Part shown: one piece after another, positions 1-64,000 of the stretch
Layout of the letters: every line of letters starts with the position of its first letter
Numbering within the stretch: the first letter of the stretch is position 1
Source of the DNA: an uncultured Bacilli bacterium
Lineage (GTDB): Bacteria > Bacillota_I > Bacilli_A > RF39 > UBA660
Assembly: GCA_947627675.1 (NCBI GenBank)
Contig: CANQWY010000001.1
Span: 5,334-69,333, forward strand
Length of the DNA: 64,000 bases
Reading direction: 5' to 3'
Notes under the pieces: model-generated
Databases searched by the model: none
What the model saw: only the letters and a program-made list of their open reading frames with translations
Told to the model about the DNA's origin: nothing
Position numbers and translations under genes: made by a program

Positions 1-147
1 GATGCTAGCTGGAGAAGTTCTTCCGAATTTAATAAAAATCAGTATACTTATGATGGAAGCCACGGTTGTGTTAATATGAAAACATTGGATGCTAAAAAGT
101 TATATGAAAATATATTAAATGATACTGCAGTTATAATTCAAAATTAA
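1..147 (+). CDS. L,D-transpeptidase (YkuD family), C-terminal fragment; the gene starts upstream of the window
   Basis: Frame-1 translation DASWRSSSEFNKNQYTYDGSHGCVNMKTLDAKKLYENILNDTAVIIQN* contains the SHGC(V/I) catalytic motif of YkuD L,D-transpeptidases. The stop is TAA at about 145-147. Confidence 0.55.
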   Translation, partial: DASWRSSSEFNKNQYTYDGSHGCVNMKTLDAKKLYENILNDTAVIIQN

Positions 148-164
148 TTAAAATATATTTATTA

Positions 165-190
165 GAAACTGATTTGTTATCAGTTTTTTT
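165..190 (+). terminator. Intrinsic terminator downstream of the ldt fragment
   Basis: GAAACTGAT-ttgtt-ATCAGTTTC hairpin followed by a T run (cagtttttttg). Confidence 0.65.
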
Positions 191-332
191 GTTGCTTATT
201 GTAAAATTTTGTAAATATTAGGAAGGGTTGTTTACAATTTTTATTATTGATGATAAACTTGTAATGTAAGAATATAAATATGGTAGGAAGATGTATGTTC
301 TTACTTCTAGAATATTAATAGGAGGTGTTAAT

Positions 333-632
333 ATGGCAAGTGGTAATGGAACTTTTATGATGGATCCTGCAGCAGTTCAGCAAAGTGGAACAAATTTCCA
401 AAATTTTTCGATTAGATATAGCACAGAGATGAATAATTTACGCAATGTAATAGAAGATTTAGGCCGTTGCTGGAAATCCGAAGATTATAATCAGTTTCTT
501 CAAATTTATCAACAAAATGCTGAAGTTATTCAACAAATGAGTAAGGCATTTGCATCTTTTGGTGAAGTTTTAACAACAACTGGTACTAATGCAGTACAAA
601 AAAGTGAAGATTTAAGAGCTTCATTTAAATAA
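333..632 (+). CDS. WXG100 (ESAT-6/EsxA/YukE-like) family small helical protein, 99 aa
   Basis: Start revised to the ATG at 333, preceded by the AGGAGG RBS; the track start at 291 has no RBS. The length is about 100 aa. The central segment DLGRCWKSEDYNQF aligns with the DLKSMWEGASSEAF core of YukE/EsxA, with WXG degenerated to WKS. The N-terminus FMMDPAAVQQSG resembles the conserved I-V-PEEL region. Confidence 0.55.
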   Translation: MASGNGTFMMDPAAVQQSGTNFQNFSIRYSTEMNNLRNVIEDLGRCWKSEDYNQFLQIYQQNAEVIQQMSKAFASFGEVLTTTGTNAVQKSEDLRASFK

Positions 633-652
633 TTTTATAGGAGGAATAATAT

Positions 653-973
653 ATGAATGGTACATCATTTGACCATGGTAAGGCAGTTAGCGATGCTGAA
701 CAAATTTTATCTATTGCTAATAGAGTAGAGTCTTTATTTGGAGAAACTGATACAGAAATCGCAAAGATACAGCAATATTGGCAATCATCTACATCTCAAG
801 ATAGTGCAGGCAATGCCATTGCTCTTTATAATAGCTATAAGGCTAATTTTACAAGCTTTATAAATCAAATAAAGACAAAAGCAAATGAAATATATCGATC
901 TAGTGAAACTTATACAGAGGTTGAAAATCAAGCTAATAAAAATGTTGAATCTGGTTATCGTATTAATAGTTAA
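653..973 (+). CDS. WXG100-like / Lap-like small helical protein, 106 aa
   Basis: Strong RBS (TAGGAGGAATAATAT-ATG). About 100 aa, with a central Trp (QQYWQSSTSQDSAG) in a predicted helix-turn-helix. It forms a tandem pair with the preceding WXG100-like gene. Confidence 0.45.
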   Translation: MNGTSFDHGKAVSDAEQILSIANRVESLFGETDTEIAKIQQYWQSSTSQDSAGNAIALYNSYKANFTSFINQIKTKANEIYRSSETYTEVENQANKNVESGYRINS

Positions 974-1061
974 TATATTGCATTCTATGCAATATATTGT
1001 AAATAAAAGAAATATTTCTTTTATTTACAATATATTTACATAGTATTAATAGGAGGAAAAA

Positions 1062-1550
1062 ATGGCACAAATTACAAGCTTATTGCAATGTTTTGATGTT
1101 AATATCGCAAATAAATATATATCTAGTTTAGATCAAGTTATATCTGAATTAAAATATAATAAAGAAAATATATCATCAAAGTGGGAATATTTTGGAAAAG
1201 ATACATTTTATTTTGGAAATTGTACTCCAATACAAGATAAAATGACAAATATTTCTAGTAAAATAGATGAAACTATTAAGAAAATTCAAAATATTGAAGA
1301 TAGCATTATGAAAAATTGTTTGATACAAAGAAGACAAGATTTGCAAAGCTATATTGTTTATTGTGACGAAATGATAAAATCATTAAATGGAAAAACAAAA
1401 AATACTACTACTCTTATAGGTTCCAATAGCGATTACCAAACTTTTTTAAGTTCTATAGAGAGAAAAAAACAATCGTGGGCAGATAAAAAAAGAATAGCCG
1501 AAGAAGAACTTACAGCAGTAAGAAAAGAAGTAGCAAAATATTATGCATAG
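1062..1550 (+). CDS. Hypothetical helical protein, 162 aa, in the size range of T7SS adaptors/chaperones (LapA2/EsaE-like position)
   Basis: Strong RBS (AATAGGAGGAAAAA-ATG). The sequence is largely predicted helical/coiled-coil. I recognise no motif; placement in the operon is the main evidence for a role. Confidence 0.5.
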   Translation: MAQITSLLQCFDVNIANKYISSLDQVISELKYNKENISSKWEYFGKDTFYFGNCTPIQDKMTNISSKIDETIKKIQNIEDSIMKNCLIQRRQDLQSYIVYCDEMIKSLNGKTKNTTTLIGSNSDYQTFLSSIERKKQSWADKKRIAEEELTAVRKEVAKYYA

Positions 1551-1573
1551 ATTTTATGGGAGGAGTTGTTAAA

Positions 1574-3385
1574 ATGAGTTTAGGGAATGATTATATTTGG
1601 TATTATAATAGTAACAATATTGAAGAATGTAGCAGCATAGTAGAAGAACTACAAAAGAAAATGATTGATCTAACTAGTGAAAATTATAGTGTTTCTGATA
1701 TTTTGAAAAATATAACGAGAGATTTATCTAATATAAATGATTTTAGTAGTATTGCTAATAATTTTAATGTAGCGATTACTTCATTAGATGAATTAAAAAA
1801 AGATTTTGATACTACAGTAGCGTTAATTGATGATATAAGAACTAAAAATATTGAATTAGAAAAAAGTGCTAATTCAAATATTGACAATGCTTATAATTTA
1901 AGTGCTAATTTTTCTTTTGATAAAACAAATATTCAAAAAATAACACTAGATGCAACTGAATATAGCAAGCTGAAAAATTTTTTTGGAGTTAATAACACAA
2001 GCAATAGCAGTTCTGCTTCAACAGTTGCTACGCCTTTAGTAGCGGGTGCTACAAATCTTAATAATTATTTTTCTAATGGGAATATTAGTTTACCTAAATC
2101 TTCAAATAATAATTTAAAAAGTTCTAGTGTTACAAGTGCAGGAACTATTTCTTTAGCTGCTGGAATTTTAGATCCTACCACTGGAAAGATTGAAACATTT
2201 ACTCCAAATAAAGAAGCAGTATTTAGTAATAATAATGATAATAAAAATAATACTCCTAAAAGTACAAATACTAATAATATTTCATCCAAAAAGGAAATGA
2301 CATCTGACAATAAAAATACAAAAGATAGTACTACAAAAGTAGTAAATAAAAGTACTAATTCTATTAATAATATTACCAGTAGTACTAATAATATCTCAAG
2401 TAATACCAAGAGCAAAACTTCTCCTTCTGTTGCTGCCGTTATCACAACAAGTGGTGCTACTAGTTCAAAGGCTGTTAAAAAAGCAGTTTCTAATATTTCA
2501 CAAAAAAGCATAAAGAAAGAATTTTCTTCTAGTGAGGTTATAGAACCTAAAATAAAGGATACTTCAACAGTTAGCAGAGTTCCTAATTTTGATAATAAAG
2601 ATAAGTTGTTTGAAGAATTAAAACCAAATACAAGTGACAGAAATGATACAATTAAAGATTTTATTAATAAAAATAATATTAATTTTTCTTCTAATAGTAG
2701 CACTAGTCCATCTAAACCTTCTCAAGATAATAATTCTAATACAGTATCTAATAATGTGACTGACTCTAATAATTCTACTTCTAATTATTATACTAATTCT
2801 GGTTTTACCGGCAATACAAATGCTTCAGCTAGTAGTAATGTCAATTCTTCTAATTTAAATAATAACAATGGATATTATAAAATGAACAATCAGCCAGCTG
2901 CTTCTTCTGGTGAAACTCAGACTACAGTTATACCAGAAGTTGATAGTAGTACTAATGTTGATGTTCCAGATACTTCAACTGATAATTTATTTAATGTTGA
3001 TTCTAATCTTGATGATTATATTGATGTTGATATAGATAAATCAGCAGATATTGGCAAAGCTTCAGGTATTGGTGGAGTTATTCCAATTGTGGCAGGAGTT
3101 GGAGCCGCAACAGCTGCTGGAATTGGCGCTAAAATATATAAAGACAGAAAAGAAAATAATGAATTTGATTTAGATGAAGATAGATTATCAAATGAAAATA
3201 AATTTTGGACAGACGAAGATGCTTCAGTAATTCATAGTGAAAAAGAAATATACTCTGATGATGCAGATGGTAATGTTAATTCTACGTATCAAGCTACTTC
3301 TAATGATTTGGATGATAATGATACTTGGAGTATGCCTGATGAAGTTGATAAAAATAGTACCATTGATTTACTAGAAGGCAATTAG
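1574..3385 (+). CDS. Large low-complexity protein with an N-terminal helical domain and a C-terminal Gly/Ala-zipper transmembrane helix; candidate LXG-like/TspA-TelE-like effector
   Basis: Start revised to the ATG at 1574, with the RBS GGGAGGAG 9 nt upstream. The N-terminal ~150 aa are helical. About 330 aa are rich in Ser/Asn/Thr/Lys. A single TM helix GIGGVIPIVAGVGAATAAGIGA has small-xxx-small periodicity. An acidic ~85-aa tail follows. No known catalytic toxin motif was recognised. Confidence 0.5.
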   Translation: MSLGNDYIWYYNSNNIEECSSIVEELQKKMIDLTSENYSVSDILKNITRDLSNINDFSSIANNFNVAITSLDELKKDFDTTVALIDDIRTKNIELEKSANSNIDNAYNLSANFSFDKTNIQKITLDATEYSKLKNFFGVNNTSNSSSASTVATPLVAGATNLNNYFSNGNISLPKSSNNNLKSSSVTSAGTISLAAGILDPTTGKIETFTPNKEAVFSNNNDNKNNTPKSTNTNNISSKKEMTSDNKNTKDSTTKVVNKSTNSINNITSSTNNISSNTKSKTSPSVAAVITTSGATSSKAVKKAVSNISQKSIKKEFSSSEVIEPKIKDTSTVSRVPNFDNKDKLFEELKPNTSDRNDTIKDFINKNNINFSSNSSTSPSKPSQDNNSNTVSNNVTDSNNSTSNYYTNSGFTGNTNASASSNVNSSNLNNNNGYYKMNNQPAASSGETQTTVIPEVDSSTNVDVPDTSTDNLFNVDSNLDDYIDVDIDKSADIGKASGIGGVIPIVAGVGAATAAGIGAKIYKDRKENNEFDLDEDRLSNENKFWTDEDASVIHSEKEIYSDDADGNVNSTYQATSNDLDDNDTWSMPDEVDKNSTIDLLEGN

Positions 3386-3395
3386 GAGAATAAAT

Positions 3396-3785
3396 ATGGA
3401 AAATAGAGAATTTTTACCTATAGGATCAGTTGTTTTATTAAAAGGTGGAGAAAAAAAAGTTATGATTACTGGTTTTTGTATGACACCGAATGAAAATAAA
3501 CATAAGATATACGATTATAGTGGCTGCTTATATCCTGAAGGAATCGTTAATTCTAATGAAATATTTTTATTTGATAATAAGCAAATAGCTGAGGTGTATT
3601 TTAAAGGATACATTGATGAAGAAGAGTCTGATTTTAAAAGTGAACTTAAAGAGACTATTAAAGAATTAAAGGTAGATGATGATAATAATATAGTTAGTGA
3701 AAATTTATCTGACACCATTTCAGTTATAGAAAATCCATTTGATCTTAATCAAACATTTGAACCTAAAATTAATATCTTTGAGTAA
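3396..3785 (+). CDS. DUF4176-like protein, 129 aa
   Basis: RBS TTAGGAGAATAAAT-ATG. The N-terminal LPIGSVVLLKGGEKKVMITG matches, from memory, the conserved start of DUF4176 proteins, a family commonly encoded next to T7SSb/LXG genes. An HMM search is needed. Confidence 0.5.
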   Translation: MENREFLPIGSVVLLKGGEKKVMITGFCMTPNENKHKIYDYSGCLYPEGIVNSNEIFLFDNKQIAEVYFKGYIDEEESDFKSELKETIKELKVDDDNNIVSENLSDTISVIENPFDLNQTFEPKINIFE

Positions 3786-3788
3786 GTG

Positions 3789-3823
3789 AAAATTATATAA
3801 TATAAGTTATATAATTTTTTTTT
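3789..3823 (+). terminator. Intrinsic terminator of the five-gene operon
   Basis: AAAATTATATAA-tataag-TTATATAATTTT hairpin followed by a run of 9 T. Confidence 0.7.
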
Positions 3824-3921
3824 AAATATTCATATAAATAATTTAGTCTTCTAATAAATCTTTGAGATATTTACTTTTTTTGATATACTATATATATATT
3901 ATTCATTAGGAGCTGGTTAAT

Positions 3922-5730
3922 ATGGAACAAAAAAATATTAGAAATTTTTCAATAATTGCTCATATAGATCATGGTAAAAGTACATTAGCTGATAGATTAT
4001 TAGAAGAATGTGGTTCTATTAGTGAGCATGAGGCTAAAAGTCAAATCCTTGATTCAATGGATATTGAAAGAGAGAGAGGAATTACTATAAAACTTAATAC
4101 AGCTACAATGAAATATAAATATAAAAATAAAGAATATACCCTTAATTTAATTGATACCCCAGGTCATGTTGATTTTTCATATGAAGTTAGTAGAAGTCTT
4201 GCAGCTAGTGATGGGGCTATTCTTGTAGTTGATGCTAGCCAAGGAATAGAAGCTCAAACTATTGCAAATTTATATCTTGCGATGGAGAATGATCTTACAA
4301 TAATTCCGGTTATAAATAAAATAGATTTACCCAATGCAGATGTCTTAAAAGTAAAAAATGAGTTGAAAGAGCTAGTTGGCTTTAGTGATGAAGAAATCAT
4401 TTTAACTAGTGCTAAAACAGGGGTAGGAATTAAAGAACTGTTGTGTGCAATAATTGATAGAATTCCATCTCCAAAAGGTGATAAAAATAATAAATTACAA
4501 GCTCTTATTTTTGATAGTATATTTGATAGTTACAGAGGAGTAGTAATCTCTTGCCGTATTTTTAATGGAATACTAAATGTTTCAGATACAATAAAAATGC
4601 ATAATAGTGATAAGGAATATATTGTAACAGAACTTTTTATTACAACTCCCAAAGAAGTCAAAGTTAAATCATTATCTAGTGGCGAAGTTGGCCATATTGT
4701 AGCCTCAATTAAGGATATTTCAACTGTAAGAGTTGGTGATACTATTACTTCAAAAGAAAACTATACTAATAAGGCATTAGCAGGATATAAACCAATGAAA
4801 CCTATGGTTTTTTGTGGACTTTATCCTATTGATAGTGGTAAATTTGAAAGTTTGAGAGATGCTTTAAATAAATTAAAGCTTAATGATGCTTCTTTAGAAT
4901 TTACTCCTGAAACTTCTTCTGCATTAGGATATGGGTTTAGATGTGGTTTTTTAGGTCTTTTACATATGGATATAATTAAGGAAAGAATATCTCGTGAATT
5001 TGGTATTGATATAATAACAACAGCGCCTAGTGTTATATATGAAGTCTTATATACTAATTTAGAAAAAGAAGAGATATCATCACCTAGTTTAATGCCTGAT
5101 AAAAGCCGAATTAAAGAGATTAGAGAACCATTTGTTAAGACGAATATTTTTACTCCAACGGAATATATAGGTCCAATTATGGAACTTTGTCAAGAAAGAA
5201 GAGGGAAATATATTTCTATGGATTATATTGATAAAACTCGAGTAAATATACATTACGAAATGCCTCTTTCTGAAATTGTATATAATTTTTTTGATAAATT
5301 AAAATCAAATACAAAGGGCTACGCTTCATTTGACTATGAATACGTCGGAAATAAAGCTAGTGATTTAGTAAAAATGGATATTTTGCTTAATGGTGAAATT
5401 ATTGATGCATTATCAACCATTGTTCATAAAGATTTTAGTTATACTAGAGGCAAAATGATAGTTGAGCAACTAAAAGAGGCTATACCTAGGCAGTTATTCG
5501 AAATACCTATTCAAGCTTCTATCTATAATCATGTGATTGCTCGAAGTACAGTTAAAGCATTAAGAAAAGATGTTTTAGCAAAATGCTATGGTGGAGATGT
5601 TACCCGTAAGAAAAAATTATTAGAAAAGCAAAAAGCTGGTAAAAAAAGAATGAAAAAAATAGGGAGTGTTGAACTTCCACAAGAAGCATTTATGAGTGTA
5701 TTGAGTGTAGATAGTAAAAATAATATCTAG
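3922..5730 (+). CDS. lepA: Elongation factor 4 (translational GTPase LepA)
   Basis: N-terminal [23 protein letters not shown]1 motif, [12 protein letters not shown], and a LepA-specific C-terminus. 602 aa. Confidence 0.95.
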
Positions 5731-5763
5731 ACTAATTAATCGCATGTAAAGGTGGTAGAAAAA

Positions 5764-6846
5764 ATGGTTAAATCTGTTTATATACATATTCCTTTTTGTA
5801 AAAATATATGTTCTTATTGTAATTTTTGTAAGATGTATTATAACGAAAAAATGGCATCTATTTATTTAGATGCTTTATATTTAGAAATTGTTAATAATTA
5901 TAAAGGAGAAAAAGTATCAACAATTTATATAGGTGGAGGAACACCGAGTGATTTAAGTATTAGCAATTTAAAAAAATTATTTAAAATTATAGAAATTTTT
6001 AATAAAGATGAAAAATGCGAATTTAGTTTTGAGTGTAATGTTGATATAGAAAAAGAAAAATTAATATTACTTAAAGATAATCAAGTTAATAGACTTAGTT
6101 TTGGAATTGAAACTATTAGTAAAAAAAATTTAAAGATAATTGATAGAAACCATAATAAAAAGATAATTAATGATAAAATAAAATTATGTAGAGATATTGG
6201 CTTTAGTAATATAAATGGTGATTTAATGTATGCTTTTGATAATGAAACTATGGAAGAGTTGAAAAATGATATTAATTTTATGTTAAGCCTTAATTTAGAG
6301 CATATTTCAACATATTCTCTTATAATAGAAAAGCATACTAAACTATACTTAAATGGAGCTAAAAACTGTGATGAAGATTTAGACTATAAAATGTATAAGA
6401 CAATTCATAATTTATTACTAAAAAATGGATATATTCATTATGAAGTAAGTAACTTTTCTAAAAATAATTTTTCTTCCTTACATAACCTGACATATTGGAA
6501 AAATGAAGAATATTATGGTTTTGGTTTATCTGCGAGTGGTTATATAGATAATATTAGATATACTAATACTAAAAGTTTTAACAATTATATTCAGGGAATA
6601 TACAAATATGAGGTTGAAAAATTGGATAAATATGATAAAATTAATTATGAGATAATTTTAGGATTGAGGCTAAGGAATGGTGTTAACCTAAAAAATTTTT
6701 TTCATAAATATAATGTTAATATTGAAGATTTATTTTTTATTAATGATTATTTATCTTTGGGTTATCTTATTAAGAATGATAATCTTTATATTCCTTACAA
6801 TAAGTGGTATGTAATGAATAGTATTTTAGAGAGGTTTGTGAAGTAA
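5764..6846 (+). CDS. hemW: Radical SAM heme chaperone HemW (coproporphyrinogen III oxidase-like)
   Basis: CKNICSYC radical-SAM CxxxCxxC motif. It lies immediately downstream of lepA, as is typical in Firmicutes. The start is probably the ATG at 5764; the track uses the GTG at 5752. Confidence 0.8.
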   Translation: MVKSVYIHIPFCKNICSYCNFCKMYYNEKMASIYLDALYLEIVNNYKGEKVSTIYIGGGTPSDLSISNLKKLFKIIEIFNKDEKCEFSFECNVDIEKEKLILLKDNQVNRLSFGIETISKKNLKIIDRNHNKKIINDKIKLCRDIGFSNINGDLMYAFDNETMEELKNDINFMLSLNLEHISTYSLIIEKHTKLYLNGAKNCDEDLDYKMYKTIHNLLLKNGYIHYEVSNFSKNNFSSLHNLTYWKNEEYYGFGLSASGYIDNIRYTNTKSFNNYIQGIYKYEVEKLDKYDKINYEIILGLRLRNGVNLKNFFHKYNVNIEDLFFINDYLSLGYLIKNDNLYIPYNKWYVMNSILERFVK

Positions 6847-7430
6847 TGATGGATAAAGTACAAGTATTTAAAACAGAAATAGGGTACATTGAAGATAAAA
6901 ATATAAGATTAAGTTTAGAGAATATGATTAATAAATTACCAGACTATTTTTTTAATATTGAAGCATCATCAACTGGTAAATATCATCCCTCTTATACTTT
7001 AGGAGAGGGCGGCTTAGTTAGGCACACTAAAGCTGCAGTTAGAATCGCCTATGAACTTTTATGTGATCCTTTAATAGGTGATAAATATACTCCTAAAGAA
7101 AAAGATTTAATGATTATGGGTTTAGTATTACATGATGGATTAAAACACGGTCTTGATATGGACAAGTATACTAAATTTGATCATCCACTTATAATGGCTA
7201 AATATATTGAAGATAATAAAAGCGACCTTTTTTTAGAAAATAATGAGGTGGAATTTTTAAAAGAAGTTATTTCTAGCCATATGGGTCCTTGGACAATAAA
7301 TTATAAAGGTGAAGATGTATTGCCAAGACCTAAAAATAAGTTTCAGAATTTTGTTCATATGTGTGATTATTTAGCAAGTAGGAAATGTATTTTATTTGAA
7401 TTTGATAGTGACAACAACATAATTAATTAA
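6846..7430 (+). CDS. HD-domain phosphohydrolase
   Basis: H...HD motif (LVLHDGLKHG) and length 194 aa. Confidence 0.65.
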   Translation: MMDKVQVFKTEIGYIEDKNIRLSLENMINKLPDYFFNIEASSTGKYHPSYTLGEGGLVRHTKAAVRIAYELLCDPLIGDKYTPKEKDLMIMGLVLHDGLKHGLDMDKYTKFDHPLIMAKYIEDNKSDLFLENNEVEFLKEVISSHMGPWTINYKGEDVLPRPKNKFQNFVHMCDYLASRKCILFEFDSDNNIIN

Positions 7431-7461
7431 TTTCTTTTATATAATAAGAAAAGAGGATAAA

Positions 7462-8124
7462 ATGAAAGGTAAAATTATTGTTATAGAAGGAAATGATTGT
7501 TCTGGTAAAGAAACTCAATCAAAAATGTTAGAACAGTCTCTTTTAAGTAAAGGTCTTAAGTGTATGAGAATGGATTTTCCTAATTATAATTCACCAACAG
7601 GTAAAATCATTAGTGATTGCTACCTAGGCAAAAGTGGGAAAAGTTATTTTCCAGAAGGTGCTAATAATGTAGATCCTTTTATTGCATCTTTATATTATGC
7701 TGCAGATAGAAAATATAATATTTCTAAAAATATTATAGATTGCTATAATGACGGATATTACATTATATTAGATAGATATACGAGTTCAAATCAAGCTCAT
7801 CAAGGTGCCAAAATAAAAGATAAAGATGAAAGATTTAATATGTATCAATGGATTGATAAACTTGAATATTGGCTTTTAAAATTACATAAGCCAGATATTA
7901 CTATTTATTTACATGTTCCATATGATTATGTTTCTCTTTTAATAGAAGATAGGGGACTTTCTACTGAAAATAAAAAGGATATAGCTTATTTGAAAAAAAG
8001 TGAAGAAGCTTATGTCGAACTTTCAGAACTTTATTTTTGGAAAAGAGTAGATTGTGTTTCTGATAATAAGTTAAAATCAATAGATGAAATTCATAAAGAA
8101 ATTATTGATATTGTATACAAATAA
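7462..8124 (+). CDS. Thymidylate kinase-like (dTMP kinase family) P-loop protein with a degenerate Walker A
   Basis: IVIEGNDCSGKETQ resembles the Tmk P-loop (EGxDGxGKTT), but the residue after the Lys is Glu. About 220 aa. Confidence 0.5.
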   Translation: MKGKIIVIEGNDCSGKETQSKMLEQSLLSKGLKCMRMDFPNYNSPTGKIISDCYLGKSGKSYFPEGANNVDPFIASLYYAADRKYNISKNIIDCYNDGYYIILDRYTSSNQAHQGAKIKDKDERFNMYQWIDKLEYWLLKLHKPDITIYLHVPYDYVSLLIEDRGLSTENKKDIAYLKKSEEAYVELSELYFWKRVDCVSDNKLKSIDEIHKEIIDIVYK

Positions 8125-8153
8125 AAGAAACAAGTTAATTTAGCTTGTTTCTT
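8125..8153. terminator. Hairpin between convergent genes, probably a bidirectional terminator
   Basis: AAGAAACAAG-ttaatttag-CTTGTTTCTT; there is a T run on the minus-strand side. Confidence 0.4.
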
Positions 8154-8907
8154 CTTCAATTAATAGCCTATTTTTGTAAATATATGCTGATATAATAGAA
8201 GTTATGGGTATTATTATAATGCAGCCCAATCCACTAGAAAGAATTTTAATAAATTCGCTTGCAAAAACTTTGGCATTTAAAATATCTCCAAGGCTATATT
8301 TACTTATTTTAAACCATATTAATAAAGTCATAAAGTCACATAGATAAGCGAAAAACAATGTATTAATAGTTGTAGTTAAAATATCTTTTCCAATACTCAT
8401 TCCTGATTTAATTAAATTTTTTGTTGATAAGTCAGGATTATTATAATATACTTCGTAAAGTGCAGATGATATTGCAATGGATGAATCTATAGTAGCTCCA
8501 ATTAATCCTATTATAATAAGTGAAATTTCAATTGTAATCATATTTATATTTATATCATATGAAAACATATTAATTTCTTCACTTGACTCACTGCCAAAAC
8601 CACCTAATTTGGCTTTTATTACAATAATATAAATGAATAATAACATTAATAATAGAACTATAAATATTGCTATAAATGATGTTTTAGTTTTTTGGTTTTT
8701 ACCATTGATATAAAATAAAACAATATAACTTGTTATAAGACAAAAAATAATGGAAACAAATATAGGATTTAAACCTAATGCTATTAGATAAAAAGTTATT
8801 ATTAATAAAATGAAATTGATAATTATTGAGAAAAATATTTTTATACCTTTTTTTCTTGATATTATAACTAATAATATAAAAAGTATTATCGCTAAAAATA
8901 TATTCAT
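8140..8907 (-). CDS. Polytopic membrane protein, YibE/F-like
   Basis: Highly hydrophobic with multiple TM segments. It is paired with an upstream similar membrane protein, with stop and start overlapping. The family call is tentative. Confidence 0.4.
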   Translation of the reverse strand: MNIFLAIILFILLVIISRKKGIKIFFSIIINFILLIITFYLIALGLNPIFVSIIFCLITSYIVLFYINGKNQKTKTSFIAIFIVLLLMLLFIYIIVIKAKLGGFGSESSEEINMFSYDININMITIEISLIIIGLIGATIDSSIAISSALYEVYYNNPDLSTKNLIKSGMSIGKDILTTTINTLFFAYLCDFMTLLIWFKISKYSLGDILNAKVFASEFIKILSSGLGCIIIIPITSIISAYIYKNRLLIEEETS

Positions 8908-9968
8908 TATTTTGCCTCCTTTTTATATATATATAAACAACTATATGTTGATACTATAATTGTCAAAGTTATTCCAATACTACCTATTAAAAATCTTGTT
9001 AATTCTAAGCTGTAATTGCTTGTTATATAGTTTTTTAAAGTGAATCCGTTTCTTAATGCTAATATAAGTGTTGGTAAAGCACTACTTAAATATGTAAAAA
9101 ATAGGACATTTATCATAGTCGAAGTAATATCTTGGGATATATTTTTTGCAGATTCTTTTAAAGCCTCACAACTTATTTTTTTATTTTTTTTAACTAGTTC
9201 ATCAAAACTAGATGATAATGTTATAGCAACATCCATGATAGCACCAAGACCACCAATAATGATTTCTGCTGTAAAAACGTCTTCTGGAGGAGTAGTTAAA
9301 AAACTCATACCATTAAAATTTATACCATTATATTTTGTTATTATTTTTACTAGCATAATTAATCCAATTAAAACAAAAATAGATATTAAAGATGAAATTA
9401 TAGCTGATTTTGTCTTTTTATTATAACCGTTTGTTATTAATAAAGATACTATTGTAAATATAACAGTTTCAAATATAATCAATAATATTAGATTAATTCC
9501 TTTTTGATATAGTGTTAAACCTATTGTAAAAATAGTTATATTTATAATAAGGCTAGCAAGAGAAATTAATCCAACTTTGTTTCCTATTATTGAGATAAAA
9601 ATAACAAAAATTATAATAGCATATATTATATATTTATCTCTTTTTAACCCTATAATCGTATTGTCTTTAATAAAAACAATATCGTTTTTAGAATATTTTT
9701 CTGTTACAACATTTGATGTAGTATATGTATTTTCTACAGTAATAGTTTTATTTTTATCTTTTGTATTAAGTAATTTTCCTGTGATTATTTGCTTGTAATA
9801 TTTTTCTTCCAGACCAAAAGGGGACTTTTCAACTGTTTCAAGTTTATTTTTAACATTACTAATTTTAATTATTTTTTCTTTATAGAAATTATAGTTATTA
9901 TTAACTATATATATACTAATTATAGATAGTATTAGTAATAAAAATAATATAATTTTTCTTTTTTTCAT
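8907..9968 (-). CDS. Polytopic membrane protein, YibE/F-like, with an N-terminal extracytoplasmic segment
   Basis: N-terminal signal/TM segment, a ~100-aa soluble region, then 6-7 TM segments. It is translationally coupled to the downstream membrane protein. Confidence 0.4.
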   Translation of the reverse strand: MKKRKIILFLLLILSIISIYIVNNNYNFYKEKIIKISNVKNKLETVEKSPFGLEEKYYKQIITGKLLNTKDKNKTITVENTYTTSNVVTEKYSKNDIVFIKDNTIIGLKRDKYIIYAIIIFVIFISIIGNKVGLISLASLIINITIFTIGLTLYQKGINLILLIIFETVIFTIVSLLITNGYNKKTKSAIISSLISIFVLIGLIMLVKIITKYNGINFNGMSFLTTPPEDVFTAEIIIGGLGAIMDVAITLSSSFDELVKKNKKISCEALKESAKNISQDITSTMINVLFFTYLSSALPTLILALRNGFTLKNYITSNYSLELTRFLIGSIGITLTIIVSTYSCLYIYKKEAK

Positions 9969-10010
9969 ATTTTCACCTTCTTTTATTAAATATTATACTT
10001 TATAATTATA

Positions 10011-10038
10011 AAAAGAAAAAGCACCGATTTGTGCTTTT
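10011..10038 (-). terminator. Intrinsic terminator downstream of the pilB-like ATPase gene
   Basis: On the minus strand, an AAAAGCAC-aaatcg-GTGCTTTT hairpin is followed by TTTTTCTTTTT. Confidence 0.6.
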
Positions 10039-10039
10039 A

Positions 10040-12631
<2,592 letters not shown>

Positions 12632-12654
12632 TAAAAAATCACCCTTTTTTATTC

Positions 12655-12683
12655 TTTACAAGTTTCTCCTATTTTAATATAAT
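12655..12683 (+). promoter_or_regulatory. Sigma-A-like promoter for the pilin gene pair
   Basis: TTTACA, a 17-nt spacer, then TATAAT, about 50 nt upstream of the pilin RBS (AAGGAAAG). It lies in the divergent intergenic region shared with the ATPase gene. Confidence 0.5.
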
Positions 12684-12731
12684 AAATTATATAATAGATT
12701 TTGAACATTTTCAAGAAGGAAAGTTGAGTTT

Positions 12732-13400
12732 ATGAAAAAAAGAATGAAAAAAAACGGTTTTGCTATGGTTGAAGTTTTAATCGCGGCAGTTAGTGTGATT
12801 TCAATTTTTGCTCTTTTATACAATACAACGTATCCAATAATAGGTAGTTATAATACTATTGAAAAGTATGATGATCTTGATAGTAAGTATGTGGCTTTTT
12901 ATATAAAAGAAATGTTAGAAACAGATAGTAATTTTTCTGTTGGAAGTATATCTTTTAATAATCCAGATTGTGCTAATACTTGTAGTATATATAAAACATA
13001 TGCTTATAAAGTAGATAGTGCCGGCATAGACATAAAGATTAATGATGTTGATACTATAAATGATCATTATCTATATAAAAATGAGCTTTGTAATCAATTA
13101 ACAGAGTCAAACAATACAAAAAATAATCAATATTTTTGCAATAAATATATTACAGGTGCTGAAGTTACTAATATTTATGTTACTAAGTACGATGTTTCTG
13201 AATTTAAAGGAGCAGTAAAAAATAGCTCTAGATTCTCCAGAGGTTTTAAAAATTATGTTAGTTATATGCCAAGTCATACTGCTGCTAGTTCTACTAAAAA
13301 AAATAATTATTATAGAATAATAGTTGAGATAGAGCATGATTCTTATAATACAGCGGATGATATTTATTATACTTATTCATCAATCGAGGTGAAAAAATAG
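12732..13400 (+). CDS. Type IV pilin-like / pseudopilin protein (class III signal peptide)
   Basis: N-terminus MKKRMKKNG|FAMVEVLIAAVSVISIFALL has a basic leader, Gly at -1, Phe at +1, Glu at +5 and a hydrophobic helix. Confidence 0.75.
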   Translation: MKKRMKKNGFAMVEVLIAAVSVISIFALLYNTTYPIIGSYNTIEKYDDLDSKYVAFYIKEMLETDSNFSVGSISFNNPDCANTCSIYKTYAYKVDSAGIDIKINDVDTINDHYLYKNELCNQLTESNNTKNNQYFCNKYITGAEVTNIYVTKYDVSEFKGAVKNSSRFSRGFKNYVSYMPSHTAASSTKKNNYYRIIVEIEHDSYNTADDIYYTYSSIEVKK

Positions 13401-14113
13401 TGAAAAAATTAAACAATAAAGGGATGACTTTAATCGAATTATTAGTCTCTTTTTCGATTGCTGCTACAATAGTTGTTTCAATGTTTAATGTCGTTATAAA
13501 CTATCAAAAAGAAGAATCTATTCAAGCAATTAAAAACGATATTATATCATATAAAAATACAATTACAAAAATAATTCAAACCGATATAATAAAAGGGGGC
13601 TTAAGAAGTGTACATTTAGATGTTAGAAATGTAAATAGTGGAGGTAATAATTCTACAGTTTATGAAATGATTTTTAGATTTAATAATAGATTGCCATATT
13701 GTAGTGGTAGTGATAATTATTGTAAATATAAGAATTTGACAATTGTTGCTAGTAATACTTCAGAAAACTATATTATGTATCAGGATATTAATATACGTGG
13801 GCAAAAACAAGACGTAAAATATTCTTTAATGGATGCTTCTAAAGGCTGCTTATTTGAAAAAGAAAGTGATACTTGTATTAGTTTGCAAAATATCTTAAAA
13901 TTTTCGTCTATCACAACTAATATAAATGTTACAACATCAGGAGATCCTTCTCTAAACAGTAATAATAATGCTGTTAAATATTCTGATGGAACAATAGGAG
14001 ATAATATTGCTAGATATTTTAAGCTTGATATTGCTATTAGTCACCCTGATCTTGGAGGAGAGTATCATATTAATCTAGTGACTCCCTTAAACTATCCCTA
14101 TTGCAAACCATAA
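13400..14113 (+). CDS. Type IV pilin-like / pseudopilin protein (class III signal peptide)
   Basis: The GTG start overlaps the upstream stop (TAGTG), with a GAGGTG RBS. N-terminus MKKLNNKG|MTLIELLVSFSIAATIVV has Glu at +5. Confidence 0.75.
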   Translation: MKKLNNKGMTLIELLVSFSIAATIVVSMFNVVINYQKEESIQAIKNDIISYKNTITKIIQTDIIKGGLRSVHLDVRNVNSGGNNSTVYEMIFRFNNRLPYCSGSDNYCKYKNLTIVASNTSENYIMYQDINIRGQKQDVKYSLMDASKGCLFEKESDTCISLQNILKFSSITTNINVTTSGDPSLNSNNNAVKYSDGTIGDNIARYFKLDIAISHPDLGGEYHINLVTPLNYPYCKP

Positions 14114-15010
14114 AATTAATAATACTATACAAATAGAAAGACTAGCTATTCTTCCTAATAAGAAATAACTATAATTTAATTTCTCTTTTTTTATAATTTC
14201 TTTGACTTGAAAATGAACACTTATTCCTCCAAAACTTAGGAAAGATGTTATTAAAAATACTTTGAAAAAAAGGCTAACATTTAAATTTTTTAGTGTAATT
14301 ATTCCTTTTGTCAAGTCAAATATTCCATAAATTATAGTTTTTATTAAACTGTTATCTATAAAGCTTACTAAAATATCTGAAAATGTAAAGAAAAAAATAG
14401 TATTTCCTAATATTAAAAGCATAACTTTAGCGCTATTGTAAAAAGAATTGGCAAGTGCAGATGAAAAACTTTCCTTATTTATAGTAGGAGGTATTTTTTC
14501 TATTTCAATTTGTTTCGGCCTTATTATAAATGCTAAAATAAAATTAGATAAATAGTGACAAAGTAATACGATATATGCAACTTTCTTACCATATAATATT
14601 GCAATAGTTCCCATTATAAATAGGGGATTAGAAAAATGAGTAAAAGTAAGAAGAAAATTAGCTTGATTTTTACTAATTACTTTCTTCTCTAAAAAAGATG
14701 TTGTATATTTAGCCCCGCTTGGGAATCCAGATAAAATACTCATTATAAGTATAAAGGAACTAGATCCAGATATATGAAAAACTTTTAAGAATAATTTATT
14801 AAATAAAGACCCTAATAATTTTATAAAACCATAATTTATTAATAAATCAGAAATAGTATAAAAGAAGAAAATAGCAGGAAATAGATTATTCTTAAATATA
14901 TTAATAGCTTCTAGAATATCTTGAAAAATATAATTTGGATTTAATATTGTATACATCAAACATATTAATAAAATAAATATGATTATAAAAGATTTTATTT
15001 TTTTTAACAT
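14087..15010 (-). CDS. Polytopic membrane protein, YlbJ-like (sporulation integral membrane protein / nucleoside-recognition Gate-domain family)
   Basis: About 8 TM segments. It is divergent from a ylbL-like gene, mirroring the Bacillus subtilis ylbJ/ylbL neighbourhood. It has no prepilin-peptidase zinc or Asp motifs. Confidence 0.4.
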   Translation of the reverse strand: MLKKIKSFIIIFILLICLMYTILNPNYIFQDILEAINIFKNNLFPAIFFFYTISDLLINYGFIKLLGSLFNKLFLKVFHISGSSSFILIMSILSGFPSGAKYTTSFLEKKVISKNQANFLLTFTHFSNPLFIMGTIAILYGKKVAYIVLLCHYLSNFILAFIIRPKQIEIEKIPPTINKESFSSALANSFYNSAKVMLLILGNTIFFFTFSDILVSFIDNSLIKTIIYGIFDLTKGIITLKNLNVSLFFKVFLITSFLSFGGISVHFQVKEIIKKEKLNYSYFLLGRIASLSICIVLLILWFAIGIV

Positions 15011-15055
15011 ATTTTACCTCTTTTTTGCTATAATTAAACATAAAGGAATGATTTT

Positions 15056-16069
15056 ATGCTTAGTAAAATATATAATTATTTAAAGAAAAGTATTCGAGAA
15101 AATATTGTAGCAATTTGTATCTATATTTTTTGCCTTTTTATTATTCTCTTTCCAGTTGATTATTATATAATAACTGGAGGTGGAAGTTTTGATGCTAAAG
15201 ATAAGGTTAGCATTAAAACAAACAAAAAAATTAAAGGTAGTTTTAATATGGCATATGTTTCTGAAATTAGAGGTACTATTTTTACTTATTTACTTAGTTA
15301 TGTAATACCGAGTTATGAAAGAGAAAGTATGGATGATTATAGAAGTAATAATAACGAAAATATAGCAGATATAGAATTTAGAAATACTTTATGGCTAAAT
15401 GAAACTAATAATAATAGTATATTTGTTGCCTATAGCAAAGCTAAAAAAGATATATCTATTAAATCTTTAAAAAATTACATTTTTTATATTGATGATAAAA
15501 GTAACACAAACTTAAAAATTGGAGATGAAATAATTAGTGTTGGAAATACTCAAATAAAAGATTTAGATTCTTTAAAAAATATAATAAATAGTTATCATGA
15601 TAAAGAGAAAGTTCCTATTAAAGTCATACGAAACAATAAAGAATATGATAAATATGCTTATATTTATACAATTGATGGAGTTAAGTATATTGGAATTAGT
15701 TTATTAGAAGATATTATATATAATACAGTACCAAAAGTTAAATTTAATTTTAAAAAGGGTGAATCTGGTCCAAGTGGTGGGCTTATAATGGCTCTACAGA
15801 TTTACAATATGTTAGTTGATAAAGATATTACTAATGGTAAAAAAATAGTTGGTACTGGTACTATTGATAAAGATGGCACAGTTGGAGAAATTGATGGAGT
15901 TAAATATAAGTTAGCCGGAGCAGTAAAAAATAAAGCTGATATATTTTTAGTACCTGCAGGTAGAAATTATAAAGAAGCAATAAAAGAAAAGGAAAAGAAT
16001 AATTATAATATCAAAATTATAAAAGTTAATAATTTTGATGATGCATTAAAAAAGCTTAATAAGAATTAA
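15056..16069 (+). CDS. SepM/YlbL-family PDZ-Lon-like serine protease
   Basis: N-terminal TM, a PDZ-like middle region, and a C-terminal Lon-type S16 motif (ESGPSGGLIMALQIYN ... GTGTIDKDGTVGEIDGVKYKLAGAVK). Confidence 0.7.
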   Translation: MLSKIYNYLKKSIRENIVAICIYIFCLFIILFPVDYYIITGGGSFDAKDKVSIKTNKKIKGSFNMAYVSEIRGTIFTYLLSYVIPSYERESMDDYRSNNNENIADIEFRNTLWLNETNNNSIFVAYSKAKKDISIKSLKNYIFYIDDKSNTNLKIGDEIISVGNTQIKDLDSLKNIINSYHDKEKVPIKVIRNNKEYDKYAYIYTIDGVKYIGISLLEDIIYNTVPKVKFNFKKGESGPSGGLIMALQIYNMLVDKDITNGKKIVGTGTIDKDGTVGEIDGVKYKLAGAVKNKADIFLVPAGRNYKEAIKEKEKNNYNIKIIKVNNFDDALKKLNKN

Positions 16070-16180
16070 TTATGCTAAAATCTAAACATGAATAGCTTAA
16101 AAAAGTTATCTATATACGATTTTAGTCTTTTTATTATGAGTTTATAGTATTAAAATAAGTTAAATTTATTTTATTTTAAG

Positions 16181-16210
16181 TTGACGGGTTACTAATTAAT
16201 ATATTATAAT
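16181..16210 (+). promoter_or_regulatory. Sigma-A-like promoter for the giant pilin gene
   Basis: TTGACG, an 18-nt spacer, then TATAAT, about 30 nt upstream of the GGTGG RBS. Confidence 0.5.
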
Positions 16211-16239
16211 TTTCTTATAAAATATGGTGGTTAGATAAT

Positions 16240-19158
16240 ATGGAAAAGTATAATAAAATTAATAATAAAGGTTTTACATTGATTGAGGTTATTGCAGCAG
16301 TTGCAATATTAGGAATTTTAAGTGGTACAGCAATTACGGGTGTTTCTCGATATGTTAGTAATTCACATGAGGAATATTGTACGTCCCAAGCTGATATGCT
16401 AGAAATAGCAGGACGTGACTATTTTAATGATAATAATACATTGCTTCCATTAACAATGGGCGGAAGAAATTGTGTTAGCCTCCAAACATTGATTAATAAT
16501 AAATATATAGAGACAATGAAAGACTACAGTGATAGTGTTTGTAATGTAAATAATAGTAAAGTATGTACGATGAAACATATAGCAAGTGGCTATATATATT
16601 CAACATACTTAGATTGTAATAGATGTAACAATTATAATAAAAGCAGCCAAGATGATTTAAATGAAAGTAATGTAAGCACACCAACAATTTCTTATATTGC
16701 AGATACAACTCCAGCTGGAAGCTGTACCAATGCAGTAAATAAAGATATAACAGTAACAATAAAATTTAGTGATAGTAAACATAAAATAGTAAGTTATTCA
16801 TATACAGTTTACCAAAAAACAAATTCAGGTGATGTGGCAGTAGAAACAATAGATTATAGAGAATACAAAAATAAAGATATAAAAGTAAAACTAAATAGAA
16901 AGGGAACTTACTATATAGTAGCAACAGCATATAATTCAATAGGGAAAAAAGGAGAAGAGAAAAGTTGCGACTATGTACTTAGATATAATTTAAATTGTAG
17001 CAGTCAAATTGAAATAAGTGCTAAGAAAAAAGAAACAGGAGCCAATCTTTCTAGACAAACATGGATGAAAGGGACATTACAAATTACTGTTAAAAAAAGT
17101 GGTGATGTTGAAAGTTATGATGTGTACATAAGTAAAAGTAATGGAACTTCTGGAGCCTCATTTGGAGCATATCAAAAAGTAATATCACTGGCAACTGCTC
17201 AAAGTAGAACTATAACCTATAGTAGTAGTGAGACAGGAAAATATAGAGTAAAAGTAGTTGCTTATAATGATCAAGGTGATACATGTACAAAAGGAGGAGA
17301 TTCAACATTTGAATATTGGCAAGATAATACAGATCCTACTTGTACAACTGTGGGAGCACCAGGTCGCTGGGTGAATTACAATGTTACATTAACAGGAAGA
17401 TGTTCAGATCCTCATAGTGGATGTGATAATTCTAAACCTGCTTCTAATTATCTTTCCTATGAGTATGATGGCTATGCTAGTGCTGGGCGAGTATATGATA
17501 ATGTAGGTAATGTTGGTTATTGTAATGATGTGTGGATTGGAATTGATAAAACACCTCCAACATGTGAAATAGAGCTTGATGGAGATGAAGGAAATAATGA
17601 TTACTATATAAGTGATGTTACTGCAAATCTAAGTTTTGAAGATCCAGGTGAAATAACAAGTGAAGCAGAAAACTATGGAATTTCAACTTCAAGTTCACCA
17701 ACTTATAACGGCAGTCAAACTTATACTCATAGTTCTAATACAAATAATTATGTTAATGTTTATGGATATATTAAAGATAATGCCGGTAATACTGGAAAAT
17801 GTAGTGAAAAATTTAAGTTAGATAAAACACCTCCAACATATAGAAAAAATTCTGTTCAGGGAACAAGAGTTGGTAGTGGTTATGCCGATGGTTCAATGTT
17901 ATCAGTTACTTGTAGTGATGTTGGTAGTGGACCTATAAATACTAGTGATCAAGTTTATTTTTACGGTTCTGAAGCAACATTAAATGGGTATTGTGAGGAT
18001 AAGGCTGGTAATGTCTCAGATGAATATGATATAACATATCATAATTGTCCAAATAGCTTGTGTGGTTATGACGTAGATTATAATATAAGATGGAATTGCT
18101 ATAATTCTTATGGGAATCTAATATCTTCTCCATGTGAGTCAAGTAGCAATTATTTTCCAGCATGTTGTATGCAAGCTGAGAATTACTGTAGTGGAGAGTC
18201 GAGTTCATCATGCGGAGTAAAATCTAGAACAAAAAAAACATGCTGGCATCAAAGTAGTTGTCAAAGCAATACTACCACTTCCCCACCTAAAGTTAATGAC
18301 AAAACACCTCCAGGCTGTCCTAGTGTTTCTTCAGATTATTCGCCTAATTCAAAAGGTTGGACCAATAAAAATGTGAAATTAACATTTTCATTTACATCAG
18401 ATACAAAAAAATATACATTCTATACTAAAGAACAAAGCAGCTCATCTTGGAAGAATAATGGTACTAAAAATGTTTCCACAAAAAGACAAACTATATCACA
18501 AGAAGGAATTATAAGTACAAAAGTTGATGTATATGATGCTAGTGGAAATAAAAAGACTTGTACTTTTACAGATAAATATAAAATTGATAAGACAGCTCCT
18601 TACACTCCCTACATTGATAAAAATGACACAAAAAATATTGATGGTGAGACAGTAAAAGTAAACTATTATGGGGATTGTGATAAAGCTTGTGCTAGCGCAA
18701 ACCCTGGTAATAAGAATAGTGCTTCATTGCAAAGTAGTGGTAAAACCTGTTTTACTGACTTAAAATGTAGTGTTGGTGCAAAATCAAAAGTGGCTGCAGA
18801 ATGCGTTTATAGTAAAGATTATTCTTGCGGTACTGTAAAAGTTGTTAAAAAAGATAGTACTGATAATACTCCTAATGTTTCTGGTATTTGTACAGATAAT
18901 TCAGATACATATGGATATCAATACTATAATTGTGTTAGAAAAGAAGGCTCAACAACTTTTTCAGATCATACTATTAGAAAAGTTCAAATTACAGATTGTG
19001 CTGGCAATAAAAGTAAAGTACTTACTATTTCTGAATTAGGTGCCCACATTTATGGAATAGGCTTAAAATCTTATTATCAAATTTCAAATAATAAATGGAC
19101 ACTCAGAAGTGGAAAAACAAGACCTAGTAGCTTCACCTCTAGTTGTTATTTAAACTGA
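16240..19158 (+). CDS. Giant modular type IV pilin-like protein (972 aa), Cys-rich with repeated Ig-like modules
   Basis: N-terminus MEKYNKINNKG|FTLIEVIAAVAILGILSG is a class III signal with Glu at +5. About 950 aa of Cys/Ser/Thr/Asn-rich sequence follow, with four recurring DKTPP/DKTAP module boundaries (IDKTPPTC, LDKTPPTY, NDKTPPGC, IDKTAPYTPY). Confidence 0.75.
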   Translation: MEKYNKINNKGFTLIEVIAAVAILGILSGTAITGVSRYVSNSHEEYCTSQADMLEIAGRDYFNDNNTLLPLTMGGRNCVSLQTLINNKYIETMKDYSDSVCNVNNSKVCTMKHIASGYIYSTYLDCNRCNNYNKSSQDDLNESNVSTPTISYIADTTPAGSCTNAVNKDITVTIKFSDSKHKIVSYSYTVYQKTNSGDVAVETIDYREYKNKDIKVKLNRKGTYYIVATAYNSIGKKGEEKSCDYVLRYNLNCSSQIEISAKKKETGANLSRQTWMKGTLQITVKKSGDVESYDVYISKSNGTSGASFGAYQKVISLATAQSRTITYSSSETGKYRVKVVAYNDQGDTCTKGGDSTFEYWQDNTDPTCTTVGAPGRWVNYNVTLTGRCSDPHSGCDNSKPASNYLSYEYDGYASAGRVYDNVGNVGYCNDVWIGIDKTPPTCEIELDGDEGNNDYYISDVTANLSFEDPGEITSEAENYGISTSSSPTYNGSQTYTHSSNTNNYVNVYGYIKDNAGNTGKCSEKFKLDKTPPTYRKNSVQGTRVGSGYADGSMLSVTCSDVGSGPINTSDQVYFYGSEATLNGYCEDKAGNVSDEYDITYHNCPNSLCGYDVDYNIRWNCYNSYGNLISSPCESSSNYFPACCMQAENYCSGESSSSCGVKSRTKKTCWHQSSCQSNTTTSPPKVNDKTPPGCPSVSSDYSPNSKGWTNKNVKLTFSFTSDTKKYTFYTKEQSSSSWKNNGTKNVSTKRQTISQEGIISTKVDVYDASGNKKTCTFTDKYKIDKTAPYTPYIDKNDTKNIDGETVKVNYYGDCDKACASANPGNKNSASLQSSGKTCFTDLKCSVGAKSKVAAECVYSKDYSCGTVKVVKKDSTDNTPNVSGICTDNSDTYGYQYYNCVRKEGSTTFSDHTIRKVQITDCAGNKSKVLTISELGAHIYGIGLKSYYQISNNKWTLRSGKTRPSSFTSSCYLN

Positions 19159-19185
19159 GAGATTTATATCTTTCAGTTTTTTGTT
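19152..19185 (+). terminator. Intrinsic terminator after the giant pilin gene
   Basis: AAACTGAGAGAT-ttat-ATCTTTCAGTTT hairpin (one mismatch) followed by TTTTGTTATTTTTT. Confidence 0.6.
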
Positions 19186-19252
19186 ATTTTTTCTGTTACA
19201 TAGACTTTTTATTGTAAATTTGATACAATTATATTAGCAAGAGGAGTAGTAT

Positions 19253-21811
19253 ATGAGAAGATGTGAAGTTGATTATGAGAAATTAAGCCCTATGATGAAA
19301 CAATATGTGGATATTAAAGATAAATATGATGATTCTATTTTATTTTTTAGGCTGGGCGATTTTTATGAAATGTTTTTTGATGATGCTATTTTAGCAAGTA
19401 GAGAACTTGAACTTACACTAACTGGTAAAAATGCAGGTCTTGAAGAAAGAGTTCCTATGTGTGGAGTCCCACATCATGCTTATTCTTCATATGTTGATGC
19501 CTTAATTGATAAAGGTTATAAAGTTGCAATATGTGAACAGTTAGAAGATCCTAAGACTGTTAAAGGAATGGTTAAAAGAGATGTAATTCAAATTGTTACT
19601 AAAGGAACTAGGCTTGATAATAGAGTAGATAGCAAAAGTAATAACTTTATTGCCAATATTTATGATTTTAATACTTGCTATGGTATTAGTTATGCTGATA
19701 TTTCAACAGGAGAAATTTTTTGTAAAATAATTTTAAATGAAGAAAGAGAAATTATACGAGAAGTAGTTAAAAATTCTTTTAATGAGGTTATTGTTAGTGA
19801 AAATGTAGATAGAGGCCTTATTAATACTTTAAGAAGTGTCTATAATATAATAGTGACTATTACTAAAGATTTGTATGATAATGATATATATTCATATATA
19901 TATTCTGAAATAGAAGATGACAGATTAATTACTACTATAAAACATTTATTAAGTTATATAATTGATACTAAGAAAAAGGATTTAATACACTTACAAAAAG
20001 CTGAAGTTGTACATAACAGTGATACTTTGTTATTTGATGTTAATACTAAAAGAAACTTAGAGCTTACAGAGACTATTCGAAATAAAGATAGAATGTATTC
20101 TCTTTTATGGTTATTAGATAAAAATAAAACAGCTATGGGAAGCAGATATTTAAAATATAATATTGAAAACCCACTGACTAATAAAAAAGAAATAGAAAGA
20201 CGCTATAATTTTGTAGAAAAGTTATCAACCGAATTTATATTAAGAGACGATTTGATGAAATATCTAGATAAAGTATATGATCTTGAAAGATTAGTTGGAC
20301 GTATTAGCTATGGAAATTTAAATGCTAAAGATTTAATTCAATTAAAAACATCTATTAGTGTCTTACCAGATATAAAGAATGTTTTAGAAACTATTGGGTA
20401 TGATAAGGAAATAGAAGTATTTCCAGATTTGTATAACTTACTTGATAAATCAATTAATGAAGATAGCCCTCTTACTTTACATGAAGGAGGTTTAATAAAA
20501 GATTTATATAATGATGAACTTGATGAATTACGAAAAATTAGAAGCGGTTCTAAAGATTTTATTTTAGAGATGGAACAAGAAGAAAAAATACGTACAGGTA
20601 TAAAAAATTTAAAAGTTGGATATAATAAAATTTTTGGTTATTATATTGAAGTTAGTAAGGGTAATATTGGTTTAATAAAAGATGAGTTTGGTTGGGATAG
20701 AAAACAGACGCTTGCAAATTGTGAAAGATTCACAACCCCTTTACTTAAAGAAAAAGAGAATATAATACTTGGTGCCGAGGAAAAAATAATTAATTTAGAA
20801 TACAAATTATTTATGGATATTAGAGAGGTTGTAAAAAGGTATATTGTACCATTACAAAATGTTAGTAAAATAATAAGTGAAGTTGATATGTTACAATCTT
20901 TTTCTGTTGTAAGCGATGAAAATAAATATGTTAGACCAAAATTAATTGATGATAAATCTATCAAAATGTTAGATGCAAGGCATCCTGTTGTTGAAAAAGT
21001 TATGAAAGATAAATATATTTCTAATGACATAATTATGGATAAACAGACCAATATTCTTCTTATTACTGGGCCAAATATGGCAGGCAAATCTACTTATATG
21101 AGGCAATGTGCTATTATAGTAATTATGGCACAAATAGGATGTTTTGTCCCTTGCAAAAGCTGTGAAATGCCTATTTTTGATAAAATTTTCACAAGAATTG
21201 GAGCAAGTGATGATTTAGTTAGTGGAGAGTCTACTTTTATGGTTGAAATGAAAGAGGCAGAATATGCAATTAAAGAAGCAACATGTGATAGTTTGATTTT
21301 ATTTGATGAATTAGGAAGGGGTACTGCGACTTATGATGGAATGGCGTTGGCTCAAGCTATACTAGAATATATTCACGATAATATTAAAGCAAAAACAATG
21401 TTTTCAACTCATTATCATGAATTAACTGATTTGAAAAATAGTTTAAAATATTTAAAAAATATTCATGTATCTGCCATTGAAGAAGATGGAAAAATTACCT
21501 TTTTACATAAAGTTAAAAATGGAGCGGTTGATAAAAGTTATGGTATTCATGTTGCAAGTCTTGCCGGGCTACCTAAATCTTTAATTGATAGAAGTATAAA
21601 TATTTTAAGTATTTATGAAAGTAAAGAAAAAAATAACATGAAATTTGAACAGACTTCTCTTTTTGACGGAGAGATAAAAAAAGAGGAACCTAAAAAAAGT
21701 GTAATAGAAGAGGAGTTAAAAAAAGTAAATGTTGTTGAAATGACACCGATGGATGCTATTAATTTCTTATATAAACTTAAAAATGAACTAAAAGCAGATA
21801 CTAGGAATTAG
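19253..21811 (+). CDS. mutS: DNA mismatch repair protein MutS
   Basis: 852 aa with mismatch-binding N-terminus GDFYEMFFDDA, Walker A GPNMAGKST, and ST(F)MVEM and DELGRGT motifs. No mutL follows. Confidence 0.95.
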   Translation: MRRCEVDYEKLSPMMKQYVDIKDKYDDSILFFRLGDFYEMFFDDAILASRELELTLTGKNAGLEERVPMCGVPHHAYSSYVDALIDKGYKVAICEQLEDPKTVKGMVKRDVIQIVTKGTRLDNRVDSKSNNFIANIYDFNTCYGISYADISTGEIFCKIILNEEREIIREVVKNSFNEVIVSENVDRGLINTLRSVYNIIVTITKDLYDNDIYSYIYSEIEDDRLITTIKHLLSYIIDTKKKDLIHLQKAEVVHNSDTLLFDVNTKRNLELTETIRNKDRMYSLLWLLDKNKTAMGSRYLKYNIENPLTNKKEIERRYNFVEKLSTEFILRDDLMKYLDKVYDLERLVGRISYGNLNAKDLIQLKTSISVLPDIKNVLETIGYDKEIEVFPDLYNLLDKSINEDSPLTLHEGGLIKDLYNDELDELRKIRSGSKDFILEMEQEEKIRTGIKNLKVGYNKIFGYYIEVSKGNIGLIKDEFGWDRKQTLANCERFTTPLLKEKENIILGAEEKIINLEYKLFMDIREVVKRYIVPLQNVSKIISEVDMLQSFSVVSDENKYVRPKLIDDKSIKMLDARHPVVEKVMKDKYISNDIIMDKQTNILLITGPNMAGKSTYMRQCAIIVIMAQIGCFVPCKSCEMPIFDKIFTRIGASDDLVSGESTFMVEMKEAEYAIKEATCDSLILFDELGRGTATYDGMALAQAILEYIHDNIKAKTMFSTHYHELTDLKNSLKYLKNIHVSAIEEDGKITFLHKVKNGAVDKSYGIHVASLAGLPKSLIDRSINILSIYESKEKNNMKFEQTSLFDGEIKKEEPKKSVIEEELKKVNVVEMTPMDAINFLYKLKNELKADTRN

Positions 21812-21877
21812 TTTTAATTTACTATATTTTTACTGACATTTTCTTTTACATATGATAAACTTAAGTAGGTGATAATT

Positions 21878-22285
21878 ATGAAGAATAGAAGTGAACTAAG
21901 AGAAATAATAATGAAAGTCTTGTATCAGGTTTTTATATTGAAAAGTGCTAATTTAGACTATGATTTAGATGAAATTATTCATGAACAATTAGAAGTAGAA
22001 AATGACTTTGTAATAACAGTTACTAATGGAATAATTAATAAGTATTCAGATATTATAAAACTTGCTAATAAATATTTAATAGATTGGAGTATTGATAGAT
22101 TTAATTATGTTGATCAAGCTATTATTTGTATTGGAATATTTGAGCTTAAATATACTGATACTCCTAGTATTGTTGCAATTAATGAAGCAGTGGAACTTGC
22201 TAAAAAATATTCAGATGACTCTGTTGTTAAAATAGTTAATGCCCTTTTAGATAATATTTATCATAGTGAGGAAAATAATGGATAG
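21878..22285 (+). CDS. nusB: Transcription antitermination factor NusB
   Basis: About 135 aa, all helical and NusB-like, in the conserved position before xseA. The start is taken at the ATG with a GGTGA RBS. Confidence 0.65.
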   Translation: MKNRSELREIIMKVLYQVFILKSANLDYDLDEIIHEQLEVENDFVITVTNGIINKYSDIIKLANKYLIDWSIDRFNYVDQAIICIGIFELKYTDTPSIVAINEAVELAKKYSDDSVVKIVNALLDNIYHSEENNG

Positions 22286-23531
22286 TAGGTATATTAGTGT
22301 TAGTCAATTAACTAGATATATCAAATATAAAATTGATAATGATGTTAATTTACAGGAAGTTTATATTAAAGGTGAAATATCTAATTTCAAGGCTCATACA
22401 AGAGGACATTTTTATTTTACTTTGAAAGATTCAGAGGCTAGAATTAATGCAGTAATGTTTCAAAGTAGTGCAAGTAAAGTTAAGTTTATTCCACAAGATG
22501 GAATGAAAGTTTTGCTTACTGGTAAAATCAGTGTATATCCGGCTAATGGAGGTTATCAGATTTATGTCTCTGATATGCTGGAAGATGGAGTAGGTAATCT
22601 GTACATAGCATTTGAGCAATTAAAGAAAAAATTACAGGATGAAGGCCTTTTTAATGATAGTCATAAGAAGAAAATACCTAAAATTCCTTCTAAAATAGGA
22701 GTTGTTACTGCACCAACAGGAGCTGCTATTAGAGACATAACATCTACAATAAAAAGAAGATGGCCTCTAGCAGAAGTTATTTTATTTCCTGCTCTTGTTC
22801 AAGGAGAAAATTCTAAAGAAAGTGTAGTAGAACAAATAAAAAAAGCTGATACATATAATTTGGATGTTTTAATAGTTGGAAGGGGTGGAGGTAGTATCGA
22901 GGATTTATGGTGTTTTAATGAAGAAATAGTGGCTCGTGCAATTTATAATGCTGAAACCCCTATTATTAGTGCGGTAGGTCATGAGATTGATTTTACAATA
23001 GCAGATTTTGTGGCTGATATGAGAGCTCCAACACCAACAGGAGCTGCTGAAATGGCAGTTCCTAGTAAAAGTGATATAGATAATTTTATTAATCAGTTAA
23101 ATATTCGACTTAATAAATTTATGCAAAATAAAATAAAGATATATAAGCAAAAGCTTATGAATATAAATTCTAGACCAATATTAAAAACTCCTATTAATAT
23201 TTATGAAATAAAAGAACAACAGTTTTCAACTATTTTAGAAAAATTAAAGTATAATATTGTAAATTTATATAATAATAAAAATAATAAATATGAAAAAATA
23301 AAAGAAAGTATAATTTTTAAAAATCCAAGCAAACTTATAGATAAGGATAGAAATTCTTATTTAATGTTATTAGGAAAGCTAGAAACTCTTAACCCAGTTC
23401 TTACGCTTAAAAGAGGTTATGCTATTGCAAGAGTTAATGGCAAAATTATAAGTACAATTAAAGATGTAAAAACAAAAGAAAAGCTAGAAATAGAAGTTAG
23501 TGATGGAAAGATTTTAACGGAGGTAATATAG
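22278..23531 (+). CDS. xseA: Exodeoxyribonuclease VII large subunit
   Basis: OB-fold N-terminus (HTRGHFYFTLKD), a catalytic core with GRGGGS, and a long C-terminal coiled coil. The start is probably the ATG at about 22278. Confidence 0.9.
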   Translation: MDSRYISVSQLTRYIKYKIDNDVNLQEVYIKGEISNFKAHTRGHFYFTLKDSEARINAVMFQSSASKVKFIPQDGMKVLLTGKISVYPANGGYQIYVSDMLEDGVGNLYIAFEQLKKKLQDEGLFNDSHKKKIPKIPSKIGVVTAPTGAAIRDITSTIKRRWPLAEVILFPALVQGENSKESVVEQIKKADTYNLDVLIVGRGGGSIEDLWCFNEEIVARAIYNAETPIISAVGHEIDFTIADFVADMRAPTPTGAAEMAVPSKSDIDNFINQLNIRLNKFMQNKIKIYKQKLMNINSRPILKTPINIYEIKEQQFSTILEKLKYNIVNLYNNKNNKYEKIKESIIFKNPSKLIDKDRNSYLMLLGKLETLNPVLTLKRGYAIARVNGKIISTIKDVKTKEKLEIEVSDGKILTEVI

Positions 23532-23532
23532 T

Positions 23533-23757
23533 ATGGAAAAAAAATTTGAAGAAAACTTAAAAGAACTTGAAAATATCGTGAATGATTTAGAAAGTGGCGA
23601 AGTTCCTCTTGATGATGCAATAGAGAAATATACTAAAGCAATGGAGCTTTCTAAAATTTGTAGTGAAAAATTAAAGAATGCAGAAGAAACGATAAATAAA
23701 ATCGTAAAAGAAGATGGTAGCATTGAAAATTTCAATAATATATCTGAAGTTGAATAA
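23533..23757 (+). CDS. xseB: Exodeoxyribonuclease VII small subunit
   Basis: 74 aa, helical, FEENLKELENIVNDLESGEVPLDDAIEKY. It is immediately downstream of xseA. Confidence 0.85.
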   Translation: MEKKFEENLKELENIVNDLESGEVPLDDAIEKYTKAMELSKICSEKLKNAEETINKIVKEDGSIENFNNISEVE

Positions 23758-23774
23758 AGAAAAGGAGAATAAAA

Positions 23775-24998
23775 ATGCAATTTACTAAACTTACTGAAGA
23801 AGAATTTAGAAATTTTTATAATACAAGAGATGAAAGAACATTTCTACAGACTGTTGAAATTGCTAAGTTAAGAGAAAGAGCAGGCTGGGAAAGTCATTTT
23901 GTCGGTGTTAAAAAAAATAATAATATTATTGCAGCAGCAATGCTCGTTTCTAAAAAGCGTCATTTCGGTAAAAAAGAGTTTTATTCACCTAGAGGTTTTC
24001 TCCTAGACTATAATGATTTTTCCTTACTTAATTTTTTTACGAATGAATTAAAAAAATATGTAAAAAATAATAATGGTTATCAGTTTAGAATGGACCCATA
24101 TATTATAAATGTTCAAAGAGATAGTACAGGTGCCGAAGTAAAAGATGGTCTAAATAACTTAAAGATTAAAAAAAGTTTAGATAAATTAGGATACAAAAGA
24201 GTTCCCAATAAAGAAATGGAACAAGTTTTATGGATGTATGTATTAGATGTTTATAATAAAAGTGAGGAAGATATTTTAAAAAATATGAAACCAAATACTC
24301 GAAATACTATAAGAAAAACTTTAAAAAATGGAATAGAAATTAAAGAATTAAAAAAAGAGGATTTAAAGGAATTTTATAAAATAATGGTAGAAACAGGCAA
24401 AAGAAAAGGATTTTCAGTTAGAAATTTAAAGTATTATGAAGATATGTATGATTTATTTAATAAAAGAGGAGAGATTAAATATTTAATTACAAAGCTTGAT
24501 TTAAAAAAACATATAAATTTATTAGAAAAAGAGAAAAATAAATGTATAGAAGAAAAAAATAATTTAAATGAAGCAAAATACAATGACGGAAAGAAAAAAG
24601 CTCTAGATAAGCAAATTGAAGGTATAAATAAACGTATAAAGCAAGCAGAAGAAATTATTAAAAAAGATGGGAGTATTATTACATTATCTGGTTCTATGTT
24701 TATGTTGACTCAACCTGAAGTTGTCTATTTATCTAGTGGAAATTACGAAGAATATATGTCGTATAATTCTCAATATTTAATTCAATGGGAAATGATTAAA
24801 TATGCTATTAAAAATGGATTTAAACGATATAATTTTTATGGTATAACTGGCAATTTTGATAAAAATGATAAAGATTATGGAATATATGAATTTAAAACTG
24901 GTTTTAATGGTTATTGTGAAGAGTTAATAGGAGAATATGTTATGCCTACATCTATTTTTTACTATATTTTTAATATTATTCATAAACTAAAAAAGTAA
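23775..24998 (+). CDS. FemAB-family peptidoglycan interpeptide-bridge aminoacyltransferase
   Basis: 407 aa with Fem family architecture: two GNAT-like lobes around a coiled-coil insert, and the motifs SPRGFLLDY and YNFYGITG. Confidence 0.75.
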   Translation: MQFTKLTEEEFRNFYNTRDERTFLQTVEIAKLRERAGWESHFVGVKKNNNIIAAAMLVSKKRHFGKKEFYSPRGFLLDYNDFSLLNFFTNELKKYVKNNNGYQFRMDPYIINVQRDSTGAEVKDGLNNLKIKKSLDKLGYKRVPNKEMEQVLWMYVLDVYNKSEEDILKNMKPNTRNTIRKTLKNGIEIKELKKEDLKEFYKIMVETGKRKGFSVRNLKYYEDMYDLFNKRGEIKYLITKLDLKKHINLLEKEKNKCIEEKNNLNEAKYNDGKKKALDKQIEGINKRIKQAEEIIKKDGSIITLSGSMFMLTQPEVVYLSSGNYEEYMSYNSQYLIQWEMIKYAIKNGFKRYNFYGITGNFDKNDKDYGIYEFKTGFNGYCEELIGEYVMPTSIFYYIFNIIHKLKK

Positions 24999-25104
24999 TT
25001 TTTTAATTAAAAATTTTAAAAAGTATTTAATGTAAAAAATTACTAAGTTAAAAATTAAATAATAGCTCATAATATTAGTGTAGTTTGTTTAGGAGATGAT
25101 TTTA

Positions 25105-26088
25105 ATGAAAAAAAGATGCAAACTACTTGTATTATGGGCTTTTCTTCTTTTTATAGTACCTATAAATATTTTTGCATACTCTGATTACATAGTTCCTGGT
25201 GGTGAAAATGTTGGAATAGAAGTAAGATCAAAAGGTGTTTTAGTAGTAGGTTTTTATAAGGTTGATGATAGCTTTGTTGCTAGAGATAGTGGTTTTTTGG
25301 TTGGCGATTCTATTACTAAAATAAATAATAAAGAAATAAATTCTATTGATGAGATGGTTAATGTAATTAAAGAAAATAAAAGCAAGAATATTAAATTTAC
25401 TGTAGATAGAGATGGTATTGAGAAAGTTATTGAAATGAATATGAATTTTGATAATGATGGGATATACAAAACCGGTATGTATGTTAAAGACAGAATTGTA
25501 GGTTTAGGTACATTGACATATATAGATCCTAATACAAAAAAATTTGGTGCTTTAGGGCATGAAATAGATGAAAAAACAACAGCTGAAAAATTTGAAATTA
25601 AAGATGGGAAAATATTTAAATCTGATGTCACAGGAATAGAAAGAAGTGAAAATGGTAATGCAGGTGAAAAAAACGCCACATATGATTCAAATACAGTATA
25701 TGGGAAAATAATTGAAAATAAAACATCAGGAATATTTGGTGATTATATTGACGATATTCCAACAGAAGGAACTCTTAAAGTTGCAAGAAGTGATGAGGTT
25801 AGGACGGGAGAGGCGACTATTAGAACAGTTATAGAAGATAATAAGGTTGAAGAATTTAATATTAATATACTTAAATTAGATAATAACAGTGATACTAAAA
25901 ATATATTATTTGAAATAACTGATAAAAAGCTTCTTTCAAAAACAGGTGGTGTAGTTCAGGGAATGAGTGGATCTCCAATTATTCAAAATAATATGATTGT
26001 CGGAGCAGTTACCCATGTTATTGTAAATGATACAACTAGAGGATATGGTATTTTTATTACAACAATGCTTAAGGAAGGAGAAAATTAA
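25105..26088 (+). CDS. spoIVB: SpoIVB-like peptidase (S55) with PDZ domain
   Basis: Signal/TM N-terminus, a PDZ region, and a C-terminal GMSGSPIIQNNMIVGAVTHVIVND segment matching the SpoIVB catalytic Ser region. The start is moved to the ATG at 25105 (RBS AGGAG). Confidence 0.65.
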   Translation: MKKRCKLLVLWAFLLFIVPINIFAYSDYIVPGGENVGIEVRSKGVLVVGFYKVDDSFVARDSGFLVGDSITKINNKEINSIDEMVNVIKENKSKNIKFTVDRDGIEKVIEMNMNFDNDGIYKTGMYVKDRIVGLGTLTYIDPNTKKFGALGHEIDEKTTAEKFEIKDGKIFKSDVTGIERSENGNAGEKNATYDSNTVYGKIIENKTSGIFGDYIDDIPTEGTLKVARSDEVRTGEATIRTVIEDNKVEEFNINILKLDNNSDTKNILFEITDKKLLSKTGGVVQGMSGSPIIQNNMIVGAVTHVIVNDTTRGYGIFITTMLKEGEN

Positions 26089-26357
26089 TTTATATTTTGA
26101 GAAGAAAGAGTATAATCTTTTTCTTTTTTCTTAAAAATAATATATCTTGTGTGGATTTTTTATAAGGTTTTAAATGTTGTTATATCCTTATTTATAATTG
26201 TATATATCATATTTATATTTAGAAGATATTACATATTTTTTTCAAAAATAGTAAATTGGTAGTAAAAATTATAGAACCAATTTCTTATATATTGATATAC
26301 TATAAATTTTTTAGTATAAAATAATTTAAATCAACAATAATAATAATGGTGATATAT

Positions 26358-27071
26358 ATGGATATTAATGAGATTTTAACGCTAATTTTTAAATGTATTT
26401 TCTCAATAATCGTGTTATTTTTTGTTACAAAAATTATTGGTAAAAAACAAGTTTCTCAACTTAGTCTTTTTGATTATGTTATAGGCATTTCAATTGGTAA
26501 TTTTATTGCTGAAATGGTTTTAAATAGTGAAGTAAAATATAGTGATGGCATTCTTGCCATGTTTGTTTTTGGAGTGGTTTCCTACATTGTTTCTTATATA
26601 ACTATGAAAAGTATTAATATTAGGCGTTTAATTATAGGGGTACCTACAATAATAGTTGAAAATGGAAAAATAATTGAAGAGGCTCTTAGAAAAACAAATA
26701 TTGATATAAATGATTTCTTAGAGCAATGTAGAATTCAAGGATACTTCAATATAGATGACATAAGTTATGCTATAATGGAAGCTAGTGGTGATATTAGTAT
26801 TTTACCTAAAGGAAAAGCTACTCCCGTTACTAGAAGTGACATGAAAATTAAATCTAAAAAAGAAACATTAACTGCAAATTTAATAATTGATGGGAAGTTT
26901 TTATCTAAAAATATTAAAGACTGTAATTTAACTATTAATAAAGTAAAAGATGAAATTAGAAAGCAAGGATATGACAGTGAAAATGAAATATTATTAGGAA
27001 TATATTCAGATAATAAAATTATTTTATATAAGAAAGATGTTTCATCTAAAAATTATTCTTTACTAGAATAA
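26358..27071 (+). CDS. DUF421 (YetF/YdfS family) membrane protein
   Basis: N-terminal 3 TM segments, then a soluble C-terminal domain with the FLxQxRIQGYFNIDDISYAIMEASGDISILPK pattern typical of DUF421/DUF1657 proteins. Confidence 0.65.
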   Translation: MDINEILTLIFKCIFSIIVLFFVTKIIGKKQVSQLSLFDYVIGISIGNFIAEMVLNSEVKYSDGILAMFVFGVVSYIVSYITMKSINIRRLIIGVPTIIVENGKIIEEALRKTNIDINDFLEQCRIQGYFNIDDISYAIMEASGDISILPKGKATPVTRSDMKIKSKKETLTANLIIDGKFLSKNIKDCNLTINKVKDEIRKQGYDSENEILLGIYSDNKIILYKKDVSSKNYSLLE

Positions 27072-27109
27072 TTTTTTCATTATATAATTAAGTTATAGGA
27101 GTTTTATAA

Positions 27110-27733
27110 ATGAAAACAAAGAATCTTAAAGTTGAAAAAAATATGTTAGGTTTAGCCTGTCTTACCTTAATACTAGTAACAAATAGTTTTGAAAATAATT
27201 TAAAAGACAATTGTTTAATCATGTATGATCATCTTCATAAATATACAGATGATAATGGTTTTAACATCTATAAACAAAGTGAAGAAGAAACTATTGAAGG
27301 ATTTCATAAGACTAATAGTATTATCAAAAAAAGTGAGGAAGCTATTTTAATAGACGAATTAAATTTATTAAAAATCACTGATAATATTAGTACTTTAACA
27401 AATATAATGGAAAAAAATAAAGACTTTATTCAATATGAATATAAGTATAAAAGATACTTTGAGGTTAGAAATAATAAGTATATTATTATTGATGATTACT
27501 CTTTTTCAAATGATATTAATCATGAAAATCTAACTGGTAGAATTAGAAATGTAAAATACAAATATAAAGCTTATAAAATAGTAGATAACAATGGTGAAAA
27601 AGAACTTGTTGAAAGTCCTTTAGTAGATAATATTATTGATATAAAAGATAGTTATCCTTATTTTAAAATATGTACTTATAAAGTAAAAACTTACTCTGAT
27701 CCATATATTTTAGGTTATCAGAAAACAAAATAA
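27110..27733 (+). CDS. Hypothetical secreted/lipoprotein-like protein
   Basis: N-terminal hydrophobic segment with a Cys (LGLACLTLILVTNS). I recognise no domain. Confidence 0.4.
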   Translation: MKTKNLKVEKNMLGLACLTLILVTNSFENNLKDNCLIMYDHLHKYTDDNGFNIYKQSEEETIEGFHKTNSIIKKSEEAILIDELNLLKITDNISTLTNIMEKNKDFIQYEYKYKRYFEVRNNKYIIIDDYSFSNDINHENLTGRIRNVKYKYKAYKIVDNNGEKELVESPLVDNIIDIKDSYPYFKICTYKVKTYSDPYILGYQKTK

Positions 27734-27763
27734 AAAAATTAGATTTTGATTCTAATTTTTATT

Positions 27764-27856
27764 TTAAATAAAATAAATTGCTATCATTCCAAAAAAACCT
27801 ATAAACATAATAAGTAATAATATCAATGATATTATTTTAACTATCTTTTTATTCAT
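27764..27856 (-). CDS. Small hydrophobic peptide (30 aa), not in the ORF track
   Basis: The minus strand reads ATG AAT AAA AAG ... TAA = MNKKIVKIISLILLLIMFIGFFGMIAIYFI, with a GAGGTG RBS 7 nt upstream. It has a single predicted TM helix. Confidence 0.35.
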   Translation of the reverse strand: MNKKIVKIISLILLLIMFIGFFGMIAIYFI

Positions 27857-27957
27857 TGTTACACCTCATAACAATTATAAAATAATTGTTAAAAAAAGTA
27901 AAAGAAAATATTTAATAAATAATAAAATAATTTCATAATATTTGATAGGTGATAATA

Positions 27958-28584
27958 ATGAATACAACAAAATATAAAGTAGAATATAGTAAAAATAAAA
28001 GAAGAAAATTATTTAAATTACTTGTTTATATTACTTTAATTAGTGTTATTATAGGTATATTTTATGTTGCAGTAATATCAAAGAACGAAAGAGACCTAAT
28101 AAAAATAAGTTTTGATAATTTCTTTAAAAACATTAATAATAACAAAATTGATTCTTTAAATATGTTAATAAACAATATTTTATCTAATATTGTTGTTACA
28201 GTTTTAGTTTGGATACTTGGCATTTCTATTATAGGAATTCCAATTAGTATTATTTATCTTATCATTAAAAGTTTTGTCCTTGGTTTTACAATTAGTAGTT
28301 TATTATATACATATTCAATCAAAGGTATTATTATTATGCTTATTTACAGTATACCTTTTCTTATTAATTTATTTATTATATTTATTTTAACTTTTTATGC
28401 TATAAATTTCTCTAAAATGCTTTATTTAAATTTATTTAAAAAAGAAGAATTTAATTTAAGAAAAATGGCTATTACATATTCAAAACTTTTATGTATAATG
28501 ATAGTTATTTTATTAATTAGTTCAATATTTTCTAGTTATTTAATGCCTATTTTATTAAAGTCTTTTACAAACTTAGTCATTTAG
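27958..28584 (+). CDS. spoIIM: Stage II sporulation protein M-like (SpoIIM/DUF95) membrane protein
   Basis: About 210 aa with 5 TM segments and a charged cytoplasmic N-terminus, SpoIIM-like in length and topology. The family call is tentative. Confidence 0.4.
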   Translation: MNTTKYKVEYSKNKRRKLFKLLVYITLISVIIGIFYVAVISKNERDLIKISFDNFFKNINNNKIDSLNMLINNILSNIVVTVLVWILGISIIGIPISIIYLIIKSFVLGFTISSLLYTYSIKGIIIMLIYSIPFLINLFIIFILTFYAINFSKMLYLNLFKKEEFNLRKMAITYSKLLCIMIVILLISSIFSSYLMPILLKSFTNLVI

Positions 28585-28614
28585 AGTATAATTTAACTAG
28601 TAGAGGTGGTTGTT

Positions 28615-29733
28615 ATGAACAATAAAACTGTTGTTATTGGAATGAGTGGGGGAGTAGACTCATCAGTTGCAGCAATTTTATTAAAAAATAGTGGTTATAA
28701 TGTAATAGGTCTTTTTATGCGAAATTGGGATAGTTCTATAAATAATGATTTTTTAGGTAATCCTAACATCAATAATAAAGATATATGTCCCCAAGAAAAA
28801 GATTATAATGATGCATTATCAGTATGTAAAAAAATAGGTATTCCCTTATATAGAACTGACTTTGTAAAAGAATATTGGGATTATGTTTTTAAATATTTTT
28901 TAGATGAATTAAAAAAAGGAAGAACACCAAACCCTGATATTATGTGCAATAAATATATTAAATTTGATCTTTTTATAAAAGAAGCGGAGAAATTAGGAGC
29001 TGATTATATTGCAACAGGACATTATGCTAAAATGGAAGATGGTTATTTAAAAAAAAGTATGGATACTAATAAAGATCAAACATATTTTCTGTCACAAGTA
29101 CCAGCTGATAAGCTTAAGAATGTTTTGTTTCCTTTAGGCAATATTTTAAAATCTGAAGTTAGGAAAATTGCTAGTGAATATAACTTAATAACTGCAACAA
29201 AAAAGGATTCGACAGGTATTTGCTTTATTGGGGAAAGAAATTTTAAACAATTTTTAAAAAATTATTTGCCTAATTTATCTGGAGATATTATTAATATTGA
29301 AACTAATGAGAAGTTAGGAACTCATATTGGTCTTATGTATTATACAATAGGTCAAAGAAAAGGTCTTGAAATTGGTGGTTTTAAGGATAAACTTTTTGTT
29401 GTAGGGAAAAGTTTGAAAGAAAATGTATTGTATGTTTGTGAAGGCGAAAATAACCCATATTTATATTCTGATAGTTGCATTGTTGAAGACATCAATTTTA
29501 ATTGCGAACTAAGGCCTAATAAATGTAATGCCAAGTTTAGATATCGTCAAGATGATAATGAGGTAACAGTTGAATATTTAGAAAATGGTAATTTATTAAT
29601 TAAATATAACAATCCAATTAAAAGTGTTACTCCTGGACAAGCTTGTGTTTTATATGTATCTGATATCTGTATTGGTGGAGGTGTTATTAAAGAAGTAAGA
29701 CGTGACGATAAAAAATTATGGTATGTTTTATAG
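28615..29733 (+). CDS. mnmA: tRNA-specific 2-thiouridylase MnmA
   Basis: PP-loop VVIGMSGGVDSSVAA, catalytic Cys residues, and a MnmA-like C-terminal barrel. The start is at the ATG after the GAGGTGG RBS. Confidence 0.9.
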   Translation: MNNKTVVIGMSGGVDSSVAAILLKNSGYNVIGLFMRNWDSSINNDFLGNPNINNKDICPQEKDYNDALSVCKKIGIPLYRTDFVKEYWDYVFKYFLDELKKGRTPNPDIMCNKYIKFDLFIKEAEKLGADYIATGHYAKMEDGYLKKSMDTNKDQTYFLSQVPADKLKNVLFPLGNILKSEVRKIASEYNLITATKKDSTGICFIGERNFKQFLKNYLPNLSGDIINIETNEKLGTHIGLMYYTIGQRKGLEIGGFKDKLFVVGKSLKENVLYVCEGENNPYLYSDSCIVEDINFNCELRPNKCNAKFRYRQDDNEVTVEYLENGNLLIKYNNPIKSVTPGQACVLYVSDICIGGGVIKEVRRDDKKLWYVL

Positions 29734-29833
29734 ATTGTTGATAATACTTTATTTTATTATATTGAAAAATCTGTCAATTTACACTTGACTATTCATGTAA
29801 AACTGCTAAAATTAACTATAGGAGGGTATTTAC

Positions 29834-30604
29834 ATGAAGGAATTAAACAGATTATTAAATGAAATTGGAATATCTAAGGTTAGACTTTCTAAGTATTTAG
29901 GTGTCTCTAGACAAATGCTTTATAATTATTTAGCACTCAATTCTTTAGAAGAATGGCCTAAGGAAAAAAAATTAAAAGTTCTTGATTTGCTCGAAGTTTC
30001 TTCTGAGGATGAATTTAAAAATATAATTGTAGATAGTAATTATATTACTTCAATTGAAAAGAAAATTAGTGAAGGAGTAAAAGTATCTACTAATAGGGGA
30101 GAAATACTTTCTGATTTAAAAGGTTTCAATCGTAAAGAACAAGAAATACTTTCTGATATTATTAACCTTTTAAAAGAAAAATTATCAAGTGATAAAACTA
30201 AAAAAACATATAATGCTTATGTATACTTATATCATTATATACAGTCTATGGATACGACAGATGAACTTAAGTATATTTTAGCATATATGTCTAAATCATT
30301 AGGTTTTACTGATCCTCTAGAATTTGTTTTTAATCAAGATAAACAATTTATTTTTGAAAGTATTATGTTTAGTGCTATGAATTTATATAATAACGGGGGA
30401 GCTTCTCGTAATAAGATTAGTGAATCTCATAAAAGGTTTGTTGAAGATATTAATCATAAGAAAGAAGAAAAATTAAGTAGAACTCAAGAATTAAATACTG
30501 CTAAAATCCAAGCTTTAAAAGAACTTGGATATACAGAGATTAATGAAAAAAATGCCAAAGAAGTTTTAGAGAAAATAGCAGAAATACAATCTAGAAAGGT
30601 ATAG
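29834..30604 (+). CDS. Hypothetical protein with an N-terminal helix-turn-helix
   Basis: ISKVRLSKYLGVSRQMLYNY is an HTH-like segment. The rest is helical with no recognised domain. Confidence 0.45.
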   Translation: MKELNRLLNEIGISKVRLSKYLGVSRQMLYNYLALNSLEEWPKEKKLKVLDLLEVSSEDEFKNIIVDSNYITSIEKKISEGVKVSTNRGEILSDLKGFNRKEQEILSDIINLLKEKLSSDKTKKTYNAYVYLYHYIQSMDTTDELKYILAYMSKSLGFTDPLEFVFNQDKQFIFESIMFSAMNLYNNGGASRNKISESHKRFVEDINHKKEEKLSRTQELNTAKIQALKELGYTEINEKNAKEVLEKIAEIQSRKV

Positions 30605-30608
30605 AAAT

Positions 30609-31139
30609 ATGAGGGCAGATAAAAAAATTATTGTAATTAATGGTACTGGTGGAAGTGGTAAAGATTCTTTTGTTGAATTAACGTCGAAATATGCCAAAAT
30701 TTATAATTTTTCATCAGTAGATAAAGTAAAGGAAATAGCTAGAATGATAGGGTGGCATGGTGAAAAAGATGATAAATCTAGGAAATTTTTGAGTGATTTG
30801 AAGAAAATAACTACCGAATATAATGATCTGTCATATGAAAGCATTAAAGATGCTATTAATTATTTTGAAAAATCTGATTTCGAAATAATGTTTATCCATA
30901 TTCGTGAACCTAATGAAATTGCAAGAGTTGTGTCTGCATTTGGTGCAAAAACTTTGTTGATAAAAAGACAAAATTATAGTTTGATAACGTCTAATTATTC
31001 TGATGCTAACGTAGAAAATTATTCTTATGACTATGTAATTGAAAATACAACATTAGAAGAATTAGATCATCAGGCATGTGACTTTATTAATGAATTAAGT
31101 AATTCAGATAAGAAAATGATAACCAAAGTGAAGAGATAG
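30609..31139 (+). CDS. Small P-loop NTPase/kinase-like protein
   Basis: Walker A IVINGTGGSGKDS. 176 aa. Translationally close to the upstream HTH gene. Confidence 0.45.
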   Translation: MRADKKIIVINGTGGSGKDSFVELTSKYAKIYNFSSVDKVKEIARMIGWHGEKDDKSRKFLSDLKKITTEYNDLSYESIKDAINYFEKSDFEIMFIHIREPNEIARVVSAFGAKTLLIKRQNYSLITSNYSDANVENYSYDYVIENTTLEELDHQACDFINELSNSDKKMITKVKR

Positions 31140-31474
31140 TTTTAGCTATCTATTCCAAAAATAAGAAGTTAACATAATATTAATTATAGGAAATTATTTA
31201 AAATAAACAAAACGTATAATAACATGAATACATGCGTACATATCTTTTCAAATTTAAATATTAGAAAGTGTTATTATTCTAACTTAATTCTATCTTACAT
31301 AGATTAGATTATTTATTATTTCTATAATTATAACATTATAATAAGGATTTTATTATCACTTAGTTAATAATAAATAAATAAATCTTGATATATAATATAC
31401 ATTTATTTTTATTTATTATGGTTATATGTATAAAATTATAAAAAGTTTCTCATAATAGTATTGGGAGGAAAATA

Positions 31475-31687
31475 ATGAAAAAAGATAAAAATAAAGAAAT
31501 TAATAATTCTATAAAATGCAATGTAGAAAGTTGCAAATATAATGATTGTGAAGAGGGGAATTGTACATTAGAAGAAATTGAAGTGGATTGTACATGTAAT
31601 AATGAAGATTGTAAAGAAACAAAAGAAACAATATGTAAATCATTTGATTGTGATGATAAATATTCTTCTGATGCTGATGGTGAATAA
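31475..31687 (+). CDS. DUF1540-like small Cys-rich protein
   Basis: 70 aa. CNVESCKYNDCEEGNCTLEEIEV matches the C-x-V-x2-C-x-YN...C...IEV pattern of DUF1540. Strong RBS GGGAGG. Confidence 0.5.
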   Translation: MKKDKNKEINNSIKCNVESCKYNDCEEGNCTLEEIEVDCTCNNEDCKETKETICKSFDCDDKYSSDADGE

Positions 31688-31724
31688 TAAATTTATAAGC
31701 AATTTCTGGTAAATAGCAAAATTT

Positions 31725-31768
31725 AAGGATTGTAATCTGTAAATTTACAGAGAACAGTCCTTTTAATT
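31725..31768. terminator. Long imperfect hairpin with a T tract between convergent genes (DUF1540 gene and deoB)
   Basis: AAGGATTGTAATCTGTAAA / TTTACAGAGAACAGTCCTT followed by TTTTAATTT. Confidence 0.55.
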
Positions 31769-31784
31769 TATAAAATTAACACTT

Positions 31785-31804
31785 CTCTACTCTACTCTAC
31801 TCTA
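31785..31804. repeat. (CTCTA)4 pentanucleotide tandem repeat overlapping the deoB stop codon
   Basis: ctctactctactctactcta is read directly. Confidence 0.8.
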
Positions 31805-32966
31805 AATTATCTAGAAATGATTTTCCTATTTCAGGATTAGAAACGTCAAAATTATCTGCAATAGTAGCACCAATATCAGCTAATGTATTTAAAACAGGTA
31901 ATCTTTTTGGTGATATAAAATTTCGGCTATATATAATAACAGGTACATTTTCTCTAGTATGATCGTTTCCTTTGAAAGTTGGATCATTTCCATGATCTGC
32001 TGTAATTATAAGTAAATCATCAGTTTCTAATTTATTTAGAATAATAGGGATATTAACATCAAATTCTTCAAGTGCTTTAGCATAACCATCAATATCTCTA
32101 ATGTGCCCATATAAAGTATCAAAGTCACTTAAATTAGCCATACATAATCCAGTAAATCTTTTATCCATTATATTAGTTAGCTTATTTATTACTTCATTAT
32201 TATTAGAGGCCTTAATAGTTTTATTAATTCCTTCTTTATCAAAAATGTCATTTATTTTACCAATACCTATTACATTGTAACTATTTTCATTTAAAAAATC
32301 CAAAACAGTTTTTTTAGGTGGTTTAATTGCATAATCTTTTCTACCAAGCTGATTTAATTTAAAATTACCAGGTTTGCCAGAAAAAGGTCTAGCGATTACC
32401 CTACCTACCCTCCAGTCTTCTCTTAAAGTAATTTCTCTTATCTTTTCACAATACTCATGAAGTGTAGAAATTGGTATAACATCCTCATGAGCTGCAACCT
32501 GTAAATCAGAATCTGCTGATGTATATATTATTAAAGAACCATAATTAGCTGCTATTTCGCCCAATTCATTTATAATATCAATGCTATTATTACAACATTT
32601 ATTGCCAATAGCTCGCCTACCAGTTACATATTCAATGCTATTTAATATTTCTATAGGGAATCCATCATTAAATGTCTTAAATGGTATATCTGATATAATA
32701 CCCATTATTTCGTAATGTCCATTCAAACTATCTTTTCCTGGATTATTAGGCTTTGCAATTGTATAATAAGCATCTATATTATCAGTTTCACTCATTGTTA
32801 GAGTATTTAAAAAACCAATTTTTTTAAGATTTGGAACAAATAAATTAGTGTTTTCTATAATATGTCCCAAAGTATTTGAACCAATATCATCATATTTTAA
32901 AGCATCTTCCGCGCAACCGACTCCAACTGAGTCTAATACTATTAAAAATACTCTTTTATATCGCAT
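31797..32966 (-). CDS. deoB: Phosphopentomutase
   Basis: N-terminal VFLIVLDSVGVG metal-binding motif, length 389 aa, adjacent to xerD as in B. subtilis (ripX-drm). Confidence 0.9.
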   Translation of the reverse strand: MRYKRVFLIVLDSVGVGCAEDALKYDDIGSNTLGHIIENTNLFVPNLKKIGFLNTLTMSETDNIDAYYTIAKPNNPGKDSLNGHYEIMGIISDIPFKTFNDGFPIEILNSIEYVTGRRAIGNKCCNNSIDIINELGEIAANYGSLIIYTSADSDLQVAAHEDVIPISTLHEYCEKIREITLREDWRVGRVIARPFSGKPGNFKLNQLGRKDYAIKPPKKTVLDFLNENSYNVIGIGKINDIFDKEGINKTIKASNNNEVINKLTNIMDKRFTGLCMANLSDFDTLYGHIRDIDGYAKALEEFDVNIPIILNKLETDDLLIITADHGNDPTFKGNDHTRENVPVIIYSRNFISPKRLPVLNTLADIGATIADNFDVSNPEIGKSFLDNLE

Positions 32967-32976
32967 AAAATCCTCC

Positions 32977-33876
32977 TTATTTTTTCCTTCTAGGATGATA
33001 ATTATTATAATCGTTTGTTACTTTATCCTTGCTTATGTGAGTGTATATTCTGGTTGTTGATATATCAGCATGGCCCAACATTTCTTGAATACTTCTAAGA
33101 TCAGCTCCTCTATTTAATAAATGGGTCGCAAATGAATGCCTTAGAGTATGAGGAGATATATCTTCATTTAAATCTTTTTCTTTTAATATTCTTTTTAATA
33201 TTTTAAAAAAACCTTGTCTTGTTATTCTTTTACCATGATTATTTAAAAATAGAAATTCTTCATTATTCTTTTTCAGTAAACTACTTCTTTTTTCTAAATA
33301 TAGATTCAAATAATACATAGAATATTCCCCTAATGGAATAATTCTTTCCTTATTGCCTTTACCTATTATCCGTATTACACAATTTGTAAAATCTAAATTA
33401 TTTATAGTAATATTTATTAATTCACTAACTCTTAAACCTGATGAATACATAAGTTCTAGCATTGCCTTATTACGATAATCATAGGCTGTTACTAAATTTA
33501 TGTCTAGTAATTTATCGATATCTTCTTCACTTAATGTTTTTGGTAATTTCTTAATTAATTTTGGCCTCTTAATTGCAACTGATACATCTTTTTTTATAAT
33601 TTTCTCTTTTTCTAAATAAGAATGAAAACTTTTAATAGTCGTAAGTTTATGTGCTATTGTAGTAGTTTTATCTTCCAATAAAATCTGATTTTTTAAAAAG
33701 TTTTCAATATCTTTTTCTTTTATTTTATTTATATTAAAATTATTTCCATATATATTTTTTAAAAAAAAATAATATACTTTTAAATCATTTTGATAAGATT
33801 CTTTGGTCCTAGTAGAAAGACCTTTTTCAAAAACACAATAATTTAAGAAGTCTGAAACAGCAGTCTTATAATCCAT
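32977..33876 (-). CDS. xerD: Site-specific tyrosine recombinase XerD
   Basis: C-terminal HTLRHSFATHLLNRGADLRSIQEMLGHADISTTRIYTH with the catalytic R-H-R-Y, and the ripX-deoB synteny. Confidence 0.75.
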   Translation of the reverse strand: MDYKTAVSDFLNYCVFEKGLSTRTKESYQNDLKVYYFFLKNIYGNNFNINKIKEKDIENFLKNQILLEDKTTTIAHKLTTIKSFHSYLEKEKIIKKDVSVAIKRPKLIKKLPKTLSEEDIDKLLDINLVTAYDYRNKAMLELMYSSGLRVSELINITINNLDFTNCVIRIIGKGNKERIIPLGEYSMYYLNLYLEKRSSLLKKNNEEFLFLNNHGKRITRQGFFKILKRILKEKDLNEDISPHTLRHSFATHLLNRGADLRSIQEMLGHADISTTRIYTHISKDKVTNDYNNYHPRRKK

Positions 33877-34032
33877 AATTAACCACCTATTAATATTATA
33901 TATTATTTTTTCTAAATTTACAACTTATCATTGACATTATAATTACTAGAATATATCATAAAAGCGAAAAGGTATTATAAGGAAATTAATATAAATAAGA
34001 TATTTATGTAAATTATTATAGGAGGATTTTCT

Positions 34033-35253
34033 ATGGAAAAACCACTTGCATTTAAAATGGCTCCAAAATCATTAAAGGATGTAGTTGGCCAAAATCATAT
34101 AATCGGAAAAAATAAAATAATTACTAATTTAGTCAAAAATAAGAAAATATTTTCTATGATCTTATATGGTAAACCTGGTATAGGAAAAACTAGTATAAGT
34201 CAAGCTATAGTAAATGAACTTGGAGTAAAATATCGTTTTTTAAATGCATCAATTAATTTAAAAAAGGACATAGATATTGTAATAGAAGAAGCAAAAATGT
34301 ATAATGGCCTTATTTTAATTATGGATGAAATACATGGTCTCCATAAAGATAAGCAAGATATTTTATTACCTCATCTTGAGAGTGGATTAATTACACTTAT
34401 CGGTATGACTACTACTAATCCATACCATTCTATTAATCCTGCAATTAGAAGTAGATGTCAATTATTTGAACTTAAAGATTTAGAAACTAAAGATATTATT
34501 AAAGCATTAAATAGAGCTATTAATAGTGAATATTTAAAAGGAATAAATATAGATAAAAAAAGCATTAATTTAATTGCAAAACTATCAGGAACAGATTTAC
34601 GTTTTGCCTATAATCTTTTAGAAATTGCCTATTATTCTACAACTGATAAAGTCGTCAATGAAAAAGTTATTAAAAAAATAAATTCAAAACCTGTTTTCTT
34701 TAGTGATAGAAACGGTAATGGGCACTTTGAAGTTTTAAGTGGATTACAAAAATCAATAAGAGGAAGTGATGTTGATGCAAGTCTCCATTATCTAGCTCGC
34801 CTTATAAATGAAGGTGATTTGGAATCAGTTTATAGAAGATTATGTGTTATTTGTTATGAAGATATAGGACTTGCTAATCCTTCTATGGGGCCTAAATTAG
34901 ATGCTGCCATTAATGCATGCGAACGAGTTGGGCTTCCAGAGGCAAGAATAATTTTAGGAAGCATTGTTTGTGAAATGGCACTTTCACCTAAAAGTAATAC
35001 GGCCCATATAGCTTTTGACTTGGCCTTTGATGATATATTAGCAGGTGATTGTGGTAGTATCCCAGAACATCTTCGCCCTAATAATCCAAAGTACAAATAT
35101 CCTCATAACTATCCTAATGGCTATGTTGTTCAACAATATATGCCAGATAAATTAAAAAATAAAAAATATTATATGCCAAAAAATATTGGCTATGAAAGCC
35201 AATTAAAACAGATTTATGATAAAATTCAAAATATAAAAAATAAAAATCAATAA
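34033..35253 (+). CDS. rarA: Recombination factor protein RarA (MgsA, AAA+ ATPase)
   Basis: N-terminal VVGQNHIIGK, Walker A GKPGIGKTS, Walker B LIMDEIH, and a C-terminal MgsA helical domain. 406 aa. Confidence 0.85.
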   Translation: MEKPLAFKMAPKSLKDVVGQNHIIGKNKIITNLVKNKKIFSMILYGKPGIGKTSISQAIVNELGVKYRFLNASINLKKDIDIVIEEAKMYNGLILIMDEIHGLHKDKQDILLPHLESGLITLIGMTTTNPYHSINPAIRSRCQLFELKDLETKDIIKALNRAINSEYLKGINIDKKSINLIAKLSGTDLRFAYNLLEIAYYSTTDKVVNEKVIKKINSKPVFFSDRNGNGHFEVLSGLQKSIRGSDVDASLHYLARLINEGDLESVYRRLCVICYEDIGLANPSMGPKLDAAINACERVGLPEARIILGSIVCEMALSPKSNTAHIAFDLAFDDILAGDCGSIPEHLRPNNPKYKYPHNYPNGYVVQQYMPDKLKNKKYYMPKNIGYESQLKQIYDKIQNIKNKNQ

Positions 35254-35272
35254 ATATCCATTGATTCTTATT

Positions 35273-36199
35273 TTATAGATTTAAAAGAAAAATTTCAAGT
35301 GGTTTCTTCATATCATATATACCACTTTTTATTTTATAATCAATTTCTCCTATTTTTTTTATTAATTCATTAATTTCAGTATCAGATACTTTACTTAATA
35401 ATTCCATTGTCTTTTCTATTCTATATGGATGAATATCTAAAATAGTTGCAATATCGTTTTTTCTTTTGCTTTTTTTCATCAGTAAGCTTACTTGCTTTAA
35501 TAGCCTTAATTGGCTTTCTAGAAGGCTAATTACACCAATATCATCTATACTATCGCTAAGCTCTTGATAGGCTAATATTGCACTTTTCTTATTATTTGAT
35601 GAGATATATCTCACTAAATCAAATACTAAATTACTTTTATCATTAAGATGCTTAAAACATAGGCTTTTTATATCTTCAACTGTAATTTCGGTATCTATAT
35701 CTTTGTATTGCCTTAATTTGTCACATTCCGTTTTTATTGAATCGATATTACTATTTGTATATTCTATTAATAAATTAATTGCCTTTAAGGTAATATCATA
35801 TCCCTTAAGTTCTTCTTTAATGATATTTATTGGATTATCTTCTAATAAAGTATAGTTGCAATTTATTTTTAATTCTTTAGTAATTTTTTTTCTACTATCT
35901 AAATTATTTGATATCATTATCAATAATTTATTAGTATCCGGATTTTTTAAATATTTAAAAAAGTGTTTAGTTATTTCTTTATTAATATCTAATAATTCAA
36001 TGTTTTTAATTATAATTACCTTTTTTTCTGTTAAGAACGAATATGTATCAAGAGACTCTAAAATATCGTCTAATGAAGTTTCTTCTAATGTATATTCAAA
36101 TATTTCAGCCTTTTCAAAGCCAAGCTTTTTAATTAGTTCTTCCTTTCTTTTAATATAGGACAAGTTATTTTTATATTCAAATAAATAATTATATTCCAT
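35273..36199 (-). CDS. holA: DNA polymerase III delta subunit (HolA)-like
   Basis: 308 aa with an N-terminal clamp-loader delta fold signature (sensor arginine ...KKVIIIKNIELL). It sits directly downstream of alaS with an 11-nt overlap. Confidence 0.5.
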   Translation of the reverse strand: MEYNYLFEYKNNLSYIKRKEELIKKLGFEKAEIFEYTLEETSLDDILESLDTYSFLTEKKVIIIKNIELLDINKEITKHFFKYLKNPDTNKLLIMISNNLDSRKKITKELKINCNYTLLEDNPINIIKEELKGYDITLKAINLLIEYTNSNIDSIKTECDKLRQYKDIDTEITVEDIKSLCFKHLNDKSNLVFDLVRYISSNNKKSAILAYQELSDSIDDIGVISLLESQLRLLKQVSLLMKKSKRKNDIATILDIHPYRIEKTMELLSKVSDTEINELIKKIGEIDYKIKSGIYDMKKPLEIFLLNL

Positions 36200-38882
36200 T
36201 TTTTACTTCTTTCTCTATGTATTCCAAAATGTTATATAAATTATTTATATCTTTTCCCCCACCTTGAGCGAATGTTGGGCTTCCTCCCCCATTACCATCA
36301 GATTTTAAGGCCGCTTGTTTAATTAGATATGCTGCATTTAAATTACTATTACTTCTACATATATAATTTATAGAATTATCTGATTTTATATTTGCAAAGA
36401 AAACAATAGATAAATTTTCTTCATTAACAAGTTTATCAGCAATAGCTTTCAATAAATTATTTTCTATATTGCTTGTTTTCATAACTAAATATTGAATAGA
36501 ATTCTCAGTTTTAATATTTTTCTTATATTCATTTAAATTATTTAAAACATTTTTTTCTCGCAATTCCATATATTTTTTCTCTAACATTTTTACTTCATTT
36601 TGGACATAAGAAAGTTCATTTTGATTAAAAACAACATCTTTATAACTAGTTGGCTTAGAATTATCTATATTTATATCAAAGTCTAACGAAATACCAATTT
36701 TATTAGCTTCATCAATAATATTCTTGGCTTTTAATAAAAGTTTTATCATTTCATCATTGTATGGTTTTATTACCCCAAATAATGTTTGGTCAATTTTTGA
36801 ATTTGTAACCGCTTCTATTCTATACGTATCACTTCCTTTGGATTCGTATGAAAAGATTGCAAACTTTTTTATATTTTTTGTGTTAGTAGTATGAGTACCT
36901 CCACATAATTCTATAGATTTTCCCATTTTTACTACTCTAACAAGATCTTTATACTTCTCTGTAAATAATGCCATGGCACCCAATTTTTTAGCCTTATCAA
37001 GAGGCATTATTTCTGTAGAAACTATTAAACTTTTACTAATAAGGTCATTTACCTTATTTTCTACTTTTATTATATCTTCATCTGTTAATTTTGATGAATA
37101 AGTAAAGTCAAAACGTAATCTTTCACTATCAACATAACTTCCAGCTTGTCTTATTTCTTCGTTTACTACGGTTCGTAAAGCATAATGAAGTAAATGGACA
37201 CTACTATGATTCATTTCAGTCATTACTCTTTTTTCTTTATCTACAATAACCTCACATTCATCTCCTACAGATAATGATCCATCTAATAATTTAATTTTAT
37301 GAATATTTTGCCCATTAGGCCCTTTAAATACTTCTATTACTCTAGCTTTAAAATTTTTACCTATAATCATACCAGTATCACTAACTTGACCTCCTGATGT
37401 TGCATACAAACATGTTCTTTCTAGAGCAATATAGCCATCGTGATTTAATTTAGGTAATAAAGTATCTTTAGAAAATATTGCTAATATTTTTGTTTTTAAA
37501 CGGTATATTCCATATACAAATGTTGACTTATCTTTAAAATCTAGTAATACTTGTTTTTGGGTAGCCATTGATGACTTAGTACGAGATGATTTTCTTGCTA
37601 ACTCTTTTTGAGAATTCATATATTTATCAAATTCTTCTTTATTAGTAGTATAACCCATCTCATGCAAATACTCTAATGTAAGCTCAAAAGGAAAACCATA
37701 AGTATCATAAAGTTTGAAAGCATCTGCACCACTCAAAATTCCATCTGTTGATTTTTTTAGCATTTCTTTTAAAATCTTTTCTCCATCATTTAATGTTAAA
37801 AGAAATAATTTCTCTTCTTCTAAGATTTTTGTTTCAACATTAACTTGTTTTTCTCTTAAGTATGGATAAGCATCTTCCATAATTTTTACAACTGTCCCTA
37901 CTAATTTATATAAAAAGCAATCATTAATACCTAATTTTTTACCAGATCTAATACTTCTTCTAAGAAGTCTTCTTAAAACATATCCTCGACCAGAATTGGA
38001 AAAAGATGCTCCATCACTTAATGCAAATGTAAGAGCTCTTATGTGATCGGCTATTATTTTAAAATCTGTTTGATCGTGATATTTAATATTCGTAAGTTGT
38101 TCAATATGTTCTATAATTGGTAAAAATAAATCTGTCTCAAAAGTATTATCAACATCTTGAAATATTAAACACCATCTTTCAAGTCCTGCTCCAGTATCAA
38201 TATTTTTGTGAGGTAATTCTTTATAATTATCTCTACTTGTATTTTCAGTAGCGTTATATTGACTAAATACATTATTCCATATCTCGATATAACGTTCTTG
38301 TTCTTCATCATTTTTAAACTTTTCTAATGCAGTTTTATCTTTATCGTATTTTTCTCCTCTATCATAGAAAATTTCACTATCTGGCCCACAAGGACCGTTT
38401 CCAATTTCCCAAAAATTTTCTTCTAGTTTAATAATATGGTCTTCTAGCATTCCTACTTCTAACCATTTATTATAGGCCGTAGAGTCTTTAGGATATACAG
38501 TTACATATAATTTCTCTTTTTCGATTGCAAAAAAATCCTTGTTTGTTAGTAAATCCCAAGCAAATTCAATCGCTTCATTTTTAAAATAGTCGCCAATTGA
38601 AAAATTACCCATCATTTCAAAAAAAGTTTGATGTCTTTTAGTTATTCCTACATTTTCAATATCATTAGTTCTAATACATTTTTGGATATTTACAATCCTT
38701 TTAGATATGGGAATTTCTGTTCCATCAAAATATTTTTTTAGTGGAGCAACACCAGCATTTATCCATAATAAAGAATTATCATTTATGGGTATTAAAGATG
38801 CACTTTCTACTATTTTATGATTTTTACTAGAAAAATAGTTTAGCCACATATTTCTAATTTCCATATGAGTCATTTTTCTCAT
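36189..38882 (-). CDS. alaS: Alanine--tRNA ligase
   Basis: The class II AlaRS N-terminus MTHMEIRNMWLNYF, editing-domain HxxxH motifs (HSSVHLLHYAL; CGGTH) and a C-terminal DHH-like domain. The start is assigned to the ATG 1 nt after the upstream gene's TAA, with an AAGGAAG RBS. Confidence 0.9.
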   Translation of the reverse strand: MRKMTHMEIRNMWLNYFSSKNHKIVESASLIPINDNSLLWINAGVAPLKKYFDGTEIPISKRIVNIQKCIRTNDIENVGITKRHQTFFEMMGNFSIGDYFKNEAIEFAWDLLTNKDFFAIEKEKLYVTVYPKDSTAYNKWLEVGMLEDHIIKLEENFWEIGNGPCGPDSEIFYDRGEKYDKDKTALEKFKNDEEQERYIEIWNNVFSQYNATENTSRDNYKELPHKNIDTGAGLERWCLIFQDVDNTFETDLFLPIIEHIEQLTNIKYHDQTDFKIIADHIRALTFALSDGASFSNSGRGYVLRRLLRRSIRSGKKLGINDCFLYKLVGTVVKIMEDAYPYLREKQVNVETKILEEEKLFLLTLNDGEKILKEMLKKSTDGILSGADAFKLYDTYGFPFELTLEYLHEMGYTTNKEEFDKYMNSQKELARKSSRTKSSMATQKQVLLDFKDKSTFVYGIYRLKTKILAIFSKDTLLPKLNHDGYIALERTCLYATSGGQVSDTGMIIGKNFKARVIEVFKGPNGQNIHKIKLLDGSLSVGDECEVIVDKEKRVMTEMNHSSVHLLHYALRTVVNEEIRQAGSYVDSERLRFDFTYSSKLTDEDIIKVENKVNDLISKSLIVSTEIMPLDKAKKLGAMALFTEKYKDLVRVVKMGKSIELCGGTHTTNTKNIKKFAIFSYESKGSDTYRIEAVTNSKIDQTLFGVIKPYNDEMIKLLLKAKNIIDEANKIGISLDFDINIDNSKPTSYKDVVFNQNELSYVQNEVKMLEKKYMELREKNVLNNLNEYKKNIKTENSIQYLVMKTSNIENNLLKAIADKLVNEENLSIVFFANIKSDNSINYICRSNSNLNAAYLIKQAALKSDGNGGGSPTFAQGGGKDINNLYNILEYIEKEVKNGI

Positions 38883-38883
38883 T

Positions 38884-39438
38884 TTAGTCACTTCCTTTTT
38901 CAATTTTTGTTATTACATCTATTAATTGAATTTTATATTCATCTAGTCCTTTATTATTTAAAATATAAAAATCAGCATAGGCTATAGGGCCACCTTTAGC
39001 AGAATTTTCTATTTCTGAAATGTCCCGTTTTATGATATCATCTGTAGAAAATGGTCTATCTTTTCTACTAGCTATTCTCTTATAGCGAATATCTTTATCT
39101 GCTATAATTGAAATTAATTTTAATTGAGGAAATTTATCTTTTAATATTTTATATTCATCCCATGAATATAATCCATCTAATACTACATTATTATTTTTAT
39201 ATAGCTCCGCAATTTTATCTAAAAGAAGCATTGCTACTACACCCATTCCATATTTTTTTCTTAAATTTTCTCTAAATTCTTTTTGACTATCTGGAGTAAT
39301 TTCTATATTATTCTCATGCATTTTATCGTATATTACTCCACCAAAATAAACATTTTTGTATCCTTTTTCTTCAAAAAAATTGCAAGCTAAAGATTTACCA
39401 CTCCCAGCCATTCCTACAATAGCAATAATATTATTCAT
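38884..39438 (-). CDS. P-loop nucleotide kinase-like protein (dephospho-CoA/adenylate kinase-like fold), first gene of the alaS operon
   Basis: Walker A IAIVGMAGSGKS. 184 aa with an AGGAGGA RBS. Its stop abuts the alaS start. Confidence 0.55.
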   Translation of the reverse strand: MNNIIAIVGMAGSGKSLACNFFEEKGYKNVYFGGVIYDKMHENNIEITPDSQKEFRENLRKKYGMGVVAMLLLDKIAELYKNNNVVLDGLYSWDEYKILKDKFPQLKLISIIADKDIRYKRIASRKDRPFSTDDIIKRDISEIENSAKGGPIAYADFYILNNKGLDEYKIQLIDVITKIEKGSD

Positions 39439-39444
39439 AAAATC

Positions 39445-39640
39445 CTCCTTTTTATATACAAATAAAAGACCGTTTTAGGAGGACAAAAATGCCCGGTACC
39501 ATCCTAAATTTGGTCTTATTTATTATAACGGTTATTTACCGTAAAAACTCAAAAGTAGCTTTCCTAAAAATTATTAGCTTTCACCATTTACTAACTCTCT
39601 ATAGTTATTTTAGTACTTTTCTTTATCACAGTTTTTTAAA
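39445..39640 (-). promoter_or_regulatory. T-box riboswitch leader (Ala specifier) controlling the kinase-like gene plus alaS
   Basis: The minus-strand RNA contains AAUUUAGGAUGGUACCGGG, matching the T-box consensus AAUUAGGGUGGNACCGCG. The overlapping terminator hairpin AAGACCAAAUUUAGGA...UCCUAAAACGGUCUU is followed by UUUU. The upstream candidate specifier loop GAAAGCUAA has the GCU Ala codon followed by A, and there is an AGAGAG Stem-I-like element. Confidence 0.6.
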
Positions 39641-39646
39641 TATTAA

Positions 39647-40822
39647 TCATGCAAAATAATCCATTTTTAATTTGATTTTATCTAATATATTTAGCTTTTC
39701 ATTTATAAACGTAAAAATTATTTTCAATATAGCAACAAGTGGTGTTGCAAATATCATACCCATTATACCGAAAAAGTGTCCAAAAATCAAGAGACCTAAC
39801 ATAATAATAACAGGATGTAATTTCATTGTATGCCCCATAATAAGTGGTTGATAAAAATTATTTTCTAATGTTTGAACTATTAATATTGAAGCAATAGTAA
39901 AAATACCTGTAAGAGGAGATATTGTGAAGCCAACAATTATTGCAGGAATCGCTCCAATCCAAGGGCCAAAATATGGTATTATATCAGTTATAGCACAAAA
40001 TAATGCAAAAATTAGAGGTGCTTTTAATCCAGCTAAAGTTAATCCGATTGCTTGGCTTATAAAAACTAGTAACATTACAATTAATAGTCCTTGTACATAA
40101 CTTCTCAATGATGAATTTATTCTATTTGATAAATCTTTTAGTTCGTCATGATATTTTTTAGGAGTTAAATCATATATTCTTTTGGTAATTTTATGATAAT
40201 CAAATGCTAAGTAAAAACTTATCATAATTCCTAGTACTAAGGTAGTTATTACTGAAATTAAACTTTTTGTTCCCCCTATTAATGTTTCAGGGATACCACC
40301 AGATAAGCTATCACTAATATTTCCAATGGCTTTAAATATATTTTTCCTAATATTTTCAATAGATGAAATATCATTATTTTTAAATATATCATCGATAATT
40401 TCTTCTAATTGATCTAAAATATTAGGTAATGCAGCAATTAAATCTTTAATTTGACTAACTAAATTTGGAATAACTATAGATAATATTAAAAATATTACTC
40501 CAATGATTACTACATACATAATAATACAAGACAATATTCTAGGTATCTTTTTCTTAGTTAGTTTATCAATAGTAGGAGACAAAAACCATGCAATAATGAA
40601 ACCTATAAAAAGAGGAATTAAAACTTTAAAAATATCTCCAATAACATTAAATAAATGAAGCTTATTTAAAATATATATGCCTAAGCAAAACATTATAATT
40701 ATTACTAAATTGTTAAGTAAATATCCTAATTTTTTGTATTCATTTATACATCTATTTAAATTTTTAATATTTAATTTTTCATTCGTTTTATTTTCTTTCA
40801 TAAAATTCCCCTCGTCTTTCAT
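39647..40822 (-). CDS. AI-2E family transporter (PerM/UPF0118)
   Basis: 391 aa, 7-8 TM segments, and a charged N-terminus, matching AI-2E topology. Confidence 0.55.
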   Translation of the reverse strand: MKDEGNFMKENKTNEKLNIKNLNRCINEYKKLGYLLNNLVIIIMFCLGIYILNKLHLFNVIGDIFKVLIPLFIGFIIAWFLSPTIDKLTKKKIPRILSCIIMYVVIIGVIFLILSIVIPNLVSQIKDLIAALPNILDQLEEIIDDIFKNNDISSIENIRKNIFKAIGNISDSLSGGIPETLIGGTKSLISVITTLVLGIMISFYLAFDYHKITKRIYDLTPKKYHDELKDLSNRINSSLRSYVQGLLIVMLLVFISQAIGLTLAGLKAPLIFALFCAITDIIPYFGPWIGAIPAIIVGFTISPLTGIFTIASILIVQTLENNFYQPLIMGHTMKLHPVIIMLGLLIFGHFFGIMGMIFATPLVAILKIIFTFINEKLNILDKIKLKMDYFA

Positions 40823-40911
40823 AACTATTATAATTATATCAAAATTATTTCTATAATAAAAGGAGTTTGTAGTTAAAAAATTTTTTTGATATAATGTTTT
40901 TGGTGATTTTC

Positions 40912-41493
40912 ATGAATGTTATTAAAGAAAATGTCGAAAATGAAATTATAATTAAAAATTCTAGATTTATTTGTTCATTATTTTTCGTTAATGATATTAA
41001 TGATGTAGAAAACTATTTGAATACAACAAAAAATAAATATCCTAGAGCAAATCACTATTGTTATTCATATATTATTGGGCCTAATAAAAAAACAAGTGAT
41101 GATGGGGAACCTAATAAAACAGCAGGCTTACCAATTTTAAATGTTTTAGGAAATAATAAAATTAACAATTGTTTATGTATTGTAACTAGATATTTTGGGG
41201 GTATAAAATTAGGAGCGTCTGGACTTGTTAGAGCATATTCAAATAGTGTTGTCGAATGTTTAAAAAAGACAGAAATTTTAAAATTAATTGATGGATACTT
41301 AATAAAAATCAATACTAGTTATGCTAAATTAAGAGAACTTGACTATATTTTAAATAATTATGAAATAATTAATAAAATATTTTTAGATAAAGTATATTAT
41401 GAAGTAAAAGTAGATAAAAAGCTTATAAATATATTGAAAAAACAGAATTTTTCTTATGAAATCATTGATAATATCTACATAAAAATAAAATAA
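40912..41493 (+). CDS. yigZ: YigZ/IMPACT family protein
   Basis: IKNSRFICSLFFV ... EPNKTAGLPILNVL ... IVTRYFGGIKLGASGLVRAYS is the signature of UPF0029/IMPACT. The start is at the ATG after the GGTGA RBS. Confidence 0.8.
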   Translation: MNVIKENVENEIIIKNSRFICSLFFVNDINDVENYLNTTKNKYPRANHYCYSYIIGPNKKTSDDGEPNKTAGLPILNVLGNNKINNCLCIVTRYFGGIKLGASGLVRAYSNSVVECLKKTEILKLIDGYLIKINTSYAKLRELDYILNNYEIINKIFLDKVYYEVKVDKKLINILKKQNFSYEIIDNIYIKIK

Positions 41494-41518
41494 GAAAACA
41501 CTTGTAATGTGCTTTCTA
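41494..41518. terminator. Weak hairpin between the convergent yigZ and trxA
   Basis: AGAAAACAC-ttgtaat-GTGCTTTCT with one mismatch. Confidence 0.3.
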
Positions 41519-41818
41519 CTTAGTCAATTCATATAATTCTTCTTTATTTTTAAAACCAACTTCCTTTTTTTCAAGGTTTCCATCTTTAAATAGTAAAAGA
41601 GTTGGTACACTCATAATAGTATATTTTCTGGCTATATCCGGAAATTTATCAACATCAATTTTTAATATTTCTATATCCTTATTTTCTTCTGTAAATGCTT
41701 CCAAAACAGTGCTTAACATTTTACATGGTCCACACCAAGTAGCATAAAAATCAACTATAACTAATTTTTTAGTAATTTCTAAATTAAAATCTTCTTCTTT
41801 TTCTAGATATTTTATCAT
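41516..41818 (-). CDS. trxA: Thioredoxin
   Basis: WCGPCK active site and about 100 aa. Confidence 0.9.
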   Translation of the reverse strand: MIKYLEKEEDFNLEITKKLVIVDFYATWCGPCKMLSTVLEAFTEENKDIEILKIDVDKFPDIARKYTIMSVPTLLLFKDGNLEKKEVGFKNKEELYELTK

Positions 41819-41828
41819 ATTTCTTCTC

Positions 41829-42563
41829 CTATCTATATTTATTTAATACTTTATTTATATTTTTTATATCACCTAATTTACCTTGTTCAATTAAATTATC
41901 AATTGTCTCAACACTAATTAATTTATGTTTAAGCATAATATCTAAAACTTCTAAATTATATTGATTAGAATTTTTTATTCTTTGATTATCATTTTTTATT
42001 GTATTTGCTAAACTATATATTTCTTTTGTTGTATTTCTAATGTTCGTTGTTAAAGATGCAAATATTGGTGTTTTTTCTAGAATAAAATTGCCAATTGAAG
42101 AACTATAAAATGTGTTATTTGTACTAAAAGGAATCGATAGTATTAATAATATTATAAAAGTTATTACATATCCACTTATAAATCCTACTATCATTCCTAA
42201 AAAAGATGATACTGGTCTTATAATTACTAAGGCATTAATTAATTTATCAATTATATTTGTAAGTGAAATAATAATTCTTAATATAGCATTTAATATAAAG
42301 TAAATAATACCAAAAGAAATTATTTGATATACTAAAATGTTTAAGGCAGATAAACTAATGTCAAGTAATCCTAAATTTATAAATGGTAAAAATTGATATA
42401 AAATAGTTGCTAAACTATTCATAAATAAAAAAGAAATTATTAATATTACAACATTCCCAACTACATTTACTGTTTCCTTTATAAATCCTCTTTTTAAACC
42501 CGTAACCATACATAGTAGTATAAACAGTATTATTATTACATTTAATAAATTCATATAAATCAT
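41829..42563 (-). CDS. cvpA: CvpA family membrane protein
   Basis: N-terminal ILFILLCMVTGLKRGFIKE is CvpA-like, with 4 TM segments. It sits next to rnhC as in Firmicutes. Confidence 0.7.
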   Translation of the reverse strand: MIYMNLLNVIIILFILLCMVTGLKRGFIKETVNVVGNVVILIISFLFMNSLATILYQFLPFINLGLLDISLSALNILVYQIISFGIIYFILNAILRIIISLTNIIDKLINALVIIRPVSSFLGMIVGFISGYVITFIILLILSIPFSTNNTFYSSSIGNFILEKTPIFASLTTNIRNTTKEIYSLANTIKNDNQRIKNSNQYNLEVLDIMLKHKLISVETIDNLIEQGKLGDIKNINKVLNKYR

Positions 42564-42630
42564 TTTCCTCCTTATTTTTTATTATAGCACAAATAAAAAA
42601 AATAAGTTATAATATTTTAGAGGTGGAGAT

Positions 42631-43530
42631 ATGAATGTTGTTTTTAAAGTAAATGATGATATTAAAGAAAAAATGATAAAATATTACGCAGATAAGAAAA
42701 AAGATAAAGAAATACCTTATGTTATTTTTCAAGCTGTCGATAATGATACCGTTATAACTTTATATACTTCTAATAAGGTTATGTTTCAAGGAGTTAGCGC
42801 TGATGTTGATGCTAGCATGTGGAAAGAAATGATGGGGCTCTCTGATAAACCTAAAGAAGACTTTAGCAAATATTATAATTGTAATAGTGTTGGAAGCGAT
42901 GAAGTTGGGACGGGAGATTGGTTTGGACCAATTGTTGTTACTGCATCATATGTTCAAAAAGAGGATATTCCTTTTTTAGAAAGTTTAGGTGTTGGTGATT
43001 CCAAAAAAATAAGTGACGATAAAATACTTAAAATTGCTCCTCAAATTGCTAAAAAGATTAAATACAGAAGTCTAATATTAAGTAATAAGGAATACAATGA
43101 AAAATATTCAAAAGATGTTAATATGAATAAAATTAAAGCCATTATGCATAATAAAGTACTATATCAATTAATTCAAGAAGAAAATCCTAAATATGATTAT
43201 ATTATAGTAGACGAATTTGCAAGAGAAAAAAGGTATTATGAATATATTAAAGAAGATACGAATAAGCAAAAAGGTATTACTTTCATGACTAAAGCTGAAG
43301 ATAAAAATTTAGCAGTTGCTAGTTCATCAATTATCAGTAGATATATCTTTTTAAAGGAATTCGATAAATTGAGTGATAGCTTAGGTATTCCACTTTTAAA
43401 GGGGGCCTCAAAAGAAGTTGACAAAATTGGAGAAGAAATCGTTCAGAAATTCGGCGAAGAAAAACTAGAAGAAATTGCAAAGCTTAATTTTGCTAATACA
43501 ACTAGGGTATTAAAAACCATGATTTTTTAA
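42631..43530 (+). CDS. rnhC: Ribonuclease HIII
   Basis: N-terminal DUF3378-like domain and a catalytic GSDEVGTGDWFGPIVV motif. 299 aa. Confidence 0.85.
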   Translation: MNVVFKVNDDIKEKMIKYYADKKKDKEIPYVIFQAVDNDTVITLYTSNKVMFQGVSADVDASMWKEMMGLSDKPKEDFSKYYNCNSVGSDEVGTGDWFGPIVVTASYVQKEDIPFLESLGVGDSKKISDDKILKIAPQIAKKIKYRSLILSNKEYNEKYSKDVNMNKIKAIMHNKVLYQLIQEENPKYDYIIVDEFAREKRYYEYIKEDTNKQKGITFMTKAEDKNLAVASSSIISRYIFLKEFDKLSDSLGIPLLKGASKEVDKIGEEIVQKFGEEKLEEIAKLNFANTTRVLKTMIF

Positions 43531-43545
43531 ATTTAGTTAAGAAGA

Positions 43546-43573
43546 AAAACACTTTTATATAACAAAGTGTTTT
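43546..43573. terminator. Bidirectional intrinsic terminator between rnhC and dnaJ
   Basis: A perfect AAAACACTTT-tatataac-AAAGTGTTTT hairpin flanked by T/A runs. Confidence 0.6.
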
Positions 43574-44722
43574 TTAATAATTTTCTATTATAAAATCTCT
43601 AAACTCATTAATTTCAGCATCATCTAAATCAGTTTTAGCAAGTGCTTCTATTAATTTTTTCTGATCTCTATTTAAATGTTTAGGAGTAATGACTTTAATA
43701 GTAATATACATATTTCCTTTACTATGTTTTACTTTGTTATCAACTCCTTTACCTCTAATTCTTTGAATATCACCACTATTAGTACCAGCAGGTATATTTA
43801 ATTTTACAGAACCATACAAGGTTGGGATTTCTTTTTTACAGCCCAATATAGCCTCAGTTATGTTTATTGGAACATCTAAATAGATATCATCATTTTCTCT
43901 CTTGAAGTACTTATGTTCACCAACATAAAATTCTAAATATAAGTCTCCAGGTTCTCCCCCATTTGAGCCAGCAGCCCCTTTCTTAGCAAGTCTAAGTCTA
44001 TCACCTGTTGAAATTCCTGCTGGAACATTTACTGTTATCGTTTTATGTTTCGTTGTTTGACCATCACCATGGCAATCTGGACATCTTTTTTCGTATATTT
44101 TCCCACTACCATGACATTCTGGACACGTTGTCTTTGACAAAAATGACCCCAATATAGTATGCTGCTCTGTCGTTATAGTTCCACTACCATGACATTTATT
44201 ACAAGTTTTTGGATTTATTCCACCTTCTCCTGAACATGTATTACATACTTCCACCACATCTAAATCTAAATCTTTTTCACAGCCATATATTGCCTCTTGG
44301 AAAGTAATATTAATTTTTTTCAAGAGATCGGTTCCATTTCTCTTTCTATTACTAGAACTTGATTTAGTAGAAAAACCACTACTAAAGCCTCCGCCAAAGA
44401 AAGAATCAAAAATATCACCTAAATCTATATCGCTAGCATCAAATCCATATGATGATCCAAAACCACCAAAGCCTCCTCCAGCAGAGGCATTACCGCTAAC
44501 TCCTGCATGGCCAAACTTATCATATCGGCTTCTTTTAGCATCATCTGATAATACCTCATAAGCCTCTTGAACTTCTTTGAATTTGTCAGCTGCTGTAGGA
44601 TCATCTTTATTTAAATCAGGATGATATTTTTTAGCAAGTTTTCTGAAAGCACTTTTTATTTCTTGAGCTGTTGCTGTCTTAGAAACTCCAAGTACCTCAT
44701 AATAATCTCTTTTGTCTGACAT
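43574..44722 (-). CDS. dnaJ: Molecular chaperone DnaJ
   Basis: J-domain with HPD (KKYHPDLN), a Gly/Phe-rich region, and four CxxCxGxG zinc-finger repeats. Confidence 0.95.
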
Positions 44723-44734
44723 AATCTCACCTCA

Positions 44735-46534
44735 CTACTCTTTATAATAAACTTTTTTGAATTCTTCTATAGTATTTTTAAATAATTTAATTGCACTTTC
44801 GAATATTTCAGTATTCGTTAAATCTATATCAATTATCTTTAATACTTCTAATGGATAATTTCTTCCTCCAGATTTTAGAAATTCAATATACTTTTCTTTA
44901 AAACCAGGGGTTTTATTAATAATATTTTCGGCAATATAACACGAAATTGAAAGACTTGTTGCATACTGATAAACATAAAACGGTGTATAAAAATGTGGGA
45001 TCCTTAACCATTCGTATTTTATTTCATCATCAACTATAACATTATCTCCAAAGTAATCTTTATTTAATTTATAGTACATATCACATAGATAATCGCTCGT
45101 CAAAATATTTTTATCTTCAACATATTCGTGAGCATTTTTTTCAAATTCAGCAAACATAGTCTGTCTAAATATAGTTGCTTTAAATAAATCCAATTTTTCA
45201 TTTAAAATATCTAGCTTTTCTTCTTTTGTACTACTATTTAGATACATATAATTACTTAATAATAATTCGTTTGTAGTTGATGCTATTTCTGCTAAGAAGA
45301 TGGGGTAACCAGAATTTATATATGGATTATATTTATTAGAATAATATGTATGCATTGAGTGCCCTAGTTCATGAGCTAATGTGCTTATATCATTATAGGT
45401 ATTAGTATAATTTAACAAAACATATGGTAAAGTATCATAACTGCCTGTTGAATAAGCTCCTGTTCTCTTACCTATATTTGGATATTTATCAACCCATCCT
45501 TCAGTAAATGCAGTTTCTAATACTCTAATATAGTCATCTCCTAAAATATTCAATGCTTTTAAAACTATTTCTTTAGCCTCATCATAGGAATATTTCTTCT
45601 CATTATCCTTTATTACTTTAACATATCCATCATATAAATGAAATTCAGTTAAACCTAGAATATCTTTTTTTAAAGCGTAATAATCATATAGTACATCAAT
45701 ATTTGATCTCACAGTTTTTATTAAGTTATTATATAGTTCTATTGGTATTTTTTTTGAACTTAAATACATTTCTATCGAACTAGTATAATTTCTTAATCTT
45801 GCTGTTATAGTATCATAATTAATAGCTCCCGAATAAGATGAAGTTAAGGTGTTTTTAAAATTACCATAGGTATTTAACATAGTTTTGAATGCTTGTTTTC
45901 TAACATCCCTATTTTTGCTTTTTAAAAATATTGAGTAATTTGATTCTGTTAATTCAACTTTATTTTTATTTTCATCTTCAATAAAACCAAATTTTATATC
46001 TGCATTTGTCAAATATGAAGATATTTCACTAGGAGCTGATAAAACAGGCAAATATGATGATAACACTTTTTCAACTTGTTCATCTAAAATATGTTCTTTT
46101 TTTAAGAAAATTACATCAAAATAGTATTTATATGGTTCTAATTCTTTTTGTTCTTCTATGTACTTGTCAATTATCTTCTTATCTAGTTTTAAAATTTCTG
46201 GAATTACTGATGATGTTTTTTCATTATATAAAGAATATAAATTAGTAATTTTGCCAGAAAGTTCTTGATATTTTGCTTCTCTTTTATCTTCATCATTTCT
46301 ACAATTTGCATATACCGATAATTTTTCAATCATTCTAGATGTCTTTTCATCTTGCATTAAGAATTCTTTGAATTTTTCAGAACTAGTTAAAAAATCAGTT
46401 TGCATATTCTCTAATATATCTATTTCCTTTAAAGTTTTTTCCATATCAGCATTAAAGCTATCTATATCTTTATATACTAATTCTATATTCCATTTATCAC
46501 TGCTATTAACTTCTTCCCTTTTTTTATTATCCAT
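44735..46534 (-). CDS. pepF: Oligoendopeptidase F (M3B family)
   Basis: HELGH zinc motif (AHELGHSMH) and length 599 aa. It is located between dnaK and dnaJ. Confidence 0.85.
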   Translation of the reverse strand: MDNKKREEVNSSDKWNIELVYKDIDSFNADMEKTLKEIDILENMQTDFLTSSEKFKEFLMQDEKTSRMIEKLSVYANCRNDEDKREAKYQELSGKITNLYSLYNEKTSSVIPEILKLDKKIIDKYIEEQKELEPYKYYFDVIFLKKEHILDEQVEKVLSSYLPVLSAPSEISSYLTNADIKFGFIEDENKNKVELTESNYSIFLKSKNRDVRKQAFKTMLNTYGNFKNTLTSSYSGAINYDTITARLRNYTSSIEMYLSSKKIPIELYNNLIKTVRSNIDVLYDYYALKKDILGLTEFHLYDGYVKVIKDNEKKYSYDEAKEIVLKALNILGDDYIRVLETAFTEGWVDKYPNIGKRTGAYSTGSYDTLPYVLLNYTNTYNDISTLAHELGHSMHTYYSNKYNPYINSGYPIFLAEIASTTNELLLSNYMYLNSSTKEEKLDILNEKLDLFKATIFRQTMFAEFEKNAHEYVEDKNILTSDYLCDMYYKLNKDYFGDNVIVDDEIKYEWLRIPHFYTPFYVYQYATSLSISCYIAENIINKTPGFKEKYIEFLKSGGRNYPLEVLKIIDIDLTNTEIFESAIKLFKNTIEEFKKVYYKE

Positions 46535-46591
46535 TTTCTCTCCTATTAATATGAAGAAGCAGTCCTAGTGACTACTTCTAATTTATAATTA

Positions 46592-49075
<2,484 letters not shown>

Positions 49076-49086
<11 letters not shown>

Positions 49087-50068
49087 TATTTTTTTTGATA
49101 AACTCTAACAAATTTATGACTCTATTATATTCCATACGCTTTGGACCAATAATAGCAATTGTTCCCTCATCTGTCTTTGTTTTATATTTAGTTTTTATTA
49201 CAGTAACATTGTCATCAATTTGGTTTTCTTCTCCAATATATATTTCTATATCATGAGAGTCACTTTTATTAACTATTTTTCTCAATATATCTTTATTATC
49301 AAGTTTGCTATTTATTCCTTTTATTTTTTCTAAATCATAAAACTCAGGTTGCTCTAAAAATTTGTTTTTGCCAACTATATTTACATTATTACTTTCAGTA
49401 AAATCGGTAAATACATGATAGAATGCATTATAAATTTGTTCGTGTTGATTTACATATTTACCTATAATTGGTTTAACTTCATATTCAAGTTTAGTACTTA
49501 CCTCATCAATTGGAGTACCAATAATAAGGTTATTAATCAAAGAAACAGTTTTCTTAACTTCTTCTAAACTAACGTTTTTAAGATTAATAATTTTATGTTT
49601 TACATTTCCTTTATCTGTTATAACAATAACTGTCATATTATCTTCATCTATTGGGACCACTTCAATTTGTTTTAGCAAATTTTCATGTGAGGTAGATCCT
49701 AAGATAACACTTACATAATTTGTCATGTCCGAAACCAATTGTAGACTCTTAGTAATACAATCAGATAATGCTAATTGTTGATTACTGAATATTATTTCTA
49801 ACTTTTTCATATCGGTTTCTTTCATTTTCCTTTTGTCCATCAAATTATCAACGTAATATCGATAACCAGCTTCACTTGGAATTCTACCACTTGATGTATG
49901 AGTTTTTTCGATTAGTCCTGAAAGTTCTAATGATTGCATGTCATTTCTAATTGTTGCAGGTGAACATTTTAATCTTTTACTTATTAATTTAGAACTCACA
50001 GGTTTTGCAAAAGGAATGTATTCTTCCACTATTAATTTTAGAATACTATTTTCTCTTTTGGTAAGCAT
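49076..50068 (-). CDS. hrcA: Heat-inducible transcription repressor HrcA
   Basis: N-terminal winged helix MLTKRENSILKLIVEEY, about 330 aa, and position before grpE. The start is assigned to the ATG after AGGAGG, downstream of the CIRCE element. Confidence 0.9.
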
Positions 50069-50079
50069 GCTATTACCTC

Positions 50080-50106
50080 CTAGCACTATAAATATCGGAG
50101 TGCTAA
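50080..50106. promoter_or_regulatory. CIRCE operator (HrcA binding site) upstream of hrcA
   Basis: cTAGCACTa-TAAATATCG-GAGTGCTAA fits TTAGCACTC-N9-GAGTGCTAA with two mismatches in the left arm. Confidence 0.8.
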
Positions 50107-50176
50107 TATCATTATATGTCTATAATTATCACTTGTCAACTTATTTTGCTAATTTTTTTTAGACATTTTTTTACTT

Positions 50177-50371
50177 TTAACTACATATACTGTTATTTCT
50201 GCTATTTGCAAATTCAAGTAATTCCTTCTCCGTTTGTTCTACAAAATCATTTGTAGTTTTTTTGCTAAATGCTGATAAACTAATAATCATAAAAATAACT
50301 AGAACTGATATTATTAAAAGCCCATACAATAAAGTTGAAATAGCAAAAGCATTACTATTTAATTTTTGCAT
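50177..50371 (-). CDS. Small membrane protein (64 aa)
   Basis: One TM helix and an AGGTG RBS. Confidence 0.4.
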   Translation of the reverse strand: MQKLNSNAFAISTLLYGLLIISVLVIFMIISLSAFSKKTTNDFVEQTEKELLEFANSRNNSICS

Positions 50372-50406
50372 TATATCACCTACTTTTATAGATATATTTG
50401 ATTATA

Positions 50407-50958
50407 TCATTTTCTTTTTAAAATAACTATATATTTATCACCATATTTTTTTGATTTTATTTGACAATAATTTTCGTAATATATAATTTTTTCTAAATTA
50501 TCACTTTCACAAATAATTAACCCATCGCTATTTAATATATTATAATCATTTATTAACTCTATAGATTTTTTTATATAATTTGTCTTATAAGGTGGGTCTA
50601 AAAAAATTATATCTAATTTTATATTTCTATCTTTTATTTCCAATAATGCTTTTTGATAATCTTTATTTATAATTAAATATTTATCAGCTTCTACTTGTAA
50701 TTTATTTAAGTTATTCCTTATGCATGATATTGCTTTTTTATTATTATCTACAAAATACACTTTTTTAGATCCCATACTTAATGCCTCAATACCTAAATTG
50801 CCACTACCAGAAAATAAATCTAAAATATTTTTATCTTTTATATTAAATTGAATCATTGCAAACAAAGATTCCTTTACTCTATCCATGGTTGGTCTAGTAC
50901 CCTCTAAATTATATCCTAATAATATATGGCCCCTATATTTGCCACTTATTACTTTCAT
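50407..50958 (-). CDS. rsmD: 16S rRNA (guanine966-N2)-methyltransferase RsmD
   Basis: MKVISGKYRG start, DLFSGSGNLGIEALS SAM motif, and FLDPPY. It matches the ylbH position after ylbD/ylbE-like genes. Confidence 0.85.
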   Translation of the reverse strand: MKVISGKYRGHILLGYNLEGTRPTMDRVKESLFAMIQFNIKDKNILDLFSGSGNLGIEALSMGSKKVYFVDNNKKAISCIRNNLNKLQVEADKYLIINKDYQKALLEIKDRNIKLDIIFLDPPYKTNYIKKSIELINDYNILNSDGLIICESDNLEKIIYYENYCQIKSKKYGDKYIVILKRK

Positions 50959-50959
50959 A

Positions 50960-51238
50960 TTATACATCCCCATTTTTACATAAATTATTTAATTCTTGGT
51001 TAATCTCTAAAATCATTAAATTCAAATTAGCTTCTAAGCGTCTAACTACTTTATAAGAATCGTTATTTTCTATTTCTTCCTTTAATTTTAAATCTTTAGA
51101 TATTTGATATTTTCTTATTTTCTCAATTAATTTGTTGTCTTTTCTTATTGTAATATAACATTTATTTAATTCCTTTATTATTTCTTCATTATTTAATTTA
51201 TCTTCAAAATTTATTATTAATTTATATAAAATATCCAT
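50960..51238 (-). CDS. Small helical protein (92 aa), possibly a YlbF/YmcA-like (Ric) family member
   Basis: Helical, with AAGGAG RBS. It occupies the ylbF/ylbG slot between ylbE-like and rsmD. Sequence similarity is only suggestive. Confidence 0.35.
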   Translation of the reverse strand: MDILYKLIINFEDKLNNEEIIKELNKCYITIRKDNKLIEKIRKYQISKDLKLKEEIENNDSYKVVRRLEANLNLMILEINQELNNLCKNGDV

Positions 51239-51242
51239 TTTT

Positions 51243-51275
51243 CTCCTTAAAAAAGCATTCGAATATATTCGAATG
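51243..51275 (-). terminator. Perfect 26-nt palindrome/hairpin with a U tract immediately upstream of the 92-aa gene RBS; a terminator or operator
   Basis: AAGCATTCGAATA|TATTCGAATGCTT is followed, on the minus strand, by TTTTTT, then AAGGAGAAAA-ATG. Confidence 0.45.
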
Positions 51276-51507
51276 CTTAGAAGGTGATACGCACAAACAA
51301 GTATCGCCTTATGAACAATAATTGTTCATATCTATTATATAACAAATTTCGACAAAATTTGCAATATATTTTTTAAAAAAAATAATTTTTTTTCGTAGAT
51401 ATTAGGATCCAACCTTATCAAAAATCTTATTCTTTCTTATCATTATAAGTAATAATAATAGATTTAATTTTTCTATTTTTCAAATATAGTTTAAAAGTAA
51501 TTTTGAA

Positions 51508-51729
51508 TTATTTTAATACTGATAATAGATTAGATACTAAATTTATACTTTCGCCAATTTTTTCTATTCTGTCTTCTGTTGTTAATTTATATTCTTTCTT
51601 CATTTCTTCCTCCATCTTTTTTAAAAATCTAACATCTCTATTTAAATATTTATACCATGTTGAATGCTCTTTTAAATACTTTTTTAGATTGGGATTACTA
51701 TTAATTATTATTCTAGCTTCTACTTGCAT
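51508..51729 (-). CDS. YlbE-like protein
   Basis: 73 aa. MQVEARIIINSNPNLKKYLKEHSTWYKYLNRD resembles the B. subtilis YlbE N-terminus. It lies in ylb synteny. Confidence 0.5.
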   Translation of the reverse strand: MQVEARIIINSNPNLKKYLKEHSTWYKYLNRDVRFLKKMEEEMKKEYKLTTEDRIEKIGESINLVSNLLSVLK

Positions 51730-52115
51730 TAGTCCTCAAAATACTTATACATAGGTCGAGGTTCATATGATGGAGTTACATTTTTAGAATTTCCTAATCC
51801 CATATCTTGTAGTAATCCTATTGTTTTTTGAATATTATTAATACCCTTTTGAACTGTTTCTAAATCAATATTTTTAATTGTATTCATAAAATCAGAAATG
51901 GTTACATCTTTAAGATTTTTATTTTCATACACAGTAGAATTATTTGTGATGGATGGTACAGTAGTATTTTTAAAATAATTATCCCAAACTGAACTATTTT
52001 CACCATAAATATCATATAATTCATATAATTTTTGCCATGTAGTATTGTTAGAATTAACTTGGCTTGCTAATGATGGATGAAGACGAGCAAAATTTTTAAA
52101 ATCTTCTTTAGACAT
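51729..52115 (-). CDS. YlbD-like putative coat protein
   Basis: 128 aa. N-terminal FKNFARLHPSLASQVNSNNTTWQKLYELYDIYGE resembles YlbD (KEFKAFVKKHPGMIKEVRSEKKSWQEVYEDW). It is upstream of the ylbE-like gene. Confidence 0.45.
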   Translation of the reverse strand: MSKEDFKNFARLHPSLASQVNSNNTTWQKLYELYDIYGENSSVWDNYFKNTTVPSITNNSTVYENKNLKDVTISDFMNTIKNIDLETVQKGINNIQKTIGLLQDMGLGNSKNVTPSYEPRPMYKYFED

Positions 52116-52169
52116 ATTATCACCTACATAATTATATGCTAAAACAAATAAATTATTAAAAAAAAAGAC

Positions 52170-54692
52170 CTAATTTATAAAGTCATCTATTGTTAATAAT
52201 CTATTATCAATTTCATCTAGGTCTATTTGCTCCTTTTTTGGAATTTCCTCTATTATTTTTATTGTTTCTAATTTTTTCTCCAAATCTTTAATAATAAAAG
52301 CGTTAGTAGGTTCTTTTTTTAATAATTCTTTACCTGTTGAGTATCTATCCAAAATAGGTAGTTCTGTTATTTTAAATTCTTTTATTGAATCGGATTTTAT
52401 TCCAATATAATTTTTAGAATCGGTTATAAATGTTTTTAAAATTTTATAAGGTTTCGTTTTTACTTCTCTTATCATCAAAAGCCCTTTTCTTGTTCTGGTA
52501 GATAAATCAAATTCTTTCAATTTTACTCTTTTAGCTGTTCCATTCTTAGTAATAACAGTTAAATACTCATCAAAATCATATGAGAAATTATTTATACTAA
52601 CTACTTCATCCTCCTTTAAGGTTATTGCCTTAACACCAGCTGCTTTAATACCAATCATAGGAATTTCTTCTGCTCTAAATGCTAATCCATATCCATTATT
52701 AGTACTTATAAAAACATTTTCTTTAGTTTGTACTATAGCATCTATTAATCTATCACCATCTTTTAATTTCATACAACTAGCTGGTTTTGAATAACGACTT
52801 AATTTAAAATTAGCAAGCTCACATCTTTTAATCATACCATTTTTGGTTGCTAAAATTATATTTTTATTAACCTCGAAATTATATGCAGGAATGCAAGAGA
52901 TAATTTCTTCGCCTTCTTCTACTAATATTAAATTTGATATATGTTTTCCCATATCTTTCCACTTTGTATCAAAAATAATATGAACTGGAATATGTAGATA
53001 ATTCCCCAAAGATGTAAATACTAATAGTGTATCTAAAGTACTTAACTCATATAAGCCTATTATAAAATCATTTTCTTTTAATGCAGGCATATCAGTTGAT
53101 GATTGATAACTTCTAATGCTTGTTCTTTTTATGTATCCATCTTTTGTTAGCATGACAATTACGTCTTCTTTAGAAATCATTTCAGTTGTATCTATTTTTG
53201 TATCTGTTATTTCATCTCTAATTTCTGTTAATCTTTCAGATGAATATTCTTCTTTTATCTTAGCTAAATCTTGCTTCATAACTTTTTTAAGAGCAGTATC
53301 ACTATTAAGTATTTTTGTTAATCCAGCAACAATTTTTGTTAATTTCTTAAGTTCTTCTTCTAATTCAACAACATCTGTATTAGTCAAGCGATATAATTGT
53401 AATACAACAATAGCTTCAGCTTGTTCATAAGAAAAAGCAAATTCTTTTACTAAATTATCTTTAGCATCACTTTTATTTTTACTAGCTCGTATTACTTTTA
53501 TAACATCATCTAATATAGAAAGACATTTAATTAATCCTTCTACGATATGAAGACGTTTTTTAGCAGTCAATAAATCAAAATTTGTTCTTCTAGTAACAAC
53601 TTCTTTTTGATGTTTAATAAAAGCATCTAATAACCCTTCTAATCCTAATTGTTTAGGACATTTATTAACTATAGAAATCATATTAAAACTATAGCTAGAT
53701 TGCATGTCAGTATTTTTAAATAAATAATTTAAGATTAAATCCTTATTAGCATCTTTTTTCAAATCAATTGCAATACGAATATCACTAGCAGATTCATCTC
53801 TTACTTCAGCAATTCCTTCTACTTTTTTATCTATCCTAATATCATCAATCTTTTTTACTAATAAAGCTTTATTAACTTCAAACGGTATCTCTGTAATAAT
53901 TATTGAATACTTACCAGCTTTTTCTTCAAATTCAGTTTTTGCTCTAACAACTATTTTACCTTTACCTGTTGTATATGCATCTATTAATCCTTGCTTACCT
54001 TCTACTATAGCACCAGTTGGGAAATCTGGTCCTTTTATAAATCTCATTAACTCCTCTAATGTACTGTTAGGATTATCTATTCGATAAATAGTAGCATCTA
54101 TAACTTCATTTAAATTATGAGGTGGTATATTAGTAGCATATCCAGCTGATATACCAGTTGCCCCGTTTACAAGTAAAGCGGGAAATCTAGCAGGCATAAC
54201 TGTTGGTTCTAGACGAGAATCATCAAAGTTAGGAGCAAATTCAACAGTATTTTTATCTAAGTCTCTTACCATTTCATTACTAATTTTAGAAAGCCTAGCT
54301 TCGGTGTAACGATATGCTGCAGGACTATCACCATCTATACTACCATTATTACCATGCATATCAATATATGGAATACGGGCTTTCCAGTTTTGACTCATAC
54401 GAACCATTGCATCATAAATAGAAGTATCGCCATGTGGATGATACTTTCCAATTACATCTCCAACTGTAGATGCACTTTTCTTATATGGCCTATCATATGT
54501 ATTTTTTTCATGGAACATCGAATATAAAATTCTTCTTTGAACGGGTTTTAGCCCATCTCGAGCATCTGGAATAGCTCTTTCTTGAATAATATATTTGGAG
54601 TAACTTCCAAAACGTTCTCCCATTATGTCTTCCAATGTATATTCTTTTATTTTTTCTATAATCTCTTCTGTTTCAGTTTTTTTTGCCATCAT
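52170..54692 (-). CDS. parC: DNA topoisomerase IV subunit A
   Basis: N-terminal LEDIMGERFGSYSKYIIQERAIPDARDGLKPVQRRILYSM is ParC-type, with the catalytic Tyr region AAYRYTEARL. It follows the parE-like gene and is not at the origin. Confidence 0.8.
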   Translation of the reverse strand: MMAKKTETEEIIEKIKEYTLEDIMGERFGSYSKYIIQERAIPDARDGLKPVQRRILYSMFHEKNTYDRPYKKSASTVGDVIGKYHPHGDTSIYDAMVRMSQNWKARIPYIDMHGNNGSIDGDSPAAYRYTEARLSKISNEMVRDLDKNTVEFAPNFDDSRLEPTVMPARFPALLVNGATGISAGYATNIPPHNLNEVIDATIYRIDNPNSTLEELMRFIKGPDFPTGAIVEGKQGLIDAYTTGKGKIVVRAKTEFEEKAGKYSIIITEIPFEVNKALLVKKIDDIRIDKKVEGIAEVRDESASDIRIAIDLKKDANKDLILNYLFKNTDMQSSYSFNMISIVNKCPKQLGLEGLLDAFIKHQKEVVTRRTNFDLLTAKKRLHIVEGLIKCLSILDDVIKVIRASKNKSDAKDNLVKEFAFSYEQAEAIVVLQLYRLTNTDVVELEEELKKLTKIVAGLTKILNSDTALKKVMKQDLAKIKEEYSSERLTEIRDEITDTKIDTTEMISKEDVIVMLTKDGYIKRTSIRSYQSSTDMPALKENDFIIGLYELSTLDTLLVFTSLGNYLHIPVHIIFDTKWKDMGKHISNLILVEEGEEIISCIPAYNFEVNKNIILATKNGMIKRCELANFKLSRYSKPASCMKLKDGDRLIDAIVQTKENVFISTNNGYGLAFRAEEIPMIGIKAAGVKAITLKEDEVVSINNFSYDFDEYLTVITKNGTAKRVKLKEFDLSTRTRKGLLMIREVKTKPYKILKTFITDSKNYIGIKSDSIKEFKITELPILDRYSTGKELLKKEPTNAFIIKDLEKKLETIKIIEEIPKKEQIDLDEIDNRLLTIDDFIN

Positions 54693-54703
54693 TACACCTA
54701 CTT

Positions 54704-56614
54704 TTATTCTACTTTATAATCATCTTCTAATGAAAATTCAACATTTTCTTCAATCCATTCTTTACGAGGAGCAACCTCATCTCCCATTAGAACACTTACT
54801 CTTTTTTCTGCTAATTGAGCATCCTCTATATTTACTCTAATCAAAGTTCTAGTACCTGGTTTCATTGTTGTCTCACAAAGTTGATCTGCATTCATTTCAC
54901 CAAGTCCTTTATATCTTTGTACTTCACATTTTTTGCCTTTTACTTTTTCTTGCATTTCCTCAATAGTATATGCATATTCTACTTCTTTATTTTTACCATA
55001 ATCAATTTTAAAAAGAGGAGGTAATGCAATGTATAATCTGCCATCTTCTATTAATGGCCTCATAAAACGATAGAAAAATGTTAAAAGTAAGCACTGTATA
55101 TGGCCTCCATCTTCATCTGCATCACTCATTATAATTACTTTATTATATTCACAATCTTTAATATCAAAACTTGCCCCACAACCAGCACCAATAGTATAAA
55201 TCATTGTATTTATTTCTTCATTTTTTAAAATATCATCCATTTTAGCTTTTTCTGTATTTATTACTTTACCTCGTAAAGGAAGAATTGCTTGGTATTTTCT
55301 ATCTCTACCTTGTTTTGCAGAACCGCCTGCTGAATCTCCTTCTACCAAAAATAATTCTTTTTTATTTTTGTCTTTCGATTGAGCTGGAGTAAGCTTTCCA
55401 GATAGAGCTTTTTCTTTAGGGCTATTTTTCTTCCCTTTTCTAGCCTCTTCTCTGGCTTTTCTGGCAGCTTCTCTGGCTACTTTACTTTTTAACGATTTAT
55501 TAATAATTTCTGTTGCAATTATCTTATTTTCTTCTAAAAATAGTTTTAATTGTTCACTTGTAATAGCATCAACTACATTTCTTGCCTCTGGAGTACCCAA
55601 TTTTGATTTTGTTTGACCCTCAAACTGTAATAAATCTTCTGGTATTTTCAATGAAATTACAGCTGTTAAGCCTTCTCTTACATCACTGCCATCAAGAGAT
55701 GTATCTTTACTCTTTAAATATCCATTATTTTTGGCATATTCATTAAAGACTCTAGTTAAGGCTGTTTTAAAGCCAACTTCATGTGAACCACCATCAATAG
55801 TTTTTACATTATTTACAAATGATACTATAGTTTCACTATAAGTATCAGTATATTGCATTGCTATTTCAACTTCAATTCTTTCTTTATTCCCAGCTAAATT
55901 AAGAACTTTATTAATAGTATTTTTCCCCTTATTTAAATATTCAACAAATTCTTCTACCCCACGTTCATAACAAAATTTAGACTGTCTTTTTGAGTCTTCA
56001 TCTATAACTTCTATAGTAAGTCCTTTAATTAAAAAAGCTGCTTCTTGCATTCTTTCACAAATCGTTGTATATGATATATTCGTTGATTGAAAAATTTCGC
56101 TGTCTGGTAAAAACCTTATAGTTGTACCAGTCCTGTTTGTAGTACCGATTTTTTTTAGAGGAACTGTAACATTGCCACCATTCTCGCATCGCATATAATA
56201 TATGCCTTTATCACGATAAATAGTAGCTTCTAAATATTTAGATAGTGCATTAACAACACTTGAACCTACTCCATGTAAGCCTCCTGAAACTTTATAACCA
56301 TCGTTTTCAAATTTACCACCTGCATGAAGTATAGTCAAAATAACTTCAGGAGTAGGCTTACCAGATGAATGCATACCAACAGGCATACCACGTCCATGAT
56401 CTTCTACGCTTATTGACTTATCGTTATGAATAGTTATTTTTATATAGTTACCAAAACCATTTATTGATTCATCAATGGAATTATCAACTATTTCCCAAAC
56501 TAAGTGATGCAATCCTCTTTTATCGGTTGAGCCAATATACATACCAGGTCTTTTTCTAACTGCCTCTAGGCCTTCTAATATTTTTATAGACTCATCATCA
56601 TATTTTAATGCCAC
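54704..56614 (-). CDS. parE: DNA topoisomerase IV subunit B
   Basis: GHKL ATPase and Toprim domains, EGDSAGGSAKQGRDR, and a PLRGKVIN motif. It is paired with parC. Confidence 0.8.
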   Translation of the reverse strand: MALKYDDESIKILEGLEAVRKRPGMYIGSTDKRGLHHLVWEIVDNSIDESINGFGNYIKITIHNDKSISVEDHGRGMPVGMHSSGKPTPEVILTILHAGGKFENDGYKVSGGLHGVGSSVVNALSKYLEATIYRDKGIYYMRCENGGNVTVPLKKIGTTNRTGTTIRFLPDSEIFQSTNISYTTICERMQEAAFLIKGLTIEVIDEDSKRQSKFCYERGVEEFVEYLNKGKNTINKVLNLAGNKERIEVEIAMQYTDTYSETIVSFVNNVKTIDGGSHEVGFKTALTRVFNEYAKNNGYLKSKDTSLDGSDVREGLTAVISLKIPEDLLQFEGQTKSKLGTPEARNVVDAITSEQLKLFLEENKIIATEIINKSLKSKVAREAARKAREEARKGKKNSPKEKALSGKLTPAQSKDKNKKELFLVEGDSAGGSAKQGRDRKYQAILPLRGKVINTEKAKMDDILKNEEINTMIYTIGAGCGASFDIKDCEYNKVIIMSDADEDGGHIQCLLLTFFYRFMRPLIEDGRLYIALPPLFKIDYGKNKEVEYAYTIEEMQEKVKGKKCEVQRYKGLGEMNADQLCETTMKPGTRTLIRVNIEDAQLAEKRVSVLMGDEVAPRKEWIEENVEFSLEDDYKVE

Positions 56615-56707
56615 TTTTATTCCTCCTATCTATTTTAATTATATATTAAAAATTAGTAAAATTAATTATTTTTACATTTTTTTACATATTAATAATCCTA
56701 ATAATAC

Positions 56708-56938
56708 TTAATAATTTTTAATATAGTCCTCTAATAATTTATAATTAACGTTTAAAATTTTATTAACAATATCTGAAAGAGTTAGTTTATACGCATTTTT
56801 AAAGAAATTTTCAATTAAAAATTGCCAAAGTTCATATTCAGTAATACTAATATTAAAATAACTTAATTCTTTTTTCTTGATTTTCAACGCAATCCATATT
56901 TTTTCATATAATTCTTCTTTTGTATTAAATTTTTTCAT
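56708..56938 (-). CDS. Small hypothetical protein (76 aa)
   Basis: An ORF with a plausible context between xerC and parE. No motif recognised. Confidence 0.3.
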   Translation of the reverse strand: MKKFNTKEELYEKIWIALKIKKKELSYFNISITEYELWQFLIENFFKNAYKLTLSDIVNKILNVNYKLLEDYIKNY

Positions 56939-56944
56939 AATAAC

Positions 56945-57838
56945 CTACTTATTCATTTTTGCTCTTTTAAATTTATTATAATAAACTTCTTTTAAATGTT
57001 CTGTTGTAACATGAGTATATATTTGAGTAGCTGATATCGATTCATGCCCTAATAGCTTTTGAACACTTAAAATATCACATCCCTCATTTAAAAGATGAGT
57101 CGCAAAAGAATGCCTAAGCATATGAGGAGAAATATTTTTAGTTATAGTTGTCTTTTTTATAATTCTATTTAAAATATCTCTTACTCCTCTTTCAGTTAAT
57201 TTTGTTCTTTTATTATTTATAAATAAATATTCTAAATTATTAACATTTATTTTCTTATAACCATCTTTTAAATATATATCTAGTATATCTTCAGCATATT
57301 CTCCATAATGGGCAATTCGCTCTTTGTTTCCTTTTCCTAATACTACTATAGTTCTTTCACTTCTATTTATATCTTTTACTTTTATATTTACTAATTCACC
57401 TACACGCAATCCTGTTGCATAAAGCATTTCTAATATTAATGAATCCCTTTGGCCAAAACTAGTTCCAACATCTGGAGTTTTAAATAATTCTTCCAATTCA
57501 TTATATTCAAAATATCTAGGTAACAGCTTTTCTTTTTTGGGTCCTGATACATAATTAAATGGATTTTTCTCTATCATATTATTAACAATTAAATAATTGT
57601 AAAATGTTCTTAAAGCTGATAAATTCCTACAAATAGATGAATTCTTTTCTTTTTTATTCTCTTTTAAATACATTAAATAAAACCTAATATCGGAATATTC
57701 TAGTTTTAAATAATCTAACCCTTCTCTTTTTAAATATTCTAAATAAGTATTTAAATCTTTTTCATAACTTATAATTGTATATTTAGAATAATTTCTTTGG
57801 TATGTTAAATAATCAATAAAATCATCTACTTGCGCCAT
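56945..57838 (-). CDS. xerC: Site-specific tyrosine recombinase XerC
   Basis: HMLRHSFATHLLNEGCDILSVQKLLGHESISATQIYTH catalytic region and position near topA. Confidence 0.7.
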   Translation of the reverse strand: MAQVDDFIDYLTYQRNYSKYTIISYEKDLNTYLEYLKREGLDYLKLEYSDIRFYLMYLKENKKEKNSSICRNLSALRTFYNYLIVNNMIEKNPFNYVSGPKKEKLLPRYFEYNELEELFKTPDVGTSFGQRDSLILEMLYATGLRVGELVNIKVKDINRSERTIVVLGKGNKERIAHYGEYAEDILDIYLKDGYKKINVNNLEYLFINNKRTKLTERGVRDILNRIIKKTTITKNISPHMLRHSFATHLLNEGCDILSVQKLLGHESISATQIYTHVTTEHLKEVYYNKFKRAKMNK

Positions 57839-58620
57839 ACTTTTTCACCATCATTATAATAATCTAGAAAATAATCGCCCATTCCATGATATTCATCTTT
57901 TCTAGCCTTTTTACTTATTTTTTTTGAATTATTATTTTTATTACTTACATGATATTTTTTTTGTGATGAAATATTATCACTTATTAATAAATTATTTATA
58001 TATCGTTTTTGTTTTTTCATTAAGTCATATACTATTCTTATTCGATAATAGTTTACTTCTTGATTTTCATCATATTTTTTTGATAACTCTTCTTTTAAAA
58101 TTTTTATTAATTTTAAATAATGTTTTTTTGTATTTGGAACTATTCCATAATTTAATATTAAATTTTTTGACTGTCCTATTTTATTATAAACATAGTTATA
58201 CTCAGTTCCTAGGAAAAAGTCACATTCTTTATATATTTTTAATATTAAATTTTTATCTTCACATTTTTTAAGTTCTTCTTCTATTTTATTTATAATATAT
58301 AAAGTATTAGTTATGTCTTGATCACTTTGATATAAGACACTTAAATTATTAAATTTATTTTCTCTATCATAACATATGATTTCTAAATTGCCTATTTTAT
58401 CCTCTGCTTTTTTTATACTTTCTCTATATTTAGAGTATCTGAAATAAAATTCATTTACTTTTCCTATAAATTGATCAGAAGTAAGAAGAGCTGTTTTGTT
58501 TAAATATCTTAAAGTTATATTATCTACTTCTTGTAGCTCTACTTCTTTAAGCAAATCTATATAAATATCTTTTGAATATGAAAGTCTTAAATTTACTAGC
58601 ATATTACTACCTGCTTTCAA
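57826..58620 (-). CDS. Hypothetical protein (264 aa) in the slot usually occupied by trmFO
   Basis: An ORF with a 13-nt overlap with xerC. No recognised domain. Lys/Asn-rich C-terminus. Confidence 0.4.
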   Translation of the reverse strand: MKAGSNMLVNLRLSYSKDIYIDLLKEVELQEVDNITLRYLNKTALLTSDQFIGKVNEFYFRYSKYRESIKKAEDKIGNLEIICYDRENKFNNLSVLYQSDQDITNTLYIINKIEEELKKCEDKNLILKIYKECDFFLGTEYNYVYNKIGQSKNLILNYGIVPNTKKHYLKLIKILKEELSKKYDENQEVNYYRIRIVYDLMKKQKRYINNLLISDNISSQKKYHVSNKNNNSKKISKKARKDEYHGMGDYFLDYYNDGEKVWRK

Positions 58621-58628
58621 AATATAAT

Positions 58629-60662
58629 TTATTCATCTTTTGTATAATCACATTTACTACATTTTACTTTATTATTATGCTCTACTAAATAACTATCACA
58701 TAAAGGGCATTTTTCTGGCAGTGGTTTATCCCATGATGCAAATTTACATTTAGGATAATTATTACATCCATAAAATAATTTACCTTTTCTTGTCTTTTTT
58801 TCCACTACTATTCCGTCACATTCAGGGCAAGGCATTACCTCTTCTAATTTTTTTTCTTCTTTTTTTATGTATTTGCACTCTGGATAATTAGAACATGCTA
58901 CAAATTCACCATATTTACCTTTTCTAATTACTAGCTTATTTCCGCATTCTGGACAAATTTCTCCTGTTTCCGTTGGAGCCTTCTTCTCCATATCTTGAAA
59001 GGCCTCTTTAACTCTTGGTTCAAATAAACTATAAAATTCTCCTAATACCTTGTTCCAAATTAAATCTCCATCAGCAATTTTATCTAAATCATTTTCCATA
59101 TCTGCTGTATATTTTACATTAATTAAATCTGAGAAAAATTCCTGTAATTTATCCGTTGTTTCAATTCCAACCTCTGTTGGAATAAATTTTTTCTCACTTA
59201 CTTCAACATAGTTTCTTTCCTTTAAAGTATCTATTATTTTAGCATAAGTGGATGGTCGTCCTATTCCCAACTCTTCCATTTCTTGAATTAATTTTGCTTC
59301 ACTATATCTAGCAGGTGGTTTTGTAAAATGCTGCTCTTTTAGTATTTCTTCAGTGTTATAGCTTTCATTTTCGCTTATATCCGGCAAAATTTTATCTTCA
59401 CTTGTTTCATACTTTTCGTATACTTTTAAATATCCAGGGAATACTAAAGTTTGGCCTGTAACTTTAAATTTATATCCATTATTATCTAGTATTATTGTTG
59501 TTTTATCAACTTTTGCAGGACTCATAAGAGATGCTAAAGTTCTAATATATATTAAACTATATAGTTTATACTCATCATTTGTTAAAAACTCTTTAACCTC
59601 TTCTGGAGTTCTGTTTATACTAGTAGGTCTAATAGCTTCATGAGCATCTTGAACATTATCTGTTTTCTTACTTTTCTTTATATAGCCAATATATTCCTTG
59701 CCATAATTTTTTTCTATATATTTAAATGCACTTTTAGTATATTCATCACTCAATCTATATGAGTCAGTACGCATATAGGTAATAAGACCAACAGTTTCAT
59801 TTTTTAAATCTATTCCTTCATATAGTTTTTGAGCTATTGACATAGTTTTTTTTGCAGGAAAATTTAATTTATTTGAAGCTTCTTGCTGCAAAGTACTAGT
59901 TATAAATGGAAACTTACTATTTTTAGATTGATTCTTTTTAGTGATGTTTTCAACTAAAAATTCTTTAGAAAGTTTTTTTAATATTTCATCTGCTTCTATT
60001 TCATTTTTTATCTCAATATCTTCTTTTTGATATTTAAAAAGCTCAGCGCTAAATTCTGGCTTTTTAAAATTAGCGGTAATAGTCCAATATTCTTCTTTCT
60101 GAAATTTTTCAATTTCACGTTCTCTATCAACAATTAATTTTAAAGCAACGCTTTGAACACGTCCAGCAGATTTTGCTCCTGTTTTAGATTGTAATAATTT
60201 ACTAAGTCTAAAACCAATAATACGATCTAATATTCTCCTTGTTTCCTGACTTCTAACTAAATTTTCATCTATAATAGTTGGTTTTTTTATAGCTTCCAGA
60301 ACCTTATCATGAGTAATTTCATTAAATAAAACTCTTTTATAATGATCTTCTTTAATATTCAAAGCATCTTTTAAATGCCATGCAATTGCTTCTCCTTCAC
60401 GGTCTGGGTCTGATGCTAAATACACCATTTTGCTTTCATCTACATCTTTTTTTAATTCCTTTATTAATTTATTTTTCCCTTTTACATTAATATATGTTGG
60501 TATAAATCCATTATCTACATCAACACCTAGACCATATTTACCACTCGTAGCAAGATCTCTAATATGACCAACACTAGATACTACTTTATAATCATTGCCT
60601 AAATATTTTCCAATAGTTTTACTTTTACTGGGGCTTTCTACAATAACTAAATTTTTTTTCAT
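58629..60662 (-). CDS. topA: DNA topoisomerase I
   Basis: N-terminal Toprim LVIVESPSKSKTIGKYLG, catalytic Tyr region, and C-terminal C4 zinc ribbons (CPECGNKL...C..C). Confidence 0.95.
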   Translation of the reverse strand: MKKNLVIVESPSKSKTIGKYLGNDYKVVSSVGHIRDLATSGKYGLGVDVDNGFIPTYINVKGKNKLIKELKKDVDESKMVYLASDPDREGEAIAWHLKDALNIKEDHYKRVLFNEITHDKVLEAIKKPTIIDENLVRSQETRRILDRIIGFRLSKLLQSKTGAKSAGRVQSVALKLIVDREREIEKFQKEEYWTITANFKKPEFSAELFKYQKEDIEIKNEIEADEILKKLSKEFLVENITKKNQSKNSKFPFITSTLQQEASNKLNFPAKKTMSIAQKLYEGIDLKNETVGLITYMRTDSYRLSDEYTKSAFKYIEKNYGKEYIGYIKKSKKTDNVQDAHEAIRPTSINRTPEEVKEFLTNDEYKLYSLIYIRTLASLMSPAKVDKTTIILDNNGYKFKVTGQTLVFPGYLKVYEKYETSEDKILPDISENESYNTEEILKEQHFTKPPARYSEAKLIQEMEELGIGRPSTYAKIIDTLKERNYVEVSEKKFIPTEVGIETTDKLQEFFSDLINVKYTADMENDLDKIADGDLIWNKVLGEFYSLFEPRVKEAFQDMEKKAPTETGEICPECGNKLVIRKGKYGEFVACSNYPECKYIKKEEKKLEEVMPCPECDGIVVEKKTRKGKLFYGCNNYPKCKFASWDKPLPEKCPLCDSYLVEHNNKVKCSKCDYTKDE

Positions 60663-60725
60663 ATAACTCTCCTCATTAATATTTTTATATTATTAATAAA
60701 ATAAATGCAACCACCTTTATTAATA

Positions 60726-61385
60726 TTATAAGGATATTTTTTTAATTTTTGTATTTTTTTTACCTATATAATCACTAACTGGTTTATAACTTCTCCTATG
60801 TTCTTTTATAATACCATATTTATTAATAGCTTCAATATGTTTTTTAGTTGGATATCCTTTATTGTTTTTAAAATCATACATAGGGTATTTTTTATCTAAT
60901 TTGTAAAGCATAGCATCTCTTGTTACTTTCGCTATCACACTAGCAGCTGCTATTGTTATACTTTTTAAATCACCCTTTATAATTGATGTAGTTGGTATAT
61001 CGATATCTAATGGCATAGCATCTATTAAAATATGTTCTGGCTTTATTTTGCAATTATTAATGGCATCAATCATCGCTAATTTAGTTGCCTCATATATATT
61101 TACTTCATCAATTTTCTTTTCATCAATTATTCCAATTCCAATAGCAAGTGCTTGATCATAAATTTTTTCATAAAACAAATTTCTCTTTTTTTCACTAAGT
61201 TTTTTAGAATCCGTTAACCCAGATAATGAAAATTTTTCTGGCAAAATTACACAAGCTGCAACAACTGGTCCAACTAGGGGCCCTCTTCCAACTTCATCTA
61301 CACCTGCTATTAAATTAATATTTTTATTTCTTAATTCTCTTTCATAATAATAGTTGTCAATATTTTCAATATCAGATTTTTTCAT
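60726..61385 (-). CDS. rnhB: Ribonuclease HII
   Basis: GVDEVGRGPLVGPVV catalytic motif. 219 aa. Confidence 0.9.
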   Translation of the reverse strand: MKKSDIENIDNYYYERELRNKNINLIAGVDEVGRGPLVGPVVAACVILPEKFSLSGLTDSKKLSEKKRNLFYEKIYDQALAIGIGIIDEKKIDEVNIYEATKLAMIDAINNCKIKPEHILIDAMPLDIDIPTTSIIKGDLKSITIAAASVIAKVTRDAMLYKLDKKYPMYDFKNNKGYPTKKHIEAINKYGIIKEHRRSYKPVSDYIGKKNTKIKKISL

Positions 61386-61478
61386 ATTAACTCACCTACT
61401 ATAGTATATATCGATATTTTATTTAATTGCAAGAAAAAAAGACAAGAAAAATTTACGGATTAACTCTCTAATCTTTTT

Positions 61479-62369
61479 TTACTTTAGTCTATCAAAAGTA
61501 ATTTTTCCTAGTTTACCAGATTGTAAATCACTTATAATAATTTTACTAACTTTTTCATAATCTGGTAAACCTCCTCTTTTTAATGCCCCTCTTTTTTTAG
61601 CAATTTGATTATATTCATCTACTAAGTCTTCACTTAAACTTGTTATATCATATCTTTCCTTTAGATTGCCCTTATATAGCTTAAACATTATTCTAAGAAT
61701 AAAATTACTTATTTCATAAGAATTCACTACCTCTTCTTTAATTGAGGATAGAGAGGCTAATATTTTTGCTTCTTCTTGTGATTCAATTTTTGGCCATAAT
61801 ATTCCAGGAGAATCTAATAATTCTATATTTTTATCAATTTTAATCCAATTTAATTGCTTAGTAAAACCGGGCTTACTTGCAACACCAGCTTTGGCTTTCC
61901 CAGCGATTTTATTTATAAGTGTTGATTTACCAGCATTTGGTACTCCTATTACTAATACTCTAATATTTCTTCTTTGCAATCCTTTTTCTTTTTGCTTCAT
62001 AAAGTAATCATTCATTAAATTATTAGTTTCCAATATTATTTTTTTAATATTTGTATTATTTAATTCAGAAGTGATTACTGTATATTTCATATCTTGGTAA
62101 TATTTTATAAACTTGTTAGTTTCTTCTTTGTCACAAAGATCATATTTACTAAAGATAATAATCTTTTTTTTATCTTTAACGATATTATCTATATCTTTTA
62201 TTTTTGATGATACTGGCATTCTAGAATCTACTACTTCATAAATAACATCTATCAAATTAAGTTTTTCCTTTATTTCTCTTTTAGTTCTAGCCATATGCCC
62301 AGGATACCAGTTAATTCCGACTTTAGTTAATTTTTCTTCATTTGACATTTTAATCACTACCTTTTTCAT
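61479..62369 (-). CDS. rbgA: Ribosome biogenesis GTPase A (YlqF/RbgA)
   Basis: Circularly permuted GTPase with INWYPGHMAR, NKxD-like DLCD, and Walker A GVPNAGKST. The true start may be the internal ATG MSNEEK. Confidence 0.85.
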   Translation of the reverse strand: MKKVVIKMSNEEKLTKVGINWYPGHMARTKREIKEKLNLIDVIYEVVDSRMPVSSKIKDIDNIVKDKKKIIIFSKYDLCDKEETNKFIKYYQDMKYTVITSELNNTNIKKIILETNNLMNDYFMKQKEKGLQRRNIRVLVIGVPNAGKSTLINKIAGKAKAGVASKPGFTKQLNWIKIDKNIELLDSPGILWPKIESQEEAKILASLSSIKEEVVNSYEISNFILRIMFKLYKGNLKERYDITSLSEDLVDEYNQIAKKRGALKRGGLPDYEKVSKIIISDLQSGKLGKITFDRLK

Positions 62370-63216
62370 TTAATAATTTAATTTTTTCTGCATTATTTAA
62401 AATATCTAATTGATATTTACATATATCACTTAATATTTCAAATCTTTCTTCTTTTGATTTTCCTTCTTTAATTAACTCAGCATTATGTGATTCTAAATTG
62501 GATAAAACAGTTAATTCATTAATTGTTGCATAATCTCTTACATTTGAATTTTTTGCTAACTCTGGATTTAATTCTCTCCATTTCTTAGCAGTAGTATGAA
62601 ACAGTATTACATTAAGGATATCAGCTTCTTCTGCATATTTTAACCATTCTTTATTTTTATAAAAATCATTATCAGGTAATATGTATTTTTTAATTGCATC
62701 TGTATGAATTAAATAATTATTCTTTGTAAGTATTCTTTTTACATCCCACTCTCTATTTTGATTTTCTAACTCTTTTAATCTTTCAAATTCTTTTATTAAA
62801 TATAATTTAAATACAGGACTTATTGCAGATGCAAATTCAAATGCTATGTCTTTATGTGCATATGTTCCACCATATTTACCACGTTTTGAATATATGCCAA
62901 TAGCATTTGTTTTCTCACACCATTCAGTAACACTTAAAGTAAATGTATGAAGTCCAGCACTTTTTCTAAACCCGTCGAATTCGACGGAATTAAAATTTGG
63001 ATTATAAATAGATTCCCCTGTTCCTAAAAACTCTAGAGTAATTCTATTCCTTAACCAATTTCTAATCACATCATCAGCTTTTGATTTTCCTTCTTTAAAT
63101 TTACCAAAATCAGAAATGCAAATATAATCATTATCATATATATTTGTAACATTTATTTTAATATTTTGGACTTCTAAAATTTTATTAGACATATATTCAC
63201 CTCTAATTTCAATCAA
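62350..63216 (-). CDS. KilA-N domain-containing protein (phage-related)
   Basis: ICISDFGKFKEGKSKADDVIRNWLRNRITLEFLG and GTYAHKDIAFEFASAISPVFKLYLIKEFERLKE are hallmark KilA-N segments. Confidence 0.65.
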   Translation of the reverse strand: MIEIRGEYMSNKILEVQNIKINVTNIYDNDYICISDFGKFKEGKSKADDVIRNWLRNRITLEFLGTGESIYNPNFNSVEFDGFRKSAGLHTFTLSVTEWCEKTNAIGIYSKRGKYGGTYAHKDIAFEFASAISPVFKLYLIKEFERLKELENQNREWDVKRILTKNNYLIHTDAIKKYILPDNDFYKNKEWLKYAEEADILNVILFHTTAKKWRELNPELAKNSNVRDYATINELTVLSNLESHNAELIKEGKSKEERFEILSDICKYQLDILNNAEKIKLLNEKGSD

Positions 63217-63512
63217 ACATATTTGGAATATAACATTTTTTTCAAAAATGTTATAGCATTTAAATTATATATTTTTGTTTTATATTTTTTTCCATCAGAA
63301 GCAGTTACCGAGGAATCCTCGACAACTGAATTTTCATCAAGTTCATTATCCTTAAAAATATTTTTTAAGTGCAATGATATATTGTCAGTAGAGCAATCAA
63401 AAACTTTTGTCATTCCTTTTTGTGTAAGCCATAACGTTTCATCTTTAAATATAGCATCTACTATTATATTTCCATCACTATTTTTATAGATTATTAAATT
63501 ATTGTCATTCAT
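63213..63512 (-). pseudogene. RhuM-family protein, N-terminal fragment only (99 aa; full-length is about 330 aa)
   Basis: IIYKNSDGNIIVDAIFKDETLWLTQKGMTKVFDCSTDNISLHLKNIFKDNELDE ... IYNLNAI matches the conserved N-terminal region of RhuM-family proteins. The ORF then terminates, with a 4-nt overlap into the KilA-N gene. Confidence 0.45.
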
Positions 63513-63736
63513 TTAAAATTTTCCTTCCTTTCAGTTTTTGTTAACTTATGTCGGAACTACCTATTTTTTTCATAATTTATATTTTATTTATTACAACAAA
63601 ATGTAAAAAGTAAATTCATTAAAATCCTCTATTTATAAGCATTTTGTAAATAGTTAACTAAAGTCGGTATATACCAGTTGATATTTGCCTGATTTTGTCG
63701 ATTTTCCATTTAAATCACTTCCTAACTGAATTAATC

Positions 63737-64000
63737 TTATTTCATTTTTTCTAATTCACTTAATGCTTTCGATTTTTTTATAGTTTCATTTGATATCTCA
63801 ATTAAATTATTATCCACAGCAACATAGTGAATTATTTTTATATTGCTTATATCCATAGCTTTTCTTATTTCATTTTCTATGTAGTGTAATTGTACACAAT
63901 GAGGAGATTTGTCTACAGAAGCAAATACTATTTTATCAATATTTGTCCTACAAATCATTCCTATAATTTTAGTTATTACCATATTTATATGAGTTTCTTC
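63737..64000 (-). CDS. Hypothetical protein, C-terminal part; the gene may start beyond the window edge
   Basis: The ORF runs to the window end. No recognised motif. Confidence 0.3.
   Translation of the reverse strand, partial: EETHINMVITKIIGMICRTNIDKIVFASVDKSPHCVQLHYIENEIRKAMDISNIKIIHYVAVDNNLIEISNETIKKSKALSELEKMK

Follow-up and report, generated by a model that had tools for sequence, protein, structure and literature searches.

A five-gene cassette with WXG100-family and DUF4176 proteins resembles a stand-alone T7SSb substrate module

Several substrates of the Bacillota-type type VII secretion system (T7SSb), namely TspA, TslA and SAG0230, are encoded away from the core locus (PMC10765036), and membrane-depolarizing T7SSb toxins that have no enzymatic domain form an established class that includes TelE (PMC10434224), EsxX (PMC12744356), TspA and TelD. 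The TelD module of Streptococcus intermedius GC1825 consists of LapD1, LapD2, TelD, TipD and the small DUF4176 protein MQE10_09270 (PDB 9DCS), which is needed for the stability and export of the membrane-depolarizing toxin TelD; DUF4176 proteins are toxin-specific T7SSb chaperones, and the small ones have been proposed to bind membrane-inserting helices (PMC12478183). The TspA module of Staphylococcus aureus (LapT1, LapT2, the DUF4176 protein SACOL2601, TspA and TsaI) is distal, and LapT1, LapT2 and the DUF4176 protein share one locus there (PMC11322744). TspA itself is membrane-depolarizing, has a short glycine zipper and may stay cell-associated (PMC11322744, PMC10765036, PMC12744356). The EsaD pre-secretion complex of S. 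aureus is made up of EsxB, EsxC, EsxD, EsaE, EsaD and EsaG.

We analyzed a 64-kb stretch of DNA (the window) from an AT-rich, Gram-positive spore former that is poorly sampled. The ORF listing contained five + strand genes, g1 (333-632), g2 (653-973), g3 (1062-1550), g4 (1574-3385) and g5 (3396-3785), at the coordinates given in an earlier note on this DNA; the cassette features described below are on the same strand. The spacers between the genes were 20, 88, 23 and 10 nt and a ribosome binding site (AGGAGG, GGGAGGAG or TAGGAGA) preceded every start, as expected from the earlier description of five tightly packed genes with GGAGG-type sites. The tight spacing and strong ribosome binding sites indicate co-expression of g1-g5. 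On balance, we read the cassette as a stand-alone T7SSb substrate module located away from any core locus. Cargo-plus-helpers modules of this sort are already known, and the cargo (g4) and one helper (g3) are essentially without relatives. What stood of the T7SSb link proposed earlier were the WXG100 membership of g1, a weak WXG100 likeness of g2 and the DUF4176 membership of g5; LXG membership did not, and the two points that had been called unusual, a missing core and a missing enzymatic toxin domain, are ordinary for T7SSb substrates.

Folding placed an AT-rich hairpin followed by a T-run at each boundary of the cassette, in agreement with the terminators claimed at 165-190 and 3789-3823. 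The left one (164-196; fold of 164-188, -8.8 kcal/mol, z -2.5) likely terminates the YkuD L,D-transpeptidase gene that lies upstream (identified on L004), and the right one (3788-3828; fold of 3788-3819, -9.3 kcal/mol, z -2.7) is a terminator that precedes lepA (3922-5730, from reading of the ORF translation). Neither was called by a consensus terminator scan because the stems hold too few G-C pairs. Two overlapping sigma-70-like promoter candidates were found upstream of g1 at 209-259 (TTGTAA-18-TACAAT, and TTTACA-17-TAAACT with TG; 9 of 12 consensus matches each), which is weak evidence in a sequence of 26% GC.

A 21-bp perfect palindromic hairpin at 991-1034 occupies the g2-g3 spacer. The 88-nt spacer folded at -26.1 kcal/mol (z -6.9), none of 200 shuffles was equally stable, and every one of the independent read-archive contigs breaks at the palindrome. 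The earlier note did not contain this element. The hairpin may act as a partial terminator or mRNA-stabilizing element and in this way set the expression of g1-g2 apart from that of g3-g5, probably leaving the g1-g2 transcript at a higher level than that of g3-g5. Such a stable structure within the spacer is also what two independent units would show, with g1-g2 being the organism's general EsxA/EsxB-type secreted pair and g3-g4-g5 a separate module with other partners. The g1 gene product is the most EsxA-like of the cassette proteins, and EsxA is universally required by T7SSb (PMC13355648). However, no clean T-run follows the hairpin, the sole promoter candidate between it and g3 overlaps the g3 ribosome binding site and start codon and is not convincing, esxA usually stands at the head of a core locus, which is absent here, and partners directly upstream of a substrate are the arrangement of known modules. 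We regard two units as very improbable.

The g1 gene product (99 amino acids; ribosome binding site AGGAGGT) belongs to the WXG100 family, matching Pfam PF06013 over residues 8-86 at 35.2 bits (cutoff 27.3) and TIGR03930 at 41.0 bits, slightly below the 44.85 cutoff. Its core reads D42-L43-xxx-W47-K-S49-xxxxx-F55, which bears out the proposal of an EsxA/YukE-like protein in which WKS replaces WXG. The g2 gene product (106 amino acids) gave a full-length but weak PF06013 match below the cutoff (19.6 bits, E 1.1e-3; TIGR03930 E 7.6e-5) and has W43-Q-S in the WXG position, so the central Trp of the earlier description was found and family membership remained sub-threshold. The canonical WXG is thus absent from both proteins. 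Two C-terminal YxxxE motifs (residues 81-85 and 87-91) occur within the last 30 amino acids of the g2 gene product (P = 0.012 by shuffling). These features suggest that the g1 gene product may be a secreted partner or targeting factor and that the g2 gene product may carry an export targeting signal.

The g3 gene product (162 amino acids, pI 8.6) is an orphan. An AF2 model (pLDDT 77.5) predicts three long antiparallel helices (13-48, 54-115 and 122-161), in line with the helical protein expected. No Pfam or NCBIfam family and none of the Lap families matched, fold searches returned generic, non-specific matches, and a search of 5.8 billion clusters recovered only the protein itself. It may serve the g4 gene product as a third helical partner or as an accessory factor.

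The identity of the g5 gene product (129 amino acids) as a small DUF4176 protein, which had been suspected, was confirmed by matches to PF13780 (101.5 bits) and to PDB 9DCS (E 2e-12, residues 5-81); the domain spans residues 6-80 and is followed by an acidic C-terminal extension. Since DUF4176 is now characterized as a T7SSb toxin chaperone family (PMC12478183), g5 most likely encodes a cytoplasmic chaperone of the g4 gene product and not an immunity protein. Its nearest genomic relatives (44-47% identity) belong to a canonical T7SSb locus, immediately 3' of EssC, where the order is EssC, two Lap genes (YwqH-like and DUF5344), LXG toxin with glycine zippers, membrane protein and DUF4176, and a second module there reads LXG-DUF443-DUF4176.

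The g4 gene product (603 amino acids) is the large substrate candidate; an alternative in-frame ATG at 1556 is a less likely start given the position of the ribosome binding site. Its N-terminal helical domain (about residues 1-114; 1574-1915) was modeled by AF2 at low confidence (pLDDT 63.6) with helices at 4-34, 40-52 and 58-111, and may be a T7SS targeting or shaft domain. The only relative of this domain is a 101-amino-acid stand-alone protein (P0006), with an end-to-end identity of 33% (E 5e-4 across the library). Together, the g3 and g4 gene products are near-orphans among billions of proteins. Membership of g4 in the LXG family was considered and rejected: neither LXG (PF04740) nor WXG100 models matched even at E<=5, and it showed no profile similarity to two real LXG domains. 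With g3 also outside all Lap families, the label "LXG-type" given to the cassette is an analogy. The middle region (residues 141-495, 355 amino acids; 1994-3058) is of low complexity, with 48% Ser, Asn and Thr vs. 18% in housekeeping proteins, lacks long tandem repeats and is presumably disordered. The only segment with KD19 above 1.2 is a Gly/Ala-rich helix at residues 497-520 (3062-3133; maximum 1.86), which contains GxxxAxxxG twice and AxxxAxxxAxxxA. A strict glycine zipper, of which control LXG toxins carry several, was not found within the helix. The tail (residues 521-603; 3134-3385, stop codon included) continues a KIYKDRK cluster, in which four of the seven residues from K520 (the last helix residue) are K or R, and then becomes strongly acidic with Trp and Phe (25 D/E vs. 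7 K/R). The helix may be a membrane-inserting element and is the likely client site of the DUF4176 protein.

From these features we infer how the cassette proteins may interact, be exported and act on membranes. The partners and the g4 gene product would assemble into a long helical shaft displaying the export signal to EssC, an arrangement similar to that of EsaD with EsxB, EsxC and EsxD, or of LXG toxins with Lap1/Lap2. In the cytoplasm, a g5 dimer would act as a chaperone and mask a hydrophobic or amphipathic helix in the g4 gene product, most plausibly 497-520, keeping that protein stable and off the producer's own membrane before export. After export, the small-residue helix would insert into a membrane, either as an oligomer in that of a competitor, making g4 a depolarizing toxin, or as an anchor in the producer's envelope. 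The presence of exactly one hydrophobic helix in g4 and the absence of a Sec signal from all five proteins support the T7SSb reading.

No immunity candidate (DUF443, DUF5085 or a multi-pass membrane protein) was found among the ORFs of the cassette, which is atypical for a membrane toxin and counts against a T7SSb toxin. This absence and the internal hairpin are the more unusual features of the cassette. A T7SS-linked module in which g4 is an envelope protein exported N-terminus first, and not an antibacterial toxin, would need no such gene; here the single C-terminal helix would anchor g4 in the producer's membrane and leave the tail on the cytoplasmic side, the long Ser/Asn/Thr-rich stalk would display the N-terminal helical domain, and g5 would hold the anchor helix in solution until export. 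The single hydrophobic helix without a strict zipper fits this reading, as does the charge distribution around the helix: four K/R lie at its C-terminal end, from K520 to K526, vs. two among the 15 residues that precede the helix, a skew that favors an N-out, C-in topology by the positive-inside rule. Wall-spanning linkers have a composition like that of the 355-residue middle region, although that region is non-repetitive, unlike many stalks. The codon usage and chromosomal position of the cassette resemble those of core genes. However, we know of no surface protein with a C-terminal anchor that depends on a T7SSb for its insertion, and immunity genes may be encoded elsewhere. Secreted TspA is reported to remain associated with its producer (PMC10765036), but all characterized DUF4176 clients are toxins (PMC12478183). 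We consider an envelope protein unlikely.

No EssC-, EsaA- or YukC-like ORF was found among the 30 ORFs scanned in the window (the ten longest, all of 330-421 amino acids and several shorter), which has no ORF longer than 972 amino acids; T7SS core genes were likewise absent from the 3.3 kb upstream. The earlier observation that EssC, EssB and EsaA are not nearby thus held. The cassette might then work without a type VII machine in an organism without EssC, with g1, g2, g3 and g5 encoding cytoplasmic proteins that partner a membrane protein of the tail-anchored type, or be a decaying orphan relic. The degraded WXG motifs (WKS and WQS), the orphan status of g3 and g4 and the surrounding housekeeping genes (the cassette sits between pheT-ldt and lepA-hemW) point the same way. 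Against this, all five ORFs are intact with strong ribosome binding sites and native codon usage, distal modules are normal for T7SS-positive species, and every characterized WXG100 and DUF4176 case is tied to a T7SS (PMC10765036, PMC12478183). The source assembly also looks fragmented (longest contig 70.7 kb), so a missing core within 60 kb on one contig says little about the genome. A cassette independent of type VII secretion is improbable. The T7SSb module remains our preferred reading, and against it count the lack of a nearby core, the lack of LXG or WXG100 signal and the low-confidence N-terminal model of g4, its single helix without a strict glycine zipper, the generic fold matches of g3 outside the Lap families, and the lack of a canonical WXG.

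The cassette resembles the TelD module in its small helical partners upstream, a substrate of membrane-active character and a small DUF4176 gene downstream whose product matches the TelD chaperone 9DCS. TelD, however, has a recognizable LXG domain, Lap1/Lap2-family partners and a DUF443 membrane immunity protein encoded between toxin and DUF4176, whereas here g4 has no LXG match, the partners are of WXG100 type, a third 162-amino-acid helper is present and an immunity gene is not. The TspA module shares a location far from the ess core locus and a DUF4176 protein, but TspA contains an LXG domain, tspA is followed by multiple tsaI (DUF443) immunity genes, and the partners come from families, described as WXG100-like, to which the S. 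intermedius Lap export factors belong (PMC11322744), not from PF06013. [quoted passage not shown] In contrast, the substrate EsaD is a nuclease, its chaperone EsaE (DUF5081) is EspG-like and its immunity protein belongs to DUF600; the system is encoded inside the core ess locus and lacks a DUF4176 protein. The g4 gene product is also like TelE of S. gallolyticus and EsxX of S. aureus ST398, large T7SSb substrates without an enzymatic domain whose activity lies in a C-terminal helix rich in small residues, and the telE operon includes a DUF4176 protein. TelE and EsxX differ in having strict extended GxxxG zippers, LXG domains, and DUF5085 and multi-pass membrane immunity proteins, whereas g4 has only GxxxAxxxG and AxxxA ladders in one helix, an 83-amino-acid acidic tail and a 355-amino-acid low-complexity spacer. 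The T7SSb locus of Gracilibacillus sp. D59 (L008), which encodes the closest genomic relatives of the g5 gene product (44% identity), has a complete core (YukD-, YukC- and EssC-like genes), bona fide LXG toxins and DUF443, and none of its proteins resembles the g1-g4 gene products; the order of partners, substrate and DUF4176 is the same in both.

The window is a chromosome segment with a GC content of 26%, and the five open reading frames reported on its + strand were all present exactly where the earlier note had placed them: g1 (333-632), g2 (653-973), g3 (1062-1550), g4 (1574-3385) and g5 (3396-3785). The spacers are 20 nt (g1-g2), 88 nt (g2-g3), 23 nt (g3-g4) and 10 nt (g4-g5), and, as had been noticed, a GGAGG-type ribosome-binding site lies upstream of every one of the five start codons. 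No paralogues of g1-g5 were found elsewhere in the window. The terminators thought to flank the cassette were recovered by folding as AT-rich hairpins, each with a T-run on its 3' side, at 164-188 (-8.8 kcal/mol, z -2.5) and 3788-3819 (-9.3 kcal/mol, z -2.7), but were not called by a simple terminator scan because that scan demands three G-C pairs. The strongest structure in the locus, absent from the earlier note, is a 21-bp perfect AT-rich palindrome at 991-1034, between g2 and g3. Folding of the 88 nt that separate these two genes gave -26.1 kcal/mol (z -6.9), a stability that none of the shuffled sequences reached. In independent read-archive assemblies all contigs terminate at this palindrome, which reflects an assembly breakpoint and not a repeat. 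The hairpin 3' of g2 probably sets the level of the g1-g2 transcript above that of g3-g5.

A regulatory RNA was rejected since the cassette had no Rfam matches. A phage origin was also rejected, the DUF4176 domain alone matching a PHROG, as was recent horizontal acquisition, GC3 being 0.12-0.17 vs. 0.14-0.15 in housekeeping genes (native codon usage). A 212-aa antisense open reading frame inside g4 (2065-2703, - strand), with a Leu/Phe/Val-rich product, lacks a ribosome-binding site context and was not accepted as a gene; the Ser/Asn/Thr-rich, low-complexity coding strand most likely gave rise to it as a by-product.

Profile searches bore out the proposed type VII secretion (T7SS) character of the cassette, with g1 encoding a member of the WXG100 family and g5 a small member of DUF4176. 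The g1 product passed the WXG100 profile PF06013 with 35.2 bits (cutoff, 27.3) and 79 of 86 profile positions aligned, and scored 41.0 bits against NCBIfam TIGR03930, slightly under that profile's stricter cutoff of 44.85. It contains the core DLxxxWKSxxxxxF, as previously aligned. The g2 product stayed below the WXG100 cutoffs, with a full-length match to PF06013 of 19.6 bits (E 1.1e-3) and 22.8 bits against TIGR03930, and judged by these scores is best termed WXG100-like. The lengths of the two proteins (99 and 106 aa, respectively) fit the WXG100 helix-turn-helix hairpin of about 100 aa, which dimerises, and the g2 product has two YxxxE motifs within its last 30 residues (P = 0.012, shuffling). 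The central Trp-X-Gly motif is missing in both, the corresponding residues being W47-K-S in g1 and W43-Q-S in g2; the glycine is missing from many functional WXG100-like partners too. It is highly unlikely that g1 and g2 encode a separate, general Esx pair. As read here, their products, perhaps together with the g3 product, would be helical proteins that partner the N-terminal domain of g4 for export.

The assignment of g5 to DUF4176 proved correct. Its product scored 101.5 bits against PF13780 (cutoff, 25) over the full 74-position profile, and residues 5-81 matched the solved small DUF4176 protein 9DCS with an E value of 2e-12. With 129 aa, it is inside the 70-130 aa range of the small class (PMC12478183). 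DUF4176 proteins are no longer of unknown function and have been shown to be toxin-specific chaperones (Gkragkopoulou et al., 2025, PMC12478183). The stability and export of TelD require the small DUF4176 protein MQE10_09270, whose structure is 9DCS, and the membrane-inserting helices of depolarising toxins are the proposed targets of small DUF4176 proteins (PMC12478183). In the reading preferred here, the g5 product would act as a cytoplasmic chaperone for the hydrophobic helix of the g4 product.

The closest genomic relatives of g5, at 44-47% identity, were found in Gracilibacillus by a scan of reference genomes (GTDB species representatives) that returned two loci only and whose set, as scanned, did not include the source genome. 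The Gracilibacillus sp. D59 locus (L008), our control, is a typical T7SSb locus. It encodes in order YukD-like, YukC-like and EssC proteins, YwqH-like and DUF5344 partners, a glycine-zipper LXG toxin, a membrane protein and a DUF4176 protein, followed downstream by a second module, LXG-DUF443-DUF4176. Its region 2796-13017 thus holds two LXG toxin modules in succession, both with a small DUF4176 gene at the end. The membrane protein of the second module is the DUF443 protein; that of the first (186 aa) had no Pfam match and may represent an unclassified immunity family.

Neither g3 nor g4 matched any Pfam, NCBIfam or PHROG family. In a collection of 5.8 billion clusters, the g3 product retrieved itself alone, and so did a word search with the whole g4 product, in which the low-complexity linker swamped the candidates; a word search with g4 residues 1-129 returned nothing. 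An exhaustive phmmer search of 1.84 billion representatives with g4 residues 1-160 gave repeat-protein noise and one credible distant relative, P0006, a complete 101-aa protein of another uncultured organism (L003, 240-545) that aligns end to end with g4 residues 1-103 at 33% identity. Both share the N-terminal signature G-N-x-Y-x-W-Y...EC. The existence of P0006 implies that the g4 N-terminal module can occur as a protein in its own right, of the size of WXG100 proteins. P0006 lies on a contig of 719 nt, with uninformative fragments as neighbours. Metagenome scans with the alignment of P0006 and the g4 N-terminal domain and with g1 returned nothing, nor did g5, g3 and the same alignment in scans of viral sequences. 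By these searches, g3 and g4 are near-orphans.

The g4 product has no Sec signal. Its N-terminus is predicted to be all-helical, with helices at residues 4-34, 40-52 and 58-111 in a low-confidence model (pLDDT 63.6). Residues 141-495 are of non-repetitive low complexity, with Ser, Asn and Thr accounting for 48% of residues vs. 18% in housekeeping proteins; a repeat-built stalk was rejected, TRF giving trivial repeats only. The earlier note had called the cassette LXG-type, a label that the profile searches did not sustain for g4 or for g1-g3 as Lap proteins, the small partners of LXG toxins. The LXG profile PF04740 found no match at E<=5 in g4 or its first 160 residues, the N-terminal domain contains no LxG motif, and a comparison by hhalign with two LXG domains from Gracilibacillus returned a probability of 0.45%, both profiles being thin. 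The Lap families DUF3130, DUF3958, DUF5082/YwqH-like and DUF5344 did not match g1, g2 or g3 at E<=1, whereas the Gracilibacillus sp. D59 control locus gave YwqH-like and DUF5344 matches. Compared pairwise and by profile with the Lap and LXG proteins of Gracilibacillus, g1-g4 showed no similarity to them either. On this evidence LXG membership of g4 is not demonstrated, although g4 may carry a very divergent LXG domain, like that of EsaD, and g3 does not belong to the Lap families. We therefore describe the cassette as similar in its working to LXG- or EsaD-type modules, without classing it among them.

The only hydrophobic segment of the g4 product spans residues 497-520. The 83-residue tail that follows opens with KIYKDRK and turns strongly acidic beyond it; the tail has 25 D/E vs. 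7 K/R. The Gly/Ala zipper attributed to this helix was partly upheld: the segment has many small residues (two GxxxAxxxG motifs and AxxxAxxxAxxxA), but it is not a strict glycine zipper, defined as (G/A/S)xxxGxxxG or GxxxGxxx(G/S/T) in a hydrophobic C-terminal region (PMC12744356). No GxxxG occurs within the helix, and the sole strict match in g4 (S490-G498) lies mostly outside it; two bona fide LXG membrane toxins, taken as controls, had two matches to each strict pattern. No adjacent immunity gene was recognized either, there being no membrane or DUF443/DUF5085/DUF600-type open reading frame between g1 and lepA, where g5 is the DUF4176 gene.

Taken together, the cassette is probably a stand-alone substrate module of the Bacillota type VII system (T7SSb), in which the g4 product would be the exported, membrane-active cargo. 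Within the substrate-module reading, g4 could encode either an antibacterial depolarising toxin or an envelope protein anchored in the producer. A T7SS-linked envelope protein anchored in the producer is favored by the lack of an immunity gene, a helix that is the only one, a zipper that is not strict and the positive-inside charge pattern, but we nonetheless consider it unlikely. A broader proposal, decidedly speculative, is that g4, together with P0006, the free-standing relative of its N-terminal domain, represents an LXG-independent, non-toxin class of T7SS substrate. Such a protein would use genuine WXG100-type partners, be threaded outward and be anchored in the producer membrane by its C-terminal Gly/Ala helix, with a small DUF4176 chaperone guarding the anchor before export. 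A producer-anchored non-toxin would account for the missing immunity gene, the positive-inside charges and the long, stalk-like linker, and would mean that the biogenesis of a membrane protein displayed on the surface depends on the T7SS.

Upstream of the cassette are pheT and a YkuD L,D-transpeptidase gene; lepA and a radical-SAM hemW-like gene lie downstream. The T7SSb core components EssC, EssB/YukC, EsaA and EsaB/YukD were not found in the window or in the 3.3 kb upstream. The longest open reading frame of the window encodes 972 aa, and EssC-, EsaA- or YukC-like proteins were not among 30 scanned products (the ten longest, all of 330-421 aa and several shorter), which were housekeeping, pilus or sporulation proteins or had no Pfam family. 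The source assembly is apparently fragmented (longest contig, 70.7 kb), so the absence of a core here is uninformative about the genome. That the module is T7SS-independent or a relic is very improbable. All proteins checked, LepA and GyrB among them, stood alone in their 90% identity clusters in a set of about 15 billion proteins, which indicates that the lineage itself is barely sampled.

Other features of the window were recorded. Genes for a FemAB-family peptidyltransferase and SpoIVB (peptidase S55) at 23775-26088 indicate an endospore-forming Gram-positive bacterium whose peptidoglycan cross-bridge is branched. The region 10040-19158 holds a type IV pilus-like cluster. It includes an unusually long, 863-aa T2SSE/PilB-type ATPase, encoded on the - strand, whose profile match is confined to residues 8-391, and a 972-aa protein that begins with a prepilin N-terminal methylation motif and would be a giant pilin-like protein. 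The heat-shock operon at 43574-50086 (- strand) comprises, in this order, hrcA, grpE, dnaK, an M3 oligoendopeptidase F gene and dnaJ, the pepF-like gene sitting between dnaK and dnaJ. Cumulative GC skew peaks at about 32 kb, where gene orientation switches from mostly + to mostly - (about 31000-33000), the pattern expected of a replication terminus or a metagenomic mis-join. Open reading frames of 194-307 aa without a Pfam family (E<=1e-5) occur at 6846-7430, 12732-14113, 14087-15010 (- strand) and 27110-27733.

The two points singled out earlier as unusual, the lack of a nearby core and of an enzymatic toxin domain, are both already well described. The TspA, TslA and SAG0230 modules are distant from the T7SSb core locus (PMC10765036), the distal TspA module contains a DUF4176 protein (PMC11322744), and TelE and EsxX are established membrane-active T7SSb toxins without an enzymatic domain. 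EsaD has three small partners, one a true WXG100 protein and one with YxxxE, and an LXG domain detectable by sensitive profile methods only (PMC10653861). The general design being well described, the gain is incremental. The cassette also shows that T7SS-type modules occur in a very AT-rich lineage of spore formers that is deeply under-sampled. What is unusual is the orphan cargo with its orphan helper, partners of WXG100 rather than Lap type, a small DUF4176 gene directly 3' of a single-helix cargo gene, no immunity gene and a strong internal hairpin. If the module works as proposed, T7SSb substrates would extend to cargo with no recognisable LXG domain or linked immunity gene, with partners that resemble true WXG100 proteins more closely than they do the Lap families, and a small DUF4176 chaperone directly after a single-helix, membrane-active protein. 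The cassette would then help to define the minimal features that mark proteins for type VII export, and its combination of features would make a clean test case for the published proposal that small DUF4176 proteins shield membrane-inserting helices.

Follow-up and report, generated by a model that had tools for sequence, protein, structure and literature searches.

The 603-residue protein under study (the target, Table 1) is encoded by the fourth gene of a five-gene cassette that specifies, in order, a WXG100 protein, a WXG100-like protein, a helical partner, the target and a small DUF4176 protein, within the 64,000-nucleotide stretch of DNA analysed here (the window). The earlier note had proposed a type VII secretion (T7SS) setting from architecture alone, and the gene context now strongly supports it: WXG100 genes lie upstream, the DUF4176 gene downstream encodes a homologue of PDB entry 9DCS, and an EssC-size ATPase gene is found near the cassette in two relatives (loci L022 and L100). 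Within this setting we favour, tentatively, the reading that the target is exported by T7SS and anchored N-out/C-in as a surface stalk.

Table 1. Positions of the cassette genes, their leader and the segments of the target protein in the window.
Feature	Position (nt)	Strand	Description	Basis or context
Promoter-like site, sigma-A type	231..259	+	TTTACA-N17-TAAACT, extended TG	Scan; upstream of cassette
Leader inverted repeat	267..303	+	TAAGAATATA (267-276) / TATGTTCTTA (294-303)	Between promoter and RBS
WXG100 protein	333..632	+	99 aa, W-K-S at nt 471-479	PF06013 E 1.5e-8, TIGR03930 E 1.7e-10
WXG100-like protein 2	653..973	+	106 aa, W-Q-S at nt 779-787, YxxxE at nt 911-925	Weak WXG100 match
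Helical partner	1062..1550	+	162 aa, fast-evolving	Position of a Lap-type targeting factor
RBS of target ORF	1558-1565		GGGAGGAG	
Target ORF	1574-3385	+	603 aa	
Helix-turn-helix hairpin	1610..1900	+	aa 13-109	AlphaFold2 pLDDT ~90
Disordered linker	1997..3064	+	aa 142-497, S/N/T/K-rich	AlphaFold2 pLDDT, composition
Gly/Ala transmembrane helix	3065..3130	+	GIGGVIPIVAGVGAATAAGIGA, aa 498-519, small-xxx-small	Hydropathy, family conservation
Conserved acidic tail	3131..3382	+	aa 520-603	Opens with K/R-rich KIYKDRK
Small DUF4176 protein	3396..3785	+	129 aa, presumed cytoplasmic chaperone	PF13780 E 2.7e-29

Homologue alignment favours the ATG at 1574 as the start of the target over an in-frame ATG at 1556, and the same protein, identical, is present in the NCBI, ENA and Logan assemblies. 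The N-terminal hairpin is followed by a disordered linker of ~350 residues, the Gly/Ala helix and the 84-residue acidic tail, an order for which model searches return no Pfam or NCBIfam family, bearing out the earlier note's claim of an undescribed architecture. The ~330 residues of Ser/Asn/Thr/Lys-rich low complexity that it placed before the helix are likewise recovered, both in the composition of residues 161-500 (18% S, 18% N, 11% T, 9% K) and in AlphaFold2 pLDDT values, which stay below 50 across residues 142-518. A similar S/N/T-rich low-complexity stretch is carried by a PilB-like ATPase encoded at 10040-12631. The linker differs widely in length and content among relatives, where PT-rich and coiled-coil spacers are common and where, in three proteins, a CW_7 peptidoglycan-binding repeat lies ~250 residues N-terminal of the helix. 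Sequence scans find no LPxTG in the target and no hydrophobic N-terminus or signal peptide in the family, so that the signal peptide and LPXTG sorting signal of a sortase-anchored surface protein are both missing from the target.

The helix is the only strongly hydrophobic segment of the target, with a 19-residue Kyte-Doolittle maximum of 1.86; the runner-up on its N-terminal side, at residue 181, reaches 1.05. It ends 84 residues from the C-terminus, in agreement with the earlier estimate of about 85, and the spacing described there (A-x3-A-x3-A-x3-A together with G-x3-A-x3-G) is seen as A507-A511-A515-A519 and G508-A512-G516, with G510-A514-G518 forming a third row of small residues. The stripes G508-A512-G516 and G510-A514-G518 are 80-100% conserved, and the helix is the best-conserved part of the family (62 representatives). 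Among 51 aligned members conservation is 92% at P504, 98% at both G508 and A512, 94% at A514, 96% at G516 and 100% at both G518 and K520. An i+4 stripe comprising P504-G508-A512-G516-K520-D524-N528-D532-D536 (nt 3083-3181) runs across nine turns at 88-100% conservation, suggesting specific helix packing. The motif is GxxxAxxxG; it departs from the strict glycine-zipper consensus (G/A/S)xxxGxxxG (PMC12744356), because no two glycines lie four apart within the predicted helix.

The tail is acidic, as claimed earlier, with 25 D/E against 8 K/R (net charge -17). It contains residues that are invariant or near-invariant in the family (N528, D532, W545, Y572, A574 and L599), and conserved linear motifs reach the extreme C-terminus (D598-L599-L600). 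AlphaFold2 models neither helix nor tail confidently, and the C-terminal 134 residues modelled alone yield a pLDDT of 53 with the tail lacking a fold and predicted to be disordered. The C-terminal region matches no Pfam or NCBIfam model, and searches of PDB sequences with a profile or peptide of helix and tail give nothing significant; a PetG match at E 1.4 was dismissed as chance. Across the family K+R average 3.6 within the 15 residues that follow the helix and 1.2 before it, flank charges that fit the positive-inside rule.

At the other end of the protein, the hairpin adopts a WXG100-like shape in the AlphaFold2 model but does not match the Pfam WXG100 model PF06013. Foldseek comparison with the PDB gives generic hairpin matches, none below E 1, and a TM-score of ~0.5 to EsxA that is not significant, while the hairpin profile retrieves from PDB sequences only generic coiled coils (MCP hairpin, syntaxin, IncA), with no LXG or WXG100 structure at a significant E and no LXG chain at E<=10. 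When compared by hhalign with WXG100 proteins of the same operon, the hairpin aligns over 89 columns with WXG100-like protein 2 at a probability of 21%, and with the first-gene product the probability is 0.7%. The hairpin is ~100 residues long against the ~200 expected of an LXG domain, and PF04740 is found neither in the query at E<=1 nor in 51 family members at E<=0.01; the possibility raised in the earlier note, that the N-terminus is an LXG domain, is not upheld.

The two ends of the target evolve at different rates. Where LepA is 74-83% identical, helix and tail retain 43-65% identity, a conservation similar to that of DUF4176 (57-69%), whereas identity drops to 19-30% in the hairpin and 21-34% in the helical partner. 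In tandem paralogues the head is exchanged and the anchor module preserved. As judged from these alignments, a hypervariable N-terminal head is joined to a constant C-terminal module.

The genes that surround the target resemble those of a T7SS substrate operon in several respects. The WXG100 gene is the conserved first gene of the cassette. Its neighbour matches WXG100 models weakly (E 1e-3 in Pfam, 7.6e-5 for TIGR03930) and keeps a YxxxD/E motif in 9/14 orthologues. The helical partner, for which no family match was found, always lies directly upstream of the target, diverges between genomes to the same degree as the target hairpin, and is duplicated together with the target in three loci (L008, L011 and L012). 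Three small helical proteins are encoded upstream of the target, one of them WXG100, one weakly WXG100-like and none reaching any of the Lap families DUF3130, DUF3958, DUF5082 or DUF5344; the best Lap-family score among these genes is to DUF3958, at E 0.019 in one orthologue. The DUF4176 protein matches 9DCS with E 2e-12, the latter being a chaperone that TelD, a putatively membrane-depolarising toxin, needs in order to be stable and exported (PMC12478183; PMC9600955). Its gene lies directly 3' of the target orthologue in 14/14 close-branch loci and 3' of the target relative in 49/61 distant-branch and metagenome loci with enough downstream sequence, and in the window it is the sole gene between the target and lepA.

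The cassette is preceded by a conserved leader. In related loci the promoter-like arrangement, TTTAC(A/T)-N17-TAnACT, aligns in front of the first gene, and the inverted repeat that follows it is present in all related loci of both branches. Across 12 aligned leaders TTCTTA is invariant, and RNAalifold finds a conserved 6-bp stem with neither compensatory changes nor covariation; neither the leader nor the whole window has an Rfam match. The repeat could form an RNA hairpin or serve as an operator.

Exhaustive HMMER search recovered a family of 62 representatives at 50% identity. The family is also known from 14 genome loci and from 82 metagenome matches, of which 80 loci were retained. Word-index searches with the full protein, the N-terminus or the C-terminus return the target itself or nothing, and no Pfam or NCBIfam model covers the family. 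The cassette is syntenic in 14/14 genome loci, all from gut or rumen, and its five-gene order persists where LepA is only 74-83% identical to that of the window as well as in the distant branch. Its position is fixed before lepA-hemW, with six loci lying within a rpsT-gpr-spoIIP...lepA neighbourhood, and the distant branch has a second fixed position beside spoVE and cotZ. The target gene is usually single-copy and vertically inherited, although modules are tandemly duplicated in some genomes. A role in sporulation was set aside despite gpr-spoIIP in the six loci and spoVE/cotZ in the distant branch, the promoter being sigma-A-like; the association may reflect mere conserved gene order in spore-formers. 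Phage origin was rejected because a scan of viral contigs gave no relatives.

No T7SS core gene is present within the window. An EssC-size FtsK_SpoIIIE ATPase gene lies 3-7 kb from the cassette in two loci of the distant branch: in L022, where a YukD-like gene follows it, and in L100, where the cassette is directly upstream of the EssC-YukD genes. Among loci with long flanks only two have an EssC-size gene within 10 kb, and in all 14 close-branch genomes the cassette is unlinked to one. Three further ORFs of EssC size or near it were discarded: that of L065 is PolC by Pfam, that of L077 is taken as PolC from its identical size and gene order, and that of L039 is a helicase. Neither the window cassette nor any of the more than 80 loci contains a DUF443, DUF5085 or polytopic immunity-like gene.

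Several characterised systems share parts of this arrangement. The telD operon of Streptococcus intermedius GC1825 (lapD1-lapD2-telD-tipD-tipD-small DUF4176) resembles the cassette in its small helical partner genes upstream, in an effector with an N-terminal helical targeting domain and in the small DUF4176 gene downstream (PMC9600955; PMC12478183). Unlike that operon, the cassette has no detectable LXG domain, no detectable DUF3130 or DUF3958 partners and no DUF443 immunity genes, the C-terminal module of the target is one helix with an acidic tail, and the locus keeps a constant place in the core genome. TelE of S. gallolyticus and EsxX of S. aureus ST398 are, like the target, proteins of ~500-600 residues with a small-residue zipper near the C-terminus. 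Their toxin domains, like the C-terminal region of the target, fall outside any recognised Pfam family, and they have Lap-type partners, comparable in position to the helical partner here, TelE having in addition the DUF4176 chaperone LcpE (PMC10434224; PMC12744356; bioRxiv 10.64898/2026.03.12.711312). They differ in possessing PF04740 LXG domains, strict GxxxG repeats, short tails of ~35 residues and adjacent immunity (DUF5085 TipE/ExiAB; polytopic ExiCD), whereas the target has its 84-residue tail with conserved W545, Y572 and L599. In Staphylococcus aureus, TspA is, as the target would be in the reading we favour, a T7SS substrate whose gene lies apart from the ess locus; it is present in all strains and stays associated with the outer face of the producer's membrane (PMC7456083); however, TspA is peripheral (urea-extractable), its polymorphic part is a colicin-Ia-like C-terminal domain, and arrays of DUF443 immunity genes follow it.

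Two further comparisons concern single parts of the protein. The first two cassette genes recall EsxA/EsxB-type WXG100 pairs, both products being ~100 residues long with W-x-S in one and W-x-S plus YxxxE in the other, and the target hairpin has an equal size and shape in the AlphaFold2 model; unlike EsxA/EsxB, it reaches no WXG100 model and is fused to ~500 more residues including a membrane helix. M-protein-like, LPXTG-anchored wall-spanning proteins share the variable helical head, the coiled-coil, PT-rich or S/T-rich spacer and the C-terminal hydrophobic segment followed by K/R, but differ from the target in their signal peptide and LPXTG, in lacking its long conserved acidic tail and in lacking T7SS-type neighbours.

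Taken together, the fixed position, the variable head joined to a constant C-terminal module, the helix flank charges and the CW_7 repeats lead us to propose that the helix is the anchor of a surface protein. The target would be the large substrate of the cassette. In the cytoplasm its hairpin would bind the product of the gene just upstream, the fast-co-evolving helical partner, and probably both WXG100-type proteins as well, giving a helical-bundle export signal in which one partner carries YxxxE, while DUF4176 would shield the weakly hydrophobic Gly/Ala helix, the disordered tail or both. An EssC-type T7SS encoded elsewhere in the source genome would then export the N-terminal ~500 residues, leaving the conserved helix in the producer's own membrane with its N-terminus out and its C-terminus in. 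Through the P-G-A-G-K stripe the helix would either self-associate as a homo-oligomer or pack against a membrane partner that is itself conserved, and the acidic tail would stay cytoplasmic, the outcome being a long flexible stalk that holds a variable helical head at the cell surface. The evidence for N-out topology is indirect, coming from positive-inside statistics and the three CW_7-bearing relatives. It is possible, if somewhat doubtful, that such proteins form a new class of surface proteins, single-pass, N-out and devoid of a signal peptide, inserted by T7SS through lateral release of a zipper helix that oligomerises and is handled beforehand by DUF4176.

A surface-protein anchor is the outcome that the earlier note had set against its own proposal of a TspA/TelE-type toxin, and the anchor fits the data better than the toxin, though hardly as a 'simple' anchor: going by the alignments, the helix is far more conserved than that would require, which counts against the anchor reading. 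Also against it, zippers resembling the target helix are toxic in TelE and EsxX (PMC10434224; PMC12744356), and full-text literature searches turned up no T7SS substrate known to remain in the membrane as an integral single-pass protein. A secreted depolarising or pore-forming toxin of the TelE/EsxX/TspA/TelD kind, whose helix would insert into a recipient membrane and oligomerise to an ion channel while DUF4176 neutralises and stabilises it in the producer, is nevertheless less likely in our judgement. In favour of a toxin, the zipper-like helix lies near the C-terminus as in TelE (458-480 of 514) and EsxX (448-479 of 517) (bioRxiv 10.64898/2026.03.12.711312; PMC12744356), the operon logic is that of lapD1-lapD2-telD-tipD-tipD-DUF4176, immunity excepted (PMC9600955), and the TelD chaperone is a homologue of the window DUF4176. 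Genes for small DUF4176 proteins usually accompany toxins that depolarise membranes, and these proteins have been speculated to bind the membrane-inserting helices of such toxins (PMC12478183). The conserved small-residue stripe, which implies oligomerisation, and the tandem duplication of modules in some genomes would also suit a toxin. The proposal of the earlier note stands as far as the conserved small-xxx-small helix is concerned; it falters on the undetected LXG domain, the absence of the strict GxxxGxxxG motif, the lack of an immunity gene of the DUF443, DUF5085 or polytopic kinds across more than 80 loci, and the lack of any sequence link to solved or curated zipper-toxin families in Pfam, NCBIfam or the PDB, the likeness to TelE, EsxX and TspA being one of description. 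To our knowledge, all characterised zipper toxins have adjacent immunity. Moreover, conservation here falls on the 'toxin' module and variation on the targeting head, while in TspA the C-terminal domain is polymorphic (PMC7456083). The locus has a constant position in a housekeeping region, and a single helix with a K/R patch at its flank would have to take the 84-residue tail, with its net charge of -17, across a recipient membrane against the membrane potential.

Still less probable is that the target is no substrate but an accessory or structural part of a T7SS variant of clostridia or Bacilli, with helix and tail docking to EssC or other membrane subunits and the stalk spanning the wall as proposed for EsaA or TsdI. 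The conserved, usually single-copy and vertical inheritance would fit such a part, as would the EssC-YukD genes next to the cassette in L100 and close to it in L022; the motifs at the extreme C-terminus could bind an ATPase, and single-helix components carrying unstructured cytoplasmic regions are known from T7SS variants (TsdH; PMC11217815). Yet linkage to an EssC-size gene is confined to those two long-flank loci and absent from the close branch, hairpin, partner and chaperone are the trappings of a substrate, and the head is hypervariable. Least probable of all, and by a wide measure improbable in itself, is that the neighbours are coincidental and the target an ordinary tail-anchored membrane protein (N-in, C-out) or a soluble low-complexity protein. 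The window does hold no T7SS core gene, and low-complexity expansions are common in the source genome, of which the S/N/T-rich low complexity is partly a trait; but the gene order is kept over the LepA divergence given above and into the distant branch, and, relative to the helix, the K/R patch is C-terminal and the wall-binding CW_7 repeat N-terminal. The idea of the zipper protein itself as the export channel for WXG100 proteins was dropped, with nothing in its favour beyond the oligomerisation stripe.

Type VII secretion in Bacillota is currently seen as the export path of WXG100 proteins and of LXG toxins paired with immunity proteins. The cassette places the usual T7SS parts, a WXG100 pair, a co-evolving helical partner and a small DUF4176 protein, around a different kind of protein, whose conserved business end is a single, probably oligomerising helix with a cytoplasmic-looking tail, and many gut and rumen lineages inherit it as they would a housekeeping locus, with no immunity gene. 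Either way, a sizeable protein family lacking a Pfam or NCBIfam model is now defined, with testable residues in the target (P504, G508, A512, G516, K520, N528, W545, Y572 and L599). Were the target a toxin, its family would be the first among zipper toxins to lack linked immunity, and small DUF4176 would gain a direct client. Were it instead an anchor, T7SS would prove able to assemble structures tethered at the surface. Insertion of a protein into the producer's own membrane would extend the known roles of type VII secretion to surface display and membrane-protein biogenesis, among widespread uncultured spore-forming gut Bacilli and Clostridia.

There is good support for placing the 603-residue target, encoded by the fourth gene of a tight same-strand cluster, in a T7SS-type module, as its large substrate or possibly as an accessory; the module would combine a targeting hairpin in the target, helical partners that co-evolve and a small DUF4176 chaperone. 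The role of the target's conserved helix is less certain than this assignment. The zipper-like helix near the C-terminus, the S/N/T/K-rich linker and the acidic tail described in an earlier note are all present, and its A-x3-A and G-x3-A-x3-G spacing is right (A507/511/515/519 and G508-A512-G516), with an extra small-residue stripe at G510-A514-G518. The segment (aa 498-519) is, as that note also held, the sole clearly hydrophobic stretch of the protein, with a Kyte-Doolittle 19-aa maximum of 1.86 versus 1.05 for the next best window N-terminal of it. The tail contains 25 D/E versus 8 K/R, and residues 161-500 contain Ser and Asn at 18% each, Thr at 11% and Lys at 9%. In an AlphaFold2 model based on a 51-sequence alignment, residues 13-109 form a confident helix-turn-helix hairpin (pLDDT ~90) and residues 142-518 have pLDDT <50; the tail modelled alone is predicted to be disordered. 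The S/N/T-rich low complexity is partly a genome trait, since a PilB-like ATPase in the same window also bears some. In this T2SSE/PilB-type protein the ATPase part (aa 8-391) is followed by a C-terminal extension of ~470 aa, N/S/K-rich, with three tandem ~60-aa copies and a poly-Asn run, which is unusual baggage for an ATPase of type IV pili or competence.

Coordinates of features in the window and in related loci (L handles) fetched from genomes or metagenomes
Feature	Location	Position	Strand	Basis or remark
Sigma-A-like promoter of cassette	window	231-259	+	scan
Leader inverted repeat TAAGAATATA...TAT(A/G)TTCTTA	window	267-303		between promoter and RBS
WXG100 protein	window	333-632	+	PF06013 E 1.5e-8; TIGR03930 E 1.7e-10
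Weaker WXG100-like protein 2	window	653-973	+	Pfam/NCBIfam models
162-aa helical protein (partner)	window	1062-1550	+	no family match, Pfam/NCBIfam models
Target RBS GGGAGGAG	window	1558-1565	+	sequence
Target ORF, 603 aa	window	1574-3385	+	sequence
Hydrophobic segment GIGGVIPIVAGVGAATAAGIGA	window	3065-3130	+	84 residues before C-terminus
DUF4176 protein, 129 aa	window	3396-3785	+	E 2.7e-29
T2SSE/PilB-type ATPase	window	10040-12631	-
972-aa protein, N-terminal prepilin methylation motif	window	16240-19158	+	near PilB-type ATPase
Tandem second module	L008	3891-5605
Tandem second module	L011	10676-13508
Tandem second module	L012	10675-13937
Shorter paralogous pair	L100	10718-12671
Shorter paralogous pair	L039	10744-12767
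Shorter paralogous pair	L060	10721-12014
DUF4176 gene, 831-aa protein, 88-aa ORF	L022	4368-7886		831-aa protein with long Gly-rich hydrophobic region

Word-index homologue searches returned the target itself only. When 1.84 billion cluster representatives were scanned exhaustively with HMMER (cut-off E<=1e-3), a family of 62 proteins emerged, 23 of them at E<=1e-10, mostly 420-970 aa long and sharing the last ~110 residues, with the alignment reaching the extreme C-terminus. In the 51-sequence alignment (target numbering) an i+4 stripe of conserved columns spans the helix and continues into the tail: P504 (92%), G508 (98%), A512 (98%), G516 (96%), K520 (100%), D524 (88%), N528 (100%), D532 (94%) and D536 (88%). 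A second stripe comprises G510 (80%), A514 (94%) and G518 (100%), and conserved tail residues include W545 (100%), Y572 (98%), A574 (98%) and L599 (94%). Because helix-helix packing yields i+4 stripes like P504-G508-A512-G516, the helix is not a passive anchor. A Pfam scan of the members gave zero LXG, WXG100 or toxin-family matches; in three there is a CW_7 repeat, of the kind that binds peptidoglycan (best E 7.6e-14), at ~aa 143-200, ~250 residues N-terminal of the helix, followed by PT-rich repeats and a coiled coil.

A C-terminal profile run against one genome per species defined a close branch of 14 loci (GC 25-31%) in gut/rumen MAGs labelled uncultured Bacilli, Clostridia or Erysipelotrichaceae and in Clostridium sp. 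CAG:417. By our own ORF calling and clustering the five-gene order is kept in 14/14, with lepA following the cassette in ten, as in the window (where it has a promoter-like site of its own), and hemW following lepA in every locus long enough to show it; rpsT-gpr-(VTT)-spoIIP lies 5' of the cassette in six. The neighbourhood resembles rpsT-gpr-spoIIP...lepA-hemN, which we take to be the B. subtilis order. Three genomes carry a second, tandem module (helical partner and target-like protein, with or without DUF4176) and one WXG100 pair only; the L008 copy has an unchanged anchor module (helix plus tail) and a different head, and the L011 and L012 copies have diverged helices and tails. The distant branch, whose tails end in ...KYxARxxxELADLQ, has a cassette of three small helical proteins, the long protein and DUF4176, also at a fixed site, adjoining spoVE (FtsW family) and CotZ-like genes. 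Another 80 loci came from a scan of metagenomes, and DUF4176 lies directly 3' of the target gene in 49 of the 61 metagenome and fetched distant-branch loci with enough downstream sequence; a scan of viral contigs found zero relatives.

The remaining window genes are housekeeping (mutS, alaS, dnaK, gyrBA, topA, femAB) or sporulation genes (SpoIVB peptidase, YlbD coat), and no T7SS core genes occur within the 64 kb. In L022, genes for an FtsK_SpoIIIE protein of 1524 aa and for a YukD-like protein stand ~7 kb 5' of the cassette; in L100, the gene of a 1528-aa FtsK_SpoIIIE protein (E 3.2e-34) stands 3.2 kb 3' of it. Farther 3', several distant-branch loci have a shorter paralogous module that encodes a helical protein of 143-205 aa and a second protein of 243-432 aa; the latter is built like the target, from a hairpin, a linker, a G/A-rich helix (NTVPIGLGIA...), a K-rich patch and an acidic tail. 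Some of these modules have a DUF4176 of their own. They are T7SS-style, as is the extra L022 module, in which a DUF4176 gene stands 5' of that for the 831-aa protein and the 88-aa ORF comes after both. Both fixed contexts, which are independent of each other, adjoin sporulation genes, seen in L007, L010 and L013-L016 (~1-7.5 kb) for the close branch and in L017, L018 and L022-L027 for the distant one; a link of the cassette to sporulation is possible, and its promoter looks sigma-A-like. The leader repeat recurs in L003-L018, L022, L024, L025, L039, L060 and L069, where it precedes the first gene of the cassette by ~30-70 nt, frequently with AGGAGG or GGTAGG in its loop, and TATTCTTA stands just 5' of the cassette in both branches. 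Its 3' arm TTCTTA is invariant among 12 aligned leaders, which gave no Rfam match and no covariation; it may be an RNA hairpin or a protein operator. The whole window (1-64000) contains zero tRNA genes and zero Rfam families at gathering threshold, including 5' of alaS and in other regions where T-box/riboswitch leaders are frequent. Gene orientation and GC/AT skew both switch at ~31.2-31.8 kb (mostly + genes and positive skew to the left, mostly - genes and negative skew to the right; cumulative GC skew maximum at ~32 kb), which could be a replication terminus-like feature or mere coding-strand purine bias.

Among genomes that share 74-83% LepA identity with the window, identity to the window's proteins is 19-30% for the target hairpin and 21-34% for the helical partner, which thus evolve fast and in step. 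It is 43-65% for the helix and tail and 57-69% for DUF4176, which are kept jointly, and spans 17-76% for the WXG100-type pair. WXG100-like protein 2 has YxxxD/E near its C-terminus in 9/14 genomes. Across the 51 members the 15 residues flanking the helix average 3.6 K+R after it versus 1.2 before, the mean tail net charge is -18, and an N-terminal hydrophobic signal was found in none. The K/R flanks, together with CW_7 on the N-terminal side, favour a topology with the N-terminus outside and the C-terminus inside. An external N-terminal region of ~500 residues without a signal peptide requires a dedicated exporter, and the gene neighbours point to T7SS.

The cassette DUF4176 matches the sequence of one solved structure, 9DCS (E 2e-12), the 'small' DUF4176 of S. 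intermedius GC1825, loss of which leaves the LXG toxin TelD neither stable in the cytoplasm nor exported (PMC12478183). TelD, whose depolarising activity is putative, and the membrane-depolarising toxin TspA have the DUF443 immunity family in common (PMC9600955), and small DUF4176 proteins are speculated to bind the membrane-inserting helices of such toxins (PMC12478183). The TelD-type chaperone, the strongly conserved small-residue stripe and a layout resembling TelE (zipper 458-480 of 514) and EsxX (448-479 of 517) (PMC10434224; PMC12744356) speak for the helix acting as a T7SS membrane toxin, as the earlier note proposed, which we nevertheless consider rather unlikely. We tentatively prefer, at somewhat below even odds, that the helix stays in the producer's membrane, oligomerises there and anchors a long stalk at the cell surface. 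Such an anchor is supported by the fixed core-genome position, the constant anchor and variable head, the wall-spanning-type spacers of highly variable length, the CW_7 repeats and the positive-inside flanks; the 84-aa tail of net charge -17 would be hard to move into a target cell. It is supported, too, by the lack of an immunity gene at any locus, no polytopic or DUF443/DUF5085-type gene being found in a cassette of the close, distant or metagenome loci. Both accounts are likelier than a structural part of the secretion machine, which is improbable, or a coincidental gene arrangement, which is very improbable.

Among known systems the telD cluster is nearest to the cassette in operon logic, TelE and EsxX to the target in protein layout, and TspA in genomic behaviour, being encoded apart from ess, found in every strain and kept on the surface of the producer's membrane (PMC7456083). 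The target lacks the defining domain and immunity pairing of the LXG family, and has neither the immunity of zipper toxins nor, in Pfam, NCBIfam and PDB sequences, detectable homology to them; it has small-residue stripes, but the strict zipper consensus of two glycines spaced by four is absent. Its hairpin fits WXG100 in shape, with no model match (hhalign probability 21% versus WXG100-like protein 2), and the target gene adjoins that of DUF4176, as a client's would. We found no description of its architecture in curated families (Pfam, NCBIfam) or the literature, and this family is absent from a survey of T7SS variants in which single-helix components do appear (PMC11217815). T7SS substrate modules that include WXG100-type partners and a chaperone of the DUF4176 family are known, and the target module would be a variant thereof; if the anchor model is true, the family may prove more distinct than such a variant.

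What the first reader, a model, noticed from the sequence alone, without database searches (positions are those of the whole stretch)
16240..19158. 972-aa Cys-rich modular giant pilin with four repeated DKTPP/DKTAP-delimited modules
After the prepilin signal and pilin helix, the protein contains dozens of cysteines, often in CxxC/CxC pairs. There are four recurrences of a module boundary: GIDKTPPTCEIELDGD, FKLDKTPPTYRKNSVQG, VNDKTPPGCPSVSSD and YKIDKTAPYTPYIDKND. These are spaced about 100-170 aa apart and typical of tandem Ig-like/Big-type domains. The C-terminal part is highly Cys/Ser-rich (NCPNSLCGYDVDYN...CCMQAENYCSGESSSSCG). Modular pilins are known (for example the S. sanguinis minor pilins with vWA or lectin modules). 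A pilin of about 1000 aa with 4+ modules and this cysteine density is exceptional. It probably forms a disulfide-stabilised tip or adhesin. It has its own sigma-A-like promoter (16181-16210) and terminator (19152-19185).
Basis: seen in the sequence. Interest (0 to 1): 0.6.

Follow-up and report, generated by a model that had tools for sequence, protein, structure and literature searches.

The report
Giant cysteine-rich modular type IV pilin
This gene encodes a 972-residue pilus subunit carrying a long string of antibody-like domains that are probably held by disulfide bonds; it is real, but it is a typical member of a large, unstudied family in uncultured gut bacteria rather than a one-off oddity.

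Summary
The ORF (16240-19158, +) is real. It has a class III (prepilin) signal, 40 Cys and the four DKT[AP]P boundaries, plus a fifth degenerate one at residue 362. The "often CxxC/CxC" detail is wrong: there is one CxxC and one CC.

The Cys behave as disulfide pairs:
- Thirteen are invariant among 11 homologues.
- Pairs are gained or lost together.
- 98 of 116 pilin-type relatives have an even Cys count.

The protein is not exceptional. A profile search finds 29,959 related cluster representatives. Of the top 144, 56 are pilin-type, with median length 1035 aa and median Cys 3.2%.

In all six close homologue contexts examined, and at the other large-pilin loci, the gene sits alone with no pilus ATPase nearby. 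Here a PilB-like ATPase and two small pilin genes lie 2-6 kb upstream, and one related MAG conserves that arrangement.

Most likely it is a tip-displayed adhesin of a type IV filament (inferred). It is a new member of the known "modular pilin" kind.

The parts
16181..16210 (+). sigma-70/SigA-like promoter candidate (TTGACG, 18 nt, TATAAT)
   Evidence: 11 of 12 consensus matches in the 170-bp intergenic gap upstream of the ORF. This is a consensus match only.
16226..16230 (+). Shine-Dalgarno-like GGTGG, 9 nt before the ATG
   Evidence: Read directly from the sequence printed.
16240..19158 (+). Complete CDS of the 972-aa modular pilin (stop codon included)
   Evidence: An identical protein, P0001, is in NCBI-derived data.
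16240..16272 (+). Leader peptide, aa 1-11 (MEKYNKINNKG), ending in the Gly that precedes the predicted prepilin-peptidase cleavage site
   Evidence: N_methyl / TIGR02532 match at aa 8-31. Cleavage itself is inferred.
16273..16659 (+). Pilin module, aa 12-140: F+1, E+5, hydrophobic alpha1N, a long alpha1 helix (14-64) and a small beta-sheet head with six invariant Cys (47, 78, 101, 109, 126, 129)
16660..16989 (+). M1, aa 141-250: beta-sandwich, weakly PKD-like, with a lineage-specific Cys pair C162/C243
   Evidence: AF2 pLDDT about 85-90, all-beta. Weak PKD hit. C162 and C243 are both present only in this protein.
16990..17322 (+). M2, aa 251-361: beta-sandwich (weak PKD, Y_Y_Y and fn3 similarity) with the invariant pair C253/C349
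17323..17544 (+). M3, aa 362-435: first Big_3-like repeat (D-N-T-D-P-T-C ... C-x-D-x-x-S-G-C ... D-N-V-G-N ... C) with four invariant Cys
   Evidence: HMM cross-matches to M5 and M6. Cys 368, 388, 395 and 428 are invariant. pLDDT is about 90.
17545..17820 (+). M4, aa 436-527: Big_3-like repeat starting at DKTPP and ending at D-N-A-G-N ... C
   Evidence: The equivalent region of homologue P0007 (aa 445-515) matches Pfam Big_3_2.
17821..18048 (+). M5, aa 528-603: Big_3-like repeat (DKTPP ... D-K-A-G-N); the strain-variable segment begins here
18049..18297 (+). Cys/Ser-rich linker, aa 604-686. Counting C603, it spans ten Cys, framed by CPNxLCGY and CWHQSxCQ. It is hypervariable between two strains.
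   Evidence: AF2 pLDDT below 50. No Pfam hit at E<=5. P0065 is identical at aa 33-552 but diverges here while keeping ten Cys.
18298..18585 (+). M6, aa 687-782: Big_3-like repeat (DKTPPGC ... D-A-S-G-N ... C)
   Evidence: pLDDT 75-84. HMM cross-matches to M4 at iE 4e-11.
18586..19155 (+). M7 plus tail, aa 783-972: starts at DKTAP. It is a degenerate fifth Big_3-like repeat with Cys-rich insertions, ending at D-C-A-G-N (919-923), followed by a 40-50-aa tail. It is the candidate distal or ligand-binding end.
   Evidence: Weak HMM matches at aa 864-927. It is shared only with P0065, P0011 and P0006. AF2 confidence is low.
19152..19189 (+). Intrinsic-terminator-like hairpin overlapping the stop codon, followed by a T-run
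   Evidence: 12-pair stem, 4-nt loop, tail TTTGTTATTT.
10040..12631 (-). PilB/GspE-family assembly ATPase (aa 1-400) with a roughly 460-aa low-complexity tail; a possible partner machinery component
   Evidence: Pfam T2SSE E 9e-118. TIGR02533/02538 match below the equivalog cut-offs. Linkage to the big pilin is conserved in L020.
12732..13400 (+). Small pilin-like protein, 222 aa (MKKRMKKNG|FAMVEV...), 4 Cys
   Evidence: Class III motif found by regex. No Pfam hit. A homologue sits next to PilB in L020.
13400..14113 (+). Small pilin-like protein, 237 aa (MKKLNNKG|MTLIEL...), 5 Cys
   Evidence: N_methyl E 4.6e-5. Weak ComGE, GspJ and GspI similarity.

Best explanation
The gene encodes a modular type IV (minor) pilin.

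Proposed steps:
1. A prepilin peptidase removes the 11-residue leader after Gly11 (inferred).
2. The hydrophobic alpha1 helix and the small six-Cys head allow the protein to be loaded by a type IV filament machinery. This most likely happens at the filament tip, because a 95-kDa C-terminal extension would not fit in the shaft (inferred by analogy with S. sanguinis PilB/PilC and ETEC CofB).
3. The extension is a thin rod, shown by modelling. It comprises two PKD/FN3-like and five Big_3-like beta-sandwich domains plus a small Cys-rich spacer.
4. Each unit is stapled by one or two disulfides, supported statistically by invariance, co-gain of pairs and even-number bias.
5. The rod projects a variable distal part (M5, linker, M6, M7) away from the cell, where it acts as an adhesin or ligand-binding arm (inferred).

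A beads-on-a-string shape would also be easier to thread through a monoderm cell wall than a bulky globular module.

The gene is monocistronic, with its own promoter-like and terminator-like sites. It belongs to a large family of orphan giant-pilin genes in uncultured, low-GC, spore-forming gut Bacilli, and a genome can carry several of them. That fits a repertoire of interchangeable adhesive subunits served by one machinery.
For: Pilin identity:
- N_methyl / TIGR02532 above the cut-offs, with G-1, F+1 and E+5.
- The profile of 11 homologues matches alpha1 of solved pilins (Geopilin E 2e-7, PilA, MshA, GspG).
- AF2 predicts helix 14-64 plus a small beta head, pLDDT 82.5 for aa 1-145.

Rod of Ig-like domains:
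- AF2 is all-beta with pLDDT 80-93 for aa 140-605 and 690-790.
- Foldseek hits tandem Ig/MG/FN3 arrays, E 1e-11 to 1e-8.
- 10 of 18 family members match Big_3_2, through the D.AGN...DKTaP end of the model.
- M3-M6 cross-match as repeats.

Disulfides:
- 13 Cys are invariant in 11 homologues, distributed 6/2/4/1+ per domain.
- C162/C243 and C585/C603 are present or absent together.
- 40 Cys, 4.1% against a 1.0% background.
- 98 of 116 pilin-type relatives have an even Cys count, p 1.6e-14.
- The two strains keep ten Cys in a diverged linker.

Variable distal end:
- Identity to homologues is 50-60% in the head and M1-M4, but M7 is shared with only 3 proteins.
- The strain variant diverges only in residues 553-720.

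Machinery:
- A PilB-like ATPase and two small pilin-like genes lie 2-6 kb upstream.
- That arrangement is conserved in L020.

Precedent: modular pilins are established adhesins (PMC8179133).
Against: - No prepilin peptidase, PilC platform or major pilin gene is in the 64-kb window, so a complete machinery is not shown.
- All six close homologue contexts examined, and every other locus with a pilin of at least 600 aa, have no PilB within about 10 kb. Linkage to a pilus is therefore weak for the family.
- No ligand-binding domain is recognisable, and the distal 180 residues are modelled at low confidence.
- Disulfide formation in a presumably anaerobic Firmicute has no identified catalyst here. 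The only thioredoxin-fold gene seen (41516-41818) matches the classical Pfam Thioredoxin family and was not examined for a signal peptide.
Confidence: 0.55

Rival explanations
1. Pilin-like anchor without polymerisation. The class III signal peptide is used only for export and processing. The mature protein stays anchored in the membrane by alpha1N, and the roughly 25-30-nm Ig-like rod spans the cell wall to display the distal end. This would be a surface-display system comparable to the archaeal 'bindosome' proteins that carry class III signals (from general knowledge).
For: Family members are orphan genes scattered among housekeeping genes, with no machinery nearby. Several paralogues can occur per genome, including five tandem ~675-aa pilin genes in L042. 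Seven-plus beta-sandwich domains in series would be long enough to cross a Gram-positive wall (inference). No PilC, PilD or major pilin gene is in the window.
Against: E+5 is invariant and the whole alpha1 and head are the best-conserved part of the family (53-60% identity). That is expected if the head makes filament contacts. A PilB ATPase and two minor-pilin-like genes are syntenic with it in two species. Characterised bacterial modular pilins are filament-borne (PMC8179133).
Confidence: 0.25
2. Component of a Com-type or T2SS-type pseudopilus, used for DNA uptake or protein secretion rather than for an adhesive pilus.
For: The nearby ATPase scores about equally on GspE, PilB and ComGA models, all below the equivalog cut-offs. 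The small neighbouring pilin has weak ComGE, GspJ and GspI similarity.
Against: Known Com and T2SS minor pseudopilins are small and operon-encoded. This is a 972-aa orphan gene with seven Ig-like domains and no recognisable DNA-binding or secretion-related module. There is no comGB- or comEC-like gene next to it.
Confidence: 0.08
3. The cysteines are metal ligands (Zn or Fe) or stay reduced in the anoxic gut, rather than forming disulfides. The Cx7C...CxxC set in the head and the CG-rich linker would then be metal-binding knuckles.
For: C101-x7-C109 and C126-x2-C129 are invariant and resemble a four-Cys site. The linker is Cys-dense and not confidently folded. Firmicutes generally avoid Cys in exported proteins (PMC2823432), and no Dsb-like gene was seen in the window.
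Against: There is a strong even-number bias across 116 relatives whose counts range from 9 to 76. Pairs are gained or lost together within single beta-sandwich domains. One or two Cys pairs per Ig-like domain is the classical disulfide pattern. Metal sites would not need even totals.
Confidence: 0.1

Closest known systems
Modular type IV minor pilins PilB (vWA module) and PilC (lectin module) of Streptococcus sanguinis (Raynaud et al. 2021, PMC8179133; PMC9934059)
   Same: A monoderm host. An N-terminal class III signal and a small pilin module are fused to non-pilin module(s). The expected tip display and adhesive role are the same.
   Different: The S. sanguinis proteins are bimodular, with one recognisable functional domain, and are encoded inside the pil operon. 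This protein has seven beta-sandwich domains plus a Cys-rich spacer and no recognisable binding domain. It is an orphan gene with 40 Cys.
CofB / TcpB minor pilins of type IVb pili (ETEC, V. cholerae), as described in PMC8179133
   Same: A large minor pilin whose pilin module is followed by beta-rich domains on a linker, proposed to sit at the pilus tip and initiate assembly.
   Different: CofB is about 520 aa, with a beta-repeat plus one beta-sandwich. It is trimeric, found in a diderm and operon-encoded. No sequence similarity was detected here.
Multi-domain modular pilins catalogued from InterPro (more than 1,200 proteins, 264 architectures; extreme case an 860-aa Falkowbacteria pilin with 12 repeats; PMC8179133)
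   Same: The same design principle: N_methyl followed by tandem repeated domains.
   Different: This protein carries no Pfam signature beyond N_methyl, so it would have been missed by that survey. It is longer than the cited extreme, and its relatives reach 1,748 aa.
Big_3 (PF12245/PF13750) bacterial Ig-like repeat adhesins with Sec signals
   Same: The same repeat type (D.AGN ... DKTaP boundary). The profile search finds these modules in Sec-type proteins of up to 6,119 aa.
   Different: Those proteins have ordinary signal peptides and are Cys-poor (median 0.97%). The pilin-type relatives have a median of 3.2%.
Clostridioides difficile PilJ (4ixj), a dual-pilin-fold type IV pilin
   Different: PilJ is about 270 aa and is built of two pilin-like folds, not Ig-like repeats.

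Membership tests
Type IV pilin / type IV filament subunit | Class III signal peptide: a short polar leader ending in Gly, then a hydrophobic residue at +1, Glu at +5 and about 20 hydrophobic residues | tested here: met
   MEKYNKINNKG|FTLIEVIAAVAILGILSGTAITGV. Pfam N_methyl 30.1 bits (cut-off 21.2) and TIGR02532 29 bits (cut-off 16.3). F12, T13 and E16 are invariant in 18 homologues.
Type IV pilin / type IV filament subunit | A long N-terminal alpha1 helix homologous to that of solved pilins | tested here: met
   AF2 predicts helix 14-64. The profile of A2 matches Geopilin (E 2e-7, positions 2-67), PilA, MshA and GspG in the PDB.
Type IV pilin / type IV filament subunit | A globular alpha-beta head with an antiparallel sheet packed on alpha1C | tested here: inconclusive
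Type IV pilin / type IV filament subunit | Cleavage and N-methylation by a prepilin peptidase (PilD/ComC) | not testable with these tools
   No peptidase A24 gene is among the annotated ORFs of the window. The rest of the genome was not available.
Type IV pilin / type IV filament subunit | Presence of an assembly machinery (ATPase, platform) in the same genome | tested here: inconclusive
   A PilB/GspE-family ATPase is at 10040-12631 with two small pilin-like genes. No PilC platform is in the window.
Type IV pilin / type IV filament subunit | Incorporation into a filament | not testable with these tools
   This requires purified pili with immunodetection or cryo-EM.
Modular pilin (sensu Raynaud et al. 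2021) | An N-terminal pilin module fused to one or more additional non-pilin structural modules | tested here: met
   The pilin module (aa 1-140) is followed by seven beta-sandwich domains.
Big_3 bacterial Ig-like domain (Pfam PF12245 / PF13750) | A match to the Pfam model above the gathering score | tested here: not met
   There is no Big_3 hit for this protein, even for isolated modules at E<=5. However, 10 of 18 homologues match Big_3_2 and 4 match Big_3_3. The match in P0007 (aa 445-515) corresponds to M4.
Big_3 bacterial Ig-like domain (Pfam PF12245 / PF13750) | Tandem beta-sandwich repeats with the D.AGN ... D(K/T)TaP junction | tested here: met
   There are five junctions (362, 436, 528, 687, 783). 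D.[AVS]GN occurs at 420, 513, 587, 766 and 919. The fold is all-beta, and the repeats cross-match.
Sortase-assembled Gram-positive pilins / LPXTG adhesins | A C-terminal LPXTG sorting signal with a hydrophobic tail | tested here: not met
   The C-terminus is ...RPSSFTSSCYLN, with no LPXTG and no terminal hydrophobic segment.
Com pseudopilus minor pilins (ComGD-GG) | Small proteins (under 200 aa) encoded in a comG operon; NCBIfam equivalog match | tested here: not met
   The protein is 972 aa and monocistronic. ComGE similarity is 18 bits against a cut-off of 49 and is confined to the N-terminus.

The most novel reading that the evidence does not exclude
Uncultured, low-GC, spore-forming gut Bacilli carry a lineage-wide repertoire of orphan giant, disulfide-rich pilins, sometimes several per genome and up to about 1,750 aa. 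These would function as an exchangeable surface-display system. Either many alternative tip adhesins are served by a single minimal type IV machinery, or wall-spanning rods are anchored by the pilin helix without polymerisation. They would contain a small, disulfide-knotted, strain-hypervariable cassette (aa 553-720 here) that diversifies under host or phage pressure. This would also imply an unrecognised extracytoplasmic disulfide-forming capacity in anaerobic Firmicutes.
Probability: 0.2. Interest if true: 0.6.

Novelty: new member of a known kind. Interest (0 to 1): 0.35.

Why it matters
Modular pilins are how simple type IV filaments gain new functions, but only a few have been studied, and those are bimodular.

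This protein represents a very large, essentially unannotated family. Pfam sees only the N-terminal methylation motif. The family comprises giant pilins from uncultured gut Bacilli, with a rod of Ig-like domains and an unusual, statistically clear disulfide signature for exported Firmicute proteins.

If these proteins are displayed on pili, they are likely major host- or particle-binding adhesins and antigens of a poorly known part of the gut microbiota. They would also extend the size range of what a type IV machinery can export through a Gram-positive wall.

For this single gene the result is mostly classificatory. It is a typical family member, not a unique object.

Tried and rejected
- Word-indexed protein search with the C-terminal module alone (aa 783-972) returned nothing, not even the self hit. 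This search was wasted. Local BLAST showed that only P0065, P0011 and P0006 share the module.
- The search for related loci with the 18-sequence alignment failed for lack of conserved stretches. The 11-sequence alignment worked.
- The metagenome-contig scan with the single protein found no relative.
- Exact look-ups of P0001 and P0065 found no contig on record. The strain-variable cassette therefore could not be examined at the DNA level.
- Whole-model Foldseek against the PDB gave only generic multi-Ig arrays with low TM scores. Foldseek on the head alone found nothing significant.
- Pfam on the isolated modules gave only sub-threshold PKD, Y_Y_Y, fn3 and HYR hints. I therefore rejected calling any module a HYR or PKD domain.
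- The TANB77 'conserved pilin' paper (PMC11680825) concerns a Tad-type cluster and is unrelated.
- I rejected a sortase/LPXTG adhesin (no sorting signal) and a gene-prediction artefact (11 homologues at 36-49% identity with conserved Cys).
- Rfam found nothing in the window.
Full report
**Observation**

The ORF at 16240-19158 (+) is intact and encodes 972 aa. The window has 26% GC.

The N-terminus is MEKYNKINNKG|FTLIEVIAAVAILGILSGTAITGV, a textbook class III (prepilin) signal. It matches Pfam N_methyl (30.1 bits, cut-off 21.2) and TIGR02532.

The quoted motifs are at residues 436, 528, 687 (DKTPP) and 783 (DKTAP). A fifth, degenerate boundary (DNTDP) is at 362.

The protein has 40 Cys (4.1%), against 1.0% in the 53 other ORFs of the window.

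A promoter-like site (TTGACG-18-TATAAT, 16181-16210), a GGTGG ribosome-binding site 9 nt before the ATG, and a terminator-like hairpin (19152-19179 plus a T-run) frame the gene. It therefore looks monocistronic.

**Anatomy**

An AlphaFold2 model built with 17 homologues has mean pLDDT 70.7. It is confident for aa 40-605 and 690-790. It shows:
- a helix at 14-64;
- a small head (strands 76-80, 107-114, 117-123);
- all-beta domains after that.

I delimit the parts as follows:

| Part | Residues |
|---|---|
| M1 | 141-250 |
| M2 | 251-361 |
| M3 | 362-435 |
| M4 | 436-527 |
| M5 | 528-603 |
| Cys/Ser-rich linker (pLDDT <50) | 604-686 |
| M6 | 687-782 |
| M7 plus tail (low confidence) | 783-972 |

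HMMs built from the homologues' copies of each module cross-match the others over their full length. M5 matches M3 at iE 3e-10 and M4 at 4e-8. M6 matches M4 at 4e-11. A weak extra copy ends at D-C-A-G-N 919-923. So there are five homologous repeats with the junction 'D.AGN...C....DKTPP'. They are preceded by two more distant PKD/FN3-like sandwiches, supported only by sub-threshold Pfam hints.

Foldseek of the whole model finds only generic tandem Ig/MG/FN3 arrays.

Pfam does not recognise the repeats in this protein. It does recognise them in relatives: 10 of 18 match Big_3_2, 4 match Big_3_3 and 3 match Big_13. These matches run through the C-terminal 'D.AGN...DKTaP' end of the model, and in P0007 the match falls on the M4 equivalent.

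**Is it a pilin?**

- The profile of 11 homologues hits the alpha1 region of solved pilins (Geopilin E 2e-7 over positions 2-67; PilA, MshA, GspG).
- A separate model of aa 1-145 reaches pLDDT 82.5.
- Foldseek finds nothing significant for the head.

I take the pilin identity as well supported by sequence and weakly supported by fold. Cleavage, methylation and polymerisation are untested.

**Cysteines**

In the 11-sequence alignment, 13 Cys are invariant within aa 1-442: six in the head, two in M2, four in M3 and one at the start of M4.

C162 and C243 occur only in this protein, and both fall in M1. C585 and C603 occur in the same five sequences. Pairs are therefore gained together.

Among 116 distinct pilin-type relatives, 98 have an even number of Cys in the mature part, with counts from 9 to 76 (binomial p 1.6e-14). 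The sequences are related, so this p-value is optimistic. Still, parity is kept across very different totals. Even-number bias is the criterion Daniels et al. used for disulfide-forming proteomes. The same paper reports that aerobic Firmicutes tend to exclude Cys from exported proteins (PMC2823432). The pattern here is thus notable for a Firmicute.

I conclude that the rod is disulfide-stapled. This is an inference from statistics, not a demonstration.

**Variation**

Identity to the ten close homologues is 50-60% in the head and about 37-60% in M1-M4. M5 is shared with 6 proteins and M7 with 3. The linker is shared with none except the identical entry.

P0065, a second protein in the same 90% cluster, is identical at aa 33-552 and about 98% identical after aa 720. 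It diverges strongly at 553-720. Both versions keep the frame motifs CPNxLCGY and CWHQSxCQ and ten Cys. This is a localised hypervariable cassette. I could not obtain its DNA.

**How common is it?**

The word-indexed search gave 64 hits. All but one of them carry a class III motif, and 20 are at least 972 aa long.

The exhaustive profile search found 29,959 cluster representatives at E <= 1e-3 and 1,983 at E <= 1e-30. Among the 144 top representatives that were new to the session:

| | Pilin-type | Not pilin-type (mostly Sec-type giants, up to 6,119 aa) |
|---|---|---|
| Count | 56 | 88 |
| Median length | 1035 aa | about 2,140 aa |
| Maximum length | 1,748 aa | 6,119 aa |
| Median Cys | 3.2% | 0.97% |

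Thirty of the pilin-type proteins are at least 972 aa and nine have at least 4.1% Cys. The Cys difference between the two groups is significant (Mann-Whitney p 9e-20).

Genome loci place the relatives in uncultured gut 'Bacilli bacterium' MAGs from human, rabbit, sheep and other hosts. These loci carry pilins of 600-1,573 aa, and one locus has five tandem ~675-aa pilin genes.

The protein is therefore typical of its family, not exceptional.

**Context**

The window is otherwise housekeeping and sporulation genes: ylbJ, ylbL/SepM-like, mutS, nusB, xseA, femAB, spoIVB, spoIIM, alaS, the dnaK operon, gyrA/B and topA.

A PilB/GspE-family ATPase (10040-12631, minus strand) and two small pilin-like genes (12732-14113) lie 2-6 kb upstream, separated from the big pilin by ylbJ and ylbL. 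The order PilB, two small pilins, ylbJ-sized ORF, ylbL-sized ORF, then big pilin recurs in L020, a rabbit-gut MAG whose PilB is 74% identical. No PilC, PilD or major pilin gene is in the window.

Six homologues examined in their contigs are single genes in six different housekeeping neighbourhoods. No other locus with a pilin of at least 600 aa has a PilB within about 10 kb.

**Mechanism**

The best-supported reading is a modular minor pilin that is loaded onto a type IV filament. It most likely sits at the tip and presents a thin, disulfide-stapled rod whose variable distal part binds a ligand. This works like S. sanguinis PilB/PilC and ETEC CofB (PMC8179133).

| Shown | Inferred |
|---|---|
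| Signal motif | Processing by a prepilin peptidase |
| alpha1 homology to solved pilins | Filament incorporation |
| Repeat architecture | Tip location |
| Cys pairing statistics | Adhesion |
| Conserved-proximal, variable-distal pattern | |

The main rival (about 0.25) is a processed but unpolymerised membrane-anchored rod that spans the wall. The orphan, multi-copy genomic pattern makes this credible. Com/T2SS pseudopilus roles and metal-binding Cys are less likely.

**Novelty and verdict**

[quoted passage not shown] The extreme case cited there is 860 aa. This protein carries no domain signature beyond N_methyl, so it falls into the under-counted part that paper anticipated.

I classify it as a new member of a known kind. 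It has two family-level points of interest: the disulfide-rich character in Firmicutes and the strain-hypervariable Cys-knotted spacer. Interest is 0.35.

Noticed in passing
window 10040-12631 (-): The PilB/GspE-family ATPase has a normal catalytic part (aa 1-400). It lacks the N-terminal region of the PilB and GspE models, since the match starts at model position ~106-177. It carries a ~460-aa Asn/Ser/Lys-rich low-complexity C-terminal tail with 3.4 copies of a 153-bp (51-aa) tandem repeat (10551-11074) and a 16-codon poly-Asn run (10391-10438). The L020 orthologue is only 621 aa.
   Followed up: partly
window 12732-13400 (+) and 13400-14113 (+): Two overlapping small pilin-like genes (222 and 237 aa) with class III motifs (G|FAMVEV, G|MTLIEL) are transcribed divergently from the ATPase. 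They have 4 and 5 Cys. The first has no Pfam or NCBIfam hit at all.
   Followed up: partly
protein P0065 versus window aa 553-720 (window 17896-18399): A second NCBI-derived protein in the same 90% cluster is identical outside this segment but strongly diverged inside it, while keeping ten Cys in the linker. This suggests a recombining or diversifying cassette.
   Followed up: partly
L042 (Hadza gut Bacilli MAG, CAKPHH010000006.1), about 3460-14200: Five consecutive genes each encode a ~675-aa protein with a class III pilin motif. This looks like a tandem array of large pilin paralogues.
   Followed up: no
window 291-3385 (+): Two ~110-aa, seemingly helical small proteins (291-632, 653-973) and a 162-aa protein precede a 609-aa Ser/Asn-rich protein that has a Gly/Ala-rich hydrophobic stretch near its C-terminus and no Pfam or NCBIfam hit. 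The layout is reminiscent of a WXG100/type VII secretion substrate cluster, but this was not tested.
   Followed up: no
window 36189-43530 versus L083 17756-23702: The block alaS, AAA_18 kinase, AI-2E transporter, Impact_N, CvpA, RNase HIII lies 17-24 kb from the big pilin here. It lies only 4-9 kb from the 1,233-aa pilin P0015 in another metagenomic contig, with order and orientation preserved overall and a thioredoxin gene in the window that is not annotated in L083. This hints at a loosely conserved chromosomal neighbourhood.
   Followed up: no
proteins P0069-P0209: The same Big_3-like repeat occurs in Sec-signal proteins of 1,200-6,119 aa with up to 27 matched stretches. These are Cys-poor (median 0.97%), unlike the pilin-type versions.
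   Followed up: partly
window 1-64000: No Rfam family reaches its gathering score anywhere in the 64-kb window, so no tRNA, rRNA or riboswitch was detected.
   Followed up: no

What the first reader, a model, noticed from the sequence alone, without database searches (positions are those of the whole stretch)
38884..39640. Ala-specifier T-box leader governing an operon in which a P-loop kinase-like gene precedes alaS
In the 208-nt region upstream (minus strand) of 38884-39438, the RNA carries the T-box sequence AAUUUAGGAUGGUACCGGG. This overlaps a terminator hairpin followed by UUUU. Further 5' lies the candidate specifier loop GAAAGCUAA, with the GCU alanine codon followed by A. T-box control of alaS is well established in Firmicutes. 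Here the first regulated gene is a 184-aa Walker-A protein (IAIVGMAGSGKS) whose stop codon lies 1 nt before the alaS ATG. That implies co-regulation of an unknown nucleotide kinase-like activity by uncharged tRNA-Ala.
Basis: partly seen in the sequence, partly recalled or inferred. Interest (0 to 1): 0.5.

Follow-up and report, generated by a model that had tools for sequence, protein, structure and literature searches.

The report
Alanine T-box leader before kinase-alaS operon
A real alanine-sensing T-box RNA switch sits in front of an operon of a small nucleotide kinase, alanyl-tRNA synthetase and a DNA polymerase subunit; the switch itself is a known kind, but it lacks a stem reported in all T-boxes, and the kinase sits where related genomes carry cytidylate kinase.

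Summary
The T-box is real. Rfam RF00230 matches window 39638-39474 (minus strand) at 75.1 bits, E=1e-14 to 1e-16. It is the only RNA-family match in the 64 kb, but it falls below Rfam's gathering score of 93 because Stem II and Stem III are absent.

The specifier is GCU (Ala) at 39559-39557.

The antiterminator is nested inside an invariant helix, AAGACC/GGUCUU, followed by a U-run. This is a terminator of unusual design. It recurs in 36 related alaS leaders and on thrS- and Ser-type T-boxes of the same uncultured gut Bacilli.

The operon is kinase, then alaS after a 1-nt gap, then holA with an 11-nt overlap.

The 184-aa protein is a UPF0200/AAA_18 NMP-kinase-fold protein. Its closest structure is Sulfolobus SSO1041, PDB 3LW7. 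In related contigs the same slot between the Ala T-box and alaS holds canonical cytidylate kinase. I therefore predict a (d)CMP-kinase analogue carried as an operon passenger.

Verdict: the finding is supported, with one wrong detail. It is a known kind of system with two features that deserve follow-up.

The parts
39474..39638 (-). T-box leader RNA (Rfam RF00230 match, full model span)
   Evidence: 75.1 bits, E=1.2e-16; only match with E<=0.01 in the whole window. Below the gathering score of 93 because the Stem II and Stem III model positions are deleted.
39547..39632 (-). Stem I, with the GA/K-turn motif (UGA...GAG), the specifier loop with S-turn (AGUA / GAA), the AGAGA bulge and the distal loop UGGUGAAAGC
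   Evidence: alignment to the model; all 6 pairs of the distal helix covary and 98% of cells are paired. RNAalifold predicts the distal helix independently.
39556..39563 (-). 3' side of the specifier loop, GAA-A-GCU-A. The specifier codon GCU (Ala) is 39559-39557 and the conserved purine is at 39556.
   Evidence: alignment. GCU in 35 of 36 related leaders, GCA in L058. GCA in L140.
39574..39582 (-). It is part of the Stem I distal loop, not the specifier.
   Evidence: it aligns to the model's UGGUGaaAgc terminal loop.
39526..39542 (-). Hairpin ACGGU-AAAUA-ACCGU carrying the F-box CCGUUA (Stem IIA/B-type element). No Stem II precedes it.
   Evidence: model positions about 133-146; the CGG/CCG pairs are conserved, with some covariation.
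39512..39517 (-). AAGACC, occupying the place of the Stem III 5' flank (RRRxG purine string). It is the 5' strand of the basal terminator helix. The invariant unpaired AA follows it.
   Evidence: invariant A129 A130 G131 C133 C134 A136; 100% paired with GGUCUU in 36 sequences, with 3 G.U variants; alignment with L039, which retains Stem III.
39474..39508 (-). Antiterminator: A1 UUUAGGA/UCCUAAA, the 7-nt T-box bulge UGGUACC (39501-39495), A2 GGGC/GUCC and the loop AUUUUU
   Evidence: three of four A2 pairs and the lowest A1 pair covary. UGGU is complementary to ACCA of a tRNA with A73.
39459..39471 (-). GGUCUU, the 3' strand of the basal helix, followed by the U-run (GGUCUUUUAUUUG). Predicted intrinsic terminator.
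   Evidence: GGTCTT.T invariant; 73% U in the 8 nt after GGUCUU across 36 leaders; the basal helix adds 7.3 kcal/mol and has pairing probability about 1.
39444..39449 (-). Shine-Dalgarno AGGAGG of the kinase gene. It is complementary to GUCCUCCU in the 3' strands of A2 and A1.
   Evidence: the sequestrator hairpin is -10.0 kcal/mol and the best structure containing it is -15.5, against -21.0 for the minimum free energy structure.
38884..39438 (-). 184-aa P-loop NMP-kinase-fold protein of the UPF0200 / AAA_18 family; predicted (d)CMP kinase analogue
   Evidence: Slot exchange with canonical cmk.
36189..38882 (-). alaS, alanyl-tRNA synthetase, 897 aa
   Evidence: tRNA-synt_2c at 1e-179, plus tRNA_SAD and DHHA1; the gene call starts at the same ATG.
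35273..36199 (-). holA (DNA polymerase III delta subunit). It overlaps the end of alaS by 11 nt and is the last gene of the operon.
   Evidence: the order alaS-holA is conserved (clusters 1 and 4).
39675..39702 (-). Candidate promoter ATGAAA-16-TAAAAT inside the 3' end of the upstream AI-2E transporter gene (weak)
   Evidence: 9 of 12 matches, at chance level for this AT-rich DNA; the same position recurs in about 12 of 36 relatives, but it lies in conserved coding sequence.

Best explanation
Window 39638-39459 (minus strand) encodes a tRNA-Ala-responsive T-box leader. It controls a three-gene operon of a UPF0200-like nucleotide kinase, alaS and holA, most likely by transcription attenuation.

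Shown:
- Stem I carries a GCU specifier in the canonical S-turn context.
- The 7-nt bulge UGGUACC can pair with the ACCA end of a tRNA with A73.
- Helices A1 and A2 covary.
- The three genes are packed without room for separate signals.

The leader is a reduced variant. It has no Stem II and no Stem III hairpin. Only the Stem III flanks survive, as AAGAC-C-AA.

Inferred mechanism: the invariant AAGACC pairs with the invariant GGUCUU just 3' of the antiterminator. This extends A1 into a long hairpin that ends in a U-run, which is the OFF (terminator) state. When uncharged tRNA-Ala is clamped by Stem I and the bulge, I propose that the AAG...AA purine string docks on the tRNA/bulge duplex, as it does in canonical discriminators. 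That would keep the basal helix open so that RNA polymerase reads through.

Inference from gene context: the kinase is an active-looking NMP kinase. Related contigs carry canonical cytidylate kinase in exactly this slot, so it most likely is a (d)CMP kinase analogue. It would then be co-regulated with alaS as an operon passenger and would not be part of alanine metabolism.
For: T-box identity:
- E=1e-16 and 1e-14, full-length model match, sole hit in the window.
- 85.5% of cells paired against 76.5% in shuffles (0 of 500 shuffles reach it) and 35-57% with slid partners; 146 cells changed on both sides against 49 expected.
- RNAalifold independently predicts the distal Stem I helix, the F-box hairpin, the basal helix, A1 and A2.

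Ala specificity:
- GCU lies before a purine and the closing helix.
- The specifier is GCU in 35 of 36 leaders and the synonymous GCA in one.
- This matches the B. subtilis and C. acetobutylicum alaS T-boxes, which have a GCU specifier and a bulge U opposite A73 (PMC4695836).

Operon:
- 1-nt and overlapping junctions.
- No terminator-like sites, and 8 promoter-like sites against 11.7 expected.
- Conserved order AI-2E gene, T-box, (DNMK), kinase, alaS, holA.

Terminator:
- AAGACC and GGUCUU.U are invariant.
- The U-run is 73% U.
- Sister leaders carry unambiguous hairpin-plus-U-run terminators whose 3' strand also captures a 5' element of the discriminator (L031, L066, L070, L052, L057).
- The same platform occurs on thrS (ACU) and Ser (UCU) leaders.

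Stem III loss:
- Comparison with L039, which keeps Stem III between AAGUG and AA.
- The purine-string role comes from PMC7583486.

Kinase:
- AAA_18 at 2.8e-12.
- 3LW7/3H0K at E=1e-15, and 2e-20 with a profile.
- AlphaFold model with pLDDT 88; Foldseek top hit 3LW7 with TM 0.83-0.89, followed by adenylate, dephospho-CoA and UMP/CMP kinases.
- Invariant P-loop, LDG motif and Arg cluster.
- Kinase domain of the dCTP-deaminase defence protein at 6e-13; archaeal (d)CMP kinase model at 1.8e-5.
- The kinase gene overlaps a dCMP deaminase gene by 4 nt in L071.
- Slot occupancy between the Ala T-box and alaS: DNMK plus this kinase; DNMK plus Cmk (L109, L120, L152); Cmk alone (L099); this kinase alone (window and others).
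- Pfam Cytidylate_kin scores 3e-74 and 4e-72 for the proteins in that slot in L099 and L152.
- Cmk-bearing loci nest among kinase-bearing loci at four places in an AlaRS tree.
Against: - The match is below Rfam's curated threshold.
- The predicted terminator and antiterminator are nested, not mutually exclusive, so the canonical strand-swap switch does not apply. My docking-versus-pairing model is untested.
- The basal helix never shows a compensatory change, so pairing is inferred from invariance and complementarity only.
- No tRNA-Ala gene was available to check the anticodon and position 73.
- The promoter is not identified. The leader starts 9 nt after the stop codon of the upstream gene.
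- For the kinase there is no biochemical evidence. The closest solved structure was crystallised with AMP and is named adenylate-kinase-related.
- I could not test whether genomes with this kinase lack cmk elsewhere.
- The AlaRS tree is a rough neighbour-joining tree on 200 residues.
Confidence: 0.72

Rival explanations
1. The T-box acts on translation, alone or in addition to termination. Without uncharged tRNA, the 3' strands of A2 and A1 (GUCCUCCU) pair with the Shine-Dalgarno sequence (AGGAGGAU). The AAGACC/GGUCUU helix would then be a long-range substitute for Stem III that belongs to the ON state.
For: - There is 8-bp complementarity between the anti-SD-like strand and the SD.
- The sequestrator hairpin is -10.0 kcal/mol, and the best structure containing it is -15.5 against -21.0 for the minimum free energy structure.
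- All leaders of this lineage have AGGAUGG rather than AGGGUGG, which makes the A1 3' strand a CUCCU anti-SD.
- No other partner exists for the 3' strands of A1 and A2.
- Translational T-boxes are established in Actinobacteria (PMC7583486).
Against: - The long hairpin is predicted to be more stable than any sequestrator-containing fold even without tRNA.
- The U-run directly after GGUC is conserved (invariant or at least 90% T at four positions). A translational model does not explain this.
- Sister leaders have clear hairpin-plus-U-run terminators.
- SD/anti-SD complementarity is expected from any GGAGG SD paired against a UCCU A1 strand, so it is not specific evidence.
Confidence: 0.18
2. 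The kinase is functionally tied to aminoacyl-tRNA synthesis, for example by acting on a tRNA, on an aaRS or on a product of aminoacylation, and is not a passenger nucleotide kinase.
For: - It sits in two different T-box-controlled aaRS operons. One is Ala T-box, kinase, alaS. The other is an Asp/Asn T-box (GAC or AAC specifier, UGGC bulge), hisS, two class IIb aaRS genes, kinase, gatCAB, with 5-20 nt gaps.
- The linkage to alaS persists in loci without a T-box.
Against: - In Saccharibacteria and Clostridia the gene lies next to polA, ndk, a dCMP deaminase gene or unrelated genes.
- The alaS operon also carries holA and, in relatives, a GNAT and a dNMP kinase, so unrelated housekeeping genes share these operons.
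- Canonical Cmk occupies the same slot.
- The fold and motifs are those of small-molecule NMP kinases.
Confidence: 0.08
3. The kinase is an adenylate kinase-like or dephospho-CoA kinase-like enzyme and not a cytidylate kinase analogue.
For: - The closest structure, 3LW7, is annotated adenylate kinase-related and was solved with AMP.
- The next Foldseek hits are adenylate and dephospho-CoA kinases.
- One database source names a homologue dephospho-CoA kinase (P0074).
- Adjacency to polA in Saccharibacteria resembles the polA-coaE neighbourhood of other bacteria (own knowledge).
- There is a weak CoaE P-loop match.
Against: - The CoaE and adenylate kinase models score far below their cut-offs: 17 against 27 bits, and 15 against 223 bits.
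- The CoaE match covers only the P-loop region (residues 4-30).
- Context points to cytidine nucleotides: Cmk in the same slot, dCMP deaminase overlap, and similarity to the kinase domain of dCTP deaminases.
Confidence: 0.17
4. The leader is a decaying or inactive T-box, and the operon is expressed constitutively by readthrough from the upstream AI-2E transporter gene or from an unrecognised promoter.
For: - The score is below the Rfam gathering threshold.
- Stem II and Stem III are missing.
- The leader starts 9 nt after the upstream stop codon and there is no convincing promoter.
- Some relatives have lost the T-box altogether.
Against: - Thirty-six diverged leaders keep all functional motifs invariant: AGAGA, GGUG.AA, the GCU specifier, CCGUUA, UGGUACC, AAGACC, GGUCUU.
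- Base pairs are kept through compensatory changes.
- The same platform serves the thrS- and Ser-type leaders.
Confidence: 0.05

Closest known systems
alaS T-box leaders of Clostridium acetobutylicum and Bacillus subtilis (PMC4695836)
   Same: They sit upstream of alaS, carry a GCU specifier, have U at the variable bulge position opposite A73, and use a Stem I, antiterminator and terminator with U-run. The C. acetobutylicum leader is likewise a deletion variant without Stem II.
   Different: The C. acetobutylicum leader lacks IIA/B but keeps Stem III and a canonical terminator. This leader keeps an F-box hairpin and lacks Stem III. Its terminator 3' strand pairs with the sequence 5' of the antiterminator, not with the A1/A2 3' strands. 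The first regulated gene is a kinase, not alaS.
glyQS-type reduced T-boxes (Stem I, linker, Stem III, antiterminator)
   Same: A natural minimal architecture without Stem II that acts by transcription attenuation.
   Different: glyQS leaders retain Stem III with its RRRxG...AA purine flanks, which is described as indispensable and universal (PMC7583486, PMC11404447). Here only the flanks remain.
Actinobacterial translational ileS T-boxes
   Same: The 3' strands of the discriminator are complementary to the Shine-Dalgarno sequence.
   Different: Those leaders lack a terminator U-run and have Stem II, IIA/B and Stem III. Here a conserved hairpin plus U-run precedes the SD.
UPF0200 protein SSO1041 of Sulfolobus solfataricus (PDB 3H0K, 3LW7, 'AdkA-like')
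   Same: About 29-30% identity over the full length, E=1e-15 to 2e-20, TM 0.83-0.89, same size and same NMP-kinase fold.
   Different: It is archaeal. I found no functional study. Its genomic context is not known to me.
Cytidylate kinase Cmk (Pfam PF02224)
   Same: P-loop NMP kinase of similar size. It occupies exactly the same position between the Ala T-box (or the DNMK gene) and alaS in related contigs.
   Different: The window protein does not match PF02224. It matches only the archaeal (d)CMP kinase model, weakly (24.8 against a cut-off of 102 bits). It is a different family.
Kinase domain of anti-phage dCTP deaminases (PADLOC dCTPase, NCBIfam NF041025)
   Same: Sequence similarity over most of the kinase, at 5.8e-13 and 5e-6.
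   Different: The window protein is stand-alone, with no deaminase domain, and sits in a housekeeping operon. No other match to a PADLOC defence-system model had E below 0.004.

Membership tests
T-box leader (Rfam RF00230) | Covariance-model score at or above the curated gathering score | tested here: not met
   75.1 bits against 93. E=1e-14 to 1e-16 is nevertheless highly significant. The deficit comes from the deleted Stem II and Stem III positions.
T-box leader (Rfam RF00230) | Stem I with a GA/K-turn motif, a specifier loop with S-turn (AGUA/GAA), a codon followed by a purine, an AG bulge and a distal loop | tested here: met
   alignment: UGA...GAG, AAAAGUA, GAA-A-GCU-A, AGAGAG, UGGUGAAAGC. 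Covariation.
T-box leader (Rfam RF00230) | T-box sequence forming A1, the 7-nt bulge UGGNACC and A2 | tested here: met
   AGGA-UGGUACC-GGGC...GUCC-UCCU. A2 and the lowest A1 pair covary. The terminal A2 pair is G-C rather than G.U, a substitution reported in other T-boxes (PMC11404447).
T-box leader (Rfam RF00230) | Stem III hairpin flanked by the 5'-RRRxG ... AA-3' purine string | tested here: not met
   The model's 19 hidden Stem III positions are replaced by 2 nt. Only AAGAC-C-AA remains. The relative L039 has AAGUG-[UGCUAAAAGCA]-AA at this point.
T-box leader (Rfam RF00230) | Terminator (or sequestrator) mutually exclusive with the antiterminator through shared A1/A2 3' strands | tested here: not met
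   The only hairpin followed by a U-run encloses the antiterminator. The A1/A2 3' strands have no downstream partner except the SD.
T-box leader (Rfam RF00230) | Specifier and bulge match the cognate tRNA of the regulated aaRS | tested here: inconclusive
   GCU matches alaS downstream, and UGGU fits A73 as in known alaS T-boxes. No tRNA-Ala gene is present in the window or in 60 of the related loci.
T-box leader (Rfam RF00230) | tRNA-dependent antitermination | not testable with these tools
   This needs in vitro transcription or reporter assays.
UPF0200 / Pfam AAA_18 NMP-kinase-like proteins | Sequence match above the family threshold and full-length similarity to SSO1041 | tested here: met
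   AAA_18 at 47.6 bits against a cut-off of 29.4. 3LW7/3H0K at E=1e-15, residues 4-178. NCBIfam PRK08356 is matched only weakly, 45 against 189 bits.
UPF0200 / Pfam AAA_18 NMP-kinase-like proteins | P-loop NMP-kinase fold with a LID Arg cluster | tested here: met
   Model with pLDDT 88 and TM 0.83-0.89 to 3LW7. Invariant G9-x-x-G12-x-G14-K15-S16, D88, R118, R121, R125, R128 and R138.
Cytidylate kinase (Pfam PF02224 / TIGR02173) | Match to a Cmk model above its cut-off | tested here: not met
   No PF02224 match. TIGR02173 scores 24.8 against a cut-off of 102.1 bits. The claim is functional analogy from gene context, not membership.
Cytidylate kinase (Pfam PF02224 / TIGR02173) | CMP/dCMP phosphorylation | not testable with these tools
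   Needs an enzyme assay or complementation of a cmk mutant.
Dephospho-CoA kinase CoaE (Pfam PF01121) | Match above the cut-off | tested here: not met
   17.3 against 27 bits, covering the P-loop only (residues 4-30). TIGR00152 scores 16.7 against 65.6 bits.

The most novel reading that the evidence does not exclude
The leader belongs to an undescribed class of T-box riboswitches, found on alaS, thrS and Ser-type leaders of uncultured gut Bacilli, that has lost the Stem III hairpin. In this class helices A1 and A2 would be common to the ON and OFF states. The decision would be made by competition for the conserved purine string AAG(AC)C-AA. Either the string latches onto the tRNA/bulge duplex and the gene is read through, or it is captured by the invariant GGUCUU to complete a terminator. 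In addition, the co-regulated UPF0200-type kinase would be a non-orthologous replacement of cytidylate kinase. That would assign a function to a widespread family that has solved structures but no known activity.
Probability: 0.3. Interest if true: 0.7.

Novelty: new variant of a known kind. Interest (0 to 1): 0.5.

Why it matters
T-box control of alaS is textbook, so the core of the finding is ordinary. Three points go beyond it.

1. Default Rfam annotation misses this leader and the four Asp/Asn-type leaders scanned in related loci. They score 75-82 bits against a threshold of 93. T-box regulons of these abundant, uncultured gut Bacilli are therefore probably under-annotated.

2. The leader lacks the Stem III hairpin, which current reviews call indispensable and universal. 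Its terminator encloses the antiterminator and does not compete for the antiterminator's 3' strands. If it is functional, it constrains models of how the discriminator senses the tRNA 3' end, and it offers a naturally minimised T-box for structural work.

3. The same slot holds either canonical cmk or this kinase at four separate places in the AlaRS tree. That gives a concrete, cheaply testable function, (d)CMP kinase, for the UPF0200/AAA_18 family. The family has more than 4,800 clusters in the protein collection, archaeal members and two PDB entries of unknown function.

Tried and rejected
- **Rfam at the gathering threshold.** No hit in the window. The permissive scan was needed.
- **Consensus terminator scan.** It found nothing because its loop limit of 3-8 nt excludes a hairpin that encloses the antiterminator.
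- **Canonical terminator using the A1/A2 3' strands.** I looked by eye and by constrained folding. None exists. Only the SD is complementary to those strands.
- **GGUACCG pairing with CGGUC as the terminator.** Rejected: 4 bp only, and not conserved in relatives.
- **A cis 'ACCA' tRNA-end mimic (GACCA) pairing with the bulge.** Rejected: L001 and L011 have ACCG and ACCU, and the segment covaries as an extension of A1.
- **tRNA-Ala gene.** None in the window or in 60 loci.
- **Paralogy of the two kinases.** BLASTP shows no similarity.
- **A DNMK or cmk homologue elsewhere in the window.** None found.
- **A second T-box in the 160-nt kinase-alaS spacer of L001.** Only three short hairpins are present.
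- **Literature on UPF0200, SSO1041 and 3LW7.** No functional study found.
- **Foldseek against AFDB50.** The library was unavailable.
- **Promoter.** Only chance-level matches.
Full report
**1. What is in the sequence**

On the minus strand the gene order is as follows.
- An AI-2E-family transporter gene (40822-39647).
- A 208-nt spacer (39646-39439).
- A 184-aa P-loop ORF (39438-38884).
- alaS, from ATG 38882 to 36189, 897 aa, with the tRNA-synt_2c, tRNA_SAD and DHHA1 domains.
- holA (36199-35273), which overlaps the end of alaS by 11 nt.

The next gene is convergent. The kinase stop codon TAA (38886-38884) is separated from the alaS ATG by one base. Gene calls on three identical metagenomic contigs use the same starts.

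**2. The T-box is real but scores below threshold**

A default Rfam scan of the window finds nothing. With E-value reporting, RF00230 matches 39638-39474 over the full model at 75.1 bits. E is 1.2e-16 locally and 1.9e-14 for the whole window, where it is the only match with E<=0.01. The gathering score is 93.

The alignment shows why the score is low. Stem I, the F-box hairpin and the T-box/antiterminator align well. The Stem II positions and the 19 Stem III positions are deleted.

Stem I has all the hallmark motifs:
- UGA...GAG at its base;
- AGUA opposite GAA in the specifier loop;
- the AGAGAG bulge;
- the distal loop UGGUGAAAGC.

**3. The specifier**

The 3' side of the specifier loop is GAA-A-GCU-A (39563-39556), followed directly by the closing helix CUUU. 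The codon is therefore GCU (Ala) with the conserved 3' purine.

That string lies at 39582-39574 and is the distal loop. Both sites happen to contain GAAAGCUA, so the codon assignment survives.

In 36 aligned relatives the specifier is GCU 35 times and GCA once (L058). A metagenomic relative (L140) also has GCA. The bulge UGGU fits a tRNA with A73. Both features match the experimentally studied alaS T-boxes of B. subtilis and C. acetobutylicum (PMC4695836). No tRNA-Ala gene was available for a direct check.

**4. Relatives and covariation**

I scanned one genome per species with a profile of the kinase. This returned 80 loci, mostly uncultured gut Bacilli or 'Tenericutes' MAGs, plus Saccharibacteria and Clostridia.
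- The kinase is immediately followed by alaS in about 58 of them.
- A T-box core motif (AGGATGGTA[AC]C) lies upstream of the cluster in 43.

I aligned 36 leaders that share the window's architecture. On the structure read from the Rfam alignment:
- 85.5% of cells are paired, against 76.5% in shuffles (0 of 500 shuffles reach the observed value) and 35-57% when partners are slid by 1-3 columns;
- 146 cells changed on both sides, against 49 expected.

The distal Stem I helix, A2 and the lowest A1 pair covary strongly. RNAalifold recovers the same helices unaided. Seven related kinase-alaS loci scanned with Rfam have no T-box upstream of the cluster, so the gene linkage does not depend on the T-box.

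**5. An unusual expression platform**

Between the F-box (CCGUUA) and the T-box sequence the window reads UAAUAAAUAAGACCAAAUU. There is no Stem III hairpin.

The relative L039 reads ...AAUUAAGUG-[UGCUAAAAGCA]-AAUUAGGAUGG, that is, the canonical 5'-RRRxG-Stem III-AA-3'. The window type reads AAUUAAGAC-C-AA. Only the purine flanks survive.

Reviews state that Stem III and its purine string are indispensable for binding the tRNA 3' end (PMC7583486). [quoted passage not shown]

In all 36 leaders AAGACC is invariant apart from three A-to-G changes, which still pair as G.U. It is complementary to an equally invariant GGUCUU placed just after the A1 3' strand and followed by a U-run: the consensus is GGUCUUUUAUUUGU, with 73% U in the next 8 nt. 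The two A residues after GACC are invariant and unpaired. The segment between them and AGGA covaries with the 3' side as an extension of A1.

The predicted OFF structure is therefore one long hairpin made of the basal helix, A1, the 7-nt bulge and A2, ending in a U-run. Its energy is -16.8 kcal/mol, against -9.5 for A1 plus A2 alone, and the pairing probability of the basal helix is about 1. The antiterminator is nested in the terminator and does not compete with it.

Sister leaders of the same gene family have unambiguous hairpin-plus-U-run terminators. Their 3' strand captures other 5' elements of the discriminator:
- GGAUGGUACC in L031, L066 and L070;
- ACC plus the A2 5' strand in L052 and L057.

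By analogy, I propose that the 3' strand in the window type captures the purine string. When uncharged tRNA is bound, the string would dock on the tRNA/bulge duplex, as in canonical discriminators, and the basal helix would stay open. This step is inference and has not been shown.

The alternative is SD sequestration by GUCCUCCU (-10 kcal/mol; best structure containing it -15.5 against -21.0 for the minimum free energy structure). It cannot be excluded, but it leaves the conserved U-run unexplained.

A metagenome scan for TAAGACC...GGATGGNACC is expected to return many chance matches. I kept only matches that also had the F-box and GGTCTT. That left 35 T-boxes with this platform. They include leaders with an ACU (Thr) specifier, whose downstream product shows the weak tRNA_SAD-domain similarity expected of ThrRS, and leaders with a UCU (Ser) specifier, whose downstream genes I did not identify. 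The Thr- and Ser-type leaders do have Stem II. The platform is therefore a lineage-wide design and not an accident of one leader.

**6. Promoter**

The leader begins 9 nt after the stop codon of the upstream gene. The best sigma-70-like match (ATGAAA-16-TAAAAT, 39702-39675) lies inside that gene and is at chance level. Either readthrough from upstream or an embedded promoter is possible.

**7. The kinase**

Sequence and structure:
- Pfam AAA_18 at 2.8e-12.
- Best solved relative: Sulfolobus SSO1041 (UPF0200; 3H0K, 3LW7), E=1e-15, or 2e-20 with a profile.
- The AlphaFold model (pLDDT 88) superposes on 3LW7 with TM 0.83-0.89. Next come adenylate, dephospho-CoA and UMP/CMP kinases.
- The P-loop, an LDG motif and a cluster of LID arginines are invariant, so the protein looks catalytically competent.
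- Weaker matches point to pyrimidine nucleotides: the kinase domain of anti-phage dCTP deaminases (5.8e-13), phage dNMP kinases (1e-8) and archaeal (d)CMP kinase (1.8e-5).
- I found no functional literature.

Gene context:
- Most relatives carry an additional T4 gp1-like dNMP kinase gene (Pfam DNMK; phrog_139 at 1e-23) between the T-box and this kinase. The window lacks it.
- The position directly upstream of alaS holds this kinase in 77 of the 86 loci classified (55 with and 22 without the DNMK gene) and canonical cytidylate kinase in 6. The latter are DNMK plus Cmk in L109, L120, L152 and L184, and Cmk alone in L099 plus one further locus (L157 is a partial cmk-first contig). Pfam Cytidylate_kin scores 3e-74 and 4e-72 for the L099 and L152 proteins.
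- In a rough AlaRS tree the Cmk loci nest among kinase loci at four places. For example, L099 is sister to L059, and their leaders are nearly identical.
- In L071 the kinase gene overlaps a dCMP deaminase gene by 4 nt. In L076 it precedes ndk.

I therefore predict a (d)CMP kinase analogue. This is an inference from context, and the protein is not a member of the Cmk family.

A second context is a different T-box operon: an Asp/Asn T-box, hisS, two class IIb aaRS genes, the kinase, then gatCAB. This shows a tendency to sit in aaRS operons. In Saccharibacteria, however, the neighbours are dnaG, rpoD and polA. The alaS operon itself carries holA and, in some relatives, a GNAT. 'Housekeeping passenger' is therefore the simpler reading.

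**8. Verdict**

The system is a known kind (T-box-controlled alaS) in a new variant: it has no Stem III, it has a nested terminator, and kinase genes are inserted between the leader and alaS.

Limits:
- No experiment was done and the tRNA was not examined.
- The genome loci were selected through the kinase, and the metagenome loci through the platform motif. The frequencies given are conditional on those choices.

Noticed in passing
L002, L013, L020, L028, L029, L037, L041, L042, L044, L047, L048, L051, L052, L057 (e.g. L029:5536-7308): In these relatives the alaS gene after the kinase encodes a short AlaRS of 579-590 aa. In the one scanned with Pfam (L029) it has the catalytic and tRNA_SAD domains but no C-terminal DHHA1 (C-Ala) domain. 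These proteins are only 37-41% identical to the window's AlaRS. In some loci alaS is followed by yrzL and ruvX, as in Bacillus.
   Followed up: partly
L017, L023, L032, L046 (T-box at about 820-1020); also L043, L050, L054: The same kinase family sits inside a second T-box operon: T-box, hisS, two class IIb aaRS genes, kinase, gatC, gatA, gatB, with 5-20 nt gaps. The specifier is GAC (Asp) in L046 and AAC (Asn) in L032, and the bulge is UGGC. These T-boxes keep Stem III and also score below the Rfam gathering threshold (78-82 bits).
   Followed up: partly
L086, L092, L102, L107, L117, L118, L121, L122, L132, L138, L147 (ACU leaders); L129, L155, L163 (UCU leaders): T-box leaders with Thr (ACU) or Ser (UCU) specifiers use the same AAGACC...GGUCUUUUUUU platform without Stem III, and they retain Stem II. 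Downstream of seven of the ACU leaders the product shows weak similarity to the tRNA_SAD domain, consistent with thrS. The genes after the UCU leaders were not identified.
   Followed up: partly
L098:5847-6323 (-) and L143: A GNAT acetyltransferase gene is the first gene after the Ala T-box, followed by the DNMK-like kinase gene and alaS. This is another unrelated passenger in the same operon slot.
   Followed up: partly
L001:4717-4879: The 160-nt spacer between the kinase gene and alaS holds three short perfect hairpins (TTGCCACCGACAGTGGCAA, TTGTGCAACATCTTGTTGCACAA, TGCAGACGTCGTCTGCA) without U-runs. They look like small repeat or processing elements. L012 and L014 have spacers of similar length.
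   Followed up: no
L071:4465-5540: In a 1.49-Mb MAG chromosome (OZ246407.1) the kinase gene overlaps a dCMP deaminase gene by 4 nt. This mirrors the deaminase-kinase fusion of anti-phage dCTP deaminases.
   Followed up: partly
window 1-64000: ARAGORN found no tRNA or tmRNA gene, and the T-box was the only Rfam match with E<=0.01 in 64 kb. The AI-2E transporter gene ends 9 nt before the T-box begins, so the leader has no obvious promoter of its own.
   Followed up: partly
L020:8041-8142: A weak, short T-box-like match (43 bits, E=3.6e-06) lies downstream of the kinase/short-alaS pair in a locus that has no T-box upstream of it.
   Followed up: no
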